Source: Selaginella moellendorffii
Taxonomy: Eukaryota > Plantae > Lycopodiophyta
NCBI RefSeq assembly: GCF_000143415.4
Contig: NW_003314263.1
Span: 347,114 to 411,113 of the forward strand
Length of the DNA stretch: 64,000 nucleotides
Direction: 5' to 3'
Shown here: positions 1 to 64,000 of the stretch, one piece after another
Layout of the letters: every line of letters starts with the position of its first letter
Position numbering within the stretch: the stretch's first letter is position 1
Translations under genes and position numbers: made by a program
The notes under the pieces: model-generated
Databases searched by the model: none
Told to the model about the DNA's origin: nothing
The model's input: the letters and a program-made list of their open reading frames with translations, nothing else

Positions 1-916
1 CAATTCCAACAAATACTATTCTAGATTTTTTAGATGAAATGACATAAAAAATGAGGTTAAAAGTGGACTTACTTTAGAAATGTTAAAAATATTGATGATA
101 ATATTAATGAATGCTTCTAATTAAAATACTGTGAATTGGTGTCAAACAATTTAAATTTAGAATGTAAAGAAAGAAAGAAATCTATGTAATTTACCTTTTA
201 AATATAGTTTTTGACCCTTTTTATCAATGGAAAATTTTTTTAAACATTTTTAGATGAAAATTAGATAAAAGAATTACCTTTTATTTGAAAGTCAAACTCT
301 ATATTTTAAATTTATCCTTTACAAAAGAAGCATCAAGACCTTTTAGTCAATGATATAAAGTAACTTTTAAATAATGGGATTTAAGATGAAACTTTAAAAT
401 AATGTAATAGACAAAATTTTTAATATATTAGTGGTGTTTTTATTTTAGAATTTAAATTTAAATAAAACATTTTAGAGGGTTAAACAATTTAAATTTTAAA
501 GAATAGAAATATAATTAATTTTGCTTAAATGTCTATTTTTTGCTTTAAAGGCAATTTAAATTTATCTTTCAATTCAACCATTTTTACTTTTTCTTTTTTA
601 TAATTGAATGCTTTATAGTTGGATGATTTAAAATTCGAAATATTAGAATTGACTGGTTTGGAATTTAAAAATTTAAATTTAACAAACATACTGGCATGGA
701 AGAAACACTTAAAAATAAATAAAGATCAAGAAATATTATAGAAAAAGGCACTATTGAAGCAATGATATTGATTTATGGTTATTTCATAACATCTTGATTT
801 CTCTCTAGTTCACACTACAAAAACAAAAATTATTTTGAAGTGCTGTAAGAGAGGCATTCCAAAATGTTCCTTCCTCAAAGGCCAAAACAACTTTAATGGA
901 ATATGGGCCTAAGTTT

Positions 917-3900
917 CTAACGCCTTTTGCTACCTTTGCCTTTGGCTCTTCCAACAGAGCCACCTTTGCCTTTGCCTCTATTGTTAGCAAAACCACCTTT
1001 CTTTGTGGACTTGTTCTTGCTCTCTTGCCTTTTCTTTCGCACCTCTTCAACGCCTTTGAGCTCCCTGCGAGCGCCTGCGTTTGGAATTTGCTTCATCCTC
1101 TTGTTCCTTCCGCTGCCATTGTTTCTGTCGAACCCGCCCTTCCTCTTGCGGCCGTCCGTTTTTTCGTCGTCTGCACAGGCACGGATAAAAAGTTTAAGAC
1201 TCGAAACGAGCTGCGATTTTGGACGAACCATCATTCTCGTTTGAAAACTTAGAAACTTTCATGTGGCTTCGCTCTGACCACTTCTTGTAAAGGTTGCGGT
1301 TTCCGGCATTAACCTTGGCACCGCTCTCCGTTTTGATCTGTAAAAATTGTTCCAAGTCAGATAAATTGCGCTTTTAGTAGCCTCCCAAACCTTTCCAGAT
1401 GCAGTTATCTTCTCTCCACGATTGAGCTTGATGTACTTTTTGCTTCGCTGCAGAGCACCGGGAAAAACGTTAAACAAGTCTCAAAAAAGTGAAGCTTACT
1501 TTGTCCCAGTGATAAGTAGCCTTTTGCTTTTGTACTCCGGAGTCGTCTTCAGGAACAAGATCAAGTACTTCGGTGTCCAGTCTGCAGTAAAACATTTATG
1601 TTCCATTAAAAGCCGTATGCAGTCGTGCCATCACCTGTTCTTTCCAAACCCGTCAGAGGCATCAACAGCTAGACCCAATTCCGAGTGCTGTCACAAAACA
1701 AACGAAATTTAACACTTGCAGAAATGTACTGTGAAATAATTCACCGACCCTGTTTGAGGGTATGGAGTTGATGTAGAACTCTTCATCGCGAAAATTGTTG
1801 GAGATAATTTTAAGGCCATCCCCACCTGCAAAATATTAAGCTTGTTAGTTACGTGGTGTATTGGAGCATCCAACAAACCATTTCTACTCTTCTTCTTTGG
1901 TGGCATCGAGCACTCATCGGTCTATAAATTGACGTGTTAAGAACAGATATTTTGAGAGAGTATGCTGACCTCGTTAGTTGATAACTGTTGGACACTTTCC
2001 CGGAGGGAATTTTGCGCATTTTCCCGGGGTTTTACAAATCTGTCGTGCACCTCCCTTTTTCTCTTCATAACGTCCACAGAGTCTGCGAGGGGAGTCTATA
2101 TCAAAAGTAAGTTAGCTAAAGTCATAAGACAATGGAATGACTTTCGCACCTTTCTTTTCTTCGCTTTAGCAGCTTCACCTTCTGCTTCAAGAACCGTTTG
2201 CTTTGGTCTATAAGGTTAATCATGTAAGTAAAAGGAACGAAAAACAAAACAAAAGAAATATATAAACAGCTTACTTGAAGTTTTTGAGACGTTCTGCGAA
2301 CGCTGCGGCTGCATCAGCCGTGCCGGCTTTCTTCCTGAAGAGCGGATGAAGGCCTTCTTTGGCTAGAGTTTTCACTCTCTTACAGGATTCAGGAGACGGT
2401 GTAGGCCTGGTTTTGGAATAGAGCCTGTAAGCGTTGCTGCATGCTTTCTGCAATGCCAAGATATCTGTGCTTTGGTCAATGCTTTCTCGTACTCTCTCCA
2501 TAGTGGTATCTAAAACCAACTGTGGAAATCGCCCATAGACAGTGTCACCTCTGGATACTGCCTCTTCAGTTTCTGATAACAGACCCGGAGATGAGACGAT
2601 ATCTTCCTCTGTTGGCGCTGGACGCACCGGCTTGGAAAGAAAGAGGTGGAGGTCGAGTAGATAAGGAAGTTCGTCCGATGTGAGAAACGAATAAGCTGTG
2701 CCTGTTCTTCCCGCTCGAGCAGCACGGCCAACCCGATGAACAAAAAGCTTGGGCTTTGCAGGAAAGTCGAAGTTCACCACGTTGTCCAAGAGGGGGATAT
2801 CGATTCCTCTAGCCGCAACGTCTGTCACGAGGAGTATCATAGTCTTCCGAGCTCTAAACTTCGCAACATTGATCTTCCGAGCCGTCTGATCCATTGCCCC
2901 GTATACGACTGCCAGATCGATGCCTTCACTCTTCAAAACCTCGAACAAAAACTCGACGTGATGTTTCGTCGAGACGAAAACCACGGTCTGCTGTTCCGCA
3001 GAAACCACCTCCCTCAAAAGATGGACGAGGCACGCGAGCTTTTCTTCCTTCCTCATGGTGAAAAACGCCAGTTTTAAGTCGGGGCTGATCTTCGTCTCGG
3101 TGTCCAAACGCACCGTCAATGGATCCTTGAGCCCGGCCTTGGCGAAATCCGCAAGTAGCCTTGGCAACGTAGCGCTGAAAAGTAAAGTTTGTCGGAGCTC
3201 GTGAAGCTGGGTTAGAATCTGCCTGAGCTGCTCCGCGAATCCCATCTCAAACAGTCGATCGGCCTCGTCAAAAACCACGTACTCGACGCTTTTGAGTGAC
3301 ATACCCTCCACTTCCGAGAGATGGTGCATGAGTCGACCAGGAGTAGCGATCAAGATATCCGGATTCTTGCTAAGTTGCTCGAATTGCGTCTCCATGCTAT
3401 CACCACCGACGAGGACAGTGATCCTCAAATCTAGGCACACAGAAAAAGCGATAAGAAAAAAATCGAGGACGGAGGAGAGTGAAAAGCACCACGTACCAGT
3501 GTTTCGCCCAAGTTCCTTGCAAAACTTAAATGTTTGCAAGGCCAATTCTCTCGTGGGAGAGAGAATGAGCGCTCGAGCTCCAGGCTTGGGACTGTGAGCT
3601 CTAAGCTTCTCCAGCATTGGAATGAGAAATGCGGCAGTCTTACCCGACCCTGTCCGAGCCATGGCCACCACATCGTTCCCGGCCAGGATCAGCGGCAGCG
3701 TCTTCCTCTGGATCGGCGTCGGCACGGAGTAGCCTTTCTTCCGGATTGCCTGATAGATGGGGGGGCTGAGGCCGAGACTCTCGAAACCCCCGGACTTGGC
3801 CTTCTTCTTGAGCTTCTTGTCGTGCTTGATCCGGGAAGCCGATCTGGTGTCGACATTCATGAAATCTGCCACACCTGCCATCGGGAAGCCGCCATCGCCG

Positions 3901-3947
3901 CCATCGTCCTCCGCCTCGGATGCGCTGTGGTGTTCTTCCTCCTCCAT
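917..3947 (-). CDS. RH29: DEAD-box ATP-dependent RNA helicase 29 (DDX54/DBP10 orthologue), multi-exon
   Basis: Motifs [36 protein letters not shown] and HRVGRAAR. Basic G/K-rich C-terminus ends at TAG 917-919. Downstream exons are separated by short GT-AG introns. The true start could be the internal MAGVADF (~3880). Confidence 0.92.
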
Positions 3948-3956
3948 CGCTTACCT

Positions 3957-3970
3957 TAAACCCTAAACCT
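3957..3970. promoter_or_regulatory. Telo-box (AAACCCTAA) in the RH29/PPR divergent spacer
   Basis: TAAACCCTAAACCT immediately upstream of a ribosome-biogenesis gene, the typical telo-box context. Confidence 0.55.
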
Positions 3971-3998
3971 AGAATCAAATATTTCGCATGGAGCTCGA

Positions 3999-5615
3999 AT
4001 GGGAGCTTGGCGATCGCGGGGCTGCTCCTTCCAGCGTTTCTGGCATCGATCAGCGCACACGGAGGTAAGCAGCGTCTCGGCATTTCGTCGAGAACAGGAG
4101 GATGGAGTTCAGATTCCAGCGCTCCTCGCGGCGCTCAGGCAATGCGGTTGCTCCAGGGACCTCGGCGCTGCTAGAAAGATCCACGCATTGGCGGCCGAGA
4201 GCAAGAATCTCTCCAACGCCTTCCTCGCCAACAATCTGGCGAGCGTGTTCTTGAAATGCGGGAGCTTGGCCGATGCGAGGCTGGTGTTCGATGCGATGGA
4301 GTACCGCAATGTGGTGTCCTGGAACACTCTGATACTCGGCTACGCCACAAACAGGGAGGCCGAGAGAGCTTGGGAGCTCTTCGAAAGAATGGGATCGCAG
4401 GGATTTTCTCCGACTTCCAGGACTTACGTCGCAGTGCTTCTAGCCATCTCCGGCCTGGCAGAAGGATCGAGTGGCACTCTCGTCGATGAGAAGCTCGTCA
4501 AGCTGGGACTTCTGGAGAGAGTGCTGGTTCTACACTCCCAGGCTTGGAAGAAGAAGGATCTCTTCAATGGTTTTCTCGCCAACAGGTTGATCGATACGTA
4601 TGCCAAGTGTGGGAGCTTGCTCGACGCTCGGATGGTTTTCGACAGGATGGCCAGTCACGACGTGGTTTCATGGACTTCGATCATAGTGGCTTACGTAGAA
4701 AACGGGGAGGCAAAGTCTGGATTGGAGCTCTTTGAGAGCCTGAACATCGACCCGGATGCTCGAGTTTTTGCCGCTGCTCTCAAGGCCTGTAGCGTCCTCT
4801 CGGCTCTACAAAGTGGGAGGAAGATTCACGACGAGATTTCCAAGCGCGGCCTGTCGAGAGATGGATTTCTCTGCAACTCGCTGCTGGATTTCTACGGCAA
4901 GTGTGGGAGCATGGCTGCTGCTCTACAAGTTTTCGAGTCGATGAGCAGCGGCATGAGGAATCTAGTGACTTGGAGCACTCTGATAGCCGGGTATGGCCGC
5001 ATAGGAGACGCCGAGCGAGTAGTCCAGCTCTTCCAGAGAATGCGAGAAGAAGGGGTTCGTCCGGATGGGATCACTTTCCTGTCGCTCCTCCGAGCTTGCG
5101 GTCATGGGGGCTTCGTCGAGAAGGCCAAGGAGTTTTTCGCAGCTATGGTGTCGCAGTATGGAATTCGTGCCAGCCTTGAGCACTACCACTGCATGGTGGA
5201 TATCCTCGGCCAGGCAAACTTACTCGACGAGGCAGTGGCGATGGCCGAGAGCATGCCGTTCGAAGCAAGCCCAGTGACTTGGAACACCATTCTAGGAGCT
5301 TGCTGGAAGTGGAGAAACGTGGAAGTGGCCAAGGTGGCGTTTGAGGCGTCGTTGCGACTGGACGCTACACAGGGACTGGCTTACGTTCTGATGGCGAACG
5401 TTTACAGGAGCGTTGGAATGTGGGAAGAACACTCACAGATAATCGGCAGGAGAAACACAAGCAAACCAGGTTCTTCGTCGTCCTCTTTTTATTGTTCTTC
5501 ATTCTTAGATCTTGCTGGAGCTGACGAGAATTTTGTATCACGAAGCTGCGGTCATGACATAGAACACAAGCAAACCAGGTTCTTCGTAGTCCTCAGTTTT
5601 CTCCTTGTTTTCTAA
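3999..5615 (+). CDS. PLS-class pentatricopeptide repeat protein with E-type C-terminal motif
   Basis: Repeated KCGSLxDARxVFD / NVVSWNTLI / PDGITFLSLL motifs, then EHYHCMVDILG...MPFE...AYVLMANVY. No DYW domain seen. The 3' end is uncertain because a splice donor is probable at ~5470. Confidence 0.88.
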   Translation: MGAWRSRGCSFQRFWHRSAHTEVSSVSAFRREQEDGVQIPALLAALRQCGCSRDLGAARKIHALAAESKNLSNAFLANNLASVFLKCGSLADARLVFDAMEYRNVVSWNTLILGYATNREAERAWELFERMGSQGFSPTSRTYVAVLLAISGLAEGSSGTLVDEKLVKLGLLERVLVLHSQAWKKKDLFNGFLANRLIDTYAKCGSLLDARMVFDRMASHDVVSWTSIIVAYVENGEAKSGLELFESLNIDPDARVFAAALKACSVLSALQSGRKIHDEISKRGLSRDGFLCNSLLDFYGKCGSMAAALQVFESMSSGMRNLVTWSTLIAGYGRIGDAERVVQLFQRMREEGVRPDGITFLSLLRACGHGGFVEKAKEFFAAMVSQYGIRASLEHYHCMVDILGQANLLDEAVAMAESMPFEASPVTWNTILGACWKWRNVEVAKVAFEASLRLDATQGLAYVLMANVYRSVGMWEEHSQIIGRRNTSKPGSSSSSFYCSSFLDLAGADENFVSRSCGHDIEHKQTRFFVVLSFLLVF

Positions 5616-5800
5616 TGGTTTTCTCTCGCTGTTCATTCATAGATCTTGCTGGAGTCGTGGAAATTGACGAGAGTTGTGGATCACGAAGCTGCGGTCACTA
5701 AATAGAGCACACGCGAACCAGGTTCTTCGTCGTCCTCTTTTTTTTCCCTTGTGTTCTAATAGATCTTGCTAAACTCGTGGAAACTGACGAGAATTTTGCT
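5452..5800 (+). repeat. Three degenerate tandem copies of a ~110-145 bp donor-intron-acceptor-exon unit
   Basis: AACCAGGTTCTTCGTxGTCCTC at ~5464, ~5573 and ~5716, each followed by a T-rich tract, then TAGATCTTGCT and TGACGAGA. Confidence 0.8.
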
Positions 5801-5951
5801 GGGTACCAAGTTTGTGAGTTTTTCTCCAGGATCTTACCTCATTGTCTCTAGATTTGAGAAGAAACTTCCAAAGTTTGTAAGAGATTTTTTTCTTTTTTAG
5901 AACTGATTGGTATGCTATTTTGTCATAGGTTTTTAGGGCTAACGGAGAGCA

Positions 5952-6856
5952 ATGGTGGGAGCTAACATCAAGGCGGAGACGATGGCGCTAATGGAGCAGC
6001 GTACCGCCATGGAGGAGGAGATGGACGGCATCATCCAACGCTTGTGTCGCCCCGGCGGGCCTGGATTATCTGGGAATCTCGTCGATAACGAGGTAAATCG
6101 TTGAGCTAGATCGGCGAGGAGCTCATCAAGTCGTGTAACAGGGATTTCCAAGAGCGGACATTGACGTAGCTGCCGTTAGAAGCGATCGACAAAAGCTGGC
6201 TGGTTAGATTTCCTCGATCAAAGTTGCTTTTTTTTCTCACGGAGTGAAAATGCAGTGCTAAAGAACGATCGTAAGGAAATCACTGATAGGATAGAGAAGA
6301 ACATCCATATTCTTCACTCTGGCAGCAAGGATTTGGATTTTTCTCTCCCGCAGAAGAGAACAGGTATCGTCCAGGATGCAAAACGTTGTTTTTCTCATTT
6401 CTTCGTTTTTTTTCTCTCGTTTAGCTGAAGGCGAGCAAGTTCCACAGAGATTTTTCCAGTCCGGCAGTGGAGGAGCTTCGTCGATCGAAAACGCTGCGGT
6501 AGCTATGGATGAGGATAATCCCGGACGCTTGCCTTTCGCAGTGTTTGACGAAGTAGCCGAGGGGTCACCCGCAGCAAGAGATGGAATCGTCGTTGGAGAT
6601 CAGCTGGTCAAGTTTGGGAGCGTCGAGGGTGGCGGAGACGATTGCTTGCGAAGGCTTGCGCTCGAAGGCCAGAGTCACGAGAACCGTGCCATCGCAGTCA
6701 TCGTCCTGAGGCGAGGTGTTGAAGAACATCTCTACGTTACTCCTCGGAGGTGGGGAGGAAGTGGTCTTCTCGGGTAAGTTTGTTCTCTCGTATTGTTTTC
6801 CTCGGTCTTGAGGAGTTTCTTTCGTTCTCAGGTGTCATATCCAGCCTCTCAGATAG
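5952..6856 (+). CDS. PSMD9: 26S proteasome assembly chaperone PSMD9/Nas2 (p27), PDZ domain, multi-exon
   Basis: MVGANIKAETMALMEQR...GPGLSGNLVDNEG|FPRADID and PDZ segment PFAVFDEVAEGSPAARDG...TPRRWGGSGLLG|CHIQPLR*. Confidence 0.9.
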
Positions 6857-6971
6857 TCGTGTTTGCGATTGCAACTGTTGTGATCATCTAGCTCGGAAAA
6901 TCATCAAGGTTTTTATTGTTGTAGAAGTTACAGGCTTCTCGCTGCAAAAGTTGAACCGAAGGAGAAAAAAC

Positions 6972-7916
6972 TCAGTCGGAGCCGGTAATCTTTCCTTTTG
7001 TTTCGTCGATCTTCTTGAGCAGCTCTTCTCTGCATGATCACCACGGTCTTGCGTTAGTTTTGGAATCTAGGAACGTAGAACGTAACTTACCTGTCAGGCT
7101 TGAAGAGCAAATATCGGTAGACGAACCACTGGACAACGAAATCAAAGTGTCACAGATCGAAGTGCAAAAAATTTGAGATAAGTTTTCAACTTACTGAGGA
7201 GAACAAGAGGCCAACGAGCTCGAAGAACGTAGGCAGGATTGGAAGCTTATCAATCGCCTGTGTAAGAAAGAGGCATCTAAAGTTTAAGACGCTTGAAGTT
7301 TGAAGCTCACCGCGATAAGTCCAGTCGAAGCCCACAAAACTAGCAACGCAGCAAAGCCCAGGCCGCCAACTGCGAGCTTGTCATCAGTTTTCTCCCACTG
7401 GAAGAAGGCAAAGAAAATAAGAGATAAAAAGTATACTATAGAATGCATTCACTAGGCTAGCGTACTTACAGTGTCTTGGATCTTCTTCAAAAAATCGTTA
7501 GCGGCTGCTTCAGTGGAGGATGTCTCCGTCGCAAACGCGACCATCCGAGAGGGCGTTCTTAGCTCTGACACACAAGAAATCAATAAAAAAGCATGGGAAG
7601 TGCGAATTTGTCAATGCTGATGGAAGCACACGATCGAAATCGTCAATGCTGATGGAATCTCTGTGACAAATGCGCTCTACAATGCCAGATCGGGGCGGCA
7701 AAAACCGCAAGAACAAGAAAATCTACCGCGTAATCGCCAAAATCCATCCATACCTAGTGTCCTGGACGAGATTTTGCCCGAGGAAAGCGATGGAAGCGAT
7801 GAAGATCCTAGACCCGGCCGCAATGCCGCGGGGACGCAATGTGAATTCCTGAAACCCTCGCCCGGAGCTGCCCTAGCGGAATTGATCACGCATGTTGCCG
7901 ACGACGAGCACGCCAT
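6972..7916 (-). CDS. CURT1: CURVATURE THYLAKOID 1 family protein (CURT1B/PSI-P-like), multi-exon
   Basis: S/A/R-rich transit peptide followed by exons reading WEKTDDKLAVGGLGFAALLVLWASTGLIA, AIDKLPILPTFFELVG, WFVYRYLLFKPDR and EELLKKIDETKGKITGSD*. Confidence 0.88.
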
Positions 7917-8197
7917 AGCTATACCTCTTCCTCCAAAGCACAGTGAAAATGCAACCTAGCTCTCATGAGCTCTTACAGGATCTAGACACGTGGCAGTACC
8001 AACGGCTGCGATGGGCCGAGCATCTTAGAACCACAGTGGCTCGAAGAGAACGCTTGGCGCGATAAGGTGTTTGAGGATAAGGTGGTGGCATGTGGCGCTA
8101 GTCGTGGTGAAAAATTTCAAGTGGAGAATATCCAGTGCCCATTTGGCGCCAGTTAAATTCAAAGTAGATTTAAATTACACGCTTAGCGCGCTTTTTT

Positions 8198-8692
8198 TTA
8201 ACCATAGCATTGCTCGTTTGGGAGAGGCCCTGGGATGTAGCCGTGATCGATGAATTGCAAGCCAAAGACCACTAGAGCCCCGAGAAGGACCAGATAGGAC
8301 GCGCCCTCCACCGCCCCAAGCAGTCCATAGGGACCGGATGGGAGGCCAGACCCGGTTTTGGCTTTGGTGTAAATGGACCAAGCGATGAGAGCTCCAATGG
8401 CGAGGTAGCTCACCCCTTCTAGCGCCCCAAGTGATCCCCCGGGACCGGGTGGCAAGCCACAACCGGTGGTCTTGAGCGTGAAGAGGGACCAAGCCACTAC
8501 TGGGATTGCCACGGAGGTACCAGCTATGGCGGCTATCTCCCCAGTTGAGGATGAAGAGAGGGATTTCTCAGCCCTTGGAGAGGCAAAGTGGAGCGCCCGG
8601 CTGGGAAATTTGGCCAAGTGGGGATTTTGCGGCGCGATGGAGCCCCGGTGGATGAAGGATGATTTCCCGGCAAACATTGTAGCTATGGCCAC
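8198..8692 (-). CDS. Conserved small plastid membrane protein of unknown function, with internal duplication
   Basis: Single-exon 164-aa ORF: transit-like N-terminus, hydrophobic helices, and two copies of GLPxGPxGxLGAxEGxSYL. Confidence 0.75.
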   Translation of the reverse strand: MAIATMFAGKSSFIHRGSIAPQNPHLAKFPSRALHFASPRAEKSLSSSSTGEIAAIAGTSVAIPVVAWSLFTLKTTGCGLPPGPGGSLGALEGVSYLAIGALIAWSIYTKAKTGSGLPSGPYGLLGAVEGASYLVLLGALVVFGLQFIDHGYIPGPLPNEQCYG

Positions 8693-9470
8693 AGCTACAA
8701 AACAATGGAAGCTCCAAGATTTTGGTGCCTCTAGAATATTCGTGGAACTTATAATGGTGTGGGATGTGACATTCCAGAGGAATCATATCGTATCGAAAGG
8801 GCGTTTAGTCAACGCACATCGTCTCTTCAAAGACCTAACACTGTGGGAGTGGAGACGATTTTCTTCGCGTCGGAAAAAATAAAAGGCCTTTTGTATGATA
8901 TGCTTGTCTGCACCGTACGCGTACGTAAACGCGCTAGCCAATGGAGCCCTAATTCCGGTCACAAACGGTACGAGGAGCCCTAAGAGCGGCGCCGGCCGAC
9001 GCCAGCCGTCGGATGGCGCATCGTGCGGCTGGGGGCCGTCCGTACGGACAGCACTTGTTAACGGCAGCCAGAAGCCCTAAAATTGTCGTGGTGGGCGCTG
9101 GGCCGTCAGATGCTCGATCCGACGGCTCTAACCGTTCTACCAGTTCTTGTATTTATACCGTGCTGCTTTCACAGAATGTGATGCTCTGTGTGGTTTCTCC
9201 CCTTTTTTCACTGCTCTTAGGTGGAGCGATGGCGCTAGCGGCGATGGCGCCTAGGGTTTGGCGTGCCTGAGCTTGGAGGAGGACGGCGGTAGCGCCGCCG
9301 GCGGCACGCGTCGAGGTTCGTTTGTCTGCCCTGATTTCGTGGCGGGGGAGGAGGAGGAGGAGGAACAAGCACAGGAGGAGGAGCAAGGGAAGCTAGGCGC
9401 TGCACGATTCTTTTCCGGCGCTGCCTTTTTGCCGGCAGCGCTCGAAATTTCGGGAGGGATTGATCGTTCG

Positions 9471-10954
9471 ATGGCTACTGAGAGCCCGGTGAGACTGATG
9501 CCAGGAGGAAGCTTGAGTAATGGCATTCGCACCTCCGGGGCCCCGGCTCCGTCACTCGACTCAGAGCTCTCCATGCTGCTCAAGGAGCGATCGCGCTACG
9601 AGAGCATGGTGAATGGCGACGTTCTCATGCACAGGAGTGAGAGTGCTCCGCCGAGTGTGGAGGGGTCCTTGGCGGCGGTCAGTGGGTTACTGGATCCGAG
9701 CAGCTTTGGCCCCGGAAGGATTTCCAAGGGACTGGCCGAGAGGGAAGAAAGCTACGAGAGCGAGGAGCAATTGCGCTCGGATCCTGCCTACCTTGCGTAC
9801 TACAACTCGCACATAAACTTGAATCCCAGGCTGCCACCACCGATTATCTCGTGGGACAACTTGAGGCTGGCTCAGCGCCTCGCCGGTGGAAACAAAGATA
9901 GCAACTGGAAGCTGAGATCTTTCGACGACAACAATAGCAGGTCCTTGTTCGCGTCGCAGCCAATAATGCCCGAGGACTCGTTGGAACATGTTGAGGACGA
10001 CCCAGAGCAGCACAAGGCAGCGCTAGAGGGAGCTTTGGGCCATGGGTTTGGAGCCCATGGCAGAAGCTTAGTCGATCTCATTCAGGTAAGTGTGTTTGTT
10101 GAGTTTCCTGTTTTCAAATTTTTATCGGTGGACTTTTTTGGCAGCAAGATTTTCCTCGAACACCATCACCTGTGTACAGTTACAACCACGATGGCAAAGA
10201 GGATAGCTCGTCCAACATGTCCAACGTAGAGATGCAACTAATGCATTTGCAGGAGATGTCGCACTTGGATTCCTCTCAAGTGGTTCCAGAGTCAAGTGGC
10301 CGTCATAGTCCGTTTCCCCCGAAACGTAGCCCGTCTGCTGAGCCGACCGTCTCCGGGGACCAACTAGGAAGTATAGGCATGGGGAACGCTGTAAAAAGAT
10401 CCGGAAGCTCGAACGCGATCGACCTTGGCGCAGCACTTCAAGGCTTGAGCATGCAAGAGTCAACTAATTTCGACACTGTACAGCAGCAGCAGTCCCAGCG
10501 TGACAAGGGAGGAGACCAACACAGTCAAATGCGATATCGCCAGCAGCAGCATCAGCATCAGCGACGCTCTCAGCGTGCACCTGTACAGCAGCCTTCGTCA
10601 CAAACGTACACGGAATTTCTCGAGGATCAGATGCAGCAGTTTGGCCTTTCCAACGAGGCCGGAACGGCGCCGCCTCTTCAGCCTGGAAGTTCGAACTCCA
10701 ACGCGTTTGCCGCCGCCGCCGCCGCCGCAGCCATGTCGTATATAGCTGCTGGAAATCCTTACTACCAGAACTTGCAGTCCGTCTACGGCCAACAACAGTA
10801 TGGTTTAAGTGGTTATCAGTCGACTCCACTTATGGGAGGCACGTACTCGTCTCCAAACGCTTTGTTCGACAACGCAGCAGCGAGGCTCAGTGCACGGTCG
10901 GCACTGGCAGGTGCCTCTGGTGGCATCGACAGGCAGCAATTGTACAAATATGCT

Positions 10955-10987
<33 letters not shown>

Positions 10988-12842
10988 GTTGATGGCGGGG
11001 TTTCGTCGAGCTCGCTTCAGGAGGCTCTATATCTGCAGTATCTGCAACGTGCTGCGGACGAAGTTGCTTTGCGCAATTATTTGCAGTCCGAATCTTCCGA
11101 CCTGGGATACATTGGGGATCACAAGCATCATTTTGGTAGGAGTGCTTCTTCTAGCTCACTGAAGCCGAATCCTTTGTACTACGGGGGGCGGACTGTTCCA
11201 CCGTATTACTCGTCACTCGGCTCGACCTCGGCTTCATCAAGCGTTCTTCATCGCGAAGCACTGGCGTCTCTGCGATCGGGTCTAAATTATGGCTGGCAGC
11301 GTGGAAGTGATCTGGGTGACGACATCAGAGGATCTGTTCTTTTGGAAGAGTTTAAGAGCAGTAAAAGCCGCCGGTTCGAGCTCTCCGACATTGCGGGACA
11401 CGTTGTGGAATTCAGGTATTCAAAGTGGAGTTTTTGTTGTTGAGAGAAACTGAGTATCTTCTTTAACAGTGCCGATCAACACGGTAGCCGTTTCATTCAG
11501 CAAAAGCTGGAGGCCGCGACTGCGGAGGAGAAAGCCATGGTCTTTGACGAGGTTCTGCCTCAGGCGTTTACACTCATGACAGATGTTTTCGGAAACTATG
11601 TGATCCAGAAGGTATGGTTTTTGCACGTAAGAACTGAACGATCTTACATGTCCCTCCTTGTGCAGTTTTTTGAACATGGCAACTCTCAGCAGCGCAGAGA
11701 GCTTGCAAATTTACTCGTTGGTCATATGTTGGAGCTAAGCTTGCAGATGTATGGCTGTCGTGTCATACAAAAGGTATGCATAGTTTCTCTTTAAAGTTGT
11801 AGACAGACAAAGAGCTTGCTATATGTTTGTGTAGGCATTGGAGGTCTGTGATGTGGACCAACAAACTCAACTCGTAGTAGAACTGGATGGGCATGTCATG
11901 CGATGTGTGCGAGACCAAAACGGGAATCATGTCATTCAGAAATGTATTGAATGTGTCCCGCCGGACAAAATACAGTTTATCATATCCGCGTTCTATGGTC
12001 AAGTACTCGTCCTCTCGACTCATCCGTATGGATGCCGGGTGATTCAGGTAACTTACGAAAAGACTGCTCTGGGGAGTTAATCATTGGAGTGAAATCTTTT
12101 ACGTTGGTGCAGAGAGTTCTGGAGCACTGTACAGACGATCAGAAACAGGCAGGAATCATGGAAGAAATCCTGGGCGCCACCTGCAGTCTAGCCCAGGATC
12201 AGTATGGGAATTACGTAATTCAGGTAAGTCCAAGGTGGCTTTATTGCGGATTCTGTTTTTGATTGTTTGTTGTAAATTTTGTGCAGCACGTTTTGGAACA
12301 TGGGAAACCCCATGAGAGGAGCGAGATAATAACTAAGCTGGCCGGGCAGATTGTACAGATGAGCCAGCACAAGTTCGCTTCGAATGTAGTGGAGAAGTGC
12401 CTAGAGTTTGGGGGGCCGGCGGAGCGGCAAATTTTGGTGGATGAGATGCTTGGCACCACGGACGAGAACGCGCCATTACAGGTAAAGAGATGAACAGCAA
12501 GAGAGAGTTTTTCGTTTTGCTCACGCTCGGCTCCACTCCACGCAGGCGATGATGAAGGACCAGTTTGCAAACTACGTGGTGCAAAAGGTTTTGGAGACTT
12601 GCAGTGACCAGCAACGAGAGATGCTCCTGGGTCGTATCAAAGTCCACCTCCACGCTCTAAAAAAGTACACTTATGGCAAGCACATCGTTGCGCGGGTGGA
12701 GAAGCTCGTGGCTGCTGGAGGTACGAACCAAGCTTTCTCTCTTGTTATAGCTTTGTTTGCTCTAAAGTTTGAGAGAGAGCTAATGCGTCTCGAGATTTCC
12801 CTTCCAGAGAGGCGTGGCGCTGCTGCTCACGCGACGATCTAA
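9471..12842 (+). CDS. APUM: Pumilio/PUF RNA-binding protein (APUM5/6-like), multi-exon
   Basis: [10 protein letters not shown] start, [12 protein letters not shown] and [15 protein letters not shown] motifs, and Puf repeats ([43 protein letters not shown] ... [16 protein letters not shown]). Confidence 0.93.
10955..10987 (+). repeat. (CAG)n microsatellite encoding polyQ in Pumilio
   Basis: About 10 consecutive CAG codons. Confidence 0.9.
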
Positions 12843-13173
12843 GCGAGCGAGAAATCGTCACACCAAACAGGCACAGCAAAAGTTTTCCTCTTGCAACTAA
12901 AGTGTAAATTTGTGTTCTCTGTTGTGTTGTTTGCAGACGTAAATAGTGTAATAACTTTTGTACCCTGTGGAGGATGGGGAGAAGAAATGAGAAGAGAAGA
13001 GAGAAGTAAAGAAGAAGAAGAAGACCAGAGTGGTAGCACTGTAACGGGACGTCCTTTCTAACGTTCTTTATTTATGTTGGTAATTTTGTCGCTTTAAGTG
13101 TACATTTCTTTGTATAATCCACTACTTGGAGTTTTAGGGCTTGTGGGGAATTTAGGGTTTATGGGCTTTGGCG

Positions 13174-14269
13174 ATGGTGTTCGTTCTAGCGATCTTGCTG
13201 CTGCTCCCGATCGTGCTGCTCGCGCTGTGGGTTCTCAAGGTGCCGTCGTCTCCGGTGGAGATCCGTGGCAGGCACATTCTTATTTCTGGTGGATCGAGCG
13301 GGATCGGGCTTGAGCTCGCGAAGATTGCCGCTGCGCAGGGCGCGCGCAAGGTGACGCTCTTGGCGCGGAATGTCGAGAGGTTGAAGGAGGCCAGGGATGC
13401 GGTCGCGGCGGCTGTGAGTGGATCGAGTGACACGGAGGTGGGATTTGTCAGTGCCGATGTTTTGGATCGAGCAGGGCTGCGGAGGGCAATGGCTGAGGCT
13501 GGGGATGTGGATGTGCTGGTTTGCAGCCACGGGATTTCTATTCCTTGCGCGTTTGAGGATGCCAGAGACGAGGATCTCGACACGGTGGTGGGGATTAATT
13601 TCATGGGGACGATGAATGTGGTCAAGGCCGCGTTGCCAGGGATGGTGAGAGATGGCGGGGTGTATCCTCGCAGCATTGCGATCTTCTCTTCTCAAGCGGC
13701 CCAGGTACTTCTTTTCTTTTGGTCTTCTATCACGGTCTTCTTCTTTCGTAGGCTGGAATTTATGGATTCGCATGCTACTCGGGAGCAAAGGTTGCGCTGG
13801 TAAAATTCGCGGAGAGCCTCAAACAAGAGCTCTTCCTCCGGAAGATCCAGATTTCGGTCATCTATCCTCCTGACACAGACACTCCCGGACTCCGAGAAGG
13901 TATGCCTTTTCTCTTCCTCTTTTTCTCCTCTTCTCGTGTGTTAAAAGTGGTTCTTTCGTGAATGCAGAGAACAAGTTCAAACCGGAGATAACAAAGATCT
14001 TGTCTGAGTCCTCCAGTGCGATGGTGGCGATCGACGTCGCAAGAAAAGCCATGGACGGGATCAGAGCAGGGAGGTTCAACGTTTCTTGCAACTTTGATGG
14101 CCATCTTCTCGCCATCCTTTGCACAGGCATGTCTCCACACATGTCTGTTTGCTACAGTCTTGCAGAGATTGTCTTCCTTCCGGTCACGCGAATCATCTCG
14201 CTCTTCATACAATACGGATGGTACAGGACGATCCGAGCATGGCTTATCAAGCATAAGAAGTGCGTGTAA
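13174..14269 (+). CDS. TSC10: 3-ketodihydrosphingosine reductase (SDR family), 3 exons
   Basis: N-terminal TM helix, ISGGSSGIG, SSQAAQ, catalytic YSGAK, YPPDTDTPG and GRFNVSCNFDG...GMSP. Confidence 0.9.
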
Positions 14270-14623
14270 TATCCAAGCGGTAACTCCTGTCTTCTTCCTG
14301 GAACTACAAACTAATGTTTTCTTTGCAGCTAACCAACCATGCCACAATTGAAAGGACAATGCCAAGAGGAATAGCTTAAACGAGTGTAATTGAGAAGTTC
14401 TGGCAATGATCTTAACAACAAAATTTGAATTTAAGACGGTCATAACTTTAAAGATTTAAAATAGTTAGCTAGCCCCCAAAACAACTAAACATTCCATGGG
14501 CTGAGGTTTATGTGTGCAACTGCAAACACAATAACATTGCCCAAATGTCATTCACACACAAATTTCATTGACTGGAAAGCAGTGTAAAGCAGGATTTAGG
14601 GTTTTAGTGTTGAGGACATTGAC

Positions 14624-15337
14624 TATAAATTTTATTGGAATTGCCCTTTAGGACAAGATACACCAATAAACTCAACTCTGCCAATGTCTTATTTAATGGG
14701 AAATACATTAAGAAGAAACCTTGATTTACGTATTTTTATTTTACAACTTTTGTAGACTGGTGTTAATTCTCAAGGTAAGGCATTAGTCGAAAATAATCAA
14801 GTAGTGAATGTACTTAGAAGATATTCTTCCAATAATTTTGACAAATAAGCCAGCACATTCTTTAATGATTTCTTTTTATCCAGAGGTTGGAATATTTGGT
14901 TTATTATACAGTGTAAAAGGTTTCTTTCCAAAATCTCCATCTAATCCTGCTAGAGTATTAACAAAAATTCCCTTTTATTGCAACCCACTAAATACAAGGC
15001 TTATAAGTGGGTATAAAAAGTTGGACAAGCATTAATTGATTATATAAAACGTTTTACAATAATAATGCAATATGATTGTAATATTATATCTTATATTAGT
15101 GTTAATGCTTTTTGGAGTACAAAAACGTATGGGAAAATTTTTGATTGTAAATTGAAATTGCAAGAAGATGGTAATCTTGTTTTATATGGTGCTTTTGATA
15201 TAACTATGTATTGGTCAAGTAAAAGTTACTGTAGAAAATATAATTGTGCTATACTGTCAGAATTTCATGTTCAGAAAGATTGTAATTTAGTCATTTATCC
15301 AAATATACTAACATGGTCAAATGGTAAAGTTTGTTAA
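14624..15337 (+). pseudogene. Frameshifted, 5'-truncated copy of the bulb-type lectin gene at 19677-20525
   Basis: ORF pieces 14808-15035 and 15065-15337 match the 282-aa protein (PIILTN..FYCNPLNTRLISGYK; QEDGNLVLY, QKDCNLVIY) but are broken by indels. Confidence 0.85.
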
Positions 15338-15950
15338 CCATAATTACAATATAGTATAATATGATTATTATATAGTGCTATTAAACAATTTTAATATTTT
15401 AAATATATTCTAGACTGATTGATATATGTTCAAACTTTCAATCTTTGATACAAGAATAAGAAACACAGTGGATATTGTTGACAATTTTCACATGGAATCT
15501 TGACTCATTATTATATAGTTATCAGTATAGATAATTTAAATATTAAATAATAATTTACTGTGTATTGTATGTAGCAACATTTGGTTTTCTTAATAGTAAT
15601 GTTATTTTTATTTATTAATTTAATTGATCAAATGCAAGTTTAAAGCTACAAACATGTATATAATTTATATACTCAAGATTAATCTTATTGCATATCAACC
15701 ATTAAATGGTAAAATAAACTAAAATATACTAGTTTAGGAAAGTTTATAAATTATAAATACAAGTTTAATCTAAATAAATAACAAATGTTAGATGTTAGAT
15801 CCCATCCAAATATATTGCCTAATTAAACTTAAAAGCAGTACTCTTTCTGGATCTTGAGTTGTGTGAGCTCCACTGGGCTGAATTTCCTCTTGTTCCTTTG
15901 CAATGGTCACTCCATTCCCTTCGTCACTCTTTCCTACGCTTTTCATACAT
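14624..15950 (+). repeat. Left arm of a large inverted repeat (partner 18825-20433)
   Basis: Colinear reverse-complement similarity read by eye: 14624-15808 vs 20433-19219, and 15843-15950 vs ~18952-18825. Confidence 0.85.
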
Positions 15951-15979
15951 CGGTTGTGCCCTATTCTTTACCACAATAT

Positions 15980-16430
15980 CGCGAGAGAAAATGCGAGGGC
16001 CTGGCAGTGATCCGCGCTTTTGAATCGATCGGCGTAGCAGCGCGAGCTCGAGAGCGAAGCTTTTTCTCGCGGGGGAGTTTGATAGCCCAATCCATCCAAA
16101 GAAACCCCTCGGGACAATCGGCGAGGAAAGGCGATCCAAGGCCAGCGCACGATGATCGCCCAGCAGGGCGAGAAGATGATCAAGAGGAAGAGGTGGCTTC
16201 GTCTCGGTCCGAGCGATGATGGCGTCGCTGAGAGACAGATCAAGCAGGAGGGTGTCACTCCACCACGCAAGAAGATAGCCGATCACGATCAGAGGTAACT
16301 TGGAGTTCTTGCGAGGTTCTTTGTGAGTTCCACGATCTCTGGAAGAACTGGTCTCTTTTTTTCTTGGGTTTCTTCCTGACAGCATGGATTCGCCTCCAGT
16401 GGCAGCGGGTGGCAGCAAAAGGTAGGAGCA
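15980..16430 (+). pseudogene. Internally deleted, inverted copy of the gene at 21284-22859
   Basis: ATG 15991 aligns to MRWPGSDPRF with a CGA->TGA nonsense change. It jumps to KQEGVTPPRKKIADHDQR and retains intron 1 and exon 2. Confidence 0.85.
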
Positions 16431-16518
16431 ATCAATGTGGAGTTTTTACCTCTCCTTTTATTGGATTTTTACCAACAATTAAGAACCCCTTTTTTAGGGT
16501 TCTTGAGTATTCACAGGA

Positions 16519-18294
16519 CTATCGCGTGGCGCATAGAAGATCCTCGCTCCACTCCTCGCTCCCGACGCAGTGGTGGCATCGGAAAATCCCCGCCGGATCG
16601 ACTCTCTTCTTGATCGCCAGCAGCCTCGTGTAATGTTCTCCAAACAGAGATTCTTGCCACTGGGGCTCACTGAAATCCGCCTCGTTCCCATACGCCCCCG
16701 ATCCGGGCGTGAGATCGATGAGCATCGCATTCGCGGCGCTCAGCTCCGCCCTGGCGCGCTGCTCGGCTCGATCGTCTCCGTCGCTCCAGCTTCTGCCGAG
16801 GATCACATGCCACAGCGCGCGGCGCCACGCGGGATTCACAGCATTGTCTCGATCGTCGCGGCTCACGGCGCCGCCCCCGACGAACACGCCAGTGAGGGAC
16901 ACGCGCGGGAAGAGCTCCCGGATGCGCACCATCACCTCGGCTAGATTCCCCGGCGAATATGCGACCGTTGTCCTTGGAATGAGCCGCGACGCCAGGAGCA
17001 GTGGAATCCCCGCGGTGGCGATGCCGGTGTTGGCGGTGTCCACATCGCGGCAGCTCGATCGCCCCTGGCATTGGATCGCCAATCGAAACTCCTGGAACGA
17101 GGGGAAGGATTGGAGGCTCCCGCTGGATCGGAGCTGGGGGTCCTCGCGCGCGAGCTCTTCCAGCGGTGCCGCGAGCGTGGCGTTGGCGAGCTCCATGCCG
17201 CGGTTTGGGAGGAGATACGAGAGCGTGAGCCCGGTGGTGTTGGTGATCGCGAAGGTCCCCGCCCAGCCGGCGCGCTCGAGCGAGGGGTGGAGCTCGGTGA
17301 ATCGAGCGAGTGTTCGCTGGAAGCTGGGCTTGTCCGGGGTTGAGAGGTTGTACTGCGCGAAGACGAGGCTGTCCAGCGCCGGGTAGAGCCTGTGCGTGGC
17401 GGTGACCGCGATGCCAAACGTTCCACCGCCGCCGCCGCGCATCGCCCAGTAGAGATCCTGGTTCTGGCAGCGATTGGCAACGACGAGGCTCCCATCCGCG
17501 GTCACCACCGAGAACTCCAGGACGTTGTCCGCGGCCAGGCCGAAAGTTGGCGAGAGTGGGCTGTGGCCTCCGCCCTGGGGATGGCCTCCGGCAGCTCCCA
17601 CCGAGCTCGATCCACCGCCGACGATCACGAACTTGCGATCAAACACCGCCTGGTAGAGCTCTTCCCACTGGACTCCAGCGCCGACCGTCACTGCCGGGAG
17701 GTACGTTGCGTCTTTCGATCGGCGAGAGCATCCTCTCGGGAGGAAGCGGTGGTGGAATCTCATGCTTTTCATTTGGTGTGTCCAGATGCTCAGCGCTCCC
17801 GCGGCGGTGCTCCGGCCGAGGTAGTCGTGACCGGTGTTCTTGACGACGAGGCGGAGGTTCCTGGCGGCCGCGAATCCCACCGCTGCTTGGATGTGGGAGG
17901 CTTTTCTCGCTGCTACTGTGTAGATTGGCACCGAGCCTTGCGAGCACGTTGAGTTTCGAGGGGAGTCTATCGAGCAGCGATCGGTGATACCGTTTGATTC
18001 CCAGTTGCTGGCTTGCATGGCTCCCGGCTGGTCCGCCCTCCAGAACGGGAAGCTCCATCGCTGGCGTGCCTCTCGGCAGGCTCGCCGATTGAAAGCTGGA
18101 TCGTGGCAAGGAGAGGCCGGAGGAACCACGCGGATGAGCTTTCCATCGATGGAGGCGTTGAAGGTGGCCCAGGATTGAGAGTCGGGCCAGCAGTGGCGAT
18201 CGAAGGCTGTGCATTGGCATGGAGGCCGGAAGGATTGAGCCAACTGGAATGCGACGATCACGATGAGGAGCAGAGGTAGCGCGGCTGTTTTCAT
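16519..18294 (-). CDS. Secreted FAD-linked oxidoreductase (VAO/BBE-like, FAD_binding_4 + BBE), fungal-type, intronless
   Basis: Signal peptide MKTAALPLLLIVIVAFQLAQS, CWPDSQSWATFN, LVVKNTGHDYLGRS, VGAAGGHPQGGGHSPLS, DLYWAMRGGGGGTFG, GAYGNEAD and DPAGIFRCHHCVGSE. Confidence 0.9.
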   Translation of the reverse strand: MKTAALPLLLIVIVAFQLAQSFRPPCQCTAFDRHCWPDSQSWATFNASIDGKLIRVVPPASPCHDPAFNRRACREARQRWSFPFWRADQPGAMQASNWESNGITDRCSIDSPRNSTCSQGSVPIYTVAARKASHIQAAVGFAAARNLRLVVKNTGHDYLGRSTAAGALSIWTHQMKSMRFHHRFLPRGCSRRSKDATYLPAVTVGAGVQWEELYQAVFDRKFVIVGGGSSSVGAAGGHPQGGGHSPLSPTFGLAADNVLEFSVVTADGSLVVANRCQNQDLYWAMRGGGGGTFGIAVTATHRLYPALDSLVFAQYNLSTPDKPSFQRTLARFTELHPSLERAGWAGTFAITNTTGLTLSYLLPNRGMELANATLAAPLEELAREDPQLRSSGSLQSFPSFQEFRLAIQCQGRSSCRDVDTANTGIATAGIPLLLASRLIPRTTVAYSPGNLAEVMVRIRELFPRVSLTGVFVGGGAVSRDDRDNAVNPAWRRALWHVILGRSWSDGDDRAEQRARAELSAANAMLIDLTPGSGAYGNEADFSEPQWQESLFGEHYTRLLAIKKRVDPAGIFRCHHCVGSEEWSEDLLCATR

Positions 18295-18824
18295 GGCTGT
18301 GTGATGTCAACGTACAACCTTTTCTTCTTTCCTGACATGAACTCGTAAAGAAATTGTAGCTATCGGAACGATAGAGCTCTTGTCAAACGCTTCGAATGAT
18401 CGACGGATGGAGCAAATGATGTGAGCACGAATTGTTTGCTCCTTTTTTTATATACTGTGGCTTTCCGCGGGGACTTGTTCTTGTGTTCATCCAGGAAAAT
18501 CTTACTCTGAGCGGCCGCCAAAAACAAAAGAACCGCACTTTGGGCTTTGACACTGGAAAACTTCTAAGGTCTGACTCTTGCTATGTGAGTGCTCTTTTTT
18601 GCGCGTTGATCAGACATTGTCAAACCTTGCCAGTTATACGTCTAGAAAATCAAAGACTGTGTTTTTTACATCTACTCTTGTTCAGAAAATCTAGATGTGA
18701 TCTTATAGACAAATTAATTCTTTTATTCTCGTTTCACTACATATTGTGGACTAGTACGTAAAAGAAGATTAGGGCACTGTCATAATTATATTCTAAATCA
18801 GTCTATGGAGGAGTTGTAGAAATA

Positions 18825-20433
18825 TGTATGGAAAGTGTAGAGGAATGATGAGGAAAGAGTGACCAAGGGAATGGAATGACCATTGCAAAGGAACAAAAGG
18901 AAATTCAGCCCAGTGGAGCTCACACAACTCCCAGTGCATCCAAGATCCAGAAAGAATTGTGCTTGAATTCCTCTCGGTCTAAGAAAGGGAAACAAAGAAA
19001 ATGGGATGGATCACTGTGGTTGCCATTCTCGGCTCAACATTTCGCTGACAAATGTCATCACTAAGCTCATGTCAAAGCAATTAAACATAAATGTAACCAG
19101 GATTTTTAATTTTTTTTATTGGATAAATTATCTTAAGACTTTAAATTTTTAAATTAATAATAATTAATATTTATAGATTTTTTTGCTTAAGGGAGAAGTG
19201 GATATACTGAGCATATGCTTGGATGTTCTAGGTCTACCATCTAACGGTTGTTATTTATTTAGATTAATTTTATATTTATAATTTATAAAGTTTCCTAGAC
19301 ACTTCCTAGTATATTTTAGCTTATTTTAAATAAGATTAATCTTGTTTTTATAAATTATAAACATTTTTATAAGTATAAACTTGCATTTGATCAATTAGAT
19401 TAATAAATATAAATAACACTATTATTTATACCAAGCATTGATGTGCAGTAGATTATTGTTTAATATTTAAATCATCTAAAATTATAAATTTATAACAATA
19501 ACATTCCACGTCAAGATTCCACGTGAATATTGTCAACAATATAAACTGTGTTTCTTATTCTTGTACCAAAGATTGAAAGTTTAAACAAATATCAATCAGT
19601 CTAGAATACATTTAAAATATTAGAAATGTTTACTATCACTATATAATACTTGTATTATACTATATTGTAATCATGGTTAACAAACTTTACCATTTGAACA
19701 TGTTAGTATATTTGGCTTTCCATCTCTATAAATGACTAAATTACAATCTTTTTGAACATGAAATTCTGATAGTACAGCACAATTATATTTTCTACAGTAA
19801 CTTTTACTTGACCAATAATTAGTTATATCAAAAGCACCATATAAAACAAGATTACCATCTTCTTGCAATCTCAATTTACAATCAAAACTTTTCCCATACG
19901 TTTTTGTACTCCAAAAAACATTAGCACTAATATAAAATACAATATTACAATCATATTGCATTATTATTGTAAAACGTTTTATATAATCAATTAATTCTTG
20001 TCCAGCTTTTAATGTTGCTAATGGCATATCTTTATACCCACTTATAAGCCTTGTATTTAGTGGGTTGCAATAAAAGGGAATTTTTGTTAATACTTCAGCA
20101 GTATTAGATGGAGATTTTGGAAAGAAACCTCTTACACTGTATAATAAACCAAATATTCCAACCTCTGGATCAAAAACAATCATTAAAAAATGTGCTGGGC
20201 TATTTGTCAAAATTATTGGAACAATATCTGCACCAGCTCTTCTCATTACTTGATTATTTTCGACTAATGCCTTAACTTGAGAATTAACACCACAGTCTAC
20301 AAAATTTGTAAAAATAAAAATACGTAAATCAATTGTTGTTAGTAATCTAGTTCTTATTAAATAAGACATTGGCAGAGTTGAGTTTATTAGTGTATATTGT
20401 CCTGAAGGAAGTGCAATTCCAATACAATTTATA
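18825..20433 (-). repeat. Right arm of the large inverted repeat (partner 14624-15950)
   Basis: Same alignment as the left arm. It carries about 260 bp (18955-19218) that is largely absent from the left arm. Confidence 0.85.
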
Positions 20434-20525
20434 AGAGCACTTACAACCATAATAGGATTTATATTTAAAAATGTTAAAGCTGTTTCGTATGCAAAATATT
20501 CAAAATATGATATATTAGTATTCAT
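19677..20525 (-). CDS. Protein with an unknown N-terminal domain and a C-terminal bulb-type (GNA-like) mannose-binding lectin domain
   Basis: Intact 282-aa ORF in very AT-rich DNA with three QxDxNxVxY motifs: QYDCNIVFY, QEDGNLVLY, QKDCNLVIY. Confidence 0.75.
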   Translation of the reverse strand: MNTNISYFEYFAYETALTFLNINPIMVVSALINCIGIALPSGQYTLINSTLPMSYLIRTRLLTTIDLRIFIFTNFVDCGVNSQVKALVENNQVMRRAGADIVPIILTNSPAHFLMIVFDPEVGIFGLLYSVRGFFPKSPSNTAEVLTKIPFYCNPLNTRLISGYKDMPLATLKAGQELIDYIKRFTIIMQYDCNIVFYISANVFWSTKTYGKSFDCKLRLQEDGNLVLYGAFDITNYWSSKSYCRKYNCAVLSEFHVQKDCNLVIYRDGKPNILTCSNGKVC

Positions 20526-21283
20526 TCTTACAAGAATTATAGAAATAACTGGTGTAAATGTTTCAGTGTGTGTGTGTGTCTATATATATTACAACTCACA
20601 ATCATTTTGAAACTGTTTCTTATAATTTCTAACTATTCATAAAGTTATAAATAGTTTATCATATTATTAGTCACTACTTACAATAACTTTTCAAGTAGCA
20701 AAAGATCTTGTTTAGCCTATATTCAAATTTCCATATCTTATTTATAATTTGAAAAGTGGACATATATCTATTAACTTATTTAACAGAAATAGTATAACTA
20801 TTATTAGACAAGATAATTAACACATGGATGGCCGAGTTTACTGACGATAGAGAACCAGTGAATCTCAATGTTGCAGAAAGAAGTAGTCCTCTCAAATGTT
20901 TTAGCACAGGTGATGGAATTCTCAGGTCTGAAGCTCAATCACTCTTTGCTATTAAAGTGAAACCTCACGAATGAACAGAATTTAGTAATTTTATTTATCA
21001 AAAAAATTTCCCTCAAGACATTGCTTCACTCGGTGATCCAAGCTGTGAAATATTTTGATCATGTGGATGCCCAGAAGATCCCTGTTTGGAGAACATTACC
21101 TGCGGCTGCTGGCGATCAAAGTCGATCCCAGGGATTTTCTGATACCGCGCGTCGGGAAAATACTCAAGAACCAACTATACATCAGAGGCAGCAAATGCTG
21201 GTAAATTCGAAAAGGTGACAAACTCTCCACTTGCAGCAGCAAATGCCCATAGAGGGCATTGCAGGGAATCTCTCGATCATACT

Positions 21284-22859
21284 TTAGCGATCGGGTGGCG
21301 GCGAGGATGGGAGAGGAGGCGGCGGCGAAGATGGTAGCGGAGGAGGAAAAGCGTCCTCCATTTCCACATCCTCATCAAACGGGGCAATCCATTCTTCACG
21401 AAAACTAGAAGAACACAAGAGAAAGAATGAAGAACTTGAGCCAAAATCTTTGCTCCTACCTTTTGCTGCCAGCCGCTGCCACTGGAGCCGAAACCATGCT
21501 GTCAGGACGAAACCCCCCCAAAAAAAGAGAAAGCAAAATCAGTTCTTCCAAAGATCGTGGAACTCGCAAAGAACCTCGCAAGAACTCAAGTTACCTCTGA
21601 TCGTGATCGGCTATCTTCTTGCGCGGTGGAGTGATACCCTCCTGCTTGATCTTCAAATACTTGTCTCTCAGCGACGCCACCATCGCTCGTCCCCTCTCGA
21701 CCTCGCCGCGGAGCAATCGAATATCTTCTCTCTGCCTGGCGATGATCACACGATCTCTATTCTCCTCCTGGATCATCGTCTGGACGCTGGCATCGCACTG
21801 CTGCTTGCGCTGGATGCTCGAGTGGACGTCCTCCGCGATCACCATCTTATCCGTGAGCACCCCCGCGTGATCCTTCTCCGCGCGATCTTGCTGCCCGAGC
21901 TTGTGATCCTCTTCCACGCGACCTTGATCTTGCTGCCCGAGCTTGTTCTTGATGATCCCAGTGAGCCACTCGCCGTGAGCAAACGTGCTCTTCCTCCTGG
22001 AGCTCGTCTTCGCGCCACGGGCGATCATCTTTCCCAGGTACTCCGCCCATCGCATCTTGATACCGAGCTTGTACGATCGATCCAGCGCGAGGAGGACCTC
22101 CACCGGCACGCAATGGAAGCACTCGCGGCGGGCGACGAGCTTCACCATAAGCATCATGCAAATCGCCTTCCACGCCTCCACATTCTCGCCAAGAACAAGG
22201 GCATCCACAGAGTAGCCGCGAGAGCTGTACTCCTTGAGATCGAGCACGATCGCGCCCAAGGCCGATCTCTCCTCCTTGGTCAGCACTGCCGAGGTCGAGA
22301 TCTCGCCACCATCGTCGCCGATCGGGAGCCTGGTGGCCGCAGAGACGCTGGCGGCATCGATCACCACGCGCTCACCTCTGACCATGGCGCTGGAGTTCCA
22401 AGGATCGAAATTTGTGAGGAACTCGTCGCAGAGGGAGCGATCGAGGGGCGGGAGGGGCTGCGCCGCGAACTCGTCCAGGCCCAGGGCGGCCAGGATCCGT
22501 CGCGCGCTGGGCTCCGCGAGGATGGGATCAAGATCCACGTCCCAGACCTTGCGGTAGACGAAGCCAGTGGGGATGGCGAACTTGGCCCCGTACCTCTTCC
22601 TCCTCTTCTTGATCATCTTCTCTCCCTGCTGCTGCTGCTGCTGCTGCTGGGCGATCATCGCGCGCTGGCCTCGGATCGCCTTGCCTCGCCGATGGAATGT
22701 CCGGAGGGTCCGGAGCTTCTGTGGATGGATTGGGCGATTCTCTGGAGCTACGATCCTCCAACACCGGGGCACATTCCTCGCGAGAAAAAGCTTCGCTCTC
22801 GAGCTCGCGCTGCTGCGCCGATCGATTCGAAAGCGCGGATCACTGCCAGGCCATCGCAT
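21284..22859 (-). CDS. Three-exon gene with a putative plant-transposon-derived domain, a coiled coil and a Pro-rich tail
   Basis: 422-aa exon 1 contains LCDEFLTNFD..MVRGERVVIDAASVSAATRLP. Two phase-compatible GT-AG introns join SMVSAPVAAAGSK and SFREEWIAPFDEDVEMEDAFPPPLPSSPPPPLPSSPPPDR*. Confidence 0.65.
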
Positions 22860-22992
22860 TTTCTCTCTCGCGGTTCACTAGCAAAGTATGTCCTTGTGTA
22901 GTACTAAAGGATAAGGTAATTAACTAATTCACGCTAACCGTACCACGCGTCCGTACGTCAAAAACTGCTAGACGAATATTCGACTATGATAA

Positions 22993-23217
22993 TTGAGGAT
23001 GAGAGTGAGAGTAGCCACCACTGCCACCATCGCCATCGTGAGAGTGAGAGTGAGTGTCTATCGTGAGAATGCCGAGTGTGAGTTATCCAACGTTGTGACC
23101 GCCATATGGTCGTGCGACTAGCGTCGTGAGAGCAGTGCCCGTGCCGCCGTGACGATCTTCCATGAGAGGAATAGCCTCCTGTCTATCCACCGTAAGGATT
23201 ATAGCCATGATCCACCA
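22993..23217 (-). pseudogene. Decayed duplicate fragments of the HUA2-like 3' (His/Gly-rich) exons
   Basis: GAGGATGAGAGTGxGAGTAGCCACC, GTGCCCGTGCCGCCGTGACGATCTTCCA, GAATAGCCTCCTGT and ATCCACCGTAAG..TAGCC.TGATCCAC match 28549-29207. Confidence 0.8.
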
Positions 23218-24829
23218 CTCTGGTGTTCCTGGCTTCTCCTGGGAGCCAACCGAGTCCGAGCAGCTCACAGCCTACGTGGAAGATTTCTTCTGGTGCTTGA
23301 TGGGCTTGATATCCATGGGGATTCGCGATCGCTCGGTGGAAAGCGAGGCAAAGCTACCCCGTGGCAAGCCAACCTCGATGGCATTCTCAACGGCCAGCCC
23401 CAGAGTGCTATCCGGGTAGAAAAACGGGCTTCCAACGTCCAGGCCACGGGAGAGATTGTCTGTCGCATTCTCGAATTTTTTAAGTTCAAGTTCTCTCGGA
23501 CCCTAGAGTGGAGACGCCCTGTTATTCTTCCTCGTCCACGCAGATGCCAATCTTGGGCAAGAGGGAGACCCACACCAATTGCCCCCCTCCTTTGCCAGCT
23601 TCCTGTTCGAGTATGACGGCTTGTGTTGCGTACAGCTTGAACCTTATTGAACTGAGCTCTACTTCCTGTGCTTGAGCATCTAGGCAGGGACCAGGTGCCT
23701 AGCGGGTATGTCGTTTCTGTTTCTTCGTATGCCAGCTTTTCTTTATCATTGTTCTTAGAATCTGTTGCTCTTCAAAAAACACCAGAGGGTGATGGTGAGG
23801 GATGCGTAAACAGCATCCATAATTGAGCGGATTACAAGAGAAATTATGGAACTGCTAAATTACACCTACAGTGGTGGTGTTCAACAGCTTGTTTCTGCTC
23901 GCTCTCCATGGCCCGATTTCTCTGCAACGTGCATGCAGCACTCACAGCGTATCTCCTTCAATGCCTTGAGGACCGACTTTGCTTCTGCGTTCCCATATCA
24001 GTGAGCGCACAAGACTTCACAAAGCCACAGTCCCATGCTACCATGGTGACCTTTTCTTCTTTCTTTCTTTCTAAAGGGGGTCACTGGGAATCCCGGCACG
24101 GTTTAAGGTTAAATCTGAGGACGAGTGCAAGAAGCTTGCTTGGGACATGCTTTGGCTGCTCTGGCTGCTCTTCACAAATTGGGCCTTGTTCAGCGTGATG
24201 TGAGGCTGGACAACATGATCTGGTCTACTGACAGGGTGTGCCGCTTATTCACTTAGAACTTGTTGCCAGGGATTAAGATGGCACAGTCACGGACTACACG
24301 TCGTTGTTAGTGCTGCTCGATCCATTGTCAACCTCCTATCATTGCTAACCGTGGTCAGCTGCTGGAGAAACTTCAATGCCGCGTCTCCACCACTGTCTAG
24401 CCAGTCCCCGCTACTGAAGAGCCCCTGGACTTTGGCAAAAGCTTCCATTGGCAAGCCACCGTTGTCTTCTATCAGCGACGGCACAGGTGCCACAGGGGAC
24501 GAAAATCCATCAGTCTCGCCAAAAAGCACCTAACAAAGAAAAGATCAATTTTGCCATGATTGGTTGAGCTTGCTTACCTCTGCTCGAAAGTCCTTGGAGA
24601 AGCGCTTCTTCCCCTTCAATGTCATCCCGGTTGAGCATCAGGATGTTGGAGCGGATGAAAGCGGTGTTAAACATGCAAAACGTTGGTGAATCAGAAGTAT
24701 GCTAAGACTTGCTTGAGAAGGTGTTAGAAAAGCTACAGCATGAGTGCAAAACATTTGTCCAAGTGCTCAAGAGCCATGGCTCAAGATGCTTTTTCATATG
24801 TGCAAAGGAAGGGGTGTGTAGGTGTCACG

Positions 24830-26260
24830 ATTAATTTCATTATAAGTTTTGGTTAAAAACACAAGAAAATTATGTCCATTACATTTCATTAGAAAATAAT
24901 ATTTATTTATTTATTATTTTAATTTATTTAAAAATTTTACAATAATTATTTTTATAAATTAATCATAAATAAATAAAAGGTAAAATTATATATTACATAT
25001 TATATAAAATTTATAAATAAAATATTGAATTAGCACATATCTAAAATAATGTCTCTCTTTGCTAACCAAATCAATATAAGCATAATATCATATTTTAGAA
25101 CAGTAAACCATGATATCTTACAATAAAGTGATAAAAAATGATACATAAATTTATAAAAAATATTTATTAATTTTAAAATTATTTAATATTAAATTTTTAT
25201 ATTGCATTTGCATATTCAATCTTTGGTGGGAAACAAAAACTATTACAAAAAATAACAACTCATTAATGGTTTACTAAATTTTTTTTACAGTTAGTACAAC
25301 AAACACAACTCTTTCTACTGGGGTAAAATGTTTCACTTGTGGAATTTGATATAATGTATATATATTTATGCAGCTAAAAATTATTGTTGATTAGTTCCTT
25401 ATGTTATATTATTTACAAAGCTTGACCGCAAAAGATCTTGCATATCAAAAATTTATAAACGTTGCAAAGATACTAGTATGCATCCAAAATGCATTAAATA
25501 AGATTTATTTGTGGAATTTATATATAATATGTATATATTTGCCATACCTTAAATTTAACTGATTTTATACCTTTCAAAAAATGTTTTGTCTCTTATAGAA
25601 TGGTGATTGTTTTTGAATATTTCAAAAAAAATATGAAAATGAAAAATATTTAAGGTGGACAAAGTCGTGGTAGTTAGCAATCGTGAATTGCAAGCGTTTA
25701 CCGATGGATCCTTTAAGCGTGGAGTTTTTGGTAGTTATGAAGTATTTATCCTAAGAGTTTTCATGCGACTCGCTTGTGGGAGAAAGACAAACTACGACCT
25801 AAAATAAATTTATTCTTGGTATGTATTGATAAATAAAAATTATTTATTGTAAACTTTATTTTTTGAAAGGTTATGGATATATTTTCTTCTTGAAAAATAA
25901 TGTCTTACCATCTCACTAATAGATTTAATTACAAATGAAATTAACATTATAGCAATTTTAGATATTTTAAAAGTGTAAATAAATAAATAAATATATATAT
26001 ATATATATATTGTAAAAATATTAAATATTTTTTATTTAAATTATTAATTATATTAATATAATTAATTTTAAGTTTTTATTTTTTTTCTATTTTTATAGCT
26101 GCAATTATGTAATTATTAAAGCTATTCTTTTAGAGAATAAAAAGCTATCTTGTATGTCTTTACTATCTTTGGAAACCCTAACTCTCATAAAAGTCTTATT
26201 TATTATCTTCATAGTATCAAACCAAATATGTAAGAATTTCTATAAACAAGTTCCAGAGTC
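24830..26260. other. Very AT-rich non-coding island (possible decayed TE)
   Basis: Abrupt composition shift, no credible ORF, (TA)n runs. Confidence 0.5.
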
Positions 26261-26424
26261 ATCCAAGTTTTTTCAAAGTAAGGCACTGTTTTTGGCAGTT
26301 GGTTGGGGTAAGATTTTCCTGGATGAACACAAGAACAAGTCCTGCTGAAACCCACCGCATATAAAAAATAACAGCGACAAGTTTTTTAAGGAAAAAGCTC
26401 TAAGTTGACACACAGCCACATACT

Positions 26425-27956
26425 TCAGCGATTGGGTAGCGGCGAGGATGGGAGAGGCGGCGGCGGTGAAGATAGGAAACGCATTCTCCATTTCCACATC
26501 CTCATCAAACGGGGCAATCCCTTCTTTACGAAAACTAGAAGAACACAAGAGAAAGAGTGAAGAAAACCCACAACTTTGATGCAAAATCTATCTTTTCTTG
26601 CCAGCCGCTGCCCACTGGACGCGAATCCATGCTGTCAGGACGAAACCCAAGAAGAAAAAAAAGAAAAAAAAACCCATCAGTCTTCCAAAGATCGTGGAAC
26701 TCGCAAGAACCTCGCCAAACTCCAAGTTACCTCTGATCGATCTTCTTGCGCTGTGGAGTGATAGCCCCTTGCTTGCTCTGCTCTTTCAGCGAGGCCACAA
26801 TCGCTCGTCCCCGCTCGACGTACCCGCGGAGCAATCGAATCTCTTCTCTCAGCTTGGCGGGCTCCCGATCTCTCCCTCCATCCTCCTGGAACGCTGGCAT
26901 CGAGCTGCTGCCTGCGCTGGATGCTCGAGTGAAGATCGCGCGGAGAAGGAGGAGGATCACGCGGGCGTGCTCACGGACAAGATGGTGATCGCCGAGGACG
27001 TCGCTGCCCAAGCTTGTGATCCTCGTCCAAGCGAACTTGATCTTGCTGTCCGAGCTTGTTCTTGATGATCCCAGTGAGCCACTCGCCGTGAGTGCTCTTC
27101 CTCTTGGGGCTCGTTTTCGCGCCGCGGGTGATCATCTTTCCCAGGTACTCCGCCCACCGCATCTTGATACCGAGCTTGCACGATCGATCCAGCGCGAGGA
27201 GCATCTCCACCGGCACGGAATGGAAGCACTCGCGGCGGGCGACGAGCTTCACCATAAGCATCATGCAAATCGCCTTCCACGCCTCCACATTTTCGCCAAG
27301 AACAAGGTCGTGGACAGAGTATCCGCGAAAGGTGTGCTCCTTGACATCGAGCATGATCCTTGACGATGAGCATCGAACATCGAACGCCCAATGCCGATCG
27401 TTCCTCCTTCGTCAGCACTGCCCCGGTGGAAGAAATCTTATCGTGCTCCAAGTCGCCGATCGGGAGCCCGGTGGCCGCAGAGACGCTGGTGGCGTCGATC
27501 ACCACGCGCTCGCCTCTGACCATGGAGCTCCGATGATCGAAGTTTGTGAAGAACTCGTCGCAGAGGGAGCGATCGAGGGGCGGGAGGGGCTGCGCCACGA
27601 ACTCGTCCAGGCCCAGGGCCTCCTGGAGCTGCCGCGCGCTGGGCTCCGCGAGAATGGGAAGATCCACGTCCCAGGAGGAAGCCAGTGGGAGTGGCGAACC
27701 TGGCCCCATTCCTGATCTTCTTCCTCTTGATCGTCTTCTTCCTCTTGATCCTGCTGGGCGATAACCGCGCGCTTGCCTTGGATCGCCTTGCTCCGCCGCT
27801 GAATGTCCGGAGCTTCTTTGGATGCTTTGGATGGATTGGGCGAGCTACGATAGCAAGCTCCTCCAACACCGGGGCACATTCCTCGTGAGAAAAAGTTTCG
27901 GTCGCGAGCTCGCGCTGCTGCGCCGATCGATTTCTATAGCGTGGATCACCTCCCAC
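26425..27956 (-). pseudogene. Frameshifted second full-length copy of the 21284-22859 gene
   Basis: Homologous peptides are split over four frames (27438-27956, 26957-27709, 26971-27354, 26727-27011). Both introns and the last exons are retained. Confidence 0.85.
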
Positions 27957-28282
27957 ATTGAGCCGTCAAAGAAAAAACGATCAAAGAAAAAAAGAGAAGC
28001 TATACCTCTTCTTCCATCGCTGCTTGCGTGATCAAACTCTCGCTGCAGAACAAGCATTCTTCATTGGATCAAAGCTCTCAAGCATTTCTTCATTGGCGGG
28101 CATAGCCGCGAACAGTATATTCTATCAAAGATGCCTTTTGTACGACACAGCTCATACATCCGACAAGTGGAAAAGACGCGAGTTCCGAGTGAAAAGCAGT
28201 ACACCTCGAGGCGTGCACCTGCCGTCTGGTAAGATCTTTTTCTTTTTTTTTTTTTTTTTTTTTTTTTTTGAACAATGGCTCT

Positions 28283-28382
28283 NNNNNNNNNNNNNNNNNN
28301 NNNNNNNNNNNNNNNNNNNNNNNNNNNNNNNNNNNNNNNNNNNNNNNNNNNNNNNNNNNNNNNNNNNNNNNNNNNNNNNNNN
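28283..28382. other. Assembly gap (100 N) next to a poly-T run
   Basis: N run in the sequence. Confidence 0.99.
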
Positions 28383-28433
28383 CCCAAAAACTTTTCCTCC
28401 AAACCTTGGACGAATCGGATCACCACCACCACC

Positions 28434-31400
28434 TCAACGCCTGGAGCAGCGATTTTATGGACAAAGTAAACACAGAAAAGAGAGAGACAGAGAGGAAGAG
28501 AGGTCTCTCGCACTCACCAGTTTGGATAGTGAGAGTAGCCATCGTGGTGAGGATGAGAGTGGGAGTAGCCACCGCCGCCACCATCGTGAGAATGAGAGTG
28601 AGAGTGCTGGTATCCACCGCCGCCACCATCGTGAGAATGCGAGTGTGAGTGAGACCGCGAGTATCCACCACCGTCGTGACCGCCATAGTCATGCGAGTAG
28701 CCACCACCAGCGTCGTGGGAGTAGTGCCCGTGCCGCCGTGACGATCTTCCACTGCTTCCATGATGCATTTGATGATCCGGAGGTGGCGTCATGTAACCCG
28801 ACGAATAACGCCCGTGGGAAGAATAGCCTCCTGTTCAGCGAGCTTAGTCACGAAGATCACAACCAAAAGAAGAAAAGAGCTTACCATCGTAGTGACTTTG
28901 CATATAATGCGGTCCATTCTGGTGATAGTAGTCCGCCCCGTGATCCCCATATCTGTTATCGTGGTGCGAGTGATAGTAGTGGTCGTCTGGAGCGCTGTGC
29001 ATGTATCGGCTCCTGGGAGACGGCTCGGACCAGTGGCCTCCAGCTTCACCATAAGCCTGGTAAGGATAATCTCCCTGGTAAGAGTGACCATCGGCCGGAT
29101 AGTGCTGTCCACCGTAGTGATGTCCGTGGTGACCGTCGTACTGAGGAGATATCGGACCCGGTGGCATGTCTGAAAATCCACCGTAAGAATTGTAGCCGTG
29201 ATCCACTGGCATGCCGTAGCCTTCGTCACCGTAGACACCCGGGTTGTAGTGCTCGTAAGATTCAGGCCCGTTGGATGGCTGCTGCACAGCGTTTCGAGCA
29301 TGGTGGTAACCTGGAGAGAAGCTGTCTGGATAGGCACCTGGATCGGCTACGTCTTGAGGTGGTGGCGGCGGAGACGAAGGTGGCGGTGGAGGAGGAGTGC
29401 TCGGAGGCGGAGAGGAAGGTAGCGGAGGCGGACTGGGAGGGGGACAGATCGGGAGCGGCGGACCTGTAAGAATGGACGCTGGAGAAACGTACTGCCTTTG
29501 CCAGGTATCCGTCTCTGGCGAGACGTCCTCCATCTCGAGCTCCCCGTCCACGTCTTCCAGGACATGACGATGTCTCTCCACGGGATCGTGAGGTGTAACA
29601 GTCGCAACTGCGTAATCTTCACCGGCGTTTGCTTCCGTTCCACCCGCGTTGGCTTCTTCTTCGTCTTCAAACATACGCGGGATACTGACACCAGGTAACG
29701 TAAAGCTTGCATTGCTGCAAGAACTTAGAGAATTGACAACTCCGAAAGTATAAAACGAGAACTTACCTTCCATACTCGTCGACTTGCATTCCTTCCATTT
29801 CTCGTATGGGATCATCGACGGGGCGTTCGTTTCTAGCAGGCCGTCGGCTCATATTCATAAGCACTCTGTCGCAATTGTGTAGCTCAATCTCACGCATGAA
29901 GTGCCGTATGACAGTCGGGGGAAATACATTTCGTTCATGCCAGAGTTTAAACACCTGCAAGACCACATAGCTTAACTGTCAAGAAGAATGCAGGTATATG
30001 CACAAACCTTACTTTTAAACATTGGCGACGGTTCTCCCTAGCAAAATTCCCCGGTGGTGCTGCAGAGCTTAACAACCGGGGTAAGGCATTGTGTACAATG
30101 TGTCGGTACACGCCAGCGGGTGTACCTGGAACAAAGCACGCAAAGTTAGAACTCCAGGAAAAAGTAAAGGAAAACATGCATCTGTACCTCGCAAATTATG
30201 TGAACTCACAGTAATGGAATCCACAAGAAAGAATAAGTCGATGCGCCGGGATAAGCTTTGCTCCGCTTCCAATCTCTTCGCTATGATATCGATTACCTGA
30301 TAACAGCAACGTCAATACAATATATATGAAAGTCAAAAGGATCGAAAGAAACCTGGTCGGCAAGATTGAGCTTAGCACAATCTATAGCCTGCCGTGTCGC
30401 ACAATGTATGCTCTCTTTGGCGCGAGACAAATTGTCCAGTAACCCCTCAAAGACATTCCTCGCAGTCTCCGCTTCATCATTAGCAGTCGGCAGAGAAGGT
30501 AAATCTTTGCTCGCTCCAGAGGCCTGCTCCATAACAATTTCAGGTCCGGTACCAACATCCATCGGAGTCACAGGTCCTGGTACTTTGGACTGAACTGCTG
30601 CCATTATATACTTCATAGACGTGGATGTATCACCGTCTTTTGACGCCAGCTTCTGCTTCAGCTCCTTGGCAGCTTCATACCTGTAAATGTGAACCAGTTT
30701 TAAGAAGAAACGTTCACTAGATAGCAGAAAATACTTACGCTTTCCGAACATTGTTGTCGCTATGAGGCTTCGACGCTGAAATATCATTCAGCTTGAATGA
30801 ATCCTGATGTCCTGCCGCCTTCGTTCTCAAAGAGCTTGTTCTCGCAGACGTGTGTTCGTTTTCACTCGCTAAAGATTCACCGGAGTGGCTTTCAGTCGTA
30901 CCTCTTTCTGAAACAAGACTGGAGGTTTCCGTTCCATGTCTCACGGGAGAATGCCTCCTCATTTTGGAGTTCGAAGTTTTTGGTTTGTCCGTAGAAAGGC
31001 CCCTAGCCTTCGTCGTACCGGGAGAAGTCTCGGAGATTCCAGGCTTTGAAGAGTGCCGACTGCCACGTCCAGAAGTATCAAGCTTCTCAAGCTGAACCTT
31101 GGTGCCACCTTCGCGTGAAGACTTCACCGTAACAGCATGATCAAAAAGCACTTTGTTTCCTTCTTCTCGAAGTGCCGGAGAAACTGGAGAATATCTCATA
31201 CTTCCGGGAGAGATCTTCGCTGGAGACATACTCTGTAGCCTCTCTAGCGCTGTTTTCGCAAGAGCACCATCCTTTCGATATAAAGAAACCTCAAAGTGGT
31301 TTTCCAGTTTCCTCTTGTCCTCTCCTCTGTGAAACTTCGACAAGTGTGAAGAACGCCCCCACCATGCAGACGGCGAGTTCTTCTCCGGCTGCCTTCTTTC

Positions 31401-33791
31401 TTTCGGAGCTCCTTGCCCATCAATAGACAGACGACCTTTGCTAACAGGCTCGTCCCTTCGGACTAGAGACTCCGCGTGAAATCGAGCAATCTGACCGTCA
31501 TCCGCCCTCGGAGACACGGGAGAATACTTCATGTCAGCCATACTTGGAGTTTTAGCTTCTGAGTTTTCCGCGGTGCTTTGAAGCTCGTCACTCTTCGATT
31601 CAAACTCCAGAACACCAGCTTTTACGTCACTCTTGCCCTCGGAAAGATCCATGGAGACGGGCGACAATGCAGAAGACAAGGGAGTCCTATCCTCTGGATT
31701 GGGAGTCCTATCCTCTGGATTGTCCACGACAGTAACATTCTGAGTTCCACCAGCATCAGAAGGAGGTCCTGTTTCAACATCCCTTCTGTCTTCCCCGAGA
31801 GTGTTACCGGATGGACTTGCCTGAACCTTAGCTTGAGATGAAATAGCCGACTCTGCCTTTACTACCAGTTCTTCTGCAACCTCTACAACTTCTTGAACAG
31901 CGGGACTGACGGGGGTATCCTGAGTAGCTTCGGCCTTCACTGAAACTTGGATACTGGTCACCGAGAGGACTTCTGATTGCTGCAGATCTTCACTGCCCAG
32001 GCCAACCGACGCAGGGTCCATTTCCTTGTCCACAAACTCTTTAGAAGTAACGGTGACCTCCTGTAGCTTATCAGCGTCATCAGCGACACAATTCTTGACC
32101 ACCACCCCCTCACTCAATCTCGTCTGCTCAGTAGAATCGGACTTCTGGCTGACGTTGTCAGGTGTTTCCTCCACCTTTGCATCCCTAGCAGTTTCTTCTT
32201 TGGCAGCTTCTGCGACGCACGCGGTCATAGCTTCTAAGGCACGATGAAGTCGCTTTGATGGAGGAAGAGCCGCTTCACTGTCTGCAAGACTGTTGCGCAT
32301 TCTATACTTCTCTGCTTTAGGAGGTAAGCTAAGTCCAGTATACTTCTCCTCGAATCTCGGTTTTCCATCTGATGCTCTCTCTTCTGTTGCCTTCGTCGAC
32401 TCTGAACCATTGCAAGTCGGTGTGTCCGTTGTCGACGAAGGTGGTGAATGTGGGGCTCCCCTTTTCTCCTCTTCCTCGCTGTGCTTATCAAGCGCTGGCT
32501 CCTTCGCAGCTCTAGCTCTGGCTCTCTTCACGATAGGTAGATTACTATCAGGATCTTGAGTGATTGGAGACGTCTCGTTAGAAGTGTCCGGCTTATCTTT
32601 GTTGTGATCAGAGTCTGTTTCCGCGGACCTTGATTCAAAAGCCGGTCGAAGCCTCTTCTTCAACGTAACCTTCCGCCTAAACGTGTACTCTTGAAACTCA
32701 TCTGCGGTTGGTGGCGTAGCGTGGTCCTCGTCGCTATTATCCTGAAAAAATAAATGTAAGTCAAGTACCGTTGGATGCCATAACTTACATCTTTCCGAAC
32801 CACTCCTCGAGGCGTAGATGCTTTCACAGTCATCTGCTTCCTCTTCTTCCGACAAAAATTCGGAGGGAATACAGGCGTCGTAGAATTTACAGGTGCTGAC
32901 TTCCTAGACTTCGCGGGCGTCCTTTGCTTTGCGGGCTTCTCAGCCTTGCCAGCCTTCTTCTTGTCCGCTCGCACGGCAGAAGGTACATTGACAACCTCCT
33001 CGTTGAAGAAGTCAAAACTGTCAAAGGTGTCGAGCTCTTCGTGCGAAGCGAAATTCGTCTGGACCTTCTCGTGCAGCACAATTCCTTTCGGAGTCGTATC
33101 ATCGTCCGAATTCCCATCCAACGAGCTACCTGATCCCCATCCTAAATCGTAGTCCTCCATCTCTGACGTCCCCCCATTCCCTGCCTGCCCCTCTACGTCA
33201 AGCTTACCACCTAGATCCATTACACAACTAGCCTCGCCATCTTCTAGCTCCCTAAACTCTATCCCGCTTCTACCATTCATATCTCCATCTCCCGAGCCTA
33301 CTTCTACCTTCTCGGCTACGTCGCAGATCTCACTCACCGCAAGGCGAAGGTCGGCCGGCGTACACTTCGAGTGGGCTTTAGCGACGAGCGAAGCTTTGGC
33401 CTCCGGAGTGAACTTCGAGATCTCGGAGTGATGGCAAAATCGTCTGGAAGAATTCATTCCAGCGTCAACAAGAGTAAAACTAGCTATTGATAACAAAGGG
33501 CGAAAGAAAAAAGGGGCTACTTACATCTGCTTAGTTCCAAAGAAGACCACGAACACGCGGGCCGGATTGTGATGCTGACCAAATGCCTCTGGTTTGCTCA
33601 CCTACAGGGATCTTCGCCTTCTTGTTATCAAGAATTTCTAGCAAAAGGCACAAAGAAGAAGCTCAAATTACCTGGGCCGGCCATGCCGGGAATCCCTTCA
33701 CCTTTGCCAGCACCAAATCCCCCACGCTCCATTCGGCGGCAGCGGCAGCGGCAATCGACGAGCTCCTGCCTCGCTTCTTGCTCGGCGCCAT
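28434..33791 (-). CDS. HUA2: HUA2-like protein (PWWP + CID/RPR + Pro-rich), multi-exon
   Basis: MAPSKKRG..WSVGDLVLAKVKGFPAWPA, EAALPPSKRLHRALEAM, LSRAKESIHCATRQAIDCAK, RRIDLFFLVDSIT, ENRRQCLKV, PIREMEGMQVDEYG and HRHVLEDVDGELEMEDVSP. Ends NWR*. Confidence 0.92.
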
Positions 33792-34213
33792 CGGACGAAA
33801 TCCACCGCTAGCCCATCCTCCCGCGAAGAAGCGTCATCGCGAGCAGAAGCGCGAGTGGAAATCATTCAGCCGAGCCCTTTCCTAGCCCCGGCGGGATCCA
33901 GCGCTCGCCTAGACCAGCTCGTCATGCCACAGCGCACTAAACCCTAGCGCTCTCTCCCCCGTCACACAACCCTAGATAACAAATCCGTGCCGTCCACTGG
34001 CGCCAATCGACGGCCGGCTAGAGACATGCATGCGTGTTGCCCTCTTCCCAGCTCTAGATCTCGTCCAAGAGCCCTAATTCTCTCGTGGGAGGTGTGAGAG
34101 AGACGACCAAGGCCATGGGATTCGAACGCTCGCACTTAGGGTAATTGTTCTCTGTGTAATCGATCGATCGATCGAGAGTTCTCCGATCGATAGCAAAATC
34201 TCTCTCGCGGAGA

Positions 34214-35283
34214 ATGTGTGTGGCAATATGGGCGCTGGAGGAGCATCCGATCTACAAATTCATCCTCACGCACAACCGCGATGAATTTCACTCGAGGTAG
34301 GCTCTTCGATCGATCGATCGGGCTTTCGAGCTTAGTTAGAGAAATTTCTATCACAGGGAGTCTTGCCCCGCTCACTGGTGGAAGGAAGAGCCGGGGAATA
34401 TTCTCGCCGGTCGCGATGGCAAGGAAGGAGGCACCTGGCTGGGAATATCCGCGACTGGCCGCCTGGCGTTTGTGACGAATATTCGCGAGCCACTCGAAAA
34501 GAATGCCGCTGTCTCGAGAGGATTTTTGCCTGTGCAGTTTCTACAGGTATGACAACACGGTTAGTTCTTTCTTCTTTCTTATGAACAGTGTTCTAAACCT
34601 TTTTTTTTTTAATCTTCTCTAGAGCGAGTTGAATCCAAAAGACCACATCGACCAGCTTTCCTCACAAGCGATGAGCTACAATGGTTTCAATCTTGTGGTG
34701 GCGGATGTACACTCGGGAGAAATGGCTTGCTACTCGCACAGCCTCAAACTCGGGGATACTCTCACGCACGATATCTCGAGAGGCATTCATGGAGTGAGCA
34801 ATGGAGTTTTCGAATCAAACTGGCCCAAGGTTTGGATAGTTTTCCTGACGCTCTTTTTGTAGTTCTTCGTTTTTTTTGCTAACTTTCGTGTCACCCAGGT
34901 TGATAGGGGCAAACGCAAACTCAAAGAGCTACTCGAGAGGTATCCGAACGAGGAAATCCCCGATAAGATCATCATCGACGAGCTCTTGCGCGATGGACGA
35001 GTTTTTGAGGACTCGGTTCTCCCGGCGACTGGCGTCACTCTGGAACGGGAGCGAATGCTCAGCCCACTCTTTGTCAGCCAGGTTTGCTCAGCTCTTCCAA
35101 ACTTCCTGGCGATTTTTCTAGCTTCGATCTTGCCAGGAGCAGTATGGAACGATCTGTATGACGATCATAGCCGCGCGGCGAGACGAGGTCGTGTCAGTGT
35201 ATGAAGAGTACTTGAGCGGCGGGGTCTGGAAGAACCACAAGGTAGAATTCGCAATGAAGAAGCTAGAATCGTCGTTAAACTAG
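34214..35283 (+). CDS. TANGO2: Transport and Golgi organization 2 homologue (NRDE/DUF833), multi-exon
   Basis: MCVAIWALEEHPIYKFILTHNRDEFHSR, YNGFNLVVAD, GIHGVSNG..WPKV and LSPLFV..YGT. Confidence 0.9.
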
Positions 35284-35525
35284 CGCGAGCGTTCCAAAGA
35301 GGTCTGTGTTGTAGGATCTAATCTAAAGTTTTCTTGTGGAGCAACACTTACGCTAGATGGAATGGCCAGAACCATAGAAACTGGCCTTAAATGTAATAAA
35401 TGATTAATTTACACTGTTTGCATTAAGTAAAATTTTTTTCTTAACGTAAACAAGGAAATGTTGTTCGAGCCAAAGGTTTAAACTTGTTCTTCTTGGAGCG
35501 CCTCGGGGAGGCGATCGATCGATCG

Positions 35526-37496
35526 ATGGCGCCCCTACATTGAGTTCTTCTCGGCTTTTGATCAGTCGGTCCGCTCGCGATGATGGCGTCGATGAAGATC
35601 CAGCATGTCCTCACGGCATTCCCTCCGCCGCGATCGCCGAGCTTGTGCCGGTCCGGATTGGAAGCCTCGAGGAGGGATTTCGCGCCGAGGCCAGGGTTCT
35701 CTACGGCGTGCTCGCGGCGGACGCGCTCAAGATCGAAGGTAGCGTGCAGGTTCTCAAGGATTCCAGCGGCGAGGAGATCTTTTTCGCCATCAAGCACGCC
35801 GTGGTGAGCACCGATCGAGATTTCCCAAGGGAGCAAGAGTAGCGGCCAAGGAGCCGAGTCCTTCAGGGGGATTCTATGGCCAGTCTTCGTCGATCGCGAT
35901 CCTCTCCTTCGACAATCCGGCCAACGTGGAGGTTCTTTCTTTTCTCAGCGAGAGGCAGCTCTTGCGATTCCAAGGTATGAGCCCCGCGGAGATAAGGCTG
36001 GAAGAGAACAAGCTCTTCAAAGATGGGAGCTTTGAGGGCGCGCTTACGCCATGAGCATTGCCAAGTGCGACTGTGCGAGGAAGAAGGGCATCAGAACCAG
36101 CGCGAGCGTGTCCTCGCTTTCTCCGATTCGGCGGAGTGCTACCTCAGGCTGGGACGATACGAGCAGTGCATTGATGCCGCCAGCGCTGCTCTTGCCATGG
36201 ATCCTACCCCATGTCAAGAGCATCCATCGAAAAGCGGTGGCTTTGATCAAGCTTCAGTGCTACGAGTGGTCGTGGCAACTCTTGAGCGACGTCCTTGGGG
36301 TGTAAGAAGGCAGAGTCGAGGCCCCAGCCGTGCTATGGAGGAGCTCTCCAACTTTCTTCGAGCTTGGAGCGATGGAGAGGAGGCGCCGAAGATTCCAGAG
36401 TTTGCCGAGTTCGTTGGCCAGGTCGAGGTGAAGATGTGCGAGGCAGAGCCAGGGGCGACGCAGGGGACTATTTGCGACGAGAGAGATCAAGCGAGGCGAG
36501 CTTCTCATGATCTGCAACCTGGTGGTCTTCGAGAAAGGTGACAACGAGTCCGCTTGCAAGAGAGACGCCGCTACACGGCTTATTGTCCGCGAGCGTACAA
36601 GCAGATCTACAGCCTGGTTTGCGAGGTGGCGGGCACCGATCGAGAAATACCGGGAATGGAGCTCTTCCGGTCAAACTGGGCCACGCCCGAGACCTGGTCG
36701 AGGATCAGGAGCGACGAGAGCAGTGCCAGGGAGGAGCTTCAAGGCATCGAGGTGAAGAAGACTTTCGAGATTGTAGGCAAAGCGGGATTCAATCCCAAGC
36801 TGCCCGGGACCGGACCGACCAGGCGCCTGCTGTATTCCTCTATCTGGCCGCTGCCGAGCTTCATCAGCCACTCTTGCGTCCCCAACGCCTCGCTCTTCGG
36901 CAACACGACCTGTTACTTCGCAGCGAAGGACATCCAGGCCGGGGAGGAGATCGTCCACAACTACATCGTGCCAGGCCATCCATACAGGCGGAAAAGGCTC
37001 TCGTACAAGTGCTCGTGCAAGAAGTGCGAGCTGGAGCATAGGCTGGAAAGGATCTCGCGGAGGTGGCGGGTTGCTACAGGGACTTGCGAGAGACGAACTT
37101 CGTGTTGACAGTGAAAGAAGGGACCAGATGGTGGCGAAGCTGGAACGTGTGCTGGCGACGAAGCTCCAGGAGGAGGTCCACTGGTCGCTCTACATCATGT
37201 ACTACCAGGAGCTCAATGCTGGAAAAGCGGTGGCGCTTCCAGAGGGGATTGTTCCAGCGGCGGAGCGCATCATGGGCGCGATGCACCGGTTCTCGGCGGC
37301 CAACTTGCCACTGTTGCTGGAGACGGTGGCGAAGTATGCCCGGGACAAGGACGCAGTGCAGAGGATCAAGGTGGAGGAGTGGGAGCGTAAGTTTGGCAAG
37401 CAGGAGGAGCGCGTTGCAAAGGCCATCCAGGAGAGGAGCTGGGAGCTCGGCACACTGCTACACGAGGCGGAGCTGGCTGCCTCCCTACGTGCGTAA
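35526..37496 (+). pseudogene. Frameshifted TPR + SET-domain protein (putative lysine methyltransferase)
   Basis: TPR (AECYLRLGRYEQCIDAASAALAMDP), RGLFATREIKRGELLM, IWPLPSFISHSCVPNA, AAKDIQAGEEIVHNY and post-SET CSCKKC, distributed over several frames with no evident introns at the shifts. Confidence 0.78.
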
Positions 37497-37660
37497 GCGG
37501 ATCTCTCTCGCTCTCTCTCTCTCCTTTGTGATCGATGTTTCCAGGAAAATGAATTACGTACGCAACTGACCACCTTCCAGCGTAAGTCTCTCTCTCTCTC
37601 CACTGCTGCTGACTTTGTGATCGATCTTCCCAGGAAAACGAATTACGCATGCAATCGTTC
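37490..37660. repeat. Two-copy ~85 bp direct repeat with (CT)n
   Basis: GCGTAAG..(CT)n..CTTTGTGATCGAT.TT.CCAGGAAAA.GAATTACG occurs twice. Confidence 0.7.
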
Positions 37661-37876
37661 AAAAACAAGGCTCTACACTTGAAAGCATTTCAAGCTAGCA
37701 AAATGACCGATGGTTAGTCTCGCTGTAAGAAACGCTTGACAACAACCTTTGTGTGTGCCAGTCTCACTGGAAAAAAAGAAGACCTCATCAAATGGAGAAG
37801 ACAATTAACTGTCCAGTGAAGGCGAGGAGGAGCATTCGATTGGAGAAGTCTGGATCGAGAATGTGAGTGGCTTCGA

Positions 37877-38026
37877 TATCTTCTTCGTGCTCTCCCAGAT
37901 TGCATACTCGGAGCCCGCCATTACGAGCTTTTAAGGGGATGATTTTGGAAGCAAAGGTCATGTCAAATGAGATCTTGCCTGAACAGATGGATTTTTACCT
38001 TGGACCAAGCTTCAAAATGAGTCGAT
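37877..38026 (-). pseudogene. Partial duplicate of the last two alpha-amylase exons and their intron
   Basis: ATCTTCTTCGTGCTCTCCCAGATTGCATACTCGGAGCCCGCCATTACGAGCTT...TTTACCTTGGACCAAGCTTCA matches 38619-38801. Confidence 0.85.
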
Positions 38027-38347
38027 GCGGAGTTTGGATAGTTTCAAGAGTCTAGAGACTTCTTTGACAACACAATCTCCATGAATTTCCAGCTCTTGCG
38101 AGCCATTGCACCTGAGCTGTGGTGAGCACAATCGAATTCCTTTCTCAGAATCAGGGCAGGCCAATGAAGTTCACGAGGAATTTGGCAGCAGCACCACAGT
38201 TGTAGAGGTCCTTTAAATCTTCCTCAAGCTTGCTTAGAATAAGCGCCATTTTGAAAAAAAACCTAATAACTTTTGATTCTTCTTCAATAACATGTTAGAT
38301 TGTAAGCCTAAACATTGAAACTTATTGGAATAGCAAAATATACAAAG

Positions 38348-40673
38348 CTATTTACGTAATTTCTTCTTGCTGGATTCTTCTTCCTCCTCGTCTTCTTCCT
38401 CGTCTTCCCCTTCGTCTTCGTACTCCACCTTGCATTCCTCCACGACTTTCTCCACATCGTGGAGATTGGAGACCATGTCTGGCACTTCCTCCATGATCCG
38501 GTTCACTGTCTCGCACGACATATCGCTGGTTATCTTCACTTCGATGTTCTCATCGCCAGTTTCGGAAGGCCCCGACTTGACGACGATGATCTCCGGCTCG
38601 CTCGGAGCCACTCCAGCCATCTTCTTCGTGCTCTCCCAGATTGCATACTCGGAGCCCGCCATTACGAGCTTCCAAGTTGATGATTTTGGAAGCAAAGGTC
38701 CCATGTCAAACCTGTGCCGAGCTCACAGCTAAGAGATCTTGTCTTGCCATGAAACTAGAGATGGATGTTTACCTTGGACCAAGCTTCACAATGAGTCGAT
38801 CTGCGATTGTGGCAACGTACATGTCGAAGTCCGCTGCCTGGATCTTGATCTTACTCTCCGCGTTTATTTTGTTCCGTAGCCTCAGCTCCAATAGCTGGTT
38901 GATCTGTTCTTGCAGCCCCCAGTAGAAATAGTGATCGTAAAACTGCGAGAAAGGAAAAGAGGCGCCAATCAGAGCTTGAAACAAAACGAAGATGCTCTCC
39001 TTACAATACATGGAATCCCAGGATGCGTGAGAATGTAGACATAGCCGAGATGGACTTTCTCGTCGGGAAAGTGCCAGTGCCTCTGGGTCGATCCGGTATC
39101 GTGGTTATCCACAAACGTGACCGCTTTCTTTGGATACCAACCTGCAAGTTTGTCCAGTGTTGAGCAACAAAAACCACTGCAAAGTTCCAGAGATAAACAT
39201 ACCGACTAGACCAGGAGGCCTGCCTTCCTTGTCCCGCAGACGCCACAGCTCCATCTTCACGGCCTCTTGCAAGACTCCTTTGGTGGTGAAATCGAAAGCA
39301 CATCCCCAGCCGCCGGTCCCGTCGATCCAGTCGCAGAGCTGCTGCCTGTGAAAATCTGCCACAAGACAAAGTTCCTCAAACGTGAGTTCATCGAGCTCAA
39401 AATTCTCTATCCAGCAAGCCACTACTGACTTTGATCGGCAGCTAGACGACCGCTGACGTAATTCAGCGACGTCCACAACTCGCCAACAACAAAACTCGGG
39501 TCGGTTCTCTGACAGTACCTGATGATCAACACGCCTGTTCCTGATCAGTTCTATAGTTTCTACGACTACTCCTCCACCTCTACTTACAATTTGGTGTACT
39601 TGGGAGCGTAGCCTTTGACGAAATCAAACCGCCACCCATCGAAACCAATCTCAGCCTTCATCCAGTTCAACCAGTCGGTCAGCTCGTCCTGCACTTGCTT
39701 ATTAGTATGGTCAAGGTCTGGAGCAGCTGCGTAGCTCTCACCAGTGTCCTGCTTGCCTTGGCCACCACTCCTATAGATATCATTGCACACTACTGCCCAA
39801 GGCCCCCAATCCAGCCTCTTATCCGGAGTTCCACCTTCAAAGATGTTCCAGTGACCCTGAGCATCCTGTTTCCATCCACTGCGATGGTTTATCACTATAT
39901 CAGCGATGCAGCAAATGCCCTGCTCGTGGAGAGTGTCGATGAGCTCCTTGAGCTGCGCCTCGTTTCCATACGAGGAGGAGTTTAAGTCGTAGAGCTGACT
40001 GGGAAGATAGCCTGAAAAGAAAAACAAACGAAAGAACAGTCAAGAACTTCGCTAGGAAGAACAGTGGGGAGCTTACCTTGTCGATCGACTGACTGCGATG
40101 GCGGAGGAAGCCAGATATCAGTGACACCGGCTTGGGCGATGACGGGAGCCTTCTCTTTGAGGTCTACATACCAAGGTTTCTTGGAATGAGATTCCCAGTT
40201 GAATCCCTGCGAAGAACATAGAAAAGAAAAAACTTCGATGGCAAGGTCTATAAACAAAAAACGCGAACCTGGAAGAGTATGTGATTCGAAGGACTCGCTG
40301 GTTTGGGCCGCTTAGCTCGGACTCGAGCACTCTTTACTTGTGCTTCTTCTTCTTCTTCATCTTCATCGTCATCATCTTCTTCTTCTTCTTCTTCTTCTTC
40401 CTCCTCTTCTTCTTCCTCATCGTCTTCGCCATCGTCTTTGCTCCCAAACACCGCTCTAAGCCTCCTCTTCCAGGCGACATTGGAGCTCTTCTCCAGCGGC
40501 CGCCCACACAAGCCACATTCCGCCCTACACGACCATCGCGCGCTACTGCTACTTTCAATCCTGCCTAGATTCCTTACATTCCTCCCGGAAATCAGCAGCA
40601 GCGATCCTCCCTCGCGATCGCAAGCGTTGTGATTCGCGATCCATGGCGGACGCGCCGCCGCCACCGCTGCCAT
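38348..40673 (-). CDS. AMY: Alpha-amylase (GH13), probably plastid-targeted, multi-exon
   Basis: ILFQ|[68 protein letters not shown] and FYDH..IVKLGPR. Confidence 0.92.
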
Positions 40674-40721
40674 TCCCTCCCGCCCCTGTTCTTCCCGCTC
40701 TAACTCTAAACCTCTTTCGAT

Positions 40722-40775
40722 CTGCCACGTGGGATATTACGTGGAAGGCCATAGCCACAAGGACGCCACGTCATT
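40722..40775. promoter_or_regulatory. G-box/ABRE cluster in the amylase-lipase divergent spacer
   Basis: GCCACGTGG, TACGTGG and GCCACGTCA within about 50 bp. Confidence 0.5.
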
Positions 40776-40853
40776 AAGAGCGACAGAAAAGAGAAAAGAG
40801 GGAAAAGGGAAGAGAAAAGAGAGGGAGAGAGAAGAGAGAAAGGAGAAGAGATA

Positions 40854-42239
40854 ATGGGTGTTGCTTGTGTGGAAAATGCTTCCCACGACGATTTATCCGC
40901 TAGAACTTGCAAAGAGCAGCGATCGATCATGGACGCGCTCGCGCTCTCCAATGCCGCCTACGAGCCCAGCCTCGCGGGAGCAATGTCCTACCTGGAATGC
41001 GCGATCCAGGGGGGAGTGGAGCTCATCCATCACCAAGGAATCGATCAAATCGGCAGCGCCAGCAGCAATCAAGCGCTGCTGTGCTGCCGGGTGCGCGAGA
41101 CCGCGCAAATCCTCGTCAGCTGCCGCGGCACATCCAGCCTCTGCGACGTCGTCCAGGATCTCAAGCTCCTCCCAGCCAGGCTCACGTATCACGACGCCGC
41201 CGCGCACTGGGGATTCGCCGAGCGGGCGGAAGGAATCCCCCTCGATCCATATGCCAATCTCATTGATTCCGGCGAGAGGATCACATTCACGGGGCATTCG
41301 CTGGGCGGCGCGGTCGCATCGCTGCTGGCGCTGCGAATGCTGCGCGAATTGGACCGCGAGGAGCGCGAATTCGCAGAGAATCGCGAGGATTTCTGCCCGG
41401 AAGAACAGGGGAAGGAGACGAGGATCAAATGTATCACGTTCGGGGCGCCGCTGTTCGCGAGCTCACATCTGGCGGAGCTCATCACCGCGCGGTACAGTGC
41501 GGTATACCTCCACGTCGTGCAGCGCGGCGATTGCGTGCCAAATCTCATCCCCTTTCTCTCGACGGTCAAGAGGCTCTTCAGTGACGACGATCACTGGGAG
41601 GGCTTTCGCGTCGTGCGCCGCGCGCTGGGATCTCTCCTCCCGACGCTGGGCTCCTCCATCGTCTCAGCAATCCCGGCGCCAATTGGGTTCTTGCTGCGAT
41701 CGGCGCTCCGGCTGGCAGTGATCCCCCGATCGCTCTCCTACGGCTTTGCGGGCCAGATCCTCACGGTCGATGCCTCCAGTCGGTCCTTCTGGGTCTCGGG
41801 CTCCGATCGATTGAACGCCTGGCACTCGCAGCTCGTCATGGCGATCAGTGCCGCCAGGGACGCCGTGAAGAACAGCCACCATCACAGCCTCCTGAGCTAC
41901 AAAATGGCCATGGATTTCACGATTTCATCGTCTTGTTCTTATCAAAGGTTCCAAAAACACGATCGATCATGGCTGGGATTCGCAGTGGCATCGTCCATCG
42001 CGAGCGCAGCAAATGCCTTTCATGGGCATTGCTTTTGCAAGAAACTCCACGCTCCAAGAGAACAAAAGAGACACCGGCGATTCCAACGGCTGGGATGGCT
42101 CCTGGGGTTTATCGGGAGAATATCCAGGCACCTTCGCGCCATTCAAACAATGTGCCTCTACACGCTCCTCAACACCGCATTGAGCAGCTTAGTTTACAGA
42201 TCGTTGCTTGTTTCGAGGCTCCAATTCTTAGCACTGTAA
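40854..42239 (+). CDS. Class 3 lipase (alpha/beta hydrolase), intronless
   Basis: VSCRGT, HWGF, FTGHSLGGAVA, CITFGAP, HVVQRGDCVP and HHSLLSY. Confidence 0.88.
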   Translation: MGVACVENASHDDLSARTCKEQRSIMDALALSNAAYEPSLAGAMSYLECAIQGGVELIHHQGIDQIGSASSNQALLCCRVRETAQILVSCRGTSSLCDVVQDLKLLPARLTYHDAAAHWGFAERAEGIPLDPYANLIDSGERITFTGHSLGGAVASLLALRMLRELDREEREFAENREDFCPEEQGKETRIKCITFGAPLFASSHLAELITARYSAVYLHVVQRGDCVPNLIPFLSTVKRLFSDDDHWEGFRVVRRALGSLLPTLGSSIVSAIPAPIGFLLRSALRLAVIPRSLSYGFAGQILTVDASSRSFWVSGSDRLNAWHSQLVMAISAARDAVKNSHHHSLLSYKMAMDFTISSSCSYQRFQKHDRSWLGFAVASSIASAANAFHGHCFCKKLHAPREQKRHRRFQRLGWLLGFIGRISRHLRAIQTMCLYTLLNTALSSLVYRSLLVSRLQFLAL

Positions 42240-42505
42240 AAATCAAAATCAAAGTTCTTCCAAGAAACCAAGAAGTTTTTGTTAGTTTTCTTCGTTGATT
42301 GTTTCGAGGCTCCAATTCTTAGCACTGTAAAAATCAAAATCAAAGTTCTTCCTTGCTGGTTCTTACGAAGTTCTTCCAAGAAACCAAGAAGTTCTTGTTA
42401 GTTTTCTTCGTTGATTTTTTCGAGGCTCCAAATCTTAGCACTAAAGAAATTAAAAAGTTCTGGAAGTGTTGGAAGTTCTCGTGGGTAGTTTTCATCGTTG
42501 ATTCA
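42208..42505 (+). repeat. Three-copy ~90-120 bp tandem repeat spanning the lipase stop codon
   Basis: TTTCGAGGCTCCAAxTCTTAGCACT at ~42211, ~42302 and ~42418, followed by AAGAAACCAAGAAGTT..TGTTAGTTTTCTTCGTTGATT in the first two units. Confidence 0.85.
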
Positions 42506-43204
42506 AATGCAAAAGATTGATTTCACGCCTTGCCTGTTGAAACAAACATGTCAATCACAAGGACAAGGGGCTCTCATCCTCTCGTGGCACGAAAAGATAT
42601 GAAAGATGAAGTGGCTGTGCAAGTAGACGCGAAATCGATTGTCAATCCGTACCTTCGCGTGGAAAAGTTGGCAGATCTTTTCTGATAGCCTTGGACCGCT
42701 GGGACTTTTGGCCTGTGTTAAGACAAAGTTTGAATTGCCAAAACATAACACCTACAGAATTCATCTACTGCAAAAGGGATGTATGTGCTTCCAAAAGACA
42801 TGCTTTTCATTCCGGACATTTGATGAGGACGACCCAGCAAACACAACAACACATTGTTGAGGCAAGCATTTCGACACATTTCTGGCCCACATTGAGAAGC
42901 CTAATTATCATCTACTTGCAGCGAAAAACAAGGAGAAAAAGGAAAGAAAATGAAAGCCAAACTGCCATTGGATGATTTCTGAAAGCCAACACACCATACA
43001 TCTGTAGATATGAAATAAAACTTTAATGTGCTTTGGTACAAGTGTGATACTTTGCAGTCAATCAGACAAAGAGCCACATCATGCCGTGGGAGTGGGGACT
43101 GTTTTGCCGATTTACCCATTGACAAATTTTGTCAAGGAATTCCGCATCTGTATCGCCGATGTACTACGGATCAACACTATACAAACTCAACTCGCACAGA
43201 CACT

Positions 43205-44143
43205 TCAAATCCTATTATAACCGCTGTAAGGCTTGGAAATCTTACACGTCTTGTACAAGAGCTGCGGACCACTCGGCCCAGTCGGCGGGCTGACCTGCAA
43301 GTCACAGGTCAAGCGCACCAAAATACTCGGGCTCACCGTCCGCACCACCTTGACCTTCCCCTGCGCGCTGATCTCCGCCACCAAATTCACCGCATTCCGG
43401 CTCATCTCCGCCGACATCTCCCTGCTCACAAGCTTCTGAAGGCTAGGGTTTCCCACCATCTCCACCACCGCCAACTTTCTCTCCCGGTGCCCCTGCATGA
43501 ACGGCTCCATGTACGTGCTAACCAGCTGCAAGTTCCGGTAGAGAATGTCCACCCGGATCTTGTTGTAGTAGACCACGATCTGCGTGTTTGGGTTGTAGGC
43601 GTTGATGGTGAGCAGCAAGTCGAGGTCGAGCAGCGAGTTGAATTCGTAGTCGCCCAGAGTGGCGTTCGAATCGGTGATGGTGAGCAAGAGCGACGAGACC
43701 TCCACCGCGTCGATGGAGAGCTTGGGCGCTCTCGGGCGGACGATGATGTAGAAGCACAGCGCTGCGATGGCCGCCAGGACGAGGAGGAGGAACAAGACGC
43801 AGCAAGTCCAGCAAATGCAGCGGCACCATCGCGGGTAGCGGCGCCGCGATCGCGAGGATCGAAACCCAAGCGGTGATCCTCCTCCTCCTGCGCGATTCGC
43901 TGGCGGAGGAGGGCTTACGCTGTTGGAGGTGCTGTGGAGATTGGCGACGTACTGGCTGTTGCTGATGTGAAGATCCGGGCTCGTCGTCGCAGCGCTTGCT
44001 AGGGCTCCTGGATCACGATCGGAGGAGTGATTTGCCTCCAAGCTCCCCGGGGGCTCGTCGATCTTGAGGTTTTGATAGCCGATCTCCTTGGAGGCCGGGG
44101 AGCGCTGGAGTGTGAGCCTGTTTAGGATGGAGTTCTTGGCCAT
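43205..44143 (-). CDS. LEA_2 / NDR1-HIN1-like membrane protein, intronless
   Basis: Cys-rich CRCICWTCC, TM helix, RPRAPKLSI and AYNPNTQIVVYY. The ATG at 44143 is preferred over the GTG-start ORF at 44299. Confidence 0.85.
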   Translation of the reverse strand: MAKNSILNRLTLQRSPASKEIGYQNLKIDEPPGSLEANHSSDRDPGALASAATTSPDLHISNSQYVANLHSTSNSVSPPPPANRAGGGGSPLGFRSSRSRRRYPRWCRCICWTCCVLFLLLVLAAIAALCFYIIVRPRAPKLSIDAVEVSSLLLTITDSNATLGDYEFNSLLDLDLLLTINAYNPNTQIVVYYNKIRVDILYRNLQLVSTYMEPFMQGHRERKLAVVEMVGNPSLQKLVSREMSAEMSRNAVNLVAEISAQGKVKVVRTVSPSILVRLTCDLQVSPPTGPSGPQLLYKTCKISKPYSGYNRI

Positions 44144-44300
44144 CTCCTCATATCCCTCCTCCGCGGCGCGAGAGATACTGAAGCGACCCAGCCGACGCCA
44201 CGGCAGCCCTAGAAATTTGAATAAGATTCGATGGGTATATTTTTCTAGGGCTGGGGGCTGTGGGCTAGGTAGGGCTTTTGGATCTGCGGCTTCGTCCACA

Positions 44301-45255
44301 ATGGTGAGTTTGATCTGGCTTAGTTTTTAGCTCTTGATCTAGAATCCTTGTGAATTCTTGTGTGATTTTTCTTACATTGTTCTTCTCGTTGTGCTTTCTA
44401 TTTTTCTTCGCTATGATCGACAGTTTTTCCGGAATTCTGTCTCTCTAACGATTTCTTCGTTGTTTTCCTAGAAGTGTATGGATGGATTCATGGATACAGT
44501 TTTTCTACTAGCTAGAAATCTATGAGTTATAGCTGAATTTCTGCGATTTTATGCTTGTGTATGATCGACGACTCTTCTGGATTTTTTGATCGTGAATTTT
44601 CGTGTGCATAGTTCTTCTCGTTGTGCTTTTCTTTTTCTCTTCGTTCCCTTTCTGAAAGTGTATTGGAGTCATGGATACACTTTTTCTACTAGCTAAGGCT
44701 ATAGCTGAAGTGCTGCGGTTTTATGTTTGCTTTGTGTTCTTTAGCTTTGAGATTTTGTCTTCGCTATGGTCGACGGTTTTTCTTGAATCTTGATCTAGAA
44801 TTCTTGTGAATTTTTGTTCTCGTTGTGCTCTTTTTATCTAATGATTTTCTTCCCATGGATTTTTATGCTTGCTTTGTGTTCTTTGCTGCTCTGCTGAGAA
44901 ATTTTTCCTTCGCAGGCTGTAGCTATCAGCAGCCCAGTTCCTGAGGGATTATATCCGCTTCTAACAATTCTATTCCTCACTGTTGGCCTCGTCTTGACGG
45001 CGAGTTTTTTCATGTAAGTCCTTCACTTTGTGATGTGATCTGAGTGCTTATATATCGTTCGCAGATATGAGATCACAACTTCTAGCCTCAGTCGAAGCTT
45101 CCCACGGGAGATTTTGACCGGAGGAGCGTCATCGATTTTCCTGGTAGGAGTTTCATGTTTTATTTTCGATCTCTAGACTCACAAACACGAGCACTGTTTG
45201 ATTGTAGGGACTTGGAGCACTGTTTCTACTTCTTTCCACTGGAGTTTATGTCTAG
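44301..45255 (+). CDS. TMEM258: Oligosaccharyltransferase subunit OST5/TMEM258, 4 exons (exon 1 codes only the ATG)
   Basis: ATG|GTGAG at 44301 and acceptor at 44915. Spliced product is MAVAISSPVPEGLYPLLTILFLTVGLVLTASFFIYEIT...GASSIFLGLGALFLLLSTGVYV*. Absent from the ORF track. Confidence 0.88.
44330..44900 (+). repeat. Degenerate tandem repeats in OST5 intron 1
   Basis: TTCTCGTTGTGCT x3, ATGGATACAxTTTTTCTACTAGCTA x2, TCTTGATCTAGAATxCTTGTGAATT x2 and TATGxTCGAC x3. Confidence 0.7.
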
Positions 45256-47089
45256 TAGTATGAGAAGCGCTTTGCCGCGTCGCAAGAACAAATCACCGTA
45301 GAACAATCACTCTCCCAGGCGTGGAATTTATCGTCTTTGGGAACTTTAACTACGTTATCTTGGGTTTTAATGGTTCTTCCTTTCTTTTTTGCTCGGCTTT
45401 GCTCACTTTGGCAGGAAGCTTCGTCATGAATCCACATGAGGCACATGAAAGCGAGCCAATTCAATGAGATCGCGCAAAAGAATTGGGTGAAAATGACAAC
45501 GCTGTCCAGCGGTACGAGAACTGTAGTAAGAAGATTTCTCCATTCGTTTTTTTTCATTGTGAAAGAACATGGGACGCAGTGACAAGGTTTGGATTTTGAG
45601 CCAGGTGACGAGTCAGAACGTTTAATCACAAACAAACGAACCAGGAATCGAAAGAAAAATTCGAGGGGGATAAGAAGGTACGCTCTTTCTATTGTTTCTA
45701 TTCTTGCCTGCTTTCCTTCTTGCATGAGTTGTACACCACATCTCTCAAGTCTGTAAAGTTCTTTCTTTTGTTACTCTTTTAAATCAGTTCCATCCTTTCC
45801 TGTGAATTCTTATACTTGATTGCCAAGCATTGTTTTCGTAAAGTTCTTTCGAGTAGGCTGGAGCTGTGCTTCTCTGGAGTCTAGTTCTAGTTGGCCCTGC
45901 GTGTGATATTCGATCAAGATCTAGCGACTGTTTCACTCATCGAAACTTTCCAGGACTGTAGCACACACCAGAGATAATAATTCGCCACCACTGCGAAAGC
46001 TCTCTATCGATCACGGGAGTGGGATCTCATGGGTGGAATCATGCCTCCCAAGCTCCACCAAAAGACACACACGAGGAGGCCCATCTTTGTCACCCATTGT
46101 TCCTTTGTCCACAAGCAAGCGAGCACGGACGGTAAGCGCATTTGGATTTTTTAAGTAGCGCACACTCGAATGTCGATGGTTGTCATTAGCTAAGAATTCC
46201 ATTAAGCTAGCAGGGATTTCCATTTGATCGTGTCGAGCTCGTCCAGTCTTTTAAAATTGGATTTTTTTTGGTTATAGGCGAAGAAGTTAACGCATCACGT
46301 CAGTGTTCTTGGCGTTTCTTTCTCGAGAGCGACGCCAAGGTTTGGTGTCACGGAATTCCACAATGGAGAAAACCATAGCTTATCTTCGTATAGTTTTTTT
46401 CGATGTTCTAACGAACGAACGTGTAAGTTGGAAGAAACCAATTATGACGCAAGGATCGATCCATCGATCGATCTGTCGATCACAAAAAGGAAAGGAGAAA
46501 AGAAAGAAAATGATGTAAAGTTTGGAATGGTGCATTGGATCCAACGCACTATTCTTTGTGTGTGAATGTAGCGTCTAGCTAGTGGAGAGAAATGATACCC
46601 CTTGCATTGCTTTGTCTAGTAACCATAGCAAACACATACCATGGAAAAATCTTTGTATGCTAGCTTTTGCAGGTGTCACGATGCCAAGCATTAATCACTG
46701 ATTCGGAAATAGAATAATCTGTCCTAAAATATCTACACTTAAAAAATAATATTTGAGTTTAAACTTATATAATTTGAGAAAAATACAAAAAATAATGTGA
46801 CAATTATTTATTAATGTTGTCTTGAAAAGAATTTGTATAGGAAAGAATTTATAATGTACACCGCCTCTGGAAGACCCTCGATTTTGGTGCTTTTTTCGCG
46901 GGGTCAAAAAGAATGATCTATATGAAAGAGCTTATGAGAGACCACGCCGGGAGAAAGAGAGAGGAACGCACAAAACCTGTGTTTGCCGAGGCACGATGAA
47001 AGGGGAAAAAAAATAAAAAAATCTCTCCAATGCCCAAAAATGCTGCTGCTGCTGCTGCTATGATCCAATTTGATCTTCGCGCGAAGAAA

Positions 47090-48337
47090 CTATTGCTCGT
47101 GAGAGCTGTGATCCTCGTTGCTGTGATCTCTTCCCTGGTGATGATGATGCTGACCTTGGTGCTCGCCTAGATCTTGGTGGTGTTGATGCTGCTGTTCTTG
47201 CTGTTGCGTCATGTTCCTCGTGTAGGCGCTCAGCGCGCTCAGCATTCCCAGATGCCCGTGCTCGATCGAGGACGAGGAGGCCGGCATGGAGGAGAGCACG
47301 TACGAGGACGATGGCTGCTGCATCGAGCTCAAATTCATATGCCCCAAGAGGTGGTGGTGGAGATTGTGGCTGCCCATTGCCGGATTCGAGGAATTGGAGT
47401 TGGAATTGCTGGAATCCATGGCCGAGAGCGCCGAGCTTGGTAGATCCAATCCCCCAGCCCTAATAAACATCTGGGACGACGCCGGGGAAGGGAACCACAC
47501 TTGCTGCTCGCTCGCAGGCAGCATCCAAATGGCGGGAGAGTTCCATAGCGCCGGAATATGCCCTGGTTGTGGGGACGGTATATGCCCCTGCCGTCTCCCG
47601 CCGTCCGGGTCTTCTTTGAGCTGGTGGCCCAGCAGCATCGGGATGGACGGAATGTCCGCCCGGATCCTCTTGCCGAACCTCCCGCCCTGATCGTCGCCGT
47701 CCTCTCCATCCGGATCCAACGGCCGGGACTCGTGCTCCGCGGAGGAAGGCCCCAGCTGCTGGAACGCCATGAGCGGGTGGTGATGGGCGGTTGGGTCGTA
47801 GCCAGCGGGTGCCGACAGCCCCGATCGCTCCACGCTGGATGCCGCCGGCGGTGGCGGCAGTGCCGGGCTGTAGACGCCGCTGGCCGCAGTGTAGCCCAGC
47901 GGCATACCGCGCGACTCGGCGGTGCTGCTGCGCGGTACCTGTTCGATGGTGCTGCTGCCGCTGCGCGAGAGCCCAGCCATGCCGTGCGGCTTACCGCGCA
48001 GTAGCAGCCCGCCGCTTTGCATGGCCAGCGCGGGGATGGTGCCGGTGCCCGTAGCGGCGATGATGGCCTGCTCGGAGTGGCGGAGCAGCCACTCTATCGT
48101 CTCGCCATCGGATTTGTGACCTAATTCCCGCGTGAGTTGGAAGATCCGCGCGGCGCAAGTCGCGGGCATCCGGATCCGCCGCCCCCGCCCCTCCACCTTG
48201 GTGTGGCGGTCTTTGTTGGAGGATCTCTTAGGCGGCGGCTTCTTGGGCGGCGGTGGCGCGGCCGGCGGCGCCGCGCCACCGCCGGGGTCCTGGATCGAGG
48301 ATGTGGACGACGAATCCATGGAGTTTGCTGCTCGCAT
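47090..48337 (-). CDS. TCP: Class I TCP transcription factor, intronless
   Basis: [57 protein letters not shown]. Confidence 0.95.
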
Positions 48338-49224
48338 TTCCTCCTCCCTGGGACCCCAGCGATCGCGAATTCTCGCGAATTCTTCTTTCTGGCCTGTGCT
48401 GGATGCTGGAGCCCTCTAATCTATTCCCTGCCCGACTGCCGTGCCCACCAAGCAAGCTCTTTGCCTAGTCCCCGGAGAATTCTATCGCTCTCGCCCACCA
48501 AGCTCTTGTCCAGACCTGGAATTGTGTCGCTCTCCCGGGGAAGAGGGAGCGATCTTAGATTCTACTTTAGTTCGTCGCTATAGATTCCGGCGATGGAAAT
48601 TCTTCGCTTCGCGCCCCCGCGATCGTGGTGCCGCCGCCATCCGCCACAATGAGGAGCCACCTAAACACCATCAAGGAACGAGGAATTCCAGCTCCAGGGA
48701 GAAGAGAATTGCCAGCCAAGGATCGAGGAGGAAGTGAAGAGCGCTCAAGAGCAATCACTCACTGGTGGAGGAAGGGCGCGGCATTGTGGTGGCAGGAAGA
48801 AGGATTTGGGCAATTGGCGGTGGTGGAGAGAATTTAAAGCTGCGACGCTGCCACACAGATCTATCATCTACCAGCGAGACTGCGACGCGGCGGCGATGGA
48901 TAATCGCGGGCCATGGGAGGGATGGGCTCCTCTCGACGAAGAAGAACTGGCCCCAGGTTACAATCCAGGAAGAAGAAGAAGAAAGCGGAGCTTCCTAGAG
49001 AGAGCGAGTGATCCACAAGAGGGGAGGGGAAAAAAAACAAAGAGAGAGTGAGAGAGAGAGAGAGAGAAAAGAAAGATAGAGGGAAAAGTGGGGACCCCAC
49101 GTTCTGTCCTCTTTGTTGCATTGCTCGCCTGTTCATCGCTGCTCCAGGATTAAATTAGGGTTTCGCGGCCCAGGTTTTCTTTTCAATTCGCATCCAGATC
49201 ACCCGCGAGAGAATTAGGGCTCGT

Positions 49225-49560
49225 GTCACTCTGACGTGGCTAAAAAGCCGGCTGACGTGCCAGGCCACGTGGTGGATCCGACGGCTGGTATCACCCGATC
49301 GGACGGCTCGCCGGGTAGACGCGGCGCCGCCTGCGCGGCGCATGTGCGGGTTCTGACGCAGGCGCACGCGGTCCATCATGAGCCTCTGCTGCTCAGCCCT
49401 AGCGAAAAAAGAAAACACTACCGGAAAAATACTAAGAAAAATTAAAAGTTTGAAAAGATTTTTGGCGCGCAGTGGGCGGGGACGGCCGGATGCGTCCGGC
49501 AACGGACGAAGCCCACACGTGCCACGATGACGCCACGCTGGCGTCAGGGCACACGACGTC
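49225..49560. promoter_or_regulatory. ACGT-box (G/C-box) cluster upstream of TCP
   Basis: CTGACGTGGC, CTGACGTGC, GCCACGTGG and CACACGTGCC, upstream of a telo-box (49154) and a CT-rich leader. Confidence 0.4.
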
Positions 49561-50097
49561 GGCGGTTTGCTCGTTCTCTTTCTCTTTAAACGTTTTTTTA
49601 TAAAATTTTCTCGTTTTCCCGCCAGCCCACGTCGGGCGAGATTGCGAGCTTTTGTTTCGTCGCTACGTGCTTTCTCTCTTGGCCAGCTATCATGGTTTTT
49701 CGGACATGATCAACGCCCGAAAGAATAGCTACCCAATTTTATCTATGAAATCAAGGATGAAATTTCTCCGTTCTCGATCTTTTTTGTCACCAAGCAAACA
49801 AAAGTCTTGACACGAAACACACACACCAGTTATTCAAAGAGCTTCCATTTTTTTCATTTCGCGAGAGTAGCATTGGATTGGACTGGTAAGTATATAGTCC
49901 CCCTCTTCTCTATCGAGAAAGCAGTAAGGAAATTCCCAGAGTGCGTCACCAACAACATTAGCTACTGCGGTGTTGATCATCTCTCTCCCTCCACAGTGAA
50001 AAGAAAAGGAAAGGAAAGAACAGGAAAAAAAATAGCCAAAAGCGAAATCACACAAGGAAAATGACCTCAAGTGCATAGCACGCTAGAAGACTTGTGA

Positions 50098-51403
50098 TTA
50101 GAAGAGACACTGGTGAACAGCAGCGAGAAAAAGAGAGAACGAGAGAGAGAGAGAGGGGAGGCCCCAGAATGAACAGAGAAGAGAGGAAGTAAAAAAAAGG
50201 AGAGCTTTTGCTGGTGCCACTCGAAAATTCGTCTCACGCACGCATTACCTCAGGTTCGGGCTTCCCAGTTATCTCTCCTTTGGACGCATCCTCAACTGGA
50301 TTCGCAACAACACATTTAGTTGTGGATAGGTTCGCAGGAACAGAGAAAAGAAAAAGAAAAAAACAGAACTTTCACGAACCTCCGTCTTCCTGTAGATCCG
50401 ACGTCCACAGCGTCAAGTTGTCTCTGAGAAGCTGCATGATCAAAGTGCTGTCCTTGTAGGATTCTTCGCTGAGCGTGTCCAGCTCCGCGATCGCATCGTC
50501 AAAAGCTTGCTTGGCTAGCTGGCAAGCGCTGTTGCAACAGCGAAACAAAGCCACAAAGTCAGTTGAAGTGGAGAAAACTAAAAAGAGGACGAGGCGCTCT
50601 CACCGATCTGGCGAGTTGAGTATCTCGTAGTAGAAAACTGAGAAGTTTAGTGCCAGCCCAAGCCGAATTGGATGCGTAGGAGGCAGATCGGTCGAAGCAG
50701 TATCAGTGGCGGCCTGAAACAACGCACACCCAAAACTTATAGAAACCAAAACAACGATCACGCAAAGAGATTTGCGAGCTTACCTGGTAAGCCTTGAATG
50801 ATTGATCGGCCGCCTCCTTTCTTTCGTTACCGGTCTTGAACTCCGCGAGATAACGGAAGTAGTCTCCTTTCCTGTTGATAAGAACAAGTCAAGACCCAAA
50901 AGGACAAGAGCAACAAAAAAAAAAAAAGAAAAGTATCGCTCACATCTTGTAATAAAACACCGTAGACTCGCCGGTGCTAGATGCGGGGACTAGATGCTCG
51001 TCGATGATGGTGAGAATGTCATTGCAAATCGTGGAGAGCTCGTCCTCTACCTTCTGCTGGTAGTCGCCGATCCGCTTCACGTTTTGCTCGTTGCCTTTGC
51101 TCTCCTCCTTTTGCTCGATCGAGGACAAGATCCGCCACGACGCTCTCCGTGCGCCGATAACGTTCTTGTACCCCACGGACAGGAGATTTCGTTCCTCCAC
51201 GGTGAGCTCCACATCGAGCTTGGCGACCTTCTTCATGGATTCGACCATTTCTGCGGGGAAATAGACAAGAGTCACACACAGATCCGAGGGATCGAAGGCG
51301 CGAGATTATCGCATCGATCCAGGAGCTCACCGTCGTAGCGCTCTGCTTGCTCGGCAAGCTTGGCCATATAGACAAAGCATTCGCGCTCCTTCTCCATTCC
51401 CAT
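50098..51403 (-). CDS. GRF: 14-3-3 protein (epsilon-like group), multi-exon
   Basis: [35 protein letters not shown] and [22 protein letters not shown]. The final micro-exon and stop are uncertain (50098 or ~50233). Confidence 0.93.
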
Positions 51404-51593
51404 GGCGCCGTCGACGATCTGCGATCCGAAGCTCCTGGCTATGGCGGAAGAACAAGGGTTTGCAGGAAATAAACAGGGGGTTTTAATATTCGCTGGATAG
51501 GGATTCGAACCCGCGCCATAAGGGTTACGTTTCAGCCGTTGGATCAACGCCCGATCCAACGGCAACGAGATGACATGGAAGAACCCTAAAAAA

Positions 51594-52145
51594 TCACACA
51601 TCGTCTTCCAGCCGGAGGTACTCTCCCACATCCGCCTGGTGCAGGGCGACGATGTCGTTTGGATCCAGCTTCCTGCAATCGTGCGTGGATTTCGCAGCCA
51701 GCCCGAATCCCAGCGGCACATCGGACATGGAATAGATCACAACCCCTTCGTACTGCGGGGTGTTCTCGGTGATCCTTCCAAGCCCGCTCTTGAGGACGTG
51801 ATTGCCGTAGAGGAAGGACATCTCCGCCGAGGGCTTGAGCCAAATCTTGTGCTTGGAATGCGCCGCCAGGAGATCGAGGCAAGTGATGGTGAGATGGAAT
51901 TTGCCGCTCTTGGTGTATTTGCCGATGCAAGTGCCCAGCGAGACGAGCTTCTCCCGCGACACATTGGTGGCCTTCTTGACGAGATCCTCGCTCACGTAGT
52001 AGACGCGCTGCTTGTGGAGGCGAAAGCAATACCTGCTAGATGTGATGGCGTCCTTGCGCTCCACGATCTGCCGGAGATTGGCGCCCACGAATTTGTGGAG
52101 CTTCTCAAACACCACCGTTGTCTCTTGCTCGTCCAGTGGCCTCAT
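51594..52145 (-). CDS. NIP7: 60S ribosome subunit biogenesis protein NIP7
   Basis: [59 protein letters not shown] telo-box lies at ~52158-52170. Confidence 0.95.
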
Positions 52146-52346
52146 TCCCGCGAGCAAGAACCCTAAACCCAGGTTTTACGAGGCCTCGAGTTCGATTCCT
52201 TGGGCGAGACCGATTCAAACGTAGGAGGTCTGGTGATCGATTCCTTGGGCGTACAATCTTAGGGCGAGACCGATTCCAGGTTCGAATCCCTGGGAAACAA
52301 TAAAAAATGTAGGGTTTGTACTCTTTAGATTAGACGCAATGAAAGC

Positions 52347-53526
52347 ATGCAGCTGATCGGTCGAGATGGAGCGCGGCCGGAATCGCGGCGCTGCCAACGC
52401 TGCGGCATCGCAATCGCAATCGCAATCGCAATCGTCTCCAGCGCGCGCGTCGGCGTCGAGGTTGAATCTCTCTGTTGCGTGTATTTGGATGGGGAATGCG
52501 ATTTCTGCGTGGATTCCAGGCGCAAGGATGGAGCTGGAGGTCGGCTGGGGAGTCTCCAGAACGCTCTAGGCCGGCATGTCGACAGGGCGATCTCGGGAAT
52601 CCACAAGCTCGTGAATGAGAGCCCCGAAATACAAGCGCTGAGGTCTTCTAGACAGGTATAGTGCGTGAAATCTCTTAAATCTTGTGCTGATGGTAGCTAG
52701 ATTTCTTCCAGAGCGCGAATGGAGAGCTCCCAGGCACCGATTCCACATCATCCAGCGACGAAATCTCTTGGAAGGATTTGTATCGGATAAACTGGACGCC
52801 AAAGGAGCTGCGAGTGAAATTCCGGCAGCAAATGGAGGGGTACCAGCTTGGTGCCAACTTTGAGGTAGTAAGGGATGAGGTACTAGAACATAAAAAAGGA
52901 TGGAAGTCAGTAGAGCGCTCCTTCGATTTTCTTTGCTTCTTTGATCTGCTAAAAGCTTTTTCTTTTGGTTTGCCACAGTTTGATGGGATCCAAGAGCACG
53001 GGTGCAACACCAAGATCGTGCTCAAGCCCGTCGGGAACGATCCAAAGTGGAAGCTCATGTTTGAGCCCAAGCAAGGAGATATCCGGCTCATCACAAGGAA
53101 AATCCCGATTGGACCGCTCCTAAGTTTCCAGGTACGAATATCTCATACAGTCCACGAGTAAGTTCTTATCGACTTTGCCTTCTCCCAGGTTGGGCTAGGA
53201 CACGACTTTCGCAGCAGAAAAAGTGGCTGGAAATGGAGAGTGACATCGTCCCTGGGCGATTGTTGGCCAGCGCAAATCAAGCAAAAGACAAGACTGGCAA
53301 TCTGTCCCGGGTTTGATGTTAGAGTTGGATGGAACGCGGAATACGTCCTACCAGATGTTCATGGGTCAGTACTCACTCTCTTTTGCTTTGTCTTCTCGCC
53401 ATTAAAAGCTTGGGGGAATTTCGTGACAGGTCCATGGGAGTGGGAGAACCTCCGGTGGGATTGGATCTGGGACATCTCAGTGCATCGCTAGATCGAGTGG
53501 AAGCCATATTCACGCACGCAACGTGA
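52347..53526 (+). CDS. Conserved uncharacterised plant protein, multi-exon, beta-strand-rich C-terminal half
   Basis: Five exon-like blocks with GT-AG boundaries: KIVLKP..KWKLMFEP..DIRLITRKIP, VGLGHDF..GWKW, GFDVRVGWNAEYVLP and LSASLDRVEAIFTHAT*. Start uncertain. Confidence 0.7.
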
Positions 53527-53707
53527 GAGGTATAGCTTGTAGGTACGCGCATTCTTTCTGTACAGTAAATTCTCTGTGGTCGAAGTTACGTAAAGAACGA
53601 ATCGGCGCAGCTGGATTTTTCCAGGCACTGCACGCTTTTGTAAGTGAAAACTTCTTTAGATTTCCTGAGGCTTATTTACTTCCCATGGTTTTGTTAGCTT
53701 GTTCAAA

Positions 53708-54447
53708 TCAAAAAACCTTTACACCTGCCTCCACTGTGAAGTAGACTCCACCAACAGGGAAGCCCAGAGAGTACTCGTCCGAGAACTTACGAACGCTGAA
53801 TTGCTGCCTTCTCGTGATCTTGCCAGCCGTGATCTTACCCTTCTGCAACGCGAGAGTGAGCCTAGAATCATAGAGTTCCCGCTAGAAACTTGGAGAGCAA
53901 TCTAGTACCTGCTTGAAAACGAGAATGTAGTAGCGATGGACACCCATAGGAGGCGAAGGGCCAGCATAGGAGACCGCGTTTGTACCGTGCTTGAATACAT
54001 CTAAATGTTTCGCAATCTAAGTTCCTGGAATGATAGAAATGAAAAGAAAAGATAAGTACCTTTTGTTCCTGTCGGAATGTTTGTGACGATCCAGTGCAAG
54101 ACGTTCCTGTAGATTGGTTTCTCGGGACTGACAGCATCCGGATCCACCATAAGTAGCGTGAAGAGATCTCCTTTCTTGGCGTGGATGTCTGAGATGCTCA
54201 CCACTGGAGGCTTTTGAGTATCAGCTTGCTTGAACATCTGGCCCGTGGTGGTGACTGCTCGAGAGCCGAAAGTGGCCGAGACCGAAACGTAGGGGCTGTC
54301 ATAGGAATCCACCCAGGCTGGAATGATAGTCTGGAAATTGATGTCCGGCGAGCTTACGTCCAGCAAAGATCGTGCTGCCGATGCTGCTGTGTGAGCCTCT
54401 ACAAGGAAGATCGCCGATGCTACTAGAGCAGCGAGGAAAGTCGCCAT
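53708..54447 (-). CDS. PEBP-family protein (FT/TFL1/MFT superfamily) with an N-terminal signal peptide, 3 exons
   Basis: FTLLMVDPDAVSPEKP..LHWIVTNIP, YAGPSPPMGVHRYYILVFKQ and RQQFSVRKF..LGFPVGGVYF. Confidence 0.85.
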
Positions 54448-54740
54448 TTCCCCGTAGTGCTTACGACAGTCCTCGAAGAAAAATCTCCTCTTTAGAAGGC
54501 CGTCGGATGAAATGGCCACGATTGAGATTGGGATAAACAGCCTCTTACAAGCTGACCAGATCCTGTAACGAAATGCTTGACTTTTACTTTTCGTAAGAAG
54601 GAAAAAGAAAATGGTACCTCAAGATTTGTAGCCAAGGAACGAACCTCCACGGACTTTGCAGCCACTGAGAAAGTAGAGTACCAAAGATAAGTAGGAGTGA
54701 GAGAACTCGTACCGGGCCAGCTCGAGCAAACACGTGTCCG

Positions 54741-57386
54741 TCACACCGGACGCTTGACAAGATCCTTGGACTCTTGTTCTCTTTCAGCTCTCGCGAGTTC
54801 ATCCACGAGGAACTTGATGATAGCCGCGCTGGGAGTAAGCACCTTCTTCATCTCGGAGAGAACTCGCACAGCTCGGTCGGTCTGTCCCAGCCGACAGAAT
54901 CCTTGAATCAGAATGTTGAAAGTAGCCTCATTCACCACGAACTCGTTCCTCTTCATCTCCCTGAGAAGCTCGTAAACCATCTGAAGGTTCCGCGTCCTGA
55001 AAAGTCCTTTCAAGAGGGTGTTGTATGCAACTATGCTTTGGATTCCCCACTTGCTTTTCAGCTCCTGGAGGACGTTACGGGCCTCTTCCACCTGATCCTG
55101 GTTTGAGTAAGCTGCGATCAGGCCAACGTACCAGAGCTCGTCGGGGAAACAACCGGTGTGGCTTATCAGCCTTCGAAGGACCACATGAGCTTCGCTTGGC
55201 TTCCCTGCTTTGAAGAGAGCGTTCAAGAGTGTGCTGTACGTACCAACTGAAGGTTTGGAGCCGAGCCTCACCATTTCCTCAAGAAAAGCCATGGCTACGA
55301 CGGCCTTATCTTGACGACACATCGCTCCGACCAGAGCGTCAACTGTAGAGCCATCCGGCTTGAGTCCTGCTCCGATCATATCTTCAAGTAGCTGACGAGC
55401 TTCCGCTAAGTTGTTCTCTTTGCAGAGGCTCTCGATCACAGTCGCGTAGAAAAAACCCGTTGGAGAATTCCCCGTAGCAAGAACGGCGCGAAGAACACGT
55501 TGAGCTTGCTCGAGACAGCGGAGGCTGGCTATGACAACGTTGCAGCTTGTTTCACTGATTTCGATTCCCTGTTCCAGTGATCGGACGTAAAGATCACATG
55601 CTTCGTCTGTTCTGCTCCATCGGCAAAGCCCCACTATCAGTGTTCCATACGTGATACCATCCGGTGAGCAGCCTCTTTCAGTCATCTCCTTCACGCGCAG
55701 CTTTGCATCACAGAGTCTGCCCGTCTTGCATAGGCCGTAGATGAGGGAGTTGTAGACAGCGAGATTTGGTTGGCAACCGTTCGCAACCATACTGTCGAAA
55801 ACAGTTGAAGCAGCATCCAACTCGCCTGCTCTACAAAGCCCAGAGATGACAGAGCTGTAAACTGGAACTTTTGGTAAGATTTTCTTGCCAACCATTTCTT
55901 CCAGATACGAGTGGGCTTCGGATGCTCTTCCAGCGTTGCAAAGTCCTCGGATGAGAGTGCTGTAAGTCACTACATCGGGATGTTGTCCTGCTGTGACCAT
56001 CTCTAGAAAGAGCTGATGAGCGTCGTTGACACGAGCGGCTTTGGAAAAGCCATCGATCAGGGTGTTGTAAGAAACAACGTCGGGAGTACAGCCATCTTCA
56101 TTGCGTAGAGTTCCCAAAAGGTCGCGAGCCTCGCTCAGCCGCTTTGCTCTACAAAGACCAGCAATGAGGATGTCATAAGTGAAGATGTCTGGAACAAAAT
56201 CGTTACTTTTCATCTCCTCTAGCAGCTCGTATGCCCTGTCAATCTCTTGCAGCCTGCAGTGTCCATGAATGAGCGTGTTGTACGTAAGGTTGTCGCCCTG
56301 GTAACCCTTGCGTTTCATGTCCTCGAGAAGATGGTAAGCTTTTCCCATATCACCGGCTTTGCAGTGTCCACCGATGACTGAGGTGTAATTCGCGAGCGTC
56401 GGGACCGGCATCTCCTGGAGAACCCGTTCCGCTTCTGCTACTTTCCCAGCCTTCACGAGGCCATTTATAACCACCGTGTAAGTCCAGTTGTTTGGAATCG
56501 CGGTATGCTTCATCTCTTCGAAGTAGTAGCAAGCCTCGTCGACTCTGATCGCCCTGAAAAGCCCGTCTATGAGAATGGTCCATGTCGCAGCACACGGAAT
56601 GCTCGACATTTTCTCAAAGTAGCGGAGTGCCAACTCTAGATTCCCGGACTTGCACAGCGCGTTGAGAAGAAACTTGCACGTAAGAACCACCGGCCTGAGT
56701 CCTCGATCCACCATCTCCTCATACAGACTACACGCCAGCTTCAGCTTTCCAAAGTTGCATAGCCCCCGAATCAGTATACCATAGGTGATCGAATCGGGTA
56801 TAAGCTCCTGCGGCCACTTCTCTTTGAAAAGCCTGTATGCTTCCTCACACTGGCCAGTCCGGATGAGAGCCTCGTAGAAACAATTGTATGTGTGGACAGT
56901 GTGCCTGAAATCCTGCCTCGTTCCAGCCCAGCCGAAGAAAACCATCGCGGACTCTCCATTTTTCACCATATGTAGAATCACTCCCACGAGTCTCTGCGAG
57001 AGCTGGCCGTTCCATTTCATCGAGAATCCCAATCTGGAGCTGCTCTCGACGATCTGGAGGAGCTGACGCACGTCCCTACGTTCCTCTAGAGTTAAAGCCC
57101 TGCTACTTCCATTGCTACTGCTACTAGCTACCTTATTCACCGCGAGCGAGCAAAACGTACCGATTCGATTGGAGCGAAGCGCTCGGAGGCCGATCGATGA
57201 CGATAATCCGACGGCGCGGCCGCATAATCTACACCTTCCAAGAACTAGCTGCAAGGATTTGAAGCCGGATCTTCGCAGGCGCCCGGCGGAGGCGCATTTT
57301 CCAGCTCCACCGCCGGGAATTCTAGGCGCGCAGTGATCTAGATCGAGGAAGCTGGATCGAGCGCCGCCGCTGGAGAGCGCATTCAT
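54741..57386 (-). CDS. P-class pentatricopeptide repeat protein, organelle-targeted, intronless
   Basis: Long run of 35-aa repeats (PDVVTYSTLIRGLC etc.) after FFGWAGTRQDFRHTVHTYN. ATG 57386 is chosen because the longer ORF overlaps PRT6 exon 1. Confidence 0.92.
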   Translation of the reverse strand: MNALSSGGARSSFLDLDHCAPRIPGGGAGKCASAGRLRRSGFKSLQLVLGRCRLCGRAVGLSSSIGLRALRSNRIGTFCSLAVNKVASSSSNGSSRALTLEERRDVRQLLQIVESSSRLGFSMKWNGQLSQRLVGVILHMVKNGESAMVFFGWAGTRQDFRHTVHTYNCFYEALIRTGQCEEAYRLFKEKWPQELIPDSITYGILIRGLCNFGKLKLACSLYEEMVDRGLRPVVLTCKFLLNALCKSGNLELALRYFEKMSSIPCAATWTILIDGLFRAIRVDEACYYFEEMKHTAIPNNWTYTVVINGLVKAGKVAEAERVLQEMPVPTLANYTSVIGGHCKAGDMGKAYHLLEDMKRKGYQGDNLTYNTLIHGHCRLQEIDRAYELLEEMKSNDFVPDIFTYDILIAGLCRAKRLSEARDLLGTLRNEDGCTPDVVSYNTLIDGFSKAARVNDAHQLFLEMVTAGQHPDVVTYSTLIRGLCNAGRASEAHSYLEEMVGKKILPKVPVYSSVISGLCRAGELDAASTVFDSMVANGCQPNLAVYNSLIYGLCKTGRLCDAKLRVKEMTERGCSPDGITYGTLIVGLCRWSRTDEACDLYVRSLEQGIEISETSCNVVIASLRCLEQAQRVLRAVLATGNSPTGFFYATVIESLCKENNLAEARQLLEDMIGAGLKPDGSTVDALVGAMCRQDKAVVAMAFLEEMVRLGSKPSVGTYSTLLNALFKAGKPSEAHVVLRRLISHTGCFPDELWYVGLIAAYSNQDQVEEARNVLQELKSKWGIQSIVAYNTLLKGLFRTRNLQMVYELLREMKRNEFVVNEATFNILIQGFCRLGQTDRAVRVLSEMKKVLTPSAAIIKFLVDELARAEREQESKDLVKRPV

Positions 57387-57523
57387 CCCTGGCTCTTGCC
57401 GCCCTCCTCCCCTGTTATTAGGGCTAGCACAGCGTTGTAAGATCTCATCGAGTGAATAGGTCGTGGTAGGGTTTGGATGCGGCGATAGCGATAGCGATAG
57501 CGCGACGATTTGGGATCGCGGCG

Positions 57524-60500
57524 ATGCTGCGAGGGCGGATTGGAGGCCAAGACGAGGAGGACGTGGAACCGGCACTGGACGGGCTCGCTACCGCCGCTGT
57601 GGCCGATCGAATCGTCCAGGTATTTCTCCATCGGGATCGAATGTGAGCTGAAATCGAGTGTTTCGATCATGGCAGAGGCTTGCTGGATCGGGATTTCCAG
57701 AGGATTTGGCGAGGAGGCAGGGATTCGGCGAGTATGTGAGGGAGCATCCGGCCGAGCTGCGGCGCTTGGCGACGGTGATTCTTCCGGGGAATCCAGAGGT
57801 GGAGCTCTTGACGCCGGAGGGCAGCGATGATAGCCAGCTACTCTCGGCTCGCCAGGCCATCCAGGCTCAATGCCGGGAGGCGCTGGGGTGGCTGTTATGG
57901 TGCGCCTTTGACAGGGATTTAGCGTCCGGGCTGGAAGAGGTGAAGGCACAGTGTGGCGCTAGAGGCGTGTGTGGAGCAGTATGGGGGGTGAACGACATAG
58001 CTTACCGGTGCCACACTTGCGAGCACGATCCAACTTGTGCTATCTGTGTACCGTGCTTTCAAGCTGGCGATCACAGTACGCACGACTACTCGATGATCCG
58101 GACTAGCGGCGGATGCTGCGACTGCGGTGATGGTACTGCCTGGAAGGAAAGTGGATTTTGCTCGAGACATCGGGGACCCGGGAAAGTCCCTCCACTGTCC
58201 GAGGGTATGGTGGCTCGGTTGGGTCCGGTGCTGGAGGCAATGCTGCTGGAATGGAAGGACAGGCTCTCGGCTGCTGTGACGGCTTCTTCCGGAAGGCCTA
58301 GGAAGTGGTCGACTATGAGCCCGGAGGAGAAGCTTGCGTCACCGCTGTCGATGAGTATTATCAGCTTGCTGCTGGAGTTTTGCAACTGTAGCGAAAGTAT
58401 GCTGAGCTTCACGGCCGAGAAGCTGAGTAGCAGTGATATCGGCTTGCTCGACATCCTGCTCACTGCTGAGTTTCTTCTGCCGAAAAACGTCTATACGAAG
58501 CTGCATGAGTTGCTCTATAAGCTACTCGGGGATCCAAACTTCAAGTACCGGTTTGCTCAGACTTTTATCAAGCGCTACCCCAAGTTTCTACGTGAGTCTC
58601 TGCAAGAAGAACAGATGTTGGCAAGGCAGCCAAGGGAGCACAGCATACTTGGCAGCTTCTCGGTACAGATCTTCACCGTGCCGACGCTCACTCCTCGTCT
58701 TGTAGTAGAGTGGAAGCTCCTGGATATGCTCTTCGGCATACTGAAGGATTTCTTTGTGTCCTGTATCGGCGACGATGGACGGTTTGTGGTAAGGCATGCC
58801 TTTTCTTTGGGGTCTGTTCTAATTTCCTGTGCTTTGCTGACAGGTTACTAGACCTGCCATCCAAGAGCGTGCATACATGCGAGCAGTAGAAGATGTACGT
58901 TATGTTATGAGTCACTTGAAGGTGGCGCAGTACATAATACACGAATTTCCGCAACTGTGCAGGACGTGGTTGCACTTTTTGGCTTTCATCCAAGGTATGT
59001 ATCCCCAGAAGAGAATCACAAGTATCCACATCGAGGAAGAGAGTGAAGATTGGGTTGCTGCATTTCTCTTGGAAACACAGATGGCCAACATCCACCGGCT
59101 GTTCGTCGCGGGTACATGTCTTACGGGAAATGATACAAGTTGGGGAAGTGATACCCAGGCGCAGGGTGGTATACAGGTTGGTATACAGGGTGCTGTAGCA
59201 GCCGGAAGTGAAGAGCACAGCACAGAGGCCTTCTGCATTGTGGAAGGCGCGAAGCTTTCGAAAGCGCTCATCTGGTTGATAGCTGAATGTGTTGGTGTTC
59301 TTGACCTTTGGTTTGCTGCGGATCAAGCAAGAGAAGCTGGCAAGGCCGCCAAGCTTGCATCTGGGGCGGCCAGAGGGGACGCTGGGCTGAGAAGAAAGAT
59401 TCAACCGCGTGTAAGGCTAGCTCGGGGGATGACGCGTGATCGGCATATCACAAACGCTGTCAGGCACAGGGACTACACTTCAAGAAGAAGTCTCGAGGCT
59501 GTTAGAGCAGTACCTGAAGCTGCAGAGCCAGCGTCCGAGGCTAGCGAGATGGACATAGATGGATCATCAGATACGAGTGAGACGAGCGAATGGTGGTGGA
59601 TGGGAGCATCTTTGGAACCCGAGGGAACGTCTTCGAGTTTGCTGACGGGAGATAACGAATGGCCGGCCTTGGAGTTCGATGTTGGCAAGCAAGAGGTTTC
59701 GTTTCACATCCCGCTTCACAGAATGCTCGGTCTCCTGCTTCAGAAAGCTCTGGAGGAATACGAGTCCCAGATTAGTGCTTCTCCTCCGACCTCTCCCTCT
59801 GGCACTCTACTGCAGCTATTTCCCGAAGCTTTTCGTGTTACCGGACTGCCAGCTTTGCTGATGGAACATCCTCTTCGAATTCAGGTGTTATGCTCTCAAG
59901 TACATGCTGGGATGTGGCGTCGTAATGGTCACTCCATTGTAGGCCTCTGCGACATCTATCGTGCCGTGCCATGGTCAGTGGAATGGTTAGTGCGACTTGC
60001 TAGACATCCATTTGCAATTGACTTTATATCTAGCAGGTGTGAAGACAGTTTAGAGCTCGACCTGTTCATGCTGCAATGCTGCGCGTCCATGGCGCCTGCG
60101 GAAGAGTTTGCGGGACGAGTTTTCACTTGTTTCGGCCTTGCAGAGTACTTCTCACTGTACTTGTGGAAGCCGAATGAGTAAGATTTTAACTCTGCATATA
60201 TTTTTTTTCACCCGACATTTTTTTTCTTTTTGTTGAAACAGATACGAGCCAGTCCTGGCACAAGAGATGTTAGTTCTGCTCATTCGTATTATTTCAGAAC
60301 GTGGCTTCTGTGGTCTTTCGCCGAAAGAATCGTTACGTAGGGAACTTATTCAACGCCTGGCAATAGGGGATGCCTCGCACAGCTCCCTGACGAATGCATT
60401 GCCTCCGCGGCTTCGAGATAATGAGCATATGCAAGAAACGTTGGAAGCAGTGGCCAACTATAAAAGACCTCATGGCATGCAACAGGTATGAAAGGATTTT

Positions 60501-63500
60501 TTGTCTCTACGTACTGTAACATTTGTTGGGGCGTTTCCTGCAGGGTAAATATGTCTTACGCGAACAGAGCTGGCGAGAGCTAGACCTTTATCACCCTCGA
60601 TGGACACCTCGAGAATTACAGTCGGCTGAAGAACGCTACTTACGGGCATGCAAGGCATCGGCACATTTTTGTCAACCACCTCGCTGGCGTAAGCCATTTC
60701 TACCATTACAGAGTCTTTCGAAGATCGCTGTGTCGGCCAAGGTTCATGAGATATTGCGAGCTCTCTTTTTCCACGCTGCTTTCTCGCCGAACCTTTCGGA
60801 GTCTCGGGCACCTGAAAGCTTATTATTTACTGCCCTTCACCTTTTATCACTTGGGCTTGACGTCTGCAACACTTTTGCCAACAAAAGCTCAGCGGAAGCT
60901 TCATCAGTCTCGGGGCCTTCTATATCATCTGTCGATCATCCCCCGCTTCTAGCTCTCGCTCCCGAGTTTGTGCATGTTGGCGGGGCAGACGGCACGCAAC
61001 TATTTGATCGGCAGAGCACTCTTTCGTTATTGGTGATACTTATGAGAAAATATATTGCAAGCGAAGGGGCGCAACTTATTATCTCTGAAACAAGCCAGTC
61101 CAACGTCGGCTGCTTCATCAAGAAACTGCTACACAACTTTGCCGAGCTAGACCGTCAGTGTATGTACGCGATCGAGTCACTTGCGCCGGAGATATTACAT
61201 CGTGTATCCACCGACTCGTCCTCCAAGGCGGAGGGAACGTCGCAGGACGAACTGCAAGCAGAGCTTTCCGACATAGAGAAGAAACGAGCTCACGCTCGGG
61301 AGCGTCAAGCTGCGATGATGGTTTGTCTTTTATTTCTGCTAATATGGAAGTTTTCTTACTGCGCACTTGTGTAGGCGAAAATGAGAGCGGCTCAAGAGAA
61401 GTTCATGGCGAGTGTAGAAAGCTCGAAAAGTTCAAACAAGCTTGACACCAGTAAGACTGAGGGTAAACGTCCTCGAGAAACATTAGCTGACGATGACATG
61501 AATGAGACAGGCACACCTTTGTGTGCTTTGTGTCGCGACAGAAGTTCTACCAGCCCGTTGTGTATGCTGACTTTAGTCCAGGTAATCTCAACGTAACCTG
61601 GCAATCCGGTTCCTGACTCGTGCTTTGAAATTTCGCAGAAGTCCAGGTTGCTTGCACTTTCGCAAAAGCCAGTTCCTTCTTGGGACAAACCTTCAAGAGT
61701 TGTGGACGATACTCCAACTGCAGAAGATGACAATAGCGCTTCCCAAACCTTGGTACGAAGGGAGGCGGAAAACTTGATTTTGGAACTTAGGCAGTGGCTC
61801 GAGGGAGCTGCGGCAGATCCGAACGTGGACAGGCTGACCAACCGCGACGATTTTGTTGAACTTCTTCGGGGAGGATTACCGAGTATACTCAACACAGAGC
61901 GGTTTCCGGCTACTACTAGTGGAATTGAGGTGGATACAGATGCAAGCCTCGATGACACCTATGGCGAGTCAAGCCATCCTGTCGATCCGAAATGGTGGTG
62001 GGAACTTGCGGAAATGGTGTCTAACAAAGAATCGACAGACAACAATGAGACTCTGATCACAGTTCTGGCTGAGTATGTGGCAGCGGTCTCTCGTTCACAA
62101 TCTGAACTCCAGCCTCAACCGGAAGACCCTCCACGCGGGAACCGTCGCCGCTATGGTATAGAGAGCAAAGTCTACAGGGATGTCGGGCTTGATTTTATCG
62201 GACTGCACCTTTCTGCCTGTGGCCACGCTGCTCATTACGAATGTGTTGAGCGCTATTACGCTTCCCTACTACAAAGGTACGTTTTTCTCTCTCTCTCTCT
62301 TTAGTTCTTCTACCTAAATTTTGGTGGTGCTACAGGTATTACAGTAGATCCTTGTTCGAAGGAGTACAGATTGTGGATCCAGACCTGGTGCGTTATTTAG
62401 TAAGTTTTTGTAGCAACTATCTACATCTTAACTGTGATTTTGCAGGGAGAGTTCCTATGTCCGGTCTGTCGTCGGCTGTCAAACTCCATTCTTCCAGTTT
62501 TAGATCCCTCTGCACGAACTCCCTTTGTTGCTGACGCTGTCGAGGGGTTTAGACTGGAGCAAGCGTGTTCGTTAATGGTTAGCGCGCAAGAGCTGGTTGC
62601 CAGGCCCGGGTTTCGGAACTCAGTCTCGAGGAAACTCGCAGATCCGCTGAGGATGGTACTGGAGTCCGTGTCAAAGCGGCTTTCTGCACTATACTGCCTG
62701 GAGAAGGAGAAACTTTACACTTCCGAAGGAAGAAACTGCCAAGGCTTGTTTCTCTGGGACTTGCTCCGGTACAGCATTATGTCCGCGGAGTTGGCAGCAC
62801 GTACAAGGAGTCTCATCCTCGGTAATCATGATGCAGCCAGCAGATTAGTTGCTTTGGAGGAAGCGTCAGAGGCGTCACGCGGGTCTACTCTACCTTTGCT
62901 CTCTCTGGCAGCCAACTTAACTCTGACACACAGCCGGCAAATTGTTCTACTCAGGTCACGGGGTATGCAGCTGATGGTGGGATCAGTTTGTCATGGCACG
63001 TCTCTGGATTTCTTGTCCGAACCGATGTCTAAAGGTAAGATCACAGGCTTTTGGTTCGCATGTATTGACAGCTTACGTGCATGCAGGTCATTTGAGCTCT
63101 TTGTTACACTTTTTGGAAAAGGGCCGTGATTCGGCCGATATACAGTTTTGGAAGCGTGTGGCTGATCCTGTGCTTGCACACGATCCCTTCTCTTCCTTGA
63201 TGTGGCTGCTTTACGTACTTCCATTGCCAATACCGGCACGGGAAGGACCGCTCACCGCACTCGTTCATTTGTTTTATTTAGTCTGCTTGGTTCAAGTAAG
63301 TGCAAGTATTTTTCTAGTTTTACGACACTAACACAGGCATCTCTTTCAGTGCTTGGCATCAATGGGAAGATATGTGGTGGATGATAGCGTTCCTGCGCAT
63401 TTGCAAAACTTTCTAGCAGTCATCCATGCAACACTGGCAGACACCTGCATCGCACTTCAATCTCCGGAAGGACCTGTGACTGCGCCACTACAGTTCGAAC

Positions 63501-64000
63501 AGATTCGGCTCTTTACGTTGCCTTACCTCAGACGCTGCGCGTTGCTACAGACTGTGATTTCTGGTACTTCTCAGCCAGTGCCCGTTGCAGGGTCGAACAG
63601 CTGGGAGCTTTCAAATGTTTACAACCACCTCTCAAGCTCTGCTTATCGAGAGGCTGCCGAGAGCTGTAGAGACACAGAAGCTGTGGAGATGAAGGAGGTT
63701 GAGGAGCTGGAGAGACGATTTTCCATCCCTCCGATGCAAGCCATATTGTCAGAAGAGGCGGTGCAGAATCTCGTCGTCAAGTGGTGCCAACACCTTCAGA
63801 GTGAAACAGGCTCACGCAGCTTCTCCATCGTTCCAAGACCAGTGCGAGCGGTAGCTCTCCAGCTGATGGTTCTCCCCCGACTTTTCCAAGACCTGATTCA
63901 AAGGTGTTTTTTTTCATTCATTCTTCCGTGACCATCAACCTTACGTTCTCAATTTTCTGTGTAGATATGTGAAGGAATGCTGCCCCCGCTGCAAAACAGT
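57524..64000 (+). CDS. PRT6: E3 ubiquitin ligase PROTEOLYSIS 6 (UBR box + RING), multi-exon, runs off the window end
   Basis: DRIVQ|RL, UBR box GVCGAVW..AYRCHTCEHDPTCAICVPCF..GGCCDCGD, FSVQIFTVPTLTPRLV, HAGMWRRNG, HLSACGHAAH and GEFLCPVCRRLSNSILP. Confidence 0.95.

What the first reader, a model, noticed from the sequence alone, without database searches (positions are those of the whole stretch)
14624..20525. Inverted-repeat cassette: a fungal-type secreted flavin oxidase bracketed by two head-in lectin arms
Seen in sequence: two AT-rich arms of about 1.3 and 1.6 kb (14624-15950 and 18825-20433) are diverged reverse complements. Each carries a GNA-type lectin gene pointing inward. They enclose a ~2.9 kb GC-rich spacer with an intact secreted FAD oxidoreductase and a broken transposon-domain gene. 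The block interrupts a run of ordinary housekeeping genes. Established: GNA lectins bind mannose and many are anti-insect, and BBE-like oxidases can generate H2O2 or tailor specialised metabolites. Inference: this may be an accessory defence cassette assembled or moved by a foldback/Pack-type element, and read-through transcription of the arms could produce hairpin siRNAs that regulate the lectin.
Basis: partly seen in the sequence, partly recalled or inferred. Interest (0 to 1): 0.75.

Follow-up and report, generated by a model that had tools for sequence, protein, structure and literature searches.

The report
Inverted duplicate lectin genes flanking oxidase
In a spikemoss (Selaginella moellendorffii) gene cluster, a lectin gene and a decayed copy of it lie in opposite directions on either side of a flavin oxidase gene; this looks like ordinary local duplication and gene loss, not a mobile cassette.

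Summary
The inverted repeat is real. 14624-15950 pairs with the reverse complement of 18825-20433 at 90% identity over about 1.3 kb. Only the right arm holds an intact gene: a 282-codon, very AT-rich ORF (GC3 11%) with an orphan N-terminal domain and a snowdrop-type (GNA) lectin domain. The left copy lacks the first ~30 codons and is frameshifted, so it is a pseudogene.

The spacer holds an intact FAD_binding_4 + BBE oxidase, identical to an annotated S. moellendorffii gene, from a Selaginella family whose nearest other relatives are fungal. The "transposon-domain" gene is a deleted copy of a Selaginella-only orphan gene with no transposon domain.

A second inverted block (15983-16651 versus 22867-21078), an oxidase C-terminal relic at 21073-21129 and a third orphan-gene copy at 26.4-27.9 kb show a wider nest of duplications. 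Decay is reciprocal: the left unit keeps the oxidase, and the right unit keeps the lectin and the orphan gene.

I found no target-site duplication. The repeat's right outer end lies inside the lectin ORF, so a foldback or Pack-type element is not supported. The hairpin-siRNA idea is untested.

The scan had already reported this AT-rich lectin family and the fungal-type oxidase family on other pieces of this genome.

The parts
14624..15950 (+). Left arm. It holds a 5'-truncated, frameshifted pseudogene copy of the lectin (coding remains about 14624-15337), an AT-rich 3' flank, and a GC-normal inner segment 'M' (15833-15950).
   Evidence: Alignment to the right arm gives 90.3% identity with six deletions in the coding part. 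tblastn of the lectin protein matches 14645-15334. Three-frame translation shows the reading frame is broken.
15983..16431 (+). Internally deleted copy of the orphan 422-aa gene. Residues 1-87 and 391-422 are kept and about 300 codons are lost.
   Evidence: blastn gives 90-96% identity to the reverse complement of 22867-22776 and 21652-21450. tblastn confirms the match.
16519..18294 (-). Intact, intronless 591-aa FAD_binding_4 + BBE oxidase with a signal-peptide-like N-terminus. It matches the S. moellendorffii model SELMODRAFT_230086.
   Evidence: Pfam E-values are 5.5e-18 and 7.1e-11, both above the curated cut-offs. P0281 is 100% identical, and P0003 is identical apart from a 55-residue stretch that its model leaves out. 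Relatives are listed and the tree is.
18444..18526 (+). Oxidase upstream segment that recurs, inverted, next to the third orphan-gene copy at 26287-26368.
   Evidence: blastn gives 84% identity over 83 nt.
18825..20433 (-). Right arm. It holds GC-normal inner segment M' (18825-18964), an AT-rich 3' flank with about 250 nt absent from the left arm, and most of the intact lectin gene.
19677..20525 (-). Intact 282-codon ORF with GC 27% and GC3 11%. Residues about 170-282 form a GNA/bulb-type lectin domain with three QxDxNxVxY motifs. Residues about 26-169 form an orphan domain. Met26 followed by a hydrophobic run is a possible true start with a signal peptide (inference).
   Evidence: phmmer against the PDB gives 1dlp at E 6.6e-13 and 30 further GNA-type lectin sequences at E <= 1.1e-5. 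The big search found 3085 hits; in all 150 listed the best match lies within residues 150-282. The longest stop-free run is 300 codons, against 69 on average and 142 at most in 1000 shuffles. There is no self-hit in the protein collection, so the ORF is unannotated.
21073..21129 (+). Relic of the C-terminus (residues 547-567, BBE domain) of a second oxidase copy, in the opposite direction to the intact one.
   Evidence: tblastn gives 76% identity over 21 aa at E 0.002. The DNA inverted repeat 16610-16651 / 21078-21119 is 90% complementary.
21329..24625 (-). Orphan gene, copy 1: the 422-aa ORF at 21591-22859, which is the main exon of model SELMODRAFT_404053 (678 aa). It is the right-hand partner of the second inverted block (21078-22867).
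   Evidence: tblastn of P0280 places its exons at 24625-24350, 23921-23577, 23466-23098, 22748-21462 and 21400-21329. Only Selaginella relatives on the same scaffold were found. No credible Pfam match was found.
26419..27949 (-). Orphan gene, copy 2 (SELMODRAFT_404054). It is a direct repeat of copy 1 at about 80% identity and is decayed.
   Evidence: blastn of 21278-22843 against 26419-27949 gives 80.5% identity. P0124 is 100% identical to 27709-26975.

Best explanation
This is a small birth-and-death gene cluster in gene-rich Selaginella moellendorffii DNA, not a mobile cassette. A local unit of three unrelated genes was copied at least twice, once in inverted orientation. The three genes are an AT-coded secreted 'orphan domain + GNA lectin', a fungal-type BBE-like FAD oxidase, and a Selaginella-only orphan gene.

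The copies then decayed reciprocally. The left unit keeps the oxidase but has a truncated, frameshifted lectin and an internally deleted orphan gene. The right unit keeps the lectin and the orphan gene but has only a 21-residue relic of its oxidase. A third unit keeps only a decayed orphan gene and a piece of oxidase upstream sequence.

The 'cassette' of the finding is the part of this nest where the two lectin copies happen to flank the surviving oxidase.

Shown: the repeats, the broken and intact states of each copy, the domain identities, and that AT-richness predates the duplication.

Inferred: the order of events (template switching or inversion within a former tandem array), secretion of the proteins, and that the arrangement itself has no function.
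For: - Inverted block A (14624-15950 versus 20433-18825) and inverted block B (15983-16651 versus 22867-21078) have similar divergence of 90-96%.
- An oxidase C-terminal relic lies at 21073-21129, on the strand opposite to the intact oxidase.
- A direct repeat joins 21278-22843 and 26419-27949. An inverted copy of oxidase upstream sequence lies at 26287-26368.
- The left lectin lacks codons 1-30 and has six deletions, five of them not multiples of three.
- The arm substitution spectrum is 65 transitions to 60 transversions with no direction. The AT-richness is therefore older than the duplication and is not RIP-like.
- No target-site duplication was found. No TE domain was found.
- The orphan gene has relatives only on the same scaffold.
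- A second locus on the same 4.46-Mb scaffold again joins orphan gene, oxidase and the arm's inner segment M. Its models are SELMODRAFT_404364, 404365 and 230122.
- The flanks are ordinary genes.
Against: - The gene order in the two units is a cyclic permutation, not a clean palindrome. One duplication event therefore cannot explain it, and the history is not resolved.
- Differences between the lectin copies are 46 nonsynonymous to 3 synonymous. Simulation expects 10.3 synonymous, and P(3 or fewer) = 0.004. No aligned stop codon is present. The left copy may therefore have been functional, and perhaps under diversifying selection, before it broke. A purely neutral picture does not predict this.
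- I could not read the rest of the genome, so I could not count how often lectin and oxidase genes are neighbours elsewhere.
Confidence: 0.72

Rival explanations
1. The inverted arms act as a natural hairpin locus. A transcript starting at the right lectin gene reads on through the oxidase, which is on the same strand, into the left arm and folds back. Dicer then makes siRNAs that down-regulate the lectin and perhaps its paralogs. Known examples of this kind are the Arabidopsis PAI1-PAI4 and soybean CHS inverted repeats (from my own knowledge).
For: The arms share 15 perfect runs of 21 nt or more, 62 nt at the longest, and 12 of them lie inside the lectin ORF. Lectin and oxidase are co-oriented on the minus strand. 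The coding part of the arms is better conserved (93.0%) than the AT-rich 3' flank (85.5%).
Against: The transcript would have to run about 5.9 kb through the lectin 3' flank, which contains two AATAAA signals, and through a whole second gene. No expression or small-RNA data could be consulted. S. moellendorffii shows no prominent 24-nt siRNA peak (PMC5569507). Better conservation of the coding part is also expected from ordinary protein-level constraint.
Confidence: 0.1
2. The block was assembled or moved by a transposon (foldback, Pack-MULE-like or Helitron-like gene capture), with the arms serving as its terminal inverted repeats.
For: There are long inverted arms. The arms are AT-rich like the repeat compartment of this genome, according to earlier scan notes. 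The block sits among unrelated housekeeping genes.
Against: The best shared flank word is an 8-mer lying 33 and 21 nt away from the ends, and 8% of shuffles do as well. The right outer end falls within the lectin ORF. No transposase or TE domain was found. The orphan-gene fragments are local copies only. A second inverted block in permuted order does not fit one element.
Confidence: 0.07
3. The left arm is an assembly artefact, such as a misplaced haplotype or a collapsed repeat.
For: The S. moellendorffii assembly holds two haplotypes. A near-identical locus (oxidase 98%, orphan gene 96%) exists on the same scaffold. A 100-N gap lies at 28283-28382.
Against: The arms differ by about 10% and by 16 indels, far more than the 98% level seen for the near-identical locus. 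There is no gap within 14-21 kb. The left arm is joined to unique sequence on both sides.
Confidence: 0.03

Closest known systems
Birth-and-death gene clusters with local inverted or tandem segmental duplication and reciprocal gene loss, as in plant defence-gene and lectin clusters
   Same: Several diverged copies of the same few genes lie within about 15 kb in both orientations. Each gene type keeps one intact copy, and pseudogenes and relics remain. The block is embedded among conserved single-copy genes.
   Different: The duplicated unit mixes three unrelated genes of very different base composition (GC3 11% against 76-78%). The gene order is cyclically permuted between the units.
GNA-related (bulb-type, beta-prism II) mannose-binding lectins, e.g. 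Galanthus nivalis agglutinin (1msa/1jpc) and Scilla lectin (1dlp)
   Same: The C-terminal ~113 residues align to these structures at E down to 6.6e-13. They keep all three QxDxNxVxY motifs and the conserved cysteine pair positions (sequence read directly).
   Different: The domain is fused behind a ~145-residue domain with no detectable relatives. It is encoded in extremely AT-rich codons and scores below Pfam's B_lectin cut-off (17-20 bits against 32.4). Sugar binding is untested.
Fungal-type BBE-like / VAO-family FAD-linked oxidoreductases ('ARB_02478-like')
   Same: FAD_binding_4 and BBE domains are both above their cut-offs, and the N-terminus looks like a signal peptide. The nearest non-Selaginella relatives are Mucoromycota, Basidiomycota and truffle proteins, bdelloid rotifers and ferns, at 37-47% identity.
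   Different: The window's copy sits in a clade of nine Selaginella paralogs (SH-aLRT 99) out of twelve sampled, so the family has been resident for a long time. Substrate and product are unknown.
Natural inverted-repeat silencer loci (Arabidopsis PAI1-PAI4, soybean CHS I locus, maize Mu killer); recalled from my own knowledge, not read here
   Same: An inverted partial duplicate of a gene lies close to the intact copy, with long perfect matches between them.
   Different: The arms are 2.9 kb apart with a whole gene between them and are 10% diverged. No read-through transcript or small RNA has been shown.
Foldback and Pack-type (gene-capturing) DNA transposons
   Same: Long inverted arms enclose host gene sequence.
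   Different: There is no target-site duplication, no defined termini (one end lies inside an ORF), no transposase-related sequence, and no evidence of further copies.

Membership tests
GNA / bulb-type lectin (Pfam B_lectin PF01453) | Significant sequence similarity to solved GNA-type lectins | tested here: met
   phmmer against the PDB gives 1dlp at E 6.6e-13, 3a0c at 7e-12, and 1xd6, 1jpc, 1msa and others, all on residues 170-274. The big search found 3085 hits, all of the listed ones on this domain.
GNA / bulb-type lectin (Pfam B_lectin PF01453) | Three QxDxNxVxY mannose-binding motifs | tested here: met
   Read directly in the ORF translation: QYDCNIVFY, QEDGNLVLY and QKDCNLVIY. The left copy has QYDCNIISY in the first motif.
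GNA / bulb-type lectin (Pfam B_lectin PF01453) | Score at or above Pfam's gathering threshold (32.4 bits) | tested here: not met
   The domain alone scores 17.1 bits. The left fragment scores 20.3 bits. The full ORF gets no match at E <= 0.01.
GNA / bulb-type lectin (Pfam B_lectin PF01453) | Beta-prism II fold | tested here: inconclusive
   The single-sequence AlphaFold2 model has mean pLDDT 32 and cannot be used.
Selaginella 'orphan domain + GNA lectin' AT-rich family (earlier notes of this scan) | Intronless AT-rich ORF with an unknown N-terminal domain and a C-terminal GNA domain, related to other Selaginella copies | tested here: met
   GC3 is 11%. The N-terminal domain has no relative in two protein searches, Pfam or the Atlas. 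The lectin domain, and in P0144 also the stretch just before it, is 45-59% identical to annotated Selaginella lectin fragments on several scaffolds. The paralogs' N-terminal domains could not be fetched for comparison.
BBE-like / VAO-type FAD-linked oxidase | FAD_binding_4 (PCMH-type) domain plus a C-terminal BBE domain, both above the curated cut-offs | tested here: met
   The scores are 65.5 bits (cut-off 26.4) and 42.4 bits (cut-off 20.6).
BBE-like / VAO-type FAD-linked oxidase | Oxidase activity and covalent flavin | not testable with these tools
   A GGGHS stretch lies where this family carries the flavin-linking histidine (my own knowledge of the family).
Foldback / Pack-type transposon | Target-site duplication flanking the outer ends of the arms | tested here: not met
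   The best shared word is an 8-mer lying 33 and 21 nt from the ends, and 8% of shuffles give a word as long.
Foldback / Pack-type transposon | Arms end at element termini, and transposase-related or family-specific terminal sequence is present | tested here: not met
   The right outer end lies at about codon 31 of the lectin ORF. No TE domain was found in any ORF of the block.
Foldback / Pack-type transposon | Further copies elsewhere in the genome | not testable with these tools
Hairpin (inverted-repeat) siRNA locus | Inverted arms with perfect matches of 21 nt or more to the target gene | tested here: met
   There are 15 such runs, 12 of them in the lectin ORF, and the longest is 62 nt.
Hairpin (inverted-repeat) siRNA locus | A single transcript through both arms, and small RNAs from them | not testable with these tools
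   No RNA-seq or small-RNA data were available.
RIP-like or deamination-driven decay of duplicated DNA | Differences between the copies dominated by C-to-T and G-to-A transitions | tested here: not met
   There are 65 transitions and 60 transversions. GC-to-AT transitions number 37 and AT-to-GC transitions 28, read from the right arm to the left.

The most novel reading that the evidence does not exclude
The co-duplicated trio is a functional defence module kept together by selection. It comprises the AT-coded secreted two-domain GNA lectin, the fungal-type secreted flavin oxidase, and the Selaginella-only orphan gene. In this reading the decayed inverted lectin copy has been retained as a hairpin arm that tunes lectin expression through 21-22-nt siRNAs. 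The excess of amino-acid changes between the two lectin copies (46 nonsynonymous to 3 synonymous) would then reflect diversifying selection on a pathogen- or herbivore-facing protein.
Probability: 0.06. Interest if true: 0.6.

Novelty: new member of a known kind. Interest (0 to 1): 0.3.

Why it matters
As read here, the arrangement is an ordinary product of local duplication, inversion and gene loss. Its main value is as a clean worked example. It shows one more intact, unannotated member of the AT-coded Selaginella 'orphan domain + GNA lectin' family, this time in a small AT island within GC-rich, gene-dense DNA. The extreme AT composition therefore travels with the gene and its flanks and is not imposed by a large regional compartment. 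The arm comparison also shows that this composition predates a duplication now about 10% diverged. If small-RNA data showed the arms to be a hairpin source, it would be a rare natural inverted-repeat regulator of a lectin in a lycophyte.

Tried and rejected
- RIP-like mutation of the duplicated arms: rejected, because transitions and transversions are about equal and show no direction.
- Other AT-rich blocks of the window (1-900, 24751-26300) as further lectin copies: rejected. They give only 58-67% matches in both orientations, which reflects composition, and no tblastn hit.
- Giant-virus or organelle origin of the AT island: not supported. The closest lectin-domain relatives I identified are Selaginella's own genes at 45-59% identity. 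The giant-virus paper on Selaginella never uses the word lectin.
- Transposon identity of the 422-aa ORF: rejected.
- Structure of the lectin's N-terminal domain: the single-sequence AlphaFold2 model failed with pLDDT 32. Both ESM Atlas searches were blank, and no homologues were available to build an alignment.
- Rfam scan of the window: no match.
- The bacterial-type promoter and terminator scan is not meaningful for a plant and was ignored.
I therefore could not fetch the second locus, the other haplotype or the paralogous lectin loci.
- The search of earlier findings by sequence gave blanks, which mean nothing.
- The oxidase tree (quick method, midpoint root) leaves the deep branching among the Selaginella, fern, fungal and rotifer groups unresolved and cannot decide on horizontal transfer.
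Full report
**Observation.** A self-comparison of 13-22 kb finds a chain of inverted matches. They pair 14645-15935 with 18851-20408 at 87-96% per segment. A gapped alignment extends the pairing to 14624-15950 against the reverse complement of 18825-20433. That alignment has 1170 matches, 125 mismatches (90.3% identity) and 16 indels, and the BLAST E-value is 0. Both arms are AT-rich (22-30% GC), whereas the spacer reaches 64-67% GC. The stated coordinates and the claim of diverged reverse complements are therefore correct and far beyond chance.

**Organism.** The spacer ORF 16519-18294 (minus strand, 591 aa) is 100% identical to a protein in the public collection (P0281). It is also identical to the Selaginella moellendorffii model SELMODRAFT_230086, apart from a 55-residue stretch that the model leaves out. 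The window is therefore S. moellendorffii nuclear DNA. The flanking ORFs are ordinary plant genes:
- Left side: DEAD-box helicase, PPR protein, Pumilio-type NABP and a short-chain dehydrogenase.
- Right side: SET-domain protein, class 3 lipase, LEA_2, TCP, PPR and UBR-box proteins.

**The lectin gene.**
- The right arm holds an intact 282-codon ORF (19677-20525, minus strand).
- In this 26% GC block the longest stop-free run is 300 codons. In 1000 shuffles the mean was 69 and the maximum 142. The ORF is therefore maintained, not accidental.
- Its GC3 is 11%, against 76% for the oxidase and 78% for the orphan gene next door.
- Residues about 170-282 match solved GNA-type lectins, with 1dlp at E 6.6e-13 and many others.
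- These residues carry three complete QxDxNxVxY motifs, read directly from the translation.
- Pfam's B_lectin model scores only 17-20 bits, below its 32.4-bit cut-off.
- The first ~170 residues have no relative. The word search found one protein, and only over the lectin domain.
- The exhaustive HMMER search found 3085 proteins. In all of the 150 listed, the best match lies within residues 150-282. Pfam and the ESM Atlas were blank.
- The closest lectin-domain relatives I identified are short, partial S. moellendorffii gene models on several scaffolds, at 45-59% identity. Among them are SELMODRAFT_94634, 19151, 29137, 79266 and 19046. One of them also shares the stretch just before the lectin domain.
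- The ORF itself is absent from the collection, so it is unannotated.
- This matches a family that earlier notes of this scan describe on other pieces of the genome: AT-rich, intronless, 'unknown domain + GNA lectin'. I used those notes as a lead and checked only the features listed above.
- A hydrophobic run after Met26 could be a signal peptide. That is inference.

**The left copy.**
- Homology to the right arm starts at about codon 31 of the ORF, inside that hydrophobic run. The left copy therefore lacks the start codon and the promoter.
- Within the coding part it has deletions of 4, 1, 2, 2, 22 and 12 nt. The reading frame jumps between frames. It is a pseudogene.
- At most, a 90-aa ORF (15065-15337) covering an N-terminally clipped lectin domain remains.

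**Divergence between the copies.**
- The coding part is 93.0% identical, and the GC-normal inner segment is 93%. Both are better conserved than the AT-rich 3' flank at 85.5%.
- Of 49 coding differences, 46 are nonsynonymous and 27 fall on codon position 2. None creates a stop codon.
- A simulation using the flank's own substitution spectrum expects 10.3 synonymous changes. The probability of three or fewer is 0.004.
- This suggests that the left copy coded for protein for a while and that the pair diverged under amino-acid-changing selection.
- The sample is small, and some differences sit next to indels, where the alignment is uncertain.

**Substitution spectrum.** The arms differ by 65 transitions and 60 transversions with no direction. 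The AT-richness therefore existed before the duplication. It is not a RIP-like consequence of being repeated.

**The spacer.**
- The oxidase has FAD_binding_4 and BBE domains above their cut-offs.
- In my quick tree it sits in a clade of nine Selaginella paralogs (SH-aLRT 99) out of twelve sampled.
- Beyond Selaginella, its nearest relatives are fungal (Calcarisporiella, Mortierella, Basidiobolus, Ganoderma, Tuber), bdelloid rotifer and fern proteins, at 37-47% identity. No seed-plant BBE-like protein appears among the best 120 hits.
- 'Fungal-type' is therefore fair. However, the quick midpoint-rooted tree leaves the deep branches unresolved, and the family is old in this lineage. Other notes of the scan reach the same view.
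- The 'broken transposon-domain gene' (15983-16431) is an internally deleted copy of the 422-aa ORF at 21591-22859. It keeps residues 1-87 and 391-422.
- That ORF is the main exon of model SELMODRAFT_404053.
- It has only three relatives among 5.8 billion proteins, all on the same Selaginella scaffold.
- It has no credible Pfam match at permissive thresholds. I found nothing that ties it to a transposon.

**Wider structure.** The arms are not the only repeat.
- A second inverted block pairs 15983-16651 with 22867-21078, with about 1 kb deleted on the left.
- At its end lies a relic of the last residues of a second oxidase (21073-21129, plus strand, 76% identity over 21 aa).
- A direct repeat joins 21278-22843 to 26419-27949 at 80% identity. 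The second copy is the orphan gene model SELMODRAFT_404054.
- A piece of the oxidase's upstream region (18444-18526) recurs, inverted, at 26287-26368.

With M as the GC-normal inner arm segment, the gene orders are:
- Left unit, read on the minus strand: oxidase, orphan gene (deleted), M, lectin pseudogene.
- Right unit, read on the plus strand: M, lectin, oxidase relic, orphan gene.
- A third unit follows, with an AT-rich block, the oxidase-upstream relic and the orphan gene.

The two orders are cyclic permutations of one four-part unit. This is what a former tandem array, or a multi-step template-switching event, would give. A single foldback insertion would not. Each gene type survives intact exactly once.

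A second locus on the same 4.46-Mb scaffold again combines these parts. It carries SELMODRAFT_404364 (orphan gene, 96%), 230122 (oxidase, 98%) and 404365 (an 86% oxidase fragment whose model runs into an M-like tail). I could not fetch its DNA.

**Tests of the mobile-element reading.**
- The outer flanks share no target-site duplication. The best shared word is an 8-mer lying 33 and 21 nt away from the ends, and 8% of shuffles do as well.
- The right outer end lies inside the ORF.
- No TE-related domain is present.
- The other AT-rich blocks in the window are not related to the arms.

I therefore reject a foldback or Pack-type element as the best explanation, at about 0.07.

**Test of the hairpin reading.**
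- It is physically possible. Fifteen perfect runs of 21 nt or more remain, 12 of them in the ORF.
- Lectin and oxidase lie on the same strand, so read-through from the lectin would reach the left arm in antisense.
- That transcript would have to pass two AATAAA signals in the lectin's 3' flank and a complete gene.
- I had no RNA data.
- S. moellendorffii lacks a prominent 24-nt siRNA class (PMC5569507). This does not exclude 21-22-nt hairpin siRNAs.

**Assembly artefact.** This is unlikely. The arms differ by about 10% and by many indels, and there is no gap within 14-21 kb. The only N run is at 28283-28382.

**Verdict.** The best explanation is a local birth-and-death cluster with inverted and direct segmental duplications and reciprocal decay (confidence about 0.72). 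The lectin family and the oxidase family were already reported by this scan on other DNA of this genome. The inverted arrangement is the only new element, and it is of a known kind.

**Limits.**
Genome-wide linkage and comparison with the other haplotype could not be done.
The only multi-exon protein used (P0280) came from the database.

Noticed in passing
window 21329-24625, 26276-27709 and 15983-16431: A Selaginella-only orphan gene family (models SELMODRAFT_404053 and 404054, plus 404364 and 404362 elsewhere on the scaffold). It has no credible Pfam match, and its only relatives lie on one 4.46-Mb scaffold. There are three copies in this window, in different states of decay.
   Followed up: partly
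window 14624-15337 versus 19680-20433: Between the two lectin copies there are 46 nonsynonymous and 3 synonymous differences, with 27 of 49 at codon position 2 and no aligned stop codon. Synonymous sites have diverged about 2%, whereas the adjacent non-coding flank has diverged about 14%. The cause could be diversifying selection or constraint on synonymous or AT-rich sites.
   Followed up: partly
window 19677-20525 versus 16519-18294 and 21591-22859: Neighbouring genes less than 1.5 kb apart differ in GC3 by 11% against 76-78%. The AT island (18951-20900) has sharp edges within gene-dense DNA.
   Followed up: partly
protein P0007 (SELMODRAFT_404365), not in the window: A public gene model joins an 86%-identical oxidase fragment to a tail that matches the arms' inner segment (15869-15949 at 83%, 18816-18953 at 64%). 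The model is probably chimaeric, but it shows that oxidase and this segment are adjacent at a second locus.
   Followed up: partly
window 1-900 and 24751-26300: Two further AT-rich blocks (22% GC) have no ORF longer than about 65 codons lying wholly inside them. They resemble the lectin arms and each other only through base composition.
   Followed up: yes
window 28283-28382: A run of 100 N (a scaffold gap) lies just after the third orphan-gene copy. The right-hand end of the duplicated region is therefore not fully assembled.
   Followed up: no
window 42161-42455, 5522-5747 and 37878-38700: Short local direct repeats of 83-88 nt occur in two or three copies at 66-95% identity, in or near other genes. 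They were not examined.
   Followed up: no
window 16709-17386, 17392-17952 and 21450-22901 (plus strand): Long ORFs run antisense to the GC-rich oxidase and orphan genes. This is expected from the low stop-codon frequency in GC-rich DNA, and they are probably not genes.
   Followed up: no

What the first reader, a model, noticed from the sequence alone, without database searches (positions are those of the whole stretch)
16519..18294. Fungal-type FAD-linked oxidoreductase in a plant genome: horizontal transfer candidate
The flavinylation motif is VKNTGHDYLGRS rather than the seed-plant BBE-like RxRSGGHDYEG. The second (Cys) flavin-attachment position reads SSSVG instead of CPTVG. The N-terminal CWP..W..FN block and C-terminal DPxGxFxCxxCVGSE resemble fungal isoamyl-alcohol-oxidase/ZEB1-type enzymes. 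The gene is intronless and GC-rich beside AT-rich flanks. Fungal origin and monocovalent FAD are inferences from motifs.
Basis: partly seen in the sequence, partly recalled or inferred. Interest (0 to 1): 0.7.

Follow-up and report, generated by a model that had tools for sequence, protein, structure and literature searches.

The report
Fungal-type flavin oxidase gene in Selaginella
An intact, intron-free gene in the spikemoss Selaginella encodes a secreted flavin oxidase of a type centred on fungi; it belongs to a gene family shared with ferns that most likely entered early vascular plants from a fungus, though the trees do not prove it.

Summary
Window 16519-18294 (-) is one 591-codon ORF with FAD_binding_4 and BBE domains.

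The window is genuine plant DNA: neighbours are PPR-E, TCP and PUF genes. It is allelic to Selaginella moellendorffii scaffold GL377567.1.

The protein belongs to the MtVAO615/MtVAO713 subclass of VAO-type oxidases (283 and 237 bits; model TM 0.83-0.89). It is not a canonical plant BBE-like enzyme (72 bits or less). His156 aligns with the flavin-linked His and Ser229 with the Cys/Ser position, so a single covalent flavin link is the sound inference.

It is one of about 18 Selaginella sequences (some are allelic pairs or fragments). These form one clade with fern genes (bootstrap 99-100). That clade sits next to Mortierellomycota, Calcarisporiella, Basidiobolus and bdelloid rotifers (92-95). 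An ancient fungus-to-tracheophyte transfer is the best reading. However, the AU test does not reject un-nested plants (p 0.106).

GC richness is host-like, not a foreign signature. The AT-rich flanks are arms of a local inverted repeat.

No transcripts of this copy appeared in three RNA-seq runs; paralogs are expressed.

The scan has already flagged this family on other pieces of this genome (s1-363803, s1-419658).

The parts
16519..18294 (-). Complete intronless coding sequence (591 codons plus TAG) of a FAD_binding_4 + BBE flavoprotein oxidase
   Evidence: ORF list. Pfam. Full-length alignment to homologs. Allelic single-exon gene model P0001, 98% identical.
18232..18294 (-). Residues 1-21, a hydrophobic N-terminal stretch (MKTAALPLLLIVIVAFQLAQS) read as a secretion signal. 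The cleavage site is inferred, not computed.
   Evidence: Sequence. Helix 5-20 with low pLDDT in the model. In MtVAO615/713 the first 26 residues are signal sequences.
17479..17925 (-). FAD_binding_4 domain, residues 124-272
   Evidence: Pfam PF01565, E 5.5e-18.
17827..17829 (-). Codon of His156 (CAC), predicted 8-alpha-N1-histidyl flavin attachment site
   Evidence: Aligns with His157 of MtVAO615 and His159 of MtVAO713. Invariant in 290 of 291 non-plant eukaryote rows and in all full-length plant rows.
17608..17610 (-). Codon of Ser229 (TCG), at the position of the 6-S-cysteinyl link. Ser here predicts a monocovalent flavin.
   Evidence: SSSVG aligns with C222-P-T-V-G of MtVAO615. MtVAO713 has Ser231 and is monocovalent. 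Six Selaginella paralogs have Cys at this position.
17599..17601 (-). Codon of Val232, the small 'gatekeeper' residue that permits reaction with O2
   Evidence: Aligns with Val225 of MtVAO615. Val in 277 of 291 non-plant eukaryote rows.
16681..16683 (-). Codon of Glu538 (in GNEAD), the Glu that replaces the usual catalytic Tyr in this subclass
   Evidence: Aligns with Glu519 of MtVAO615. Conserved in nearly all family members.
16567..16695 (-). BBE (berberine-like) C-terminal domain, residues 534-576, ending in the CxxCVGSE motif
   Evidence: Pfam PF08031, E 7.1e-11. Cys573 and Cys576 are conserved in most eukaryotic members and mostly absent in the bacterial relatives.
14624..15950 (+). Left arm of a local inverted repeat (27% GC) with broken B-lectin-like ORFs
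   Evidence: the repeat finder I1-I6, I9, I11, I12. blastn 84% over 1233 nt to the right arm. Weak B_lectin hit, E 8e-4, below the cut-off.
18851..20530 (-). Right arm of the inverted repeat with an intact 282-aa B-lectin-like ORF (19677-20525, GC3 11%)
   Evidence: Both arms are also present in the allelic haplotype.
21073..21652 (+). Remnant of a second, head-to-head oxidase copy. It holds residues 547-567 (21073-21129) and its 3' flank, an inverted copy of 16237-16651.
   Evidence: tblastn 76% over 21 aa. Inverted pairs I7, I8, I10, I13. blastn to L081.

Best explanation
What the gene encodes. It is a secreted, disulfide-rich, N-glycosylated flavoprotein oxidase of the VAO/PCMH superfamily, in the MtVAO615/MtVAO713 subclass. 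FAD is predicted to be bound by one covalent link, from His156 to the 8-alpha-methyl group. The usual second link is absent because Ser229 replaces the Cys.

How it most likely works (inferred). With Glu538 in place of the usual catalytic Tyr and a small gatekeeper residue (Val232), the enzyme should take a hydride from an alcohol-type substrate and pass the electrons to O2, giving H2O2. The substrate is unknown. The nearest tested relatives act weakly on bulky secondary alcohols or have no known substrate.

Where it comes from. The gene is one of about 18 Selaginella moellendorffii sequences of this family; some of these are allelic pairs or fragments. Together with fern genes they form one clade whose nearest relatives are early-diverging fungi (Mortierellomycota, Calcarisporiella, Umbelopsis, Basidiobolus) and bdelloid rotifers. 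The most likely history is a single transfer from a Mucoromycota-like fungus into an ancestor of vascular plants. That was followed by early duplication, loss in seed plants and expansion in Selaginella.

This particular copy. It lies in a local hotspot of inverted duplication. It is intact and mildly constrained, but it was not seen transcribed in the RNA runs sampled.

Shown: gene structure, domains, residue correspondences, fold, genomic integration, family distribution among the best hits, tree topology. Inferred: secretion, monocovalent flavinylation, oxidase chemistry, direction and date of the transfer.

The confidence given is for the whole statement. The enzyme class alone is about 0.9, and the fungal origin of the tracheophyte clade about 0.7.
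For: Enzyme class:
- Pfam domains are above their cut-offs.
- PDB sequence search gives MtVAO615 4.3e-83 and MtVAO713 3.3e-69, against 72 bits or less for plant BBE-likes.
- The AlphaFold model has mean pLDDT 87.6. It matches 6f72 and 6f74 at TM 0.83-0.89 and E about 1e-47; the next hit is at 1e-26.
- The experimental meaning of those residues comes from PMC6017366.

Host integration:
- PPR-E, TCP, NABP/PUF and DEAD genes lie in the same window.
- The allelic locus on GL377567.1 is collinear over about 20 kb.
- Paralog P0014 is also intronless and sits among LRR-kinase and rhomboid genes.

Distribution:
- The best hits are Selaginella, Adiantum and Ceratopteris, then fungi of all major phyla and rotifers.
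- No seed plant or alga appears in three top-120 lists, nor inside the plant clade among the 150 best 50%-identity representatives.

Trees:
- LG+C20 careful tree: tracheophyte clade 100/97, plus 11 early-diverging fungi 93/87, plus rotifers 92/96.
- The LG+G4 careful tree gives the same topology at 99/97, 88/85 and 95/97, and so does the 99-row quick tree.
- Ferns nest among Selaginella paralogs, and Selaginella monophyly is rejected (AU p 0.014).

Other support:
- The N- and C-terminal cysteines are shared with eukaryotic members and mostly absent in the bacterial relatives.
- The two alleles differ at 21 sites and both ORFs are intact; dN/dS is about 0.30.
- Paralogs P0004/P0005 and P0003 are transcribed.
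Against: - The AU test does not reject a tree with all fungi plus rotifers held together, that is, with plants not nested (delta lnL 30.4, p 0.106).
- The exact fungal sister group changes with model and sampling. It is Umbelopsis/Gongronella in the 328-row FastTree and Mortierellomycota plus Calcarisporiella in the careful trees.
- The family is patchy well beyond fungi. It occurs in moss, tardigrade, choanoflagellate, diplonemid and diverse bacteria, so sources other than fungi are conceivable.
- The searches list only the best 120 or 150 hits, so weaker plant or algal members could be hidden.
- No unique-fit RNA reads for this copy were seen in three runs, with about 12% of each run read.
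- No biochemical data exist for any plant member. MtVAO615, the closest solved relative, has no known substrate.
- Composition gives no independent sign of foreign origin.
Confidence: 0.68

Rival explanations
1. Vertical inheritance. The family is an old eukaryotic gene that plants inherited and lost many times. It now survives only in Selaginella, some ferns and a moss.
For: The family also occurs in a choanoflagellate, a diplonemid, a tardigrade, rotifers and bacteria. The AU tests do not reject plants lying outside fungi (p 0.106) or all plants forming one clade (p 0.163).
Against: The trees do not follow the species tree: rotifers and tracheophytes sit among Mucoromycota-type fungi at 92-97 support. 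No alga or seed plant appears among the best hits. This history would need losses in most green lineages. The animal carriers (bdelloids, tardigrade) are lineages that I know from the literature, not from a test here, to hold many foreign genes.
Confidence: 0.12
2. Several separate transfers. Selaginella, ferns and moss each acquired the gene on their own, or ferns obtained it from a lycophyte.
For: The moss pair lies apart from the tracheophyte clade, next to tardigrade and protist sequences. Ferns nest inside the Selaginella paralogs, which a lycophyte-to-fern transfer would also produce.
Against: Selaginella plus ferns form one clade at 99-100 bootstrap with no fungal sequence inside it in the careful trees. 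Two fern subclades each contain both Adiantum and Ceratopteris, which suggests vertical descent within ferns. All plants as one clade is not rejected.
Confidence: 0.1
3. Bacterial donor. The plant genes came from bacteria that carry full-length relatives.
For: Ten bacterial loci encode relatives that cover residues 35-585 at 29-42% identity, some with a CWP-like N-terminal block and twin-arginine signals.
Against: The bacterial sequences form their own long-branched clade outside the plant, fungus and rotifer group. They are less similar than fungal proteins (about 45%). They mostly lack the conserved N- and C-terminal cysteines and have Phe instead of His244.
Confidence: 0.03
4. The gene is an ordinary member of the canonical plant BBE-like family, or it is fungal contamination of the assembly.
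For: It carries the same two Pfam domains as plant BBE-like enzymes.
Against: Plant BBE-likes score only 56-72 bits against 283 for MtVAO615, and Foldseek gives 1e-26 against 1e-48. The gene is flanked by plant-specific genes on one contig. It is present in two haplotypes with host-like codon composition.
Confidence: 0.01

Closest known systems
MtVAO615 of Myceliophthora thermophila (PDB 6f72/6f73)
   Same: Best sequence match (283 bits, about 31% identity) and best structural match (TM 0.83/0.89). It shares the same extra N-terminal Cys-rich segment and loops, the flavin-linked His in the NTGHDYLG motif, Tyr after the His, Val gatekeeper, His244 and Glu in place of the catalytic Tyr, and a secretion signal.
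   Different: MtVAO615 has Cys222 and a bicovalent FAD, whereas the query has Ser229. MtVAO615 is an ascomycete enzyme; the query's nearest relatives are early-diverging fungi. Its substrate is unknown, so it gives no functional transfer.
MtVAO713 of M. thermophila (PDB 6f74), a relative of the Hypomyces secondary-alcohol oxidase and Nomuraea ecdysteroid-22-oxidase
   Same: Same subclass and fold (237 bits, TM 0.84/0.87). It has Ser at the Cys position with experimentally shown monocovalent histidyl-FAD, and Glu in place of the catalytic Tyr. It is a true oxidase.
   Different: Only about 28% identical. Its gatekeeper is Pro, not Val. It has a hydrophobic pocket and weak activity on ricinoleic acid, and nothing shows that the plant enzyme shares this substrate.
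Canonical plant BBE-like enzymes (EcBBE, AtBBE15, THCA synthase, Phl p 4; PpBBE1 of Physcomitrella)
   Same: Same superfamily and the same two Pfam domains. All are secreted and have a covalent histidyl-FAD.
   Different: They score only 56-72 bits at 16-20% identity. They lack the N-terminal CWP block and the C-terminal CVGSE end. Most are bicovalent with a catalytic Tyr. They are not the clade in which this gene sits.
Published fungus-to-plant transfers into early land plants
   Same: Same kind of event. A 2025 review (PMC12448838) tabulates Richards et al. 2009, listing three lycophyte cases. PMC5982333 reports a Physcomitrella FAD_binding_4/BBE gene as fungus-derived. In all these a fungal-type gene is integrated in a seed-free plant genome.
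   Different: No paper in the held library names this family in Selaginella or ferns. Richards 2009 and Ma 2022 are not held, so prior listing cannot be excluded. I could not test whether the Physcomitrella gene of PMC5982333 belongs to this subclass.

Membership tests
VAO/PCMH flavoprotein superfamily, BBE-like group | FAD_binding_4 (PF01565) domain followed by a C-terminal BBE (PF08031) domain, both above Pfam's gathering scores | tested here: met
   65.5 bits (cut-off 26.4) and 42.4 bits (cut-off 20.6).
VAO/PCMH flavoprotein superfamily, BBE-like group | His for 8-alpha-N1-histidyl FAD linkage in the conserved GHD motif | tested here: met
   His156 aligns with His157 and His159 of the solved enzymes. 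The covalent bond itself is not testable here.
MtVAO615/MtVAO713 subclass | Closest sequence and fold match to these two structures, with their extra N-terminal segment and loops | tested here: met
   E 4.3e-83 and 3.3e-69, with alignment starting at residue 19-23. Foldseek E about 1e-47, a 20-order gap to the next fold match.
MtVAO615/MtVAO713 subclass | Glu in place of the catalytic Tyr (position 519/543), and a small gatekeeper residue that allows O2 access | tested here: met
   Glu538 and Val232 by alignment.
MtVAO615/MtVAO713 subclass | Rapid reoxidation of the reduced enzyme by O2 (true oxidase) | not testable with these tools
   Needs purified protein. Shown only for the two fungal enzymes.
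Bicovalent (6-S-cysteinyl, 8-alpha-N1-histidyl) flavoproteins, including canonical plant BBE-like enzymes | Cys at the position of Cys222 of MtVAO615 (Cys166 of EcBBE) | tested here: not met
   Ser229 in this gene. Cys is present in six other Selaginella paralogs and in one Ceratodon gene.
Canonical plant BBE-like clade | Closest relatives are seed-plant BBE-like proteins | tested here: not met
   72 bits or less against plant BBE-like structures, compared with 283 for MtVAO615. No seed-plant protein appears in the top lists.
Horizontally acquired gene (fungus to plant) | Physically integrated in the recipient genome, not a contaminant contig | tested here: met
   Plant-specific neighbours lie on the same 64-kb window. 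The locus is allelic in a second haplotype on a 4.46-Mb scaffold.
Horizontally acquired gene (fungus to plant) | Recipient sequences nested within donor diversity with strong support on a rooted tree | tested here: inconclusive
   Nested at UFBoot/SH-aLRT 92/96 (C20 model) and 95/97 (LG) on a bacteria-rooted tree. However, AU p 0.106 for the un-nested alternative.
Horizontally acquired gene (fungus to plant) | Absent from the recipient's other relatives (algae, seed plants) | tested here: inconclusive
   None among the best 120 or 150 hits of four searches, and none inside the plant clade of a 328-row tree. Lower-ranked hits were not visible, and not all plant genomes are in the collections.
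ZEB1 / Hpm9 / isoamyl-alcohol-oxidase type fungal alcohol oxidases | Orthology to those characterised enzymes | not tested
   No reference sequence was available through the tools. There is only the indirect link through MtVAO713, which is 59% identical to the Hypomyces enzyme by PMC6017366. The query is about 28% identical to MtVAO713.

The most novel reading that the evidence does not exclude
A secreted oxidase of a Mucoromycota-type fungus, the group I know from the literature to have formed the earliest plant-fungus symbioses, entered the common ancestor of vascular plants, or even of all land plants. It had duplicated before lycophytes and ferns split. It has been kept for more than 400 million years only in seed-free lineages. 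There it diversified, with about 18 sequences in Selaginella and repeated switching between His-only and His+Cys flavin linkage, to supply an apoplastic H2O2-forming or specialised-metabolite activity that seed plants cover with other enzymes.
Probability: 0.25. Interest if true: 0.65.

Novelty: new member of a known kind. Interest (0 to 1): 0.5.

Why it matters
If the transfer is real, it adds a well-delimited enzyme family to the short list of fungus-to-plant gene transfers. It is also one that was kept and expanded in lycophytes and ferns but is missing from seed plants. That makes it useful for dating early plant-fungus contact.

The plant genes also give a second kingdom in which to look for the natural substrate of an orphan oxidase subclass. 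MtVAO615 has no known substrate.

Paralogs with Ser or Cys at the second flavin-link position form a natural series for studying mono- versus bicovalent flavinylation.

For genome annotation, the result shows that counts of 'BBE-like' genes in Selaginella based on Pfam domains mix two unrelated lineages.

Tried and rejected
- **Composition as a sign of foreign origin: rejected.** The TCP gene in the window has the same GC and GC3, and the AT-rich flanks are repeat arms.
- **Shared synteny between moss and Selaginella: rejected.** An adh_short gene lies beside the oxidase in both, but the two genes show no similarity. The Selaginella one looks, from my own reading, like a ketosphinganine-reductase-type SDR.
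- **Inverted-repeat arms as a dispersed transposon carrying the oxidase: not supported.** The arms occur only as this pair in the window and are absent from the P0014 locus.
- **Lectin-like ORF.** Pfam gives only a sub-threshold B_lectin hit and the Atlas search was blank.
- **Technical failures.** The C20-mixture tree on 99 rows did not finish. The AU test under the mixture model made no progress, so the AU tests were run under LG+G4, which is more prone to false rejection.
- **Literature.** Richards et al. 2009 could not be opened by DOI or by the PMC id I guessed. Ma et al. 2022 is not held. Six full-text searches found no paper on this family in lycophytes or ferns.
- **Genomic context of fern gene P0100.** The look-up returned nothing on record.
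- **Expression of this copy.** Almost all laid reads fit only short conserved stretches, and their overhangs translate to paralogs P0004/P0005 and P0003. Two 151-nt contigs of run X1 fit this copy, but that run's kind (RNA or DNA) is only a guess.
Full report

Yes. Window 16519-18294 on the minus strand is a single ORF from ATG to TAG, 591 codons. Pfam places FAD_binding_4 at residues 124-272 and BBE at 534-576, both well above their cut-offs. The quoted motifs are all present: CWPD at 35, NTGHDY at 153 (His156), SSSVG at 229, GNEAD at 536 and CVGSE at 576.

The ORF aligns over its whole length with fungal homologs and shows no internal gaps that would suggest introns. The allelic NCBI gene model is a single 1776-nt exon.

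The gene is 64% GC with GC3 of 76%. The DNA farther out on both sides is 27-28% GC.

**2. Which genome, and is the gene part of it?**

The window carries plant-type genes: a PPR protein with an E motif, a TCP transcription factor, a PUF/NABP protein, a DEAD helicase and a class 3 lipase. The best protein hit is a Selaginella moellendorffii protein, 98% identical and also 591 aa. NCBI names it "uncharacterized FAD-linked oxidoreductase ARB_02478".

Its locus on scaffold GL377567.1 (4.46 Mb) is collinear with the window over about 20 kb. Identity is 95.7-97.2% in the flanks. The coding sequence differs at only 21 of 1776 positions. The window is therefore an allelic haplotype, or a very close accession, of S. 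moellendorffii. Contamination is excluded.

**3. What kind of enzyme is it?**

Against all solved structures, the two best sequence matches are MtVAO615 (283 bits) and MtVAO713 (237 bits). Both are from the fungus Myceliophthora thermophila. Canonical plant BBE-like enzymes reach only 56-72 bits; these include AtBBE15, EcBBE, THCA synthase, Phl p 4 and Physcomitrella PpBBE1.

An AlphaFold model (mean pLDDT 87.6, pTM 0.88) matches the same two structures at TM 0.83-0.89 and E about 1e-47. The next hit is at E 1e-26.

The paper describing those enzymes (PMC6017366) reports the following:
- MtVAO615 has FAD bound through His157 and Cys222.
- MtVAO713 has FAD bound through His159 only, with Ser231 at the Cys position.
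- Both have Glu where related oxidases have a catalytic Tyr.
- Both have a small gatekeeper residue and react fast with O2.
- MtVAO713 weakly oxidises ricinoleic acid. MtVAO615 has no known substrate.

In the HMMER alignment the correspondences are:

| Query residue | MtVAO615 residue | Role |
|---|---|---|
| His156 | His157 | flavin-linked His |
| Ser229-Ser-Ser-Val-Gly | Cys222-Pro-Thr-Val-Gly | second flavin-link position |
| Val232 | Val225 | gatekeeper |
| His244 | His237 | active-site His |
| Glu538 | Glu519 | replaces catalytic Tyr |

The N-terminus is a hydrophobic stretch of about 21 residues. There are five N-x-S/T sites and 14 cysteines, as expected for a secreted protein. The cleavage site is my inference.

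**4. The family in plants.**

Three word-indexed searches and one exhaustive HMMER search found the following:
- about 18 S. moellendorffii sequences, some of them allelic pairs or fragments;
- genes in the ferns Adiantum nelumboides, A. capillus-veneris and Ceratopteris richardii;
- three fern-like contigs from read assemblies;
- two genes in the moss Ceratodon purpureus.

No seed plant or alga appears in any top list.

In a 328-row FastTree of everything fetched, the smallest clade holding all Selaginella and fern rows also holds 12 other sequences. All 12 turned out to be Umbelopsis or Gongronella, that is, Mucoromycotina.

Paralog P0014 is also intronless and lies among LRR-kinase, rhomboid and La-protein genes. 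The Ceratodon gene P0323 spans 2004 nt for 586 aa, so it has acquired intron sequence.

Across plant members His156, Val232 and Glu538 are essentially invariant. The second-link position is Ser in this gene's subgroup and in all ferns. It is Cys in six Selaginella paralogs and one moss gene. Both linkage types are therefore predicted within the plant family.

**5. Where did it come from?**

Non-plant members come from every major fungal phylum: Chytridiomycota, Blastocladiomycota, Zoopagomycota, Mucoromycota, Ascomycota and Basidiomycota. They also come from bdelloid rotifers, the tardigrade Paramacrobiotus, a choanoflagellate and a diplonemid. Ten bacterial loci encode full-length but more distant relatives (29-42% identity, some with twin-arginine signals).

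I built three trees rooted on distant actinobacterial FAD oxidases:
- **Careful LG+C20+F+G4 tree, 61 rows by 570 columns.** The Selaginella plus fern clade gets 100/97 (ultrafast bootstrap/SH-aLRT). It joins Mortierellomycota, Calcarisporiella and Basidiobolus at 93/87, and that group joins the rotifers at 92/96. Chytrids, Dikarya, Umbelopsis, the moss pair and the close bacterial clade lie outside in an unresolved base.
- **Careful LG+G4 tree.** Same picture, at 99/97, 88/85 and 95/97.
- **Quick 99-row tree.** Same picture.

Ferns sit inside the Selaginella paralogs, with P0022 and P0122 (97/88).

AU tests under LG+G4 gave:

| Constraint | p-AU |
|---|---|
| All fungi plus rotifers held together (plants not nested) | 0.106 |
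| All plants including moss as one clade | 0.163 |
| Selaginella genes as one clade | 0.014 |

The Selaginella group was named after the tree had been seen, so that p value should be read with care.

My reading is as follows. The topology and the distribution favour a transfer from a Mucoromycota-like fungus. The transfer predates the lycophyte/fern split, and at least two or three paralog lineages already existed by then. Neither the direction nor the number of events (one for tracheophytes, perhaps a separate one for mosses) is statistically settled.

The conserved N- and C-terminal cysteines are shared with eukaryotic members. They are mostly absent in the bacterial relatives, which also have Phe for His244. 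This argues against a bacterial donor.

**6. What the composition and the flanks really are.**

The gene's GC and GC3 equal those of the plant-specific TCP gene in the same window. They are close to those of the lipase gene. Composition is therefore host-like and says nothing about origin.

The AT-rich flanks are the two arms of an inverted repeat, 14624-15950 and 18851-20530. Blocks are 87-96% complementary, and overall identity is about 84% with gaps. An earlier scan note (s1-380667) pointed me to this.

The arms carry a B-lectin-like ORF of extreme AT content. The right copy is intact (282 aa, GC3 11%) and the left copy is broken. The arms occur only as this pair in the window.

Further right, 21073-21652 holds a remnant of a second oxidase copy in head-to-head orientation. 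It contains residues 547-567 plus the 3' flank.

The other haplotype has the same arms plus a 3.2-kb insertion. That insertion holds a further partial inverted copy (P0006, 401 aa), which lacks the His156 region.

The locus is thus a small hotspot of inverted duplication and decay. This fits a family that grows by local duplication.

**7. Is this copy in use?**

Both alleles keep the full ORF. They differ at 11 synonymous and 10 non-synonymous sites, which gives dN/dS of about 0.30. The counts are small, so this is only mild evidence of constraint.

In three RNA-seq runs of the same species label (about 12% of each run read), depth over the unique parts of the gene is zero. The reads that do land fit only two short conserved stretches. 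Their overhangs translate to peptides unique to paralogs P0004/P0005 and P0003. So the family is transcribed, but this copy is not shown to be.

Two 151-nt contigs from run X1 fit this copy exactly or with one difference. Whether that run is RNA or DNA is only a guess.

**8. Comparison with what is known.**

The enzyme works like, and by every feature testable here belongs to, the MtVAO615/713 subclass. It fails the defining Cys of the bicovalent plant BBE-like enzymes and is not in their clade.

Fungus-to-plant transfer into seed-free plants is a known kind of event. A 2025 review tabulates three lycophyte cases from Richards et al. 2009. Another paper calls a Physcomitrella FAD_binding_4/BBE gene fungus-derived.

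I found no paper in the held library that names this family in Selaginella or ferns. The two most relevant surveys are not held, so earlier listing cannot be excluded.

The scan itself has flagged the same family on two other pieces of this genome. One earlier follow-up (s1-363803) reached the same general verdict.
- the moss, tardigrade and protist members;
- the explicit AU tests;
- the Ser/Cys variation among paralogs;
- the inverted-repeat context;
- the lack of reads for this copy.

**9. Verdict.**

This is a genuine plant gene of a fungus-centred oxidase subclass. It is most likely the product of an ancient transfer into early vascular plants, not a recent or isolated event. The compositional argument should be dropped. 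Interest is moderate: a further, well-delimited case of a known phenomenon, attached to a biochemically orphan enzyme class.

Noticed in passing
window 14624-15950 and 18851-20530: A 1.3-1.7 kb inverted repeat brackets the oxidase gene. It is 27% GC, with blocks 87-96% complementary. Its arms carry a B-lectin-like ORF with extreme AT bias. The right copy (19677-20525, minus strand) is intact at 282 aa with GC3 11%; the left copy is broken. Pfam B_lectin is only sub-threshold and the Atlas search was blank.
   Followed up: partly
window 21073-21652; L081 3974-4190 and 6204-7685: Remnant of a second, head-to-head oxidase copy, holding residues 547-567 plus the 3' flank. The allelic haplotype GL377567.1 also carries a 3.2-kb insertion with a partial inverted copy (P0006, 401 aa, no His156 region) that the window lacks.
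   Followed up: partly
window 21450-22901 (both strands) and 26419-27949: Long overlapping ORFs with no Pfam hit (483 aa on the plus strand, 422 aa on the minus strand with a poly-Q run). The stretch is repeated at 78% identity about 5 kb away, as seen through L081 2240-3794. It is probably a repeated element.
   Followed up: no
P0132, P0146, P0156, P0203 (related proteins): Members of the same oxidase family occur in the tardigrade Paramacrobiotus metropolitanus, the choanoflagellate Salpingoeca helianthica and the diplonemid Namystynia karyoxenos. In a FastTree they group with the two Ceratodon moss genes, not with the Selaginella/fern clade.
   Followed up: partly
L001-L010 (bacterial loci): Diverse bacterial genomes and MAGs encode full-length relatives. 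They include Halioglobus, Acidimicrobiaceae, Chthonomonas, Kofleriaceae and Aurantimicrobium. Some have twin-arginine-type signals. In the five aligned (L001, L003, L005, L006, L008), Cys occupies the second flavin-link position and Phe replaces His244. All ten form one clade.
   Followed up: partly
P0022 (Selaginella paralog, 717 aa): The annotated protein joins the oxidase to an MtN3/SWEET domain (PF03083). This is probably a fused gene model, not a real fusion.
   Followed up: no
window 13168-13803 (+); L083 11225-12400: A short-chain dehydrogenase gene lies next to the oxidase both in Selaginella and in Ceratodon. The two dehydrogenases show no similarity, so the shared neighbourhood is coincidence.
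   Followed up: yes
P0011, P0017, P0320-P0322 (fungal proteins of 1000-1185 aa): Several basidiomycete and ascomycete proteins of about twice the normal length score very high against the plant profile. They may be tandem double-domain oxidases or fused gene models.
   Followed up: no
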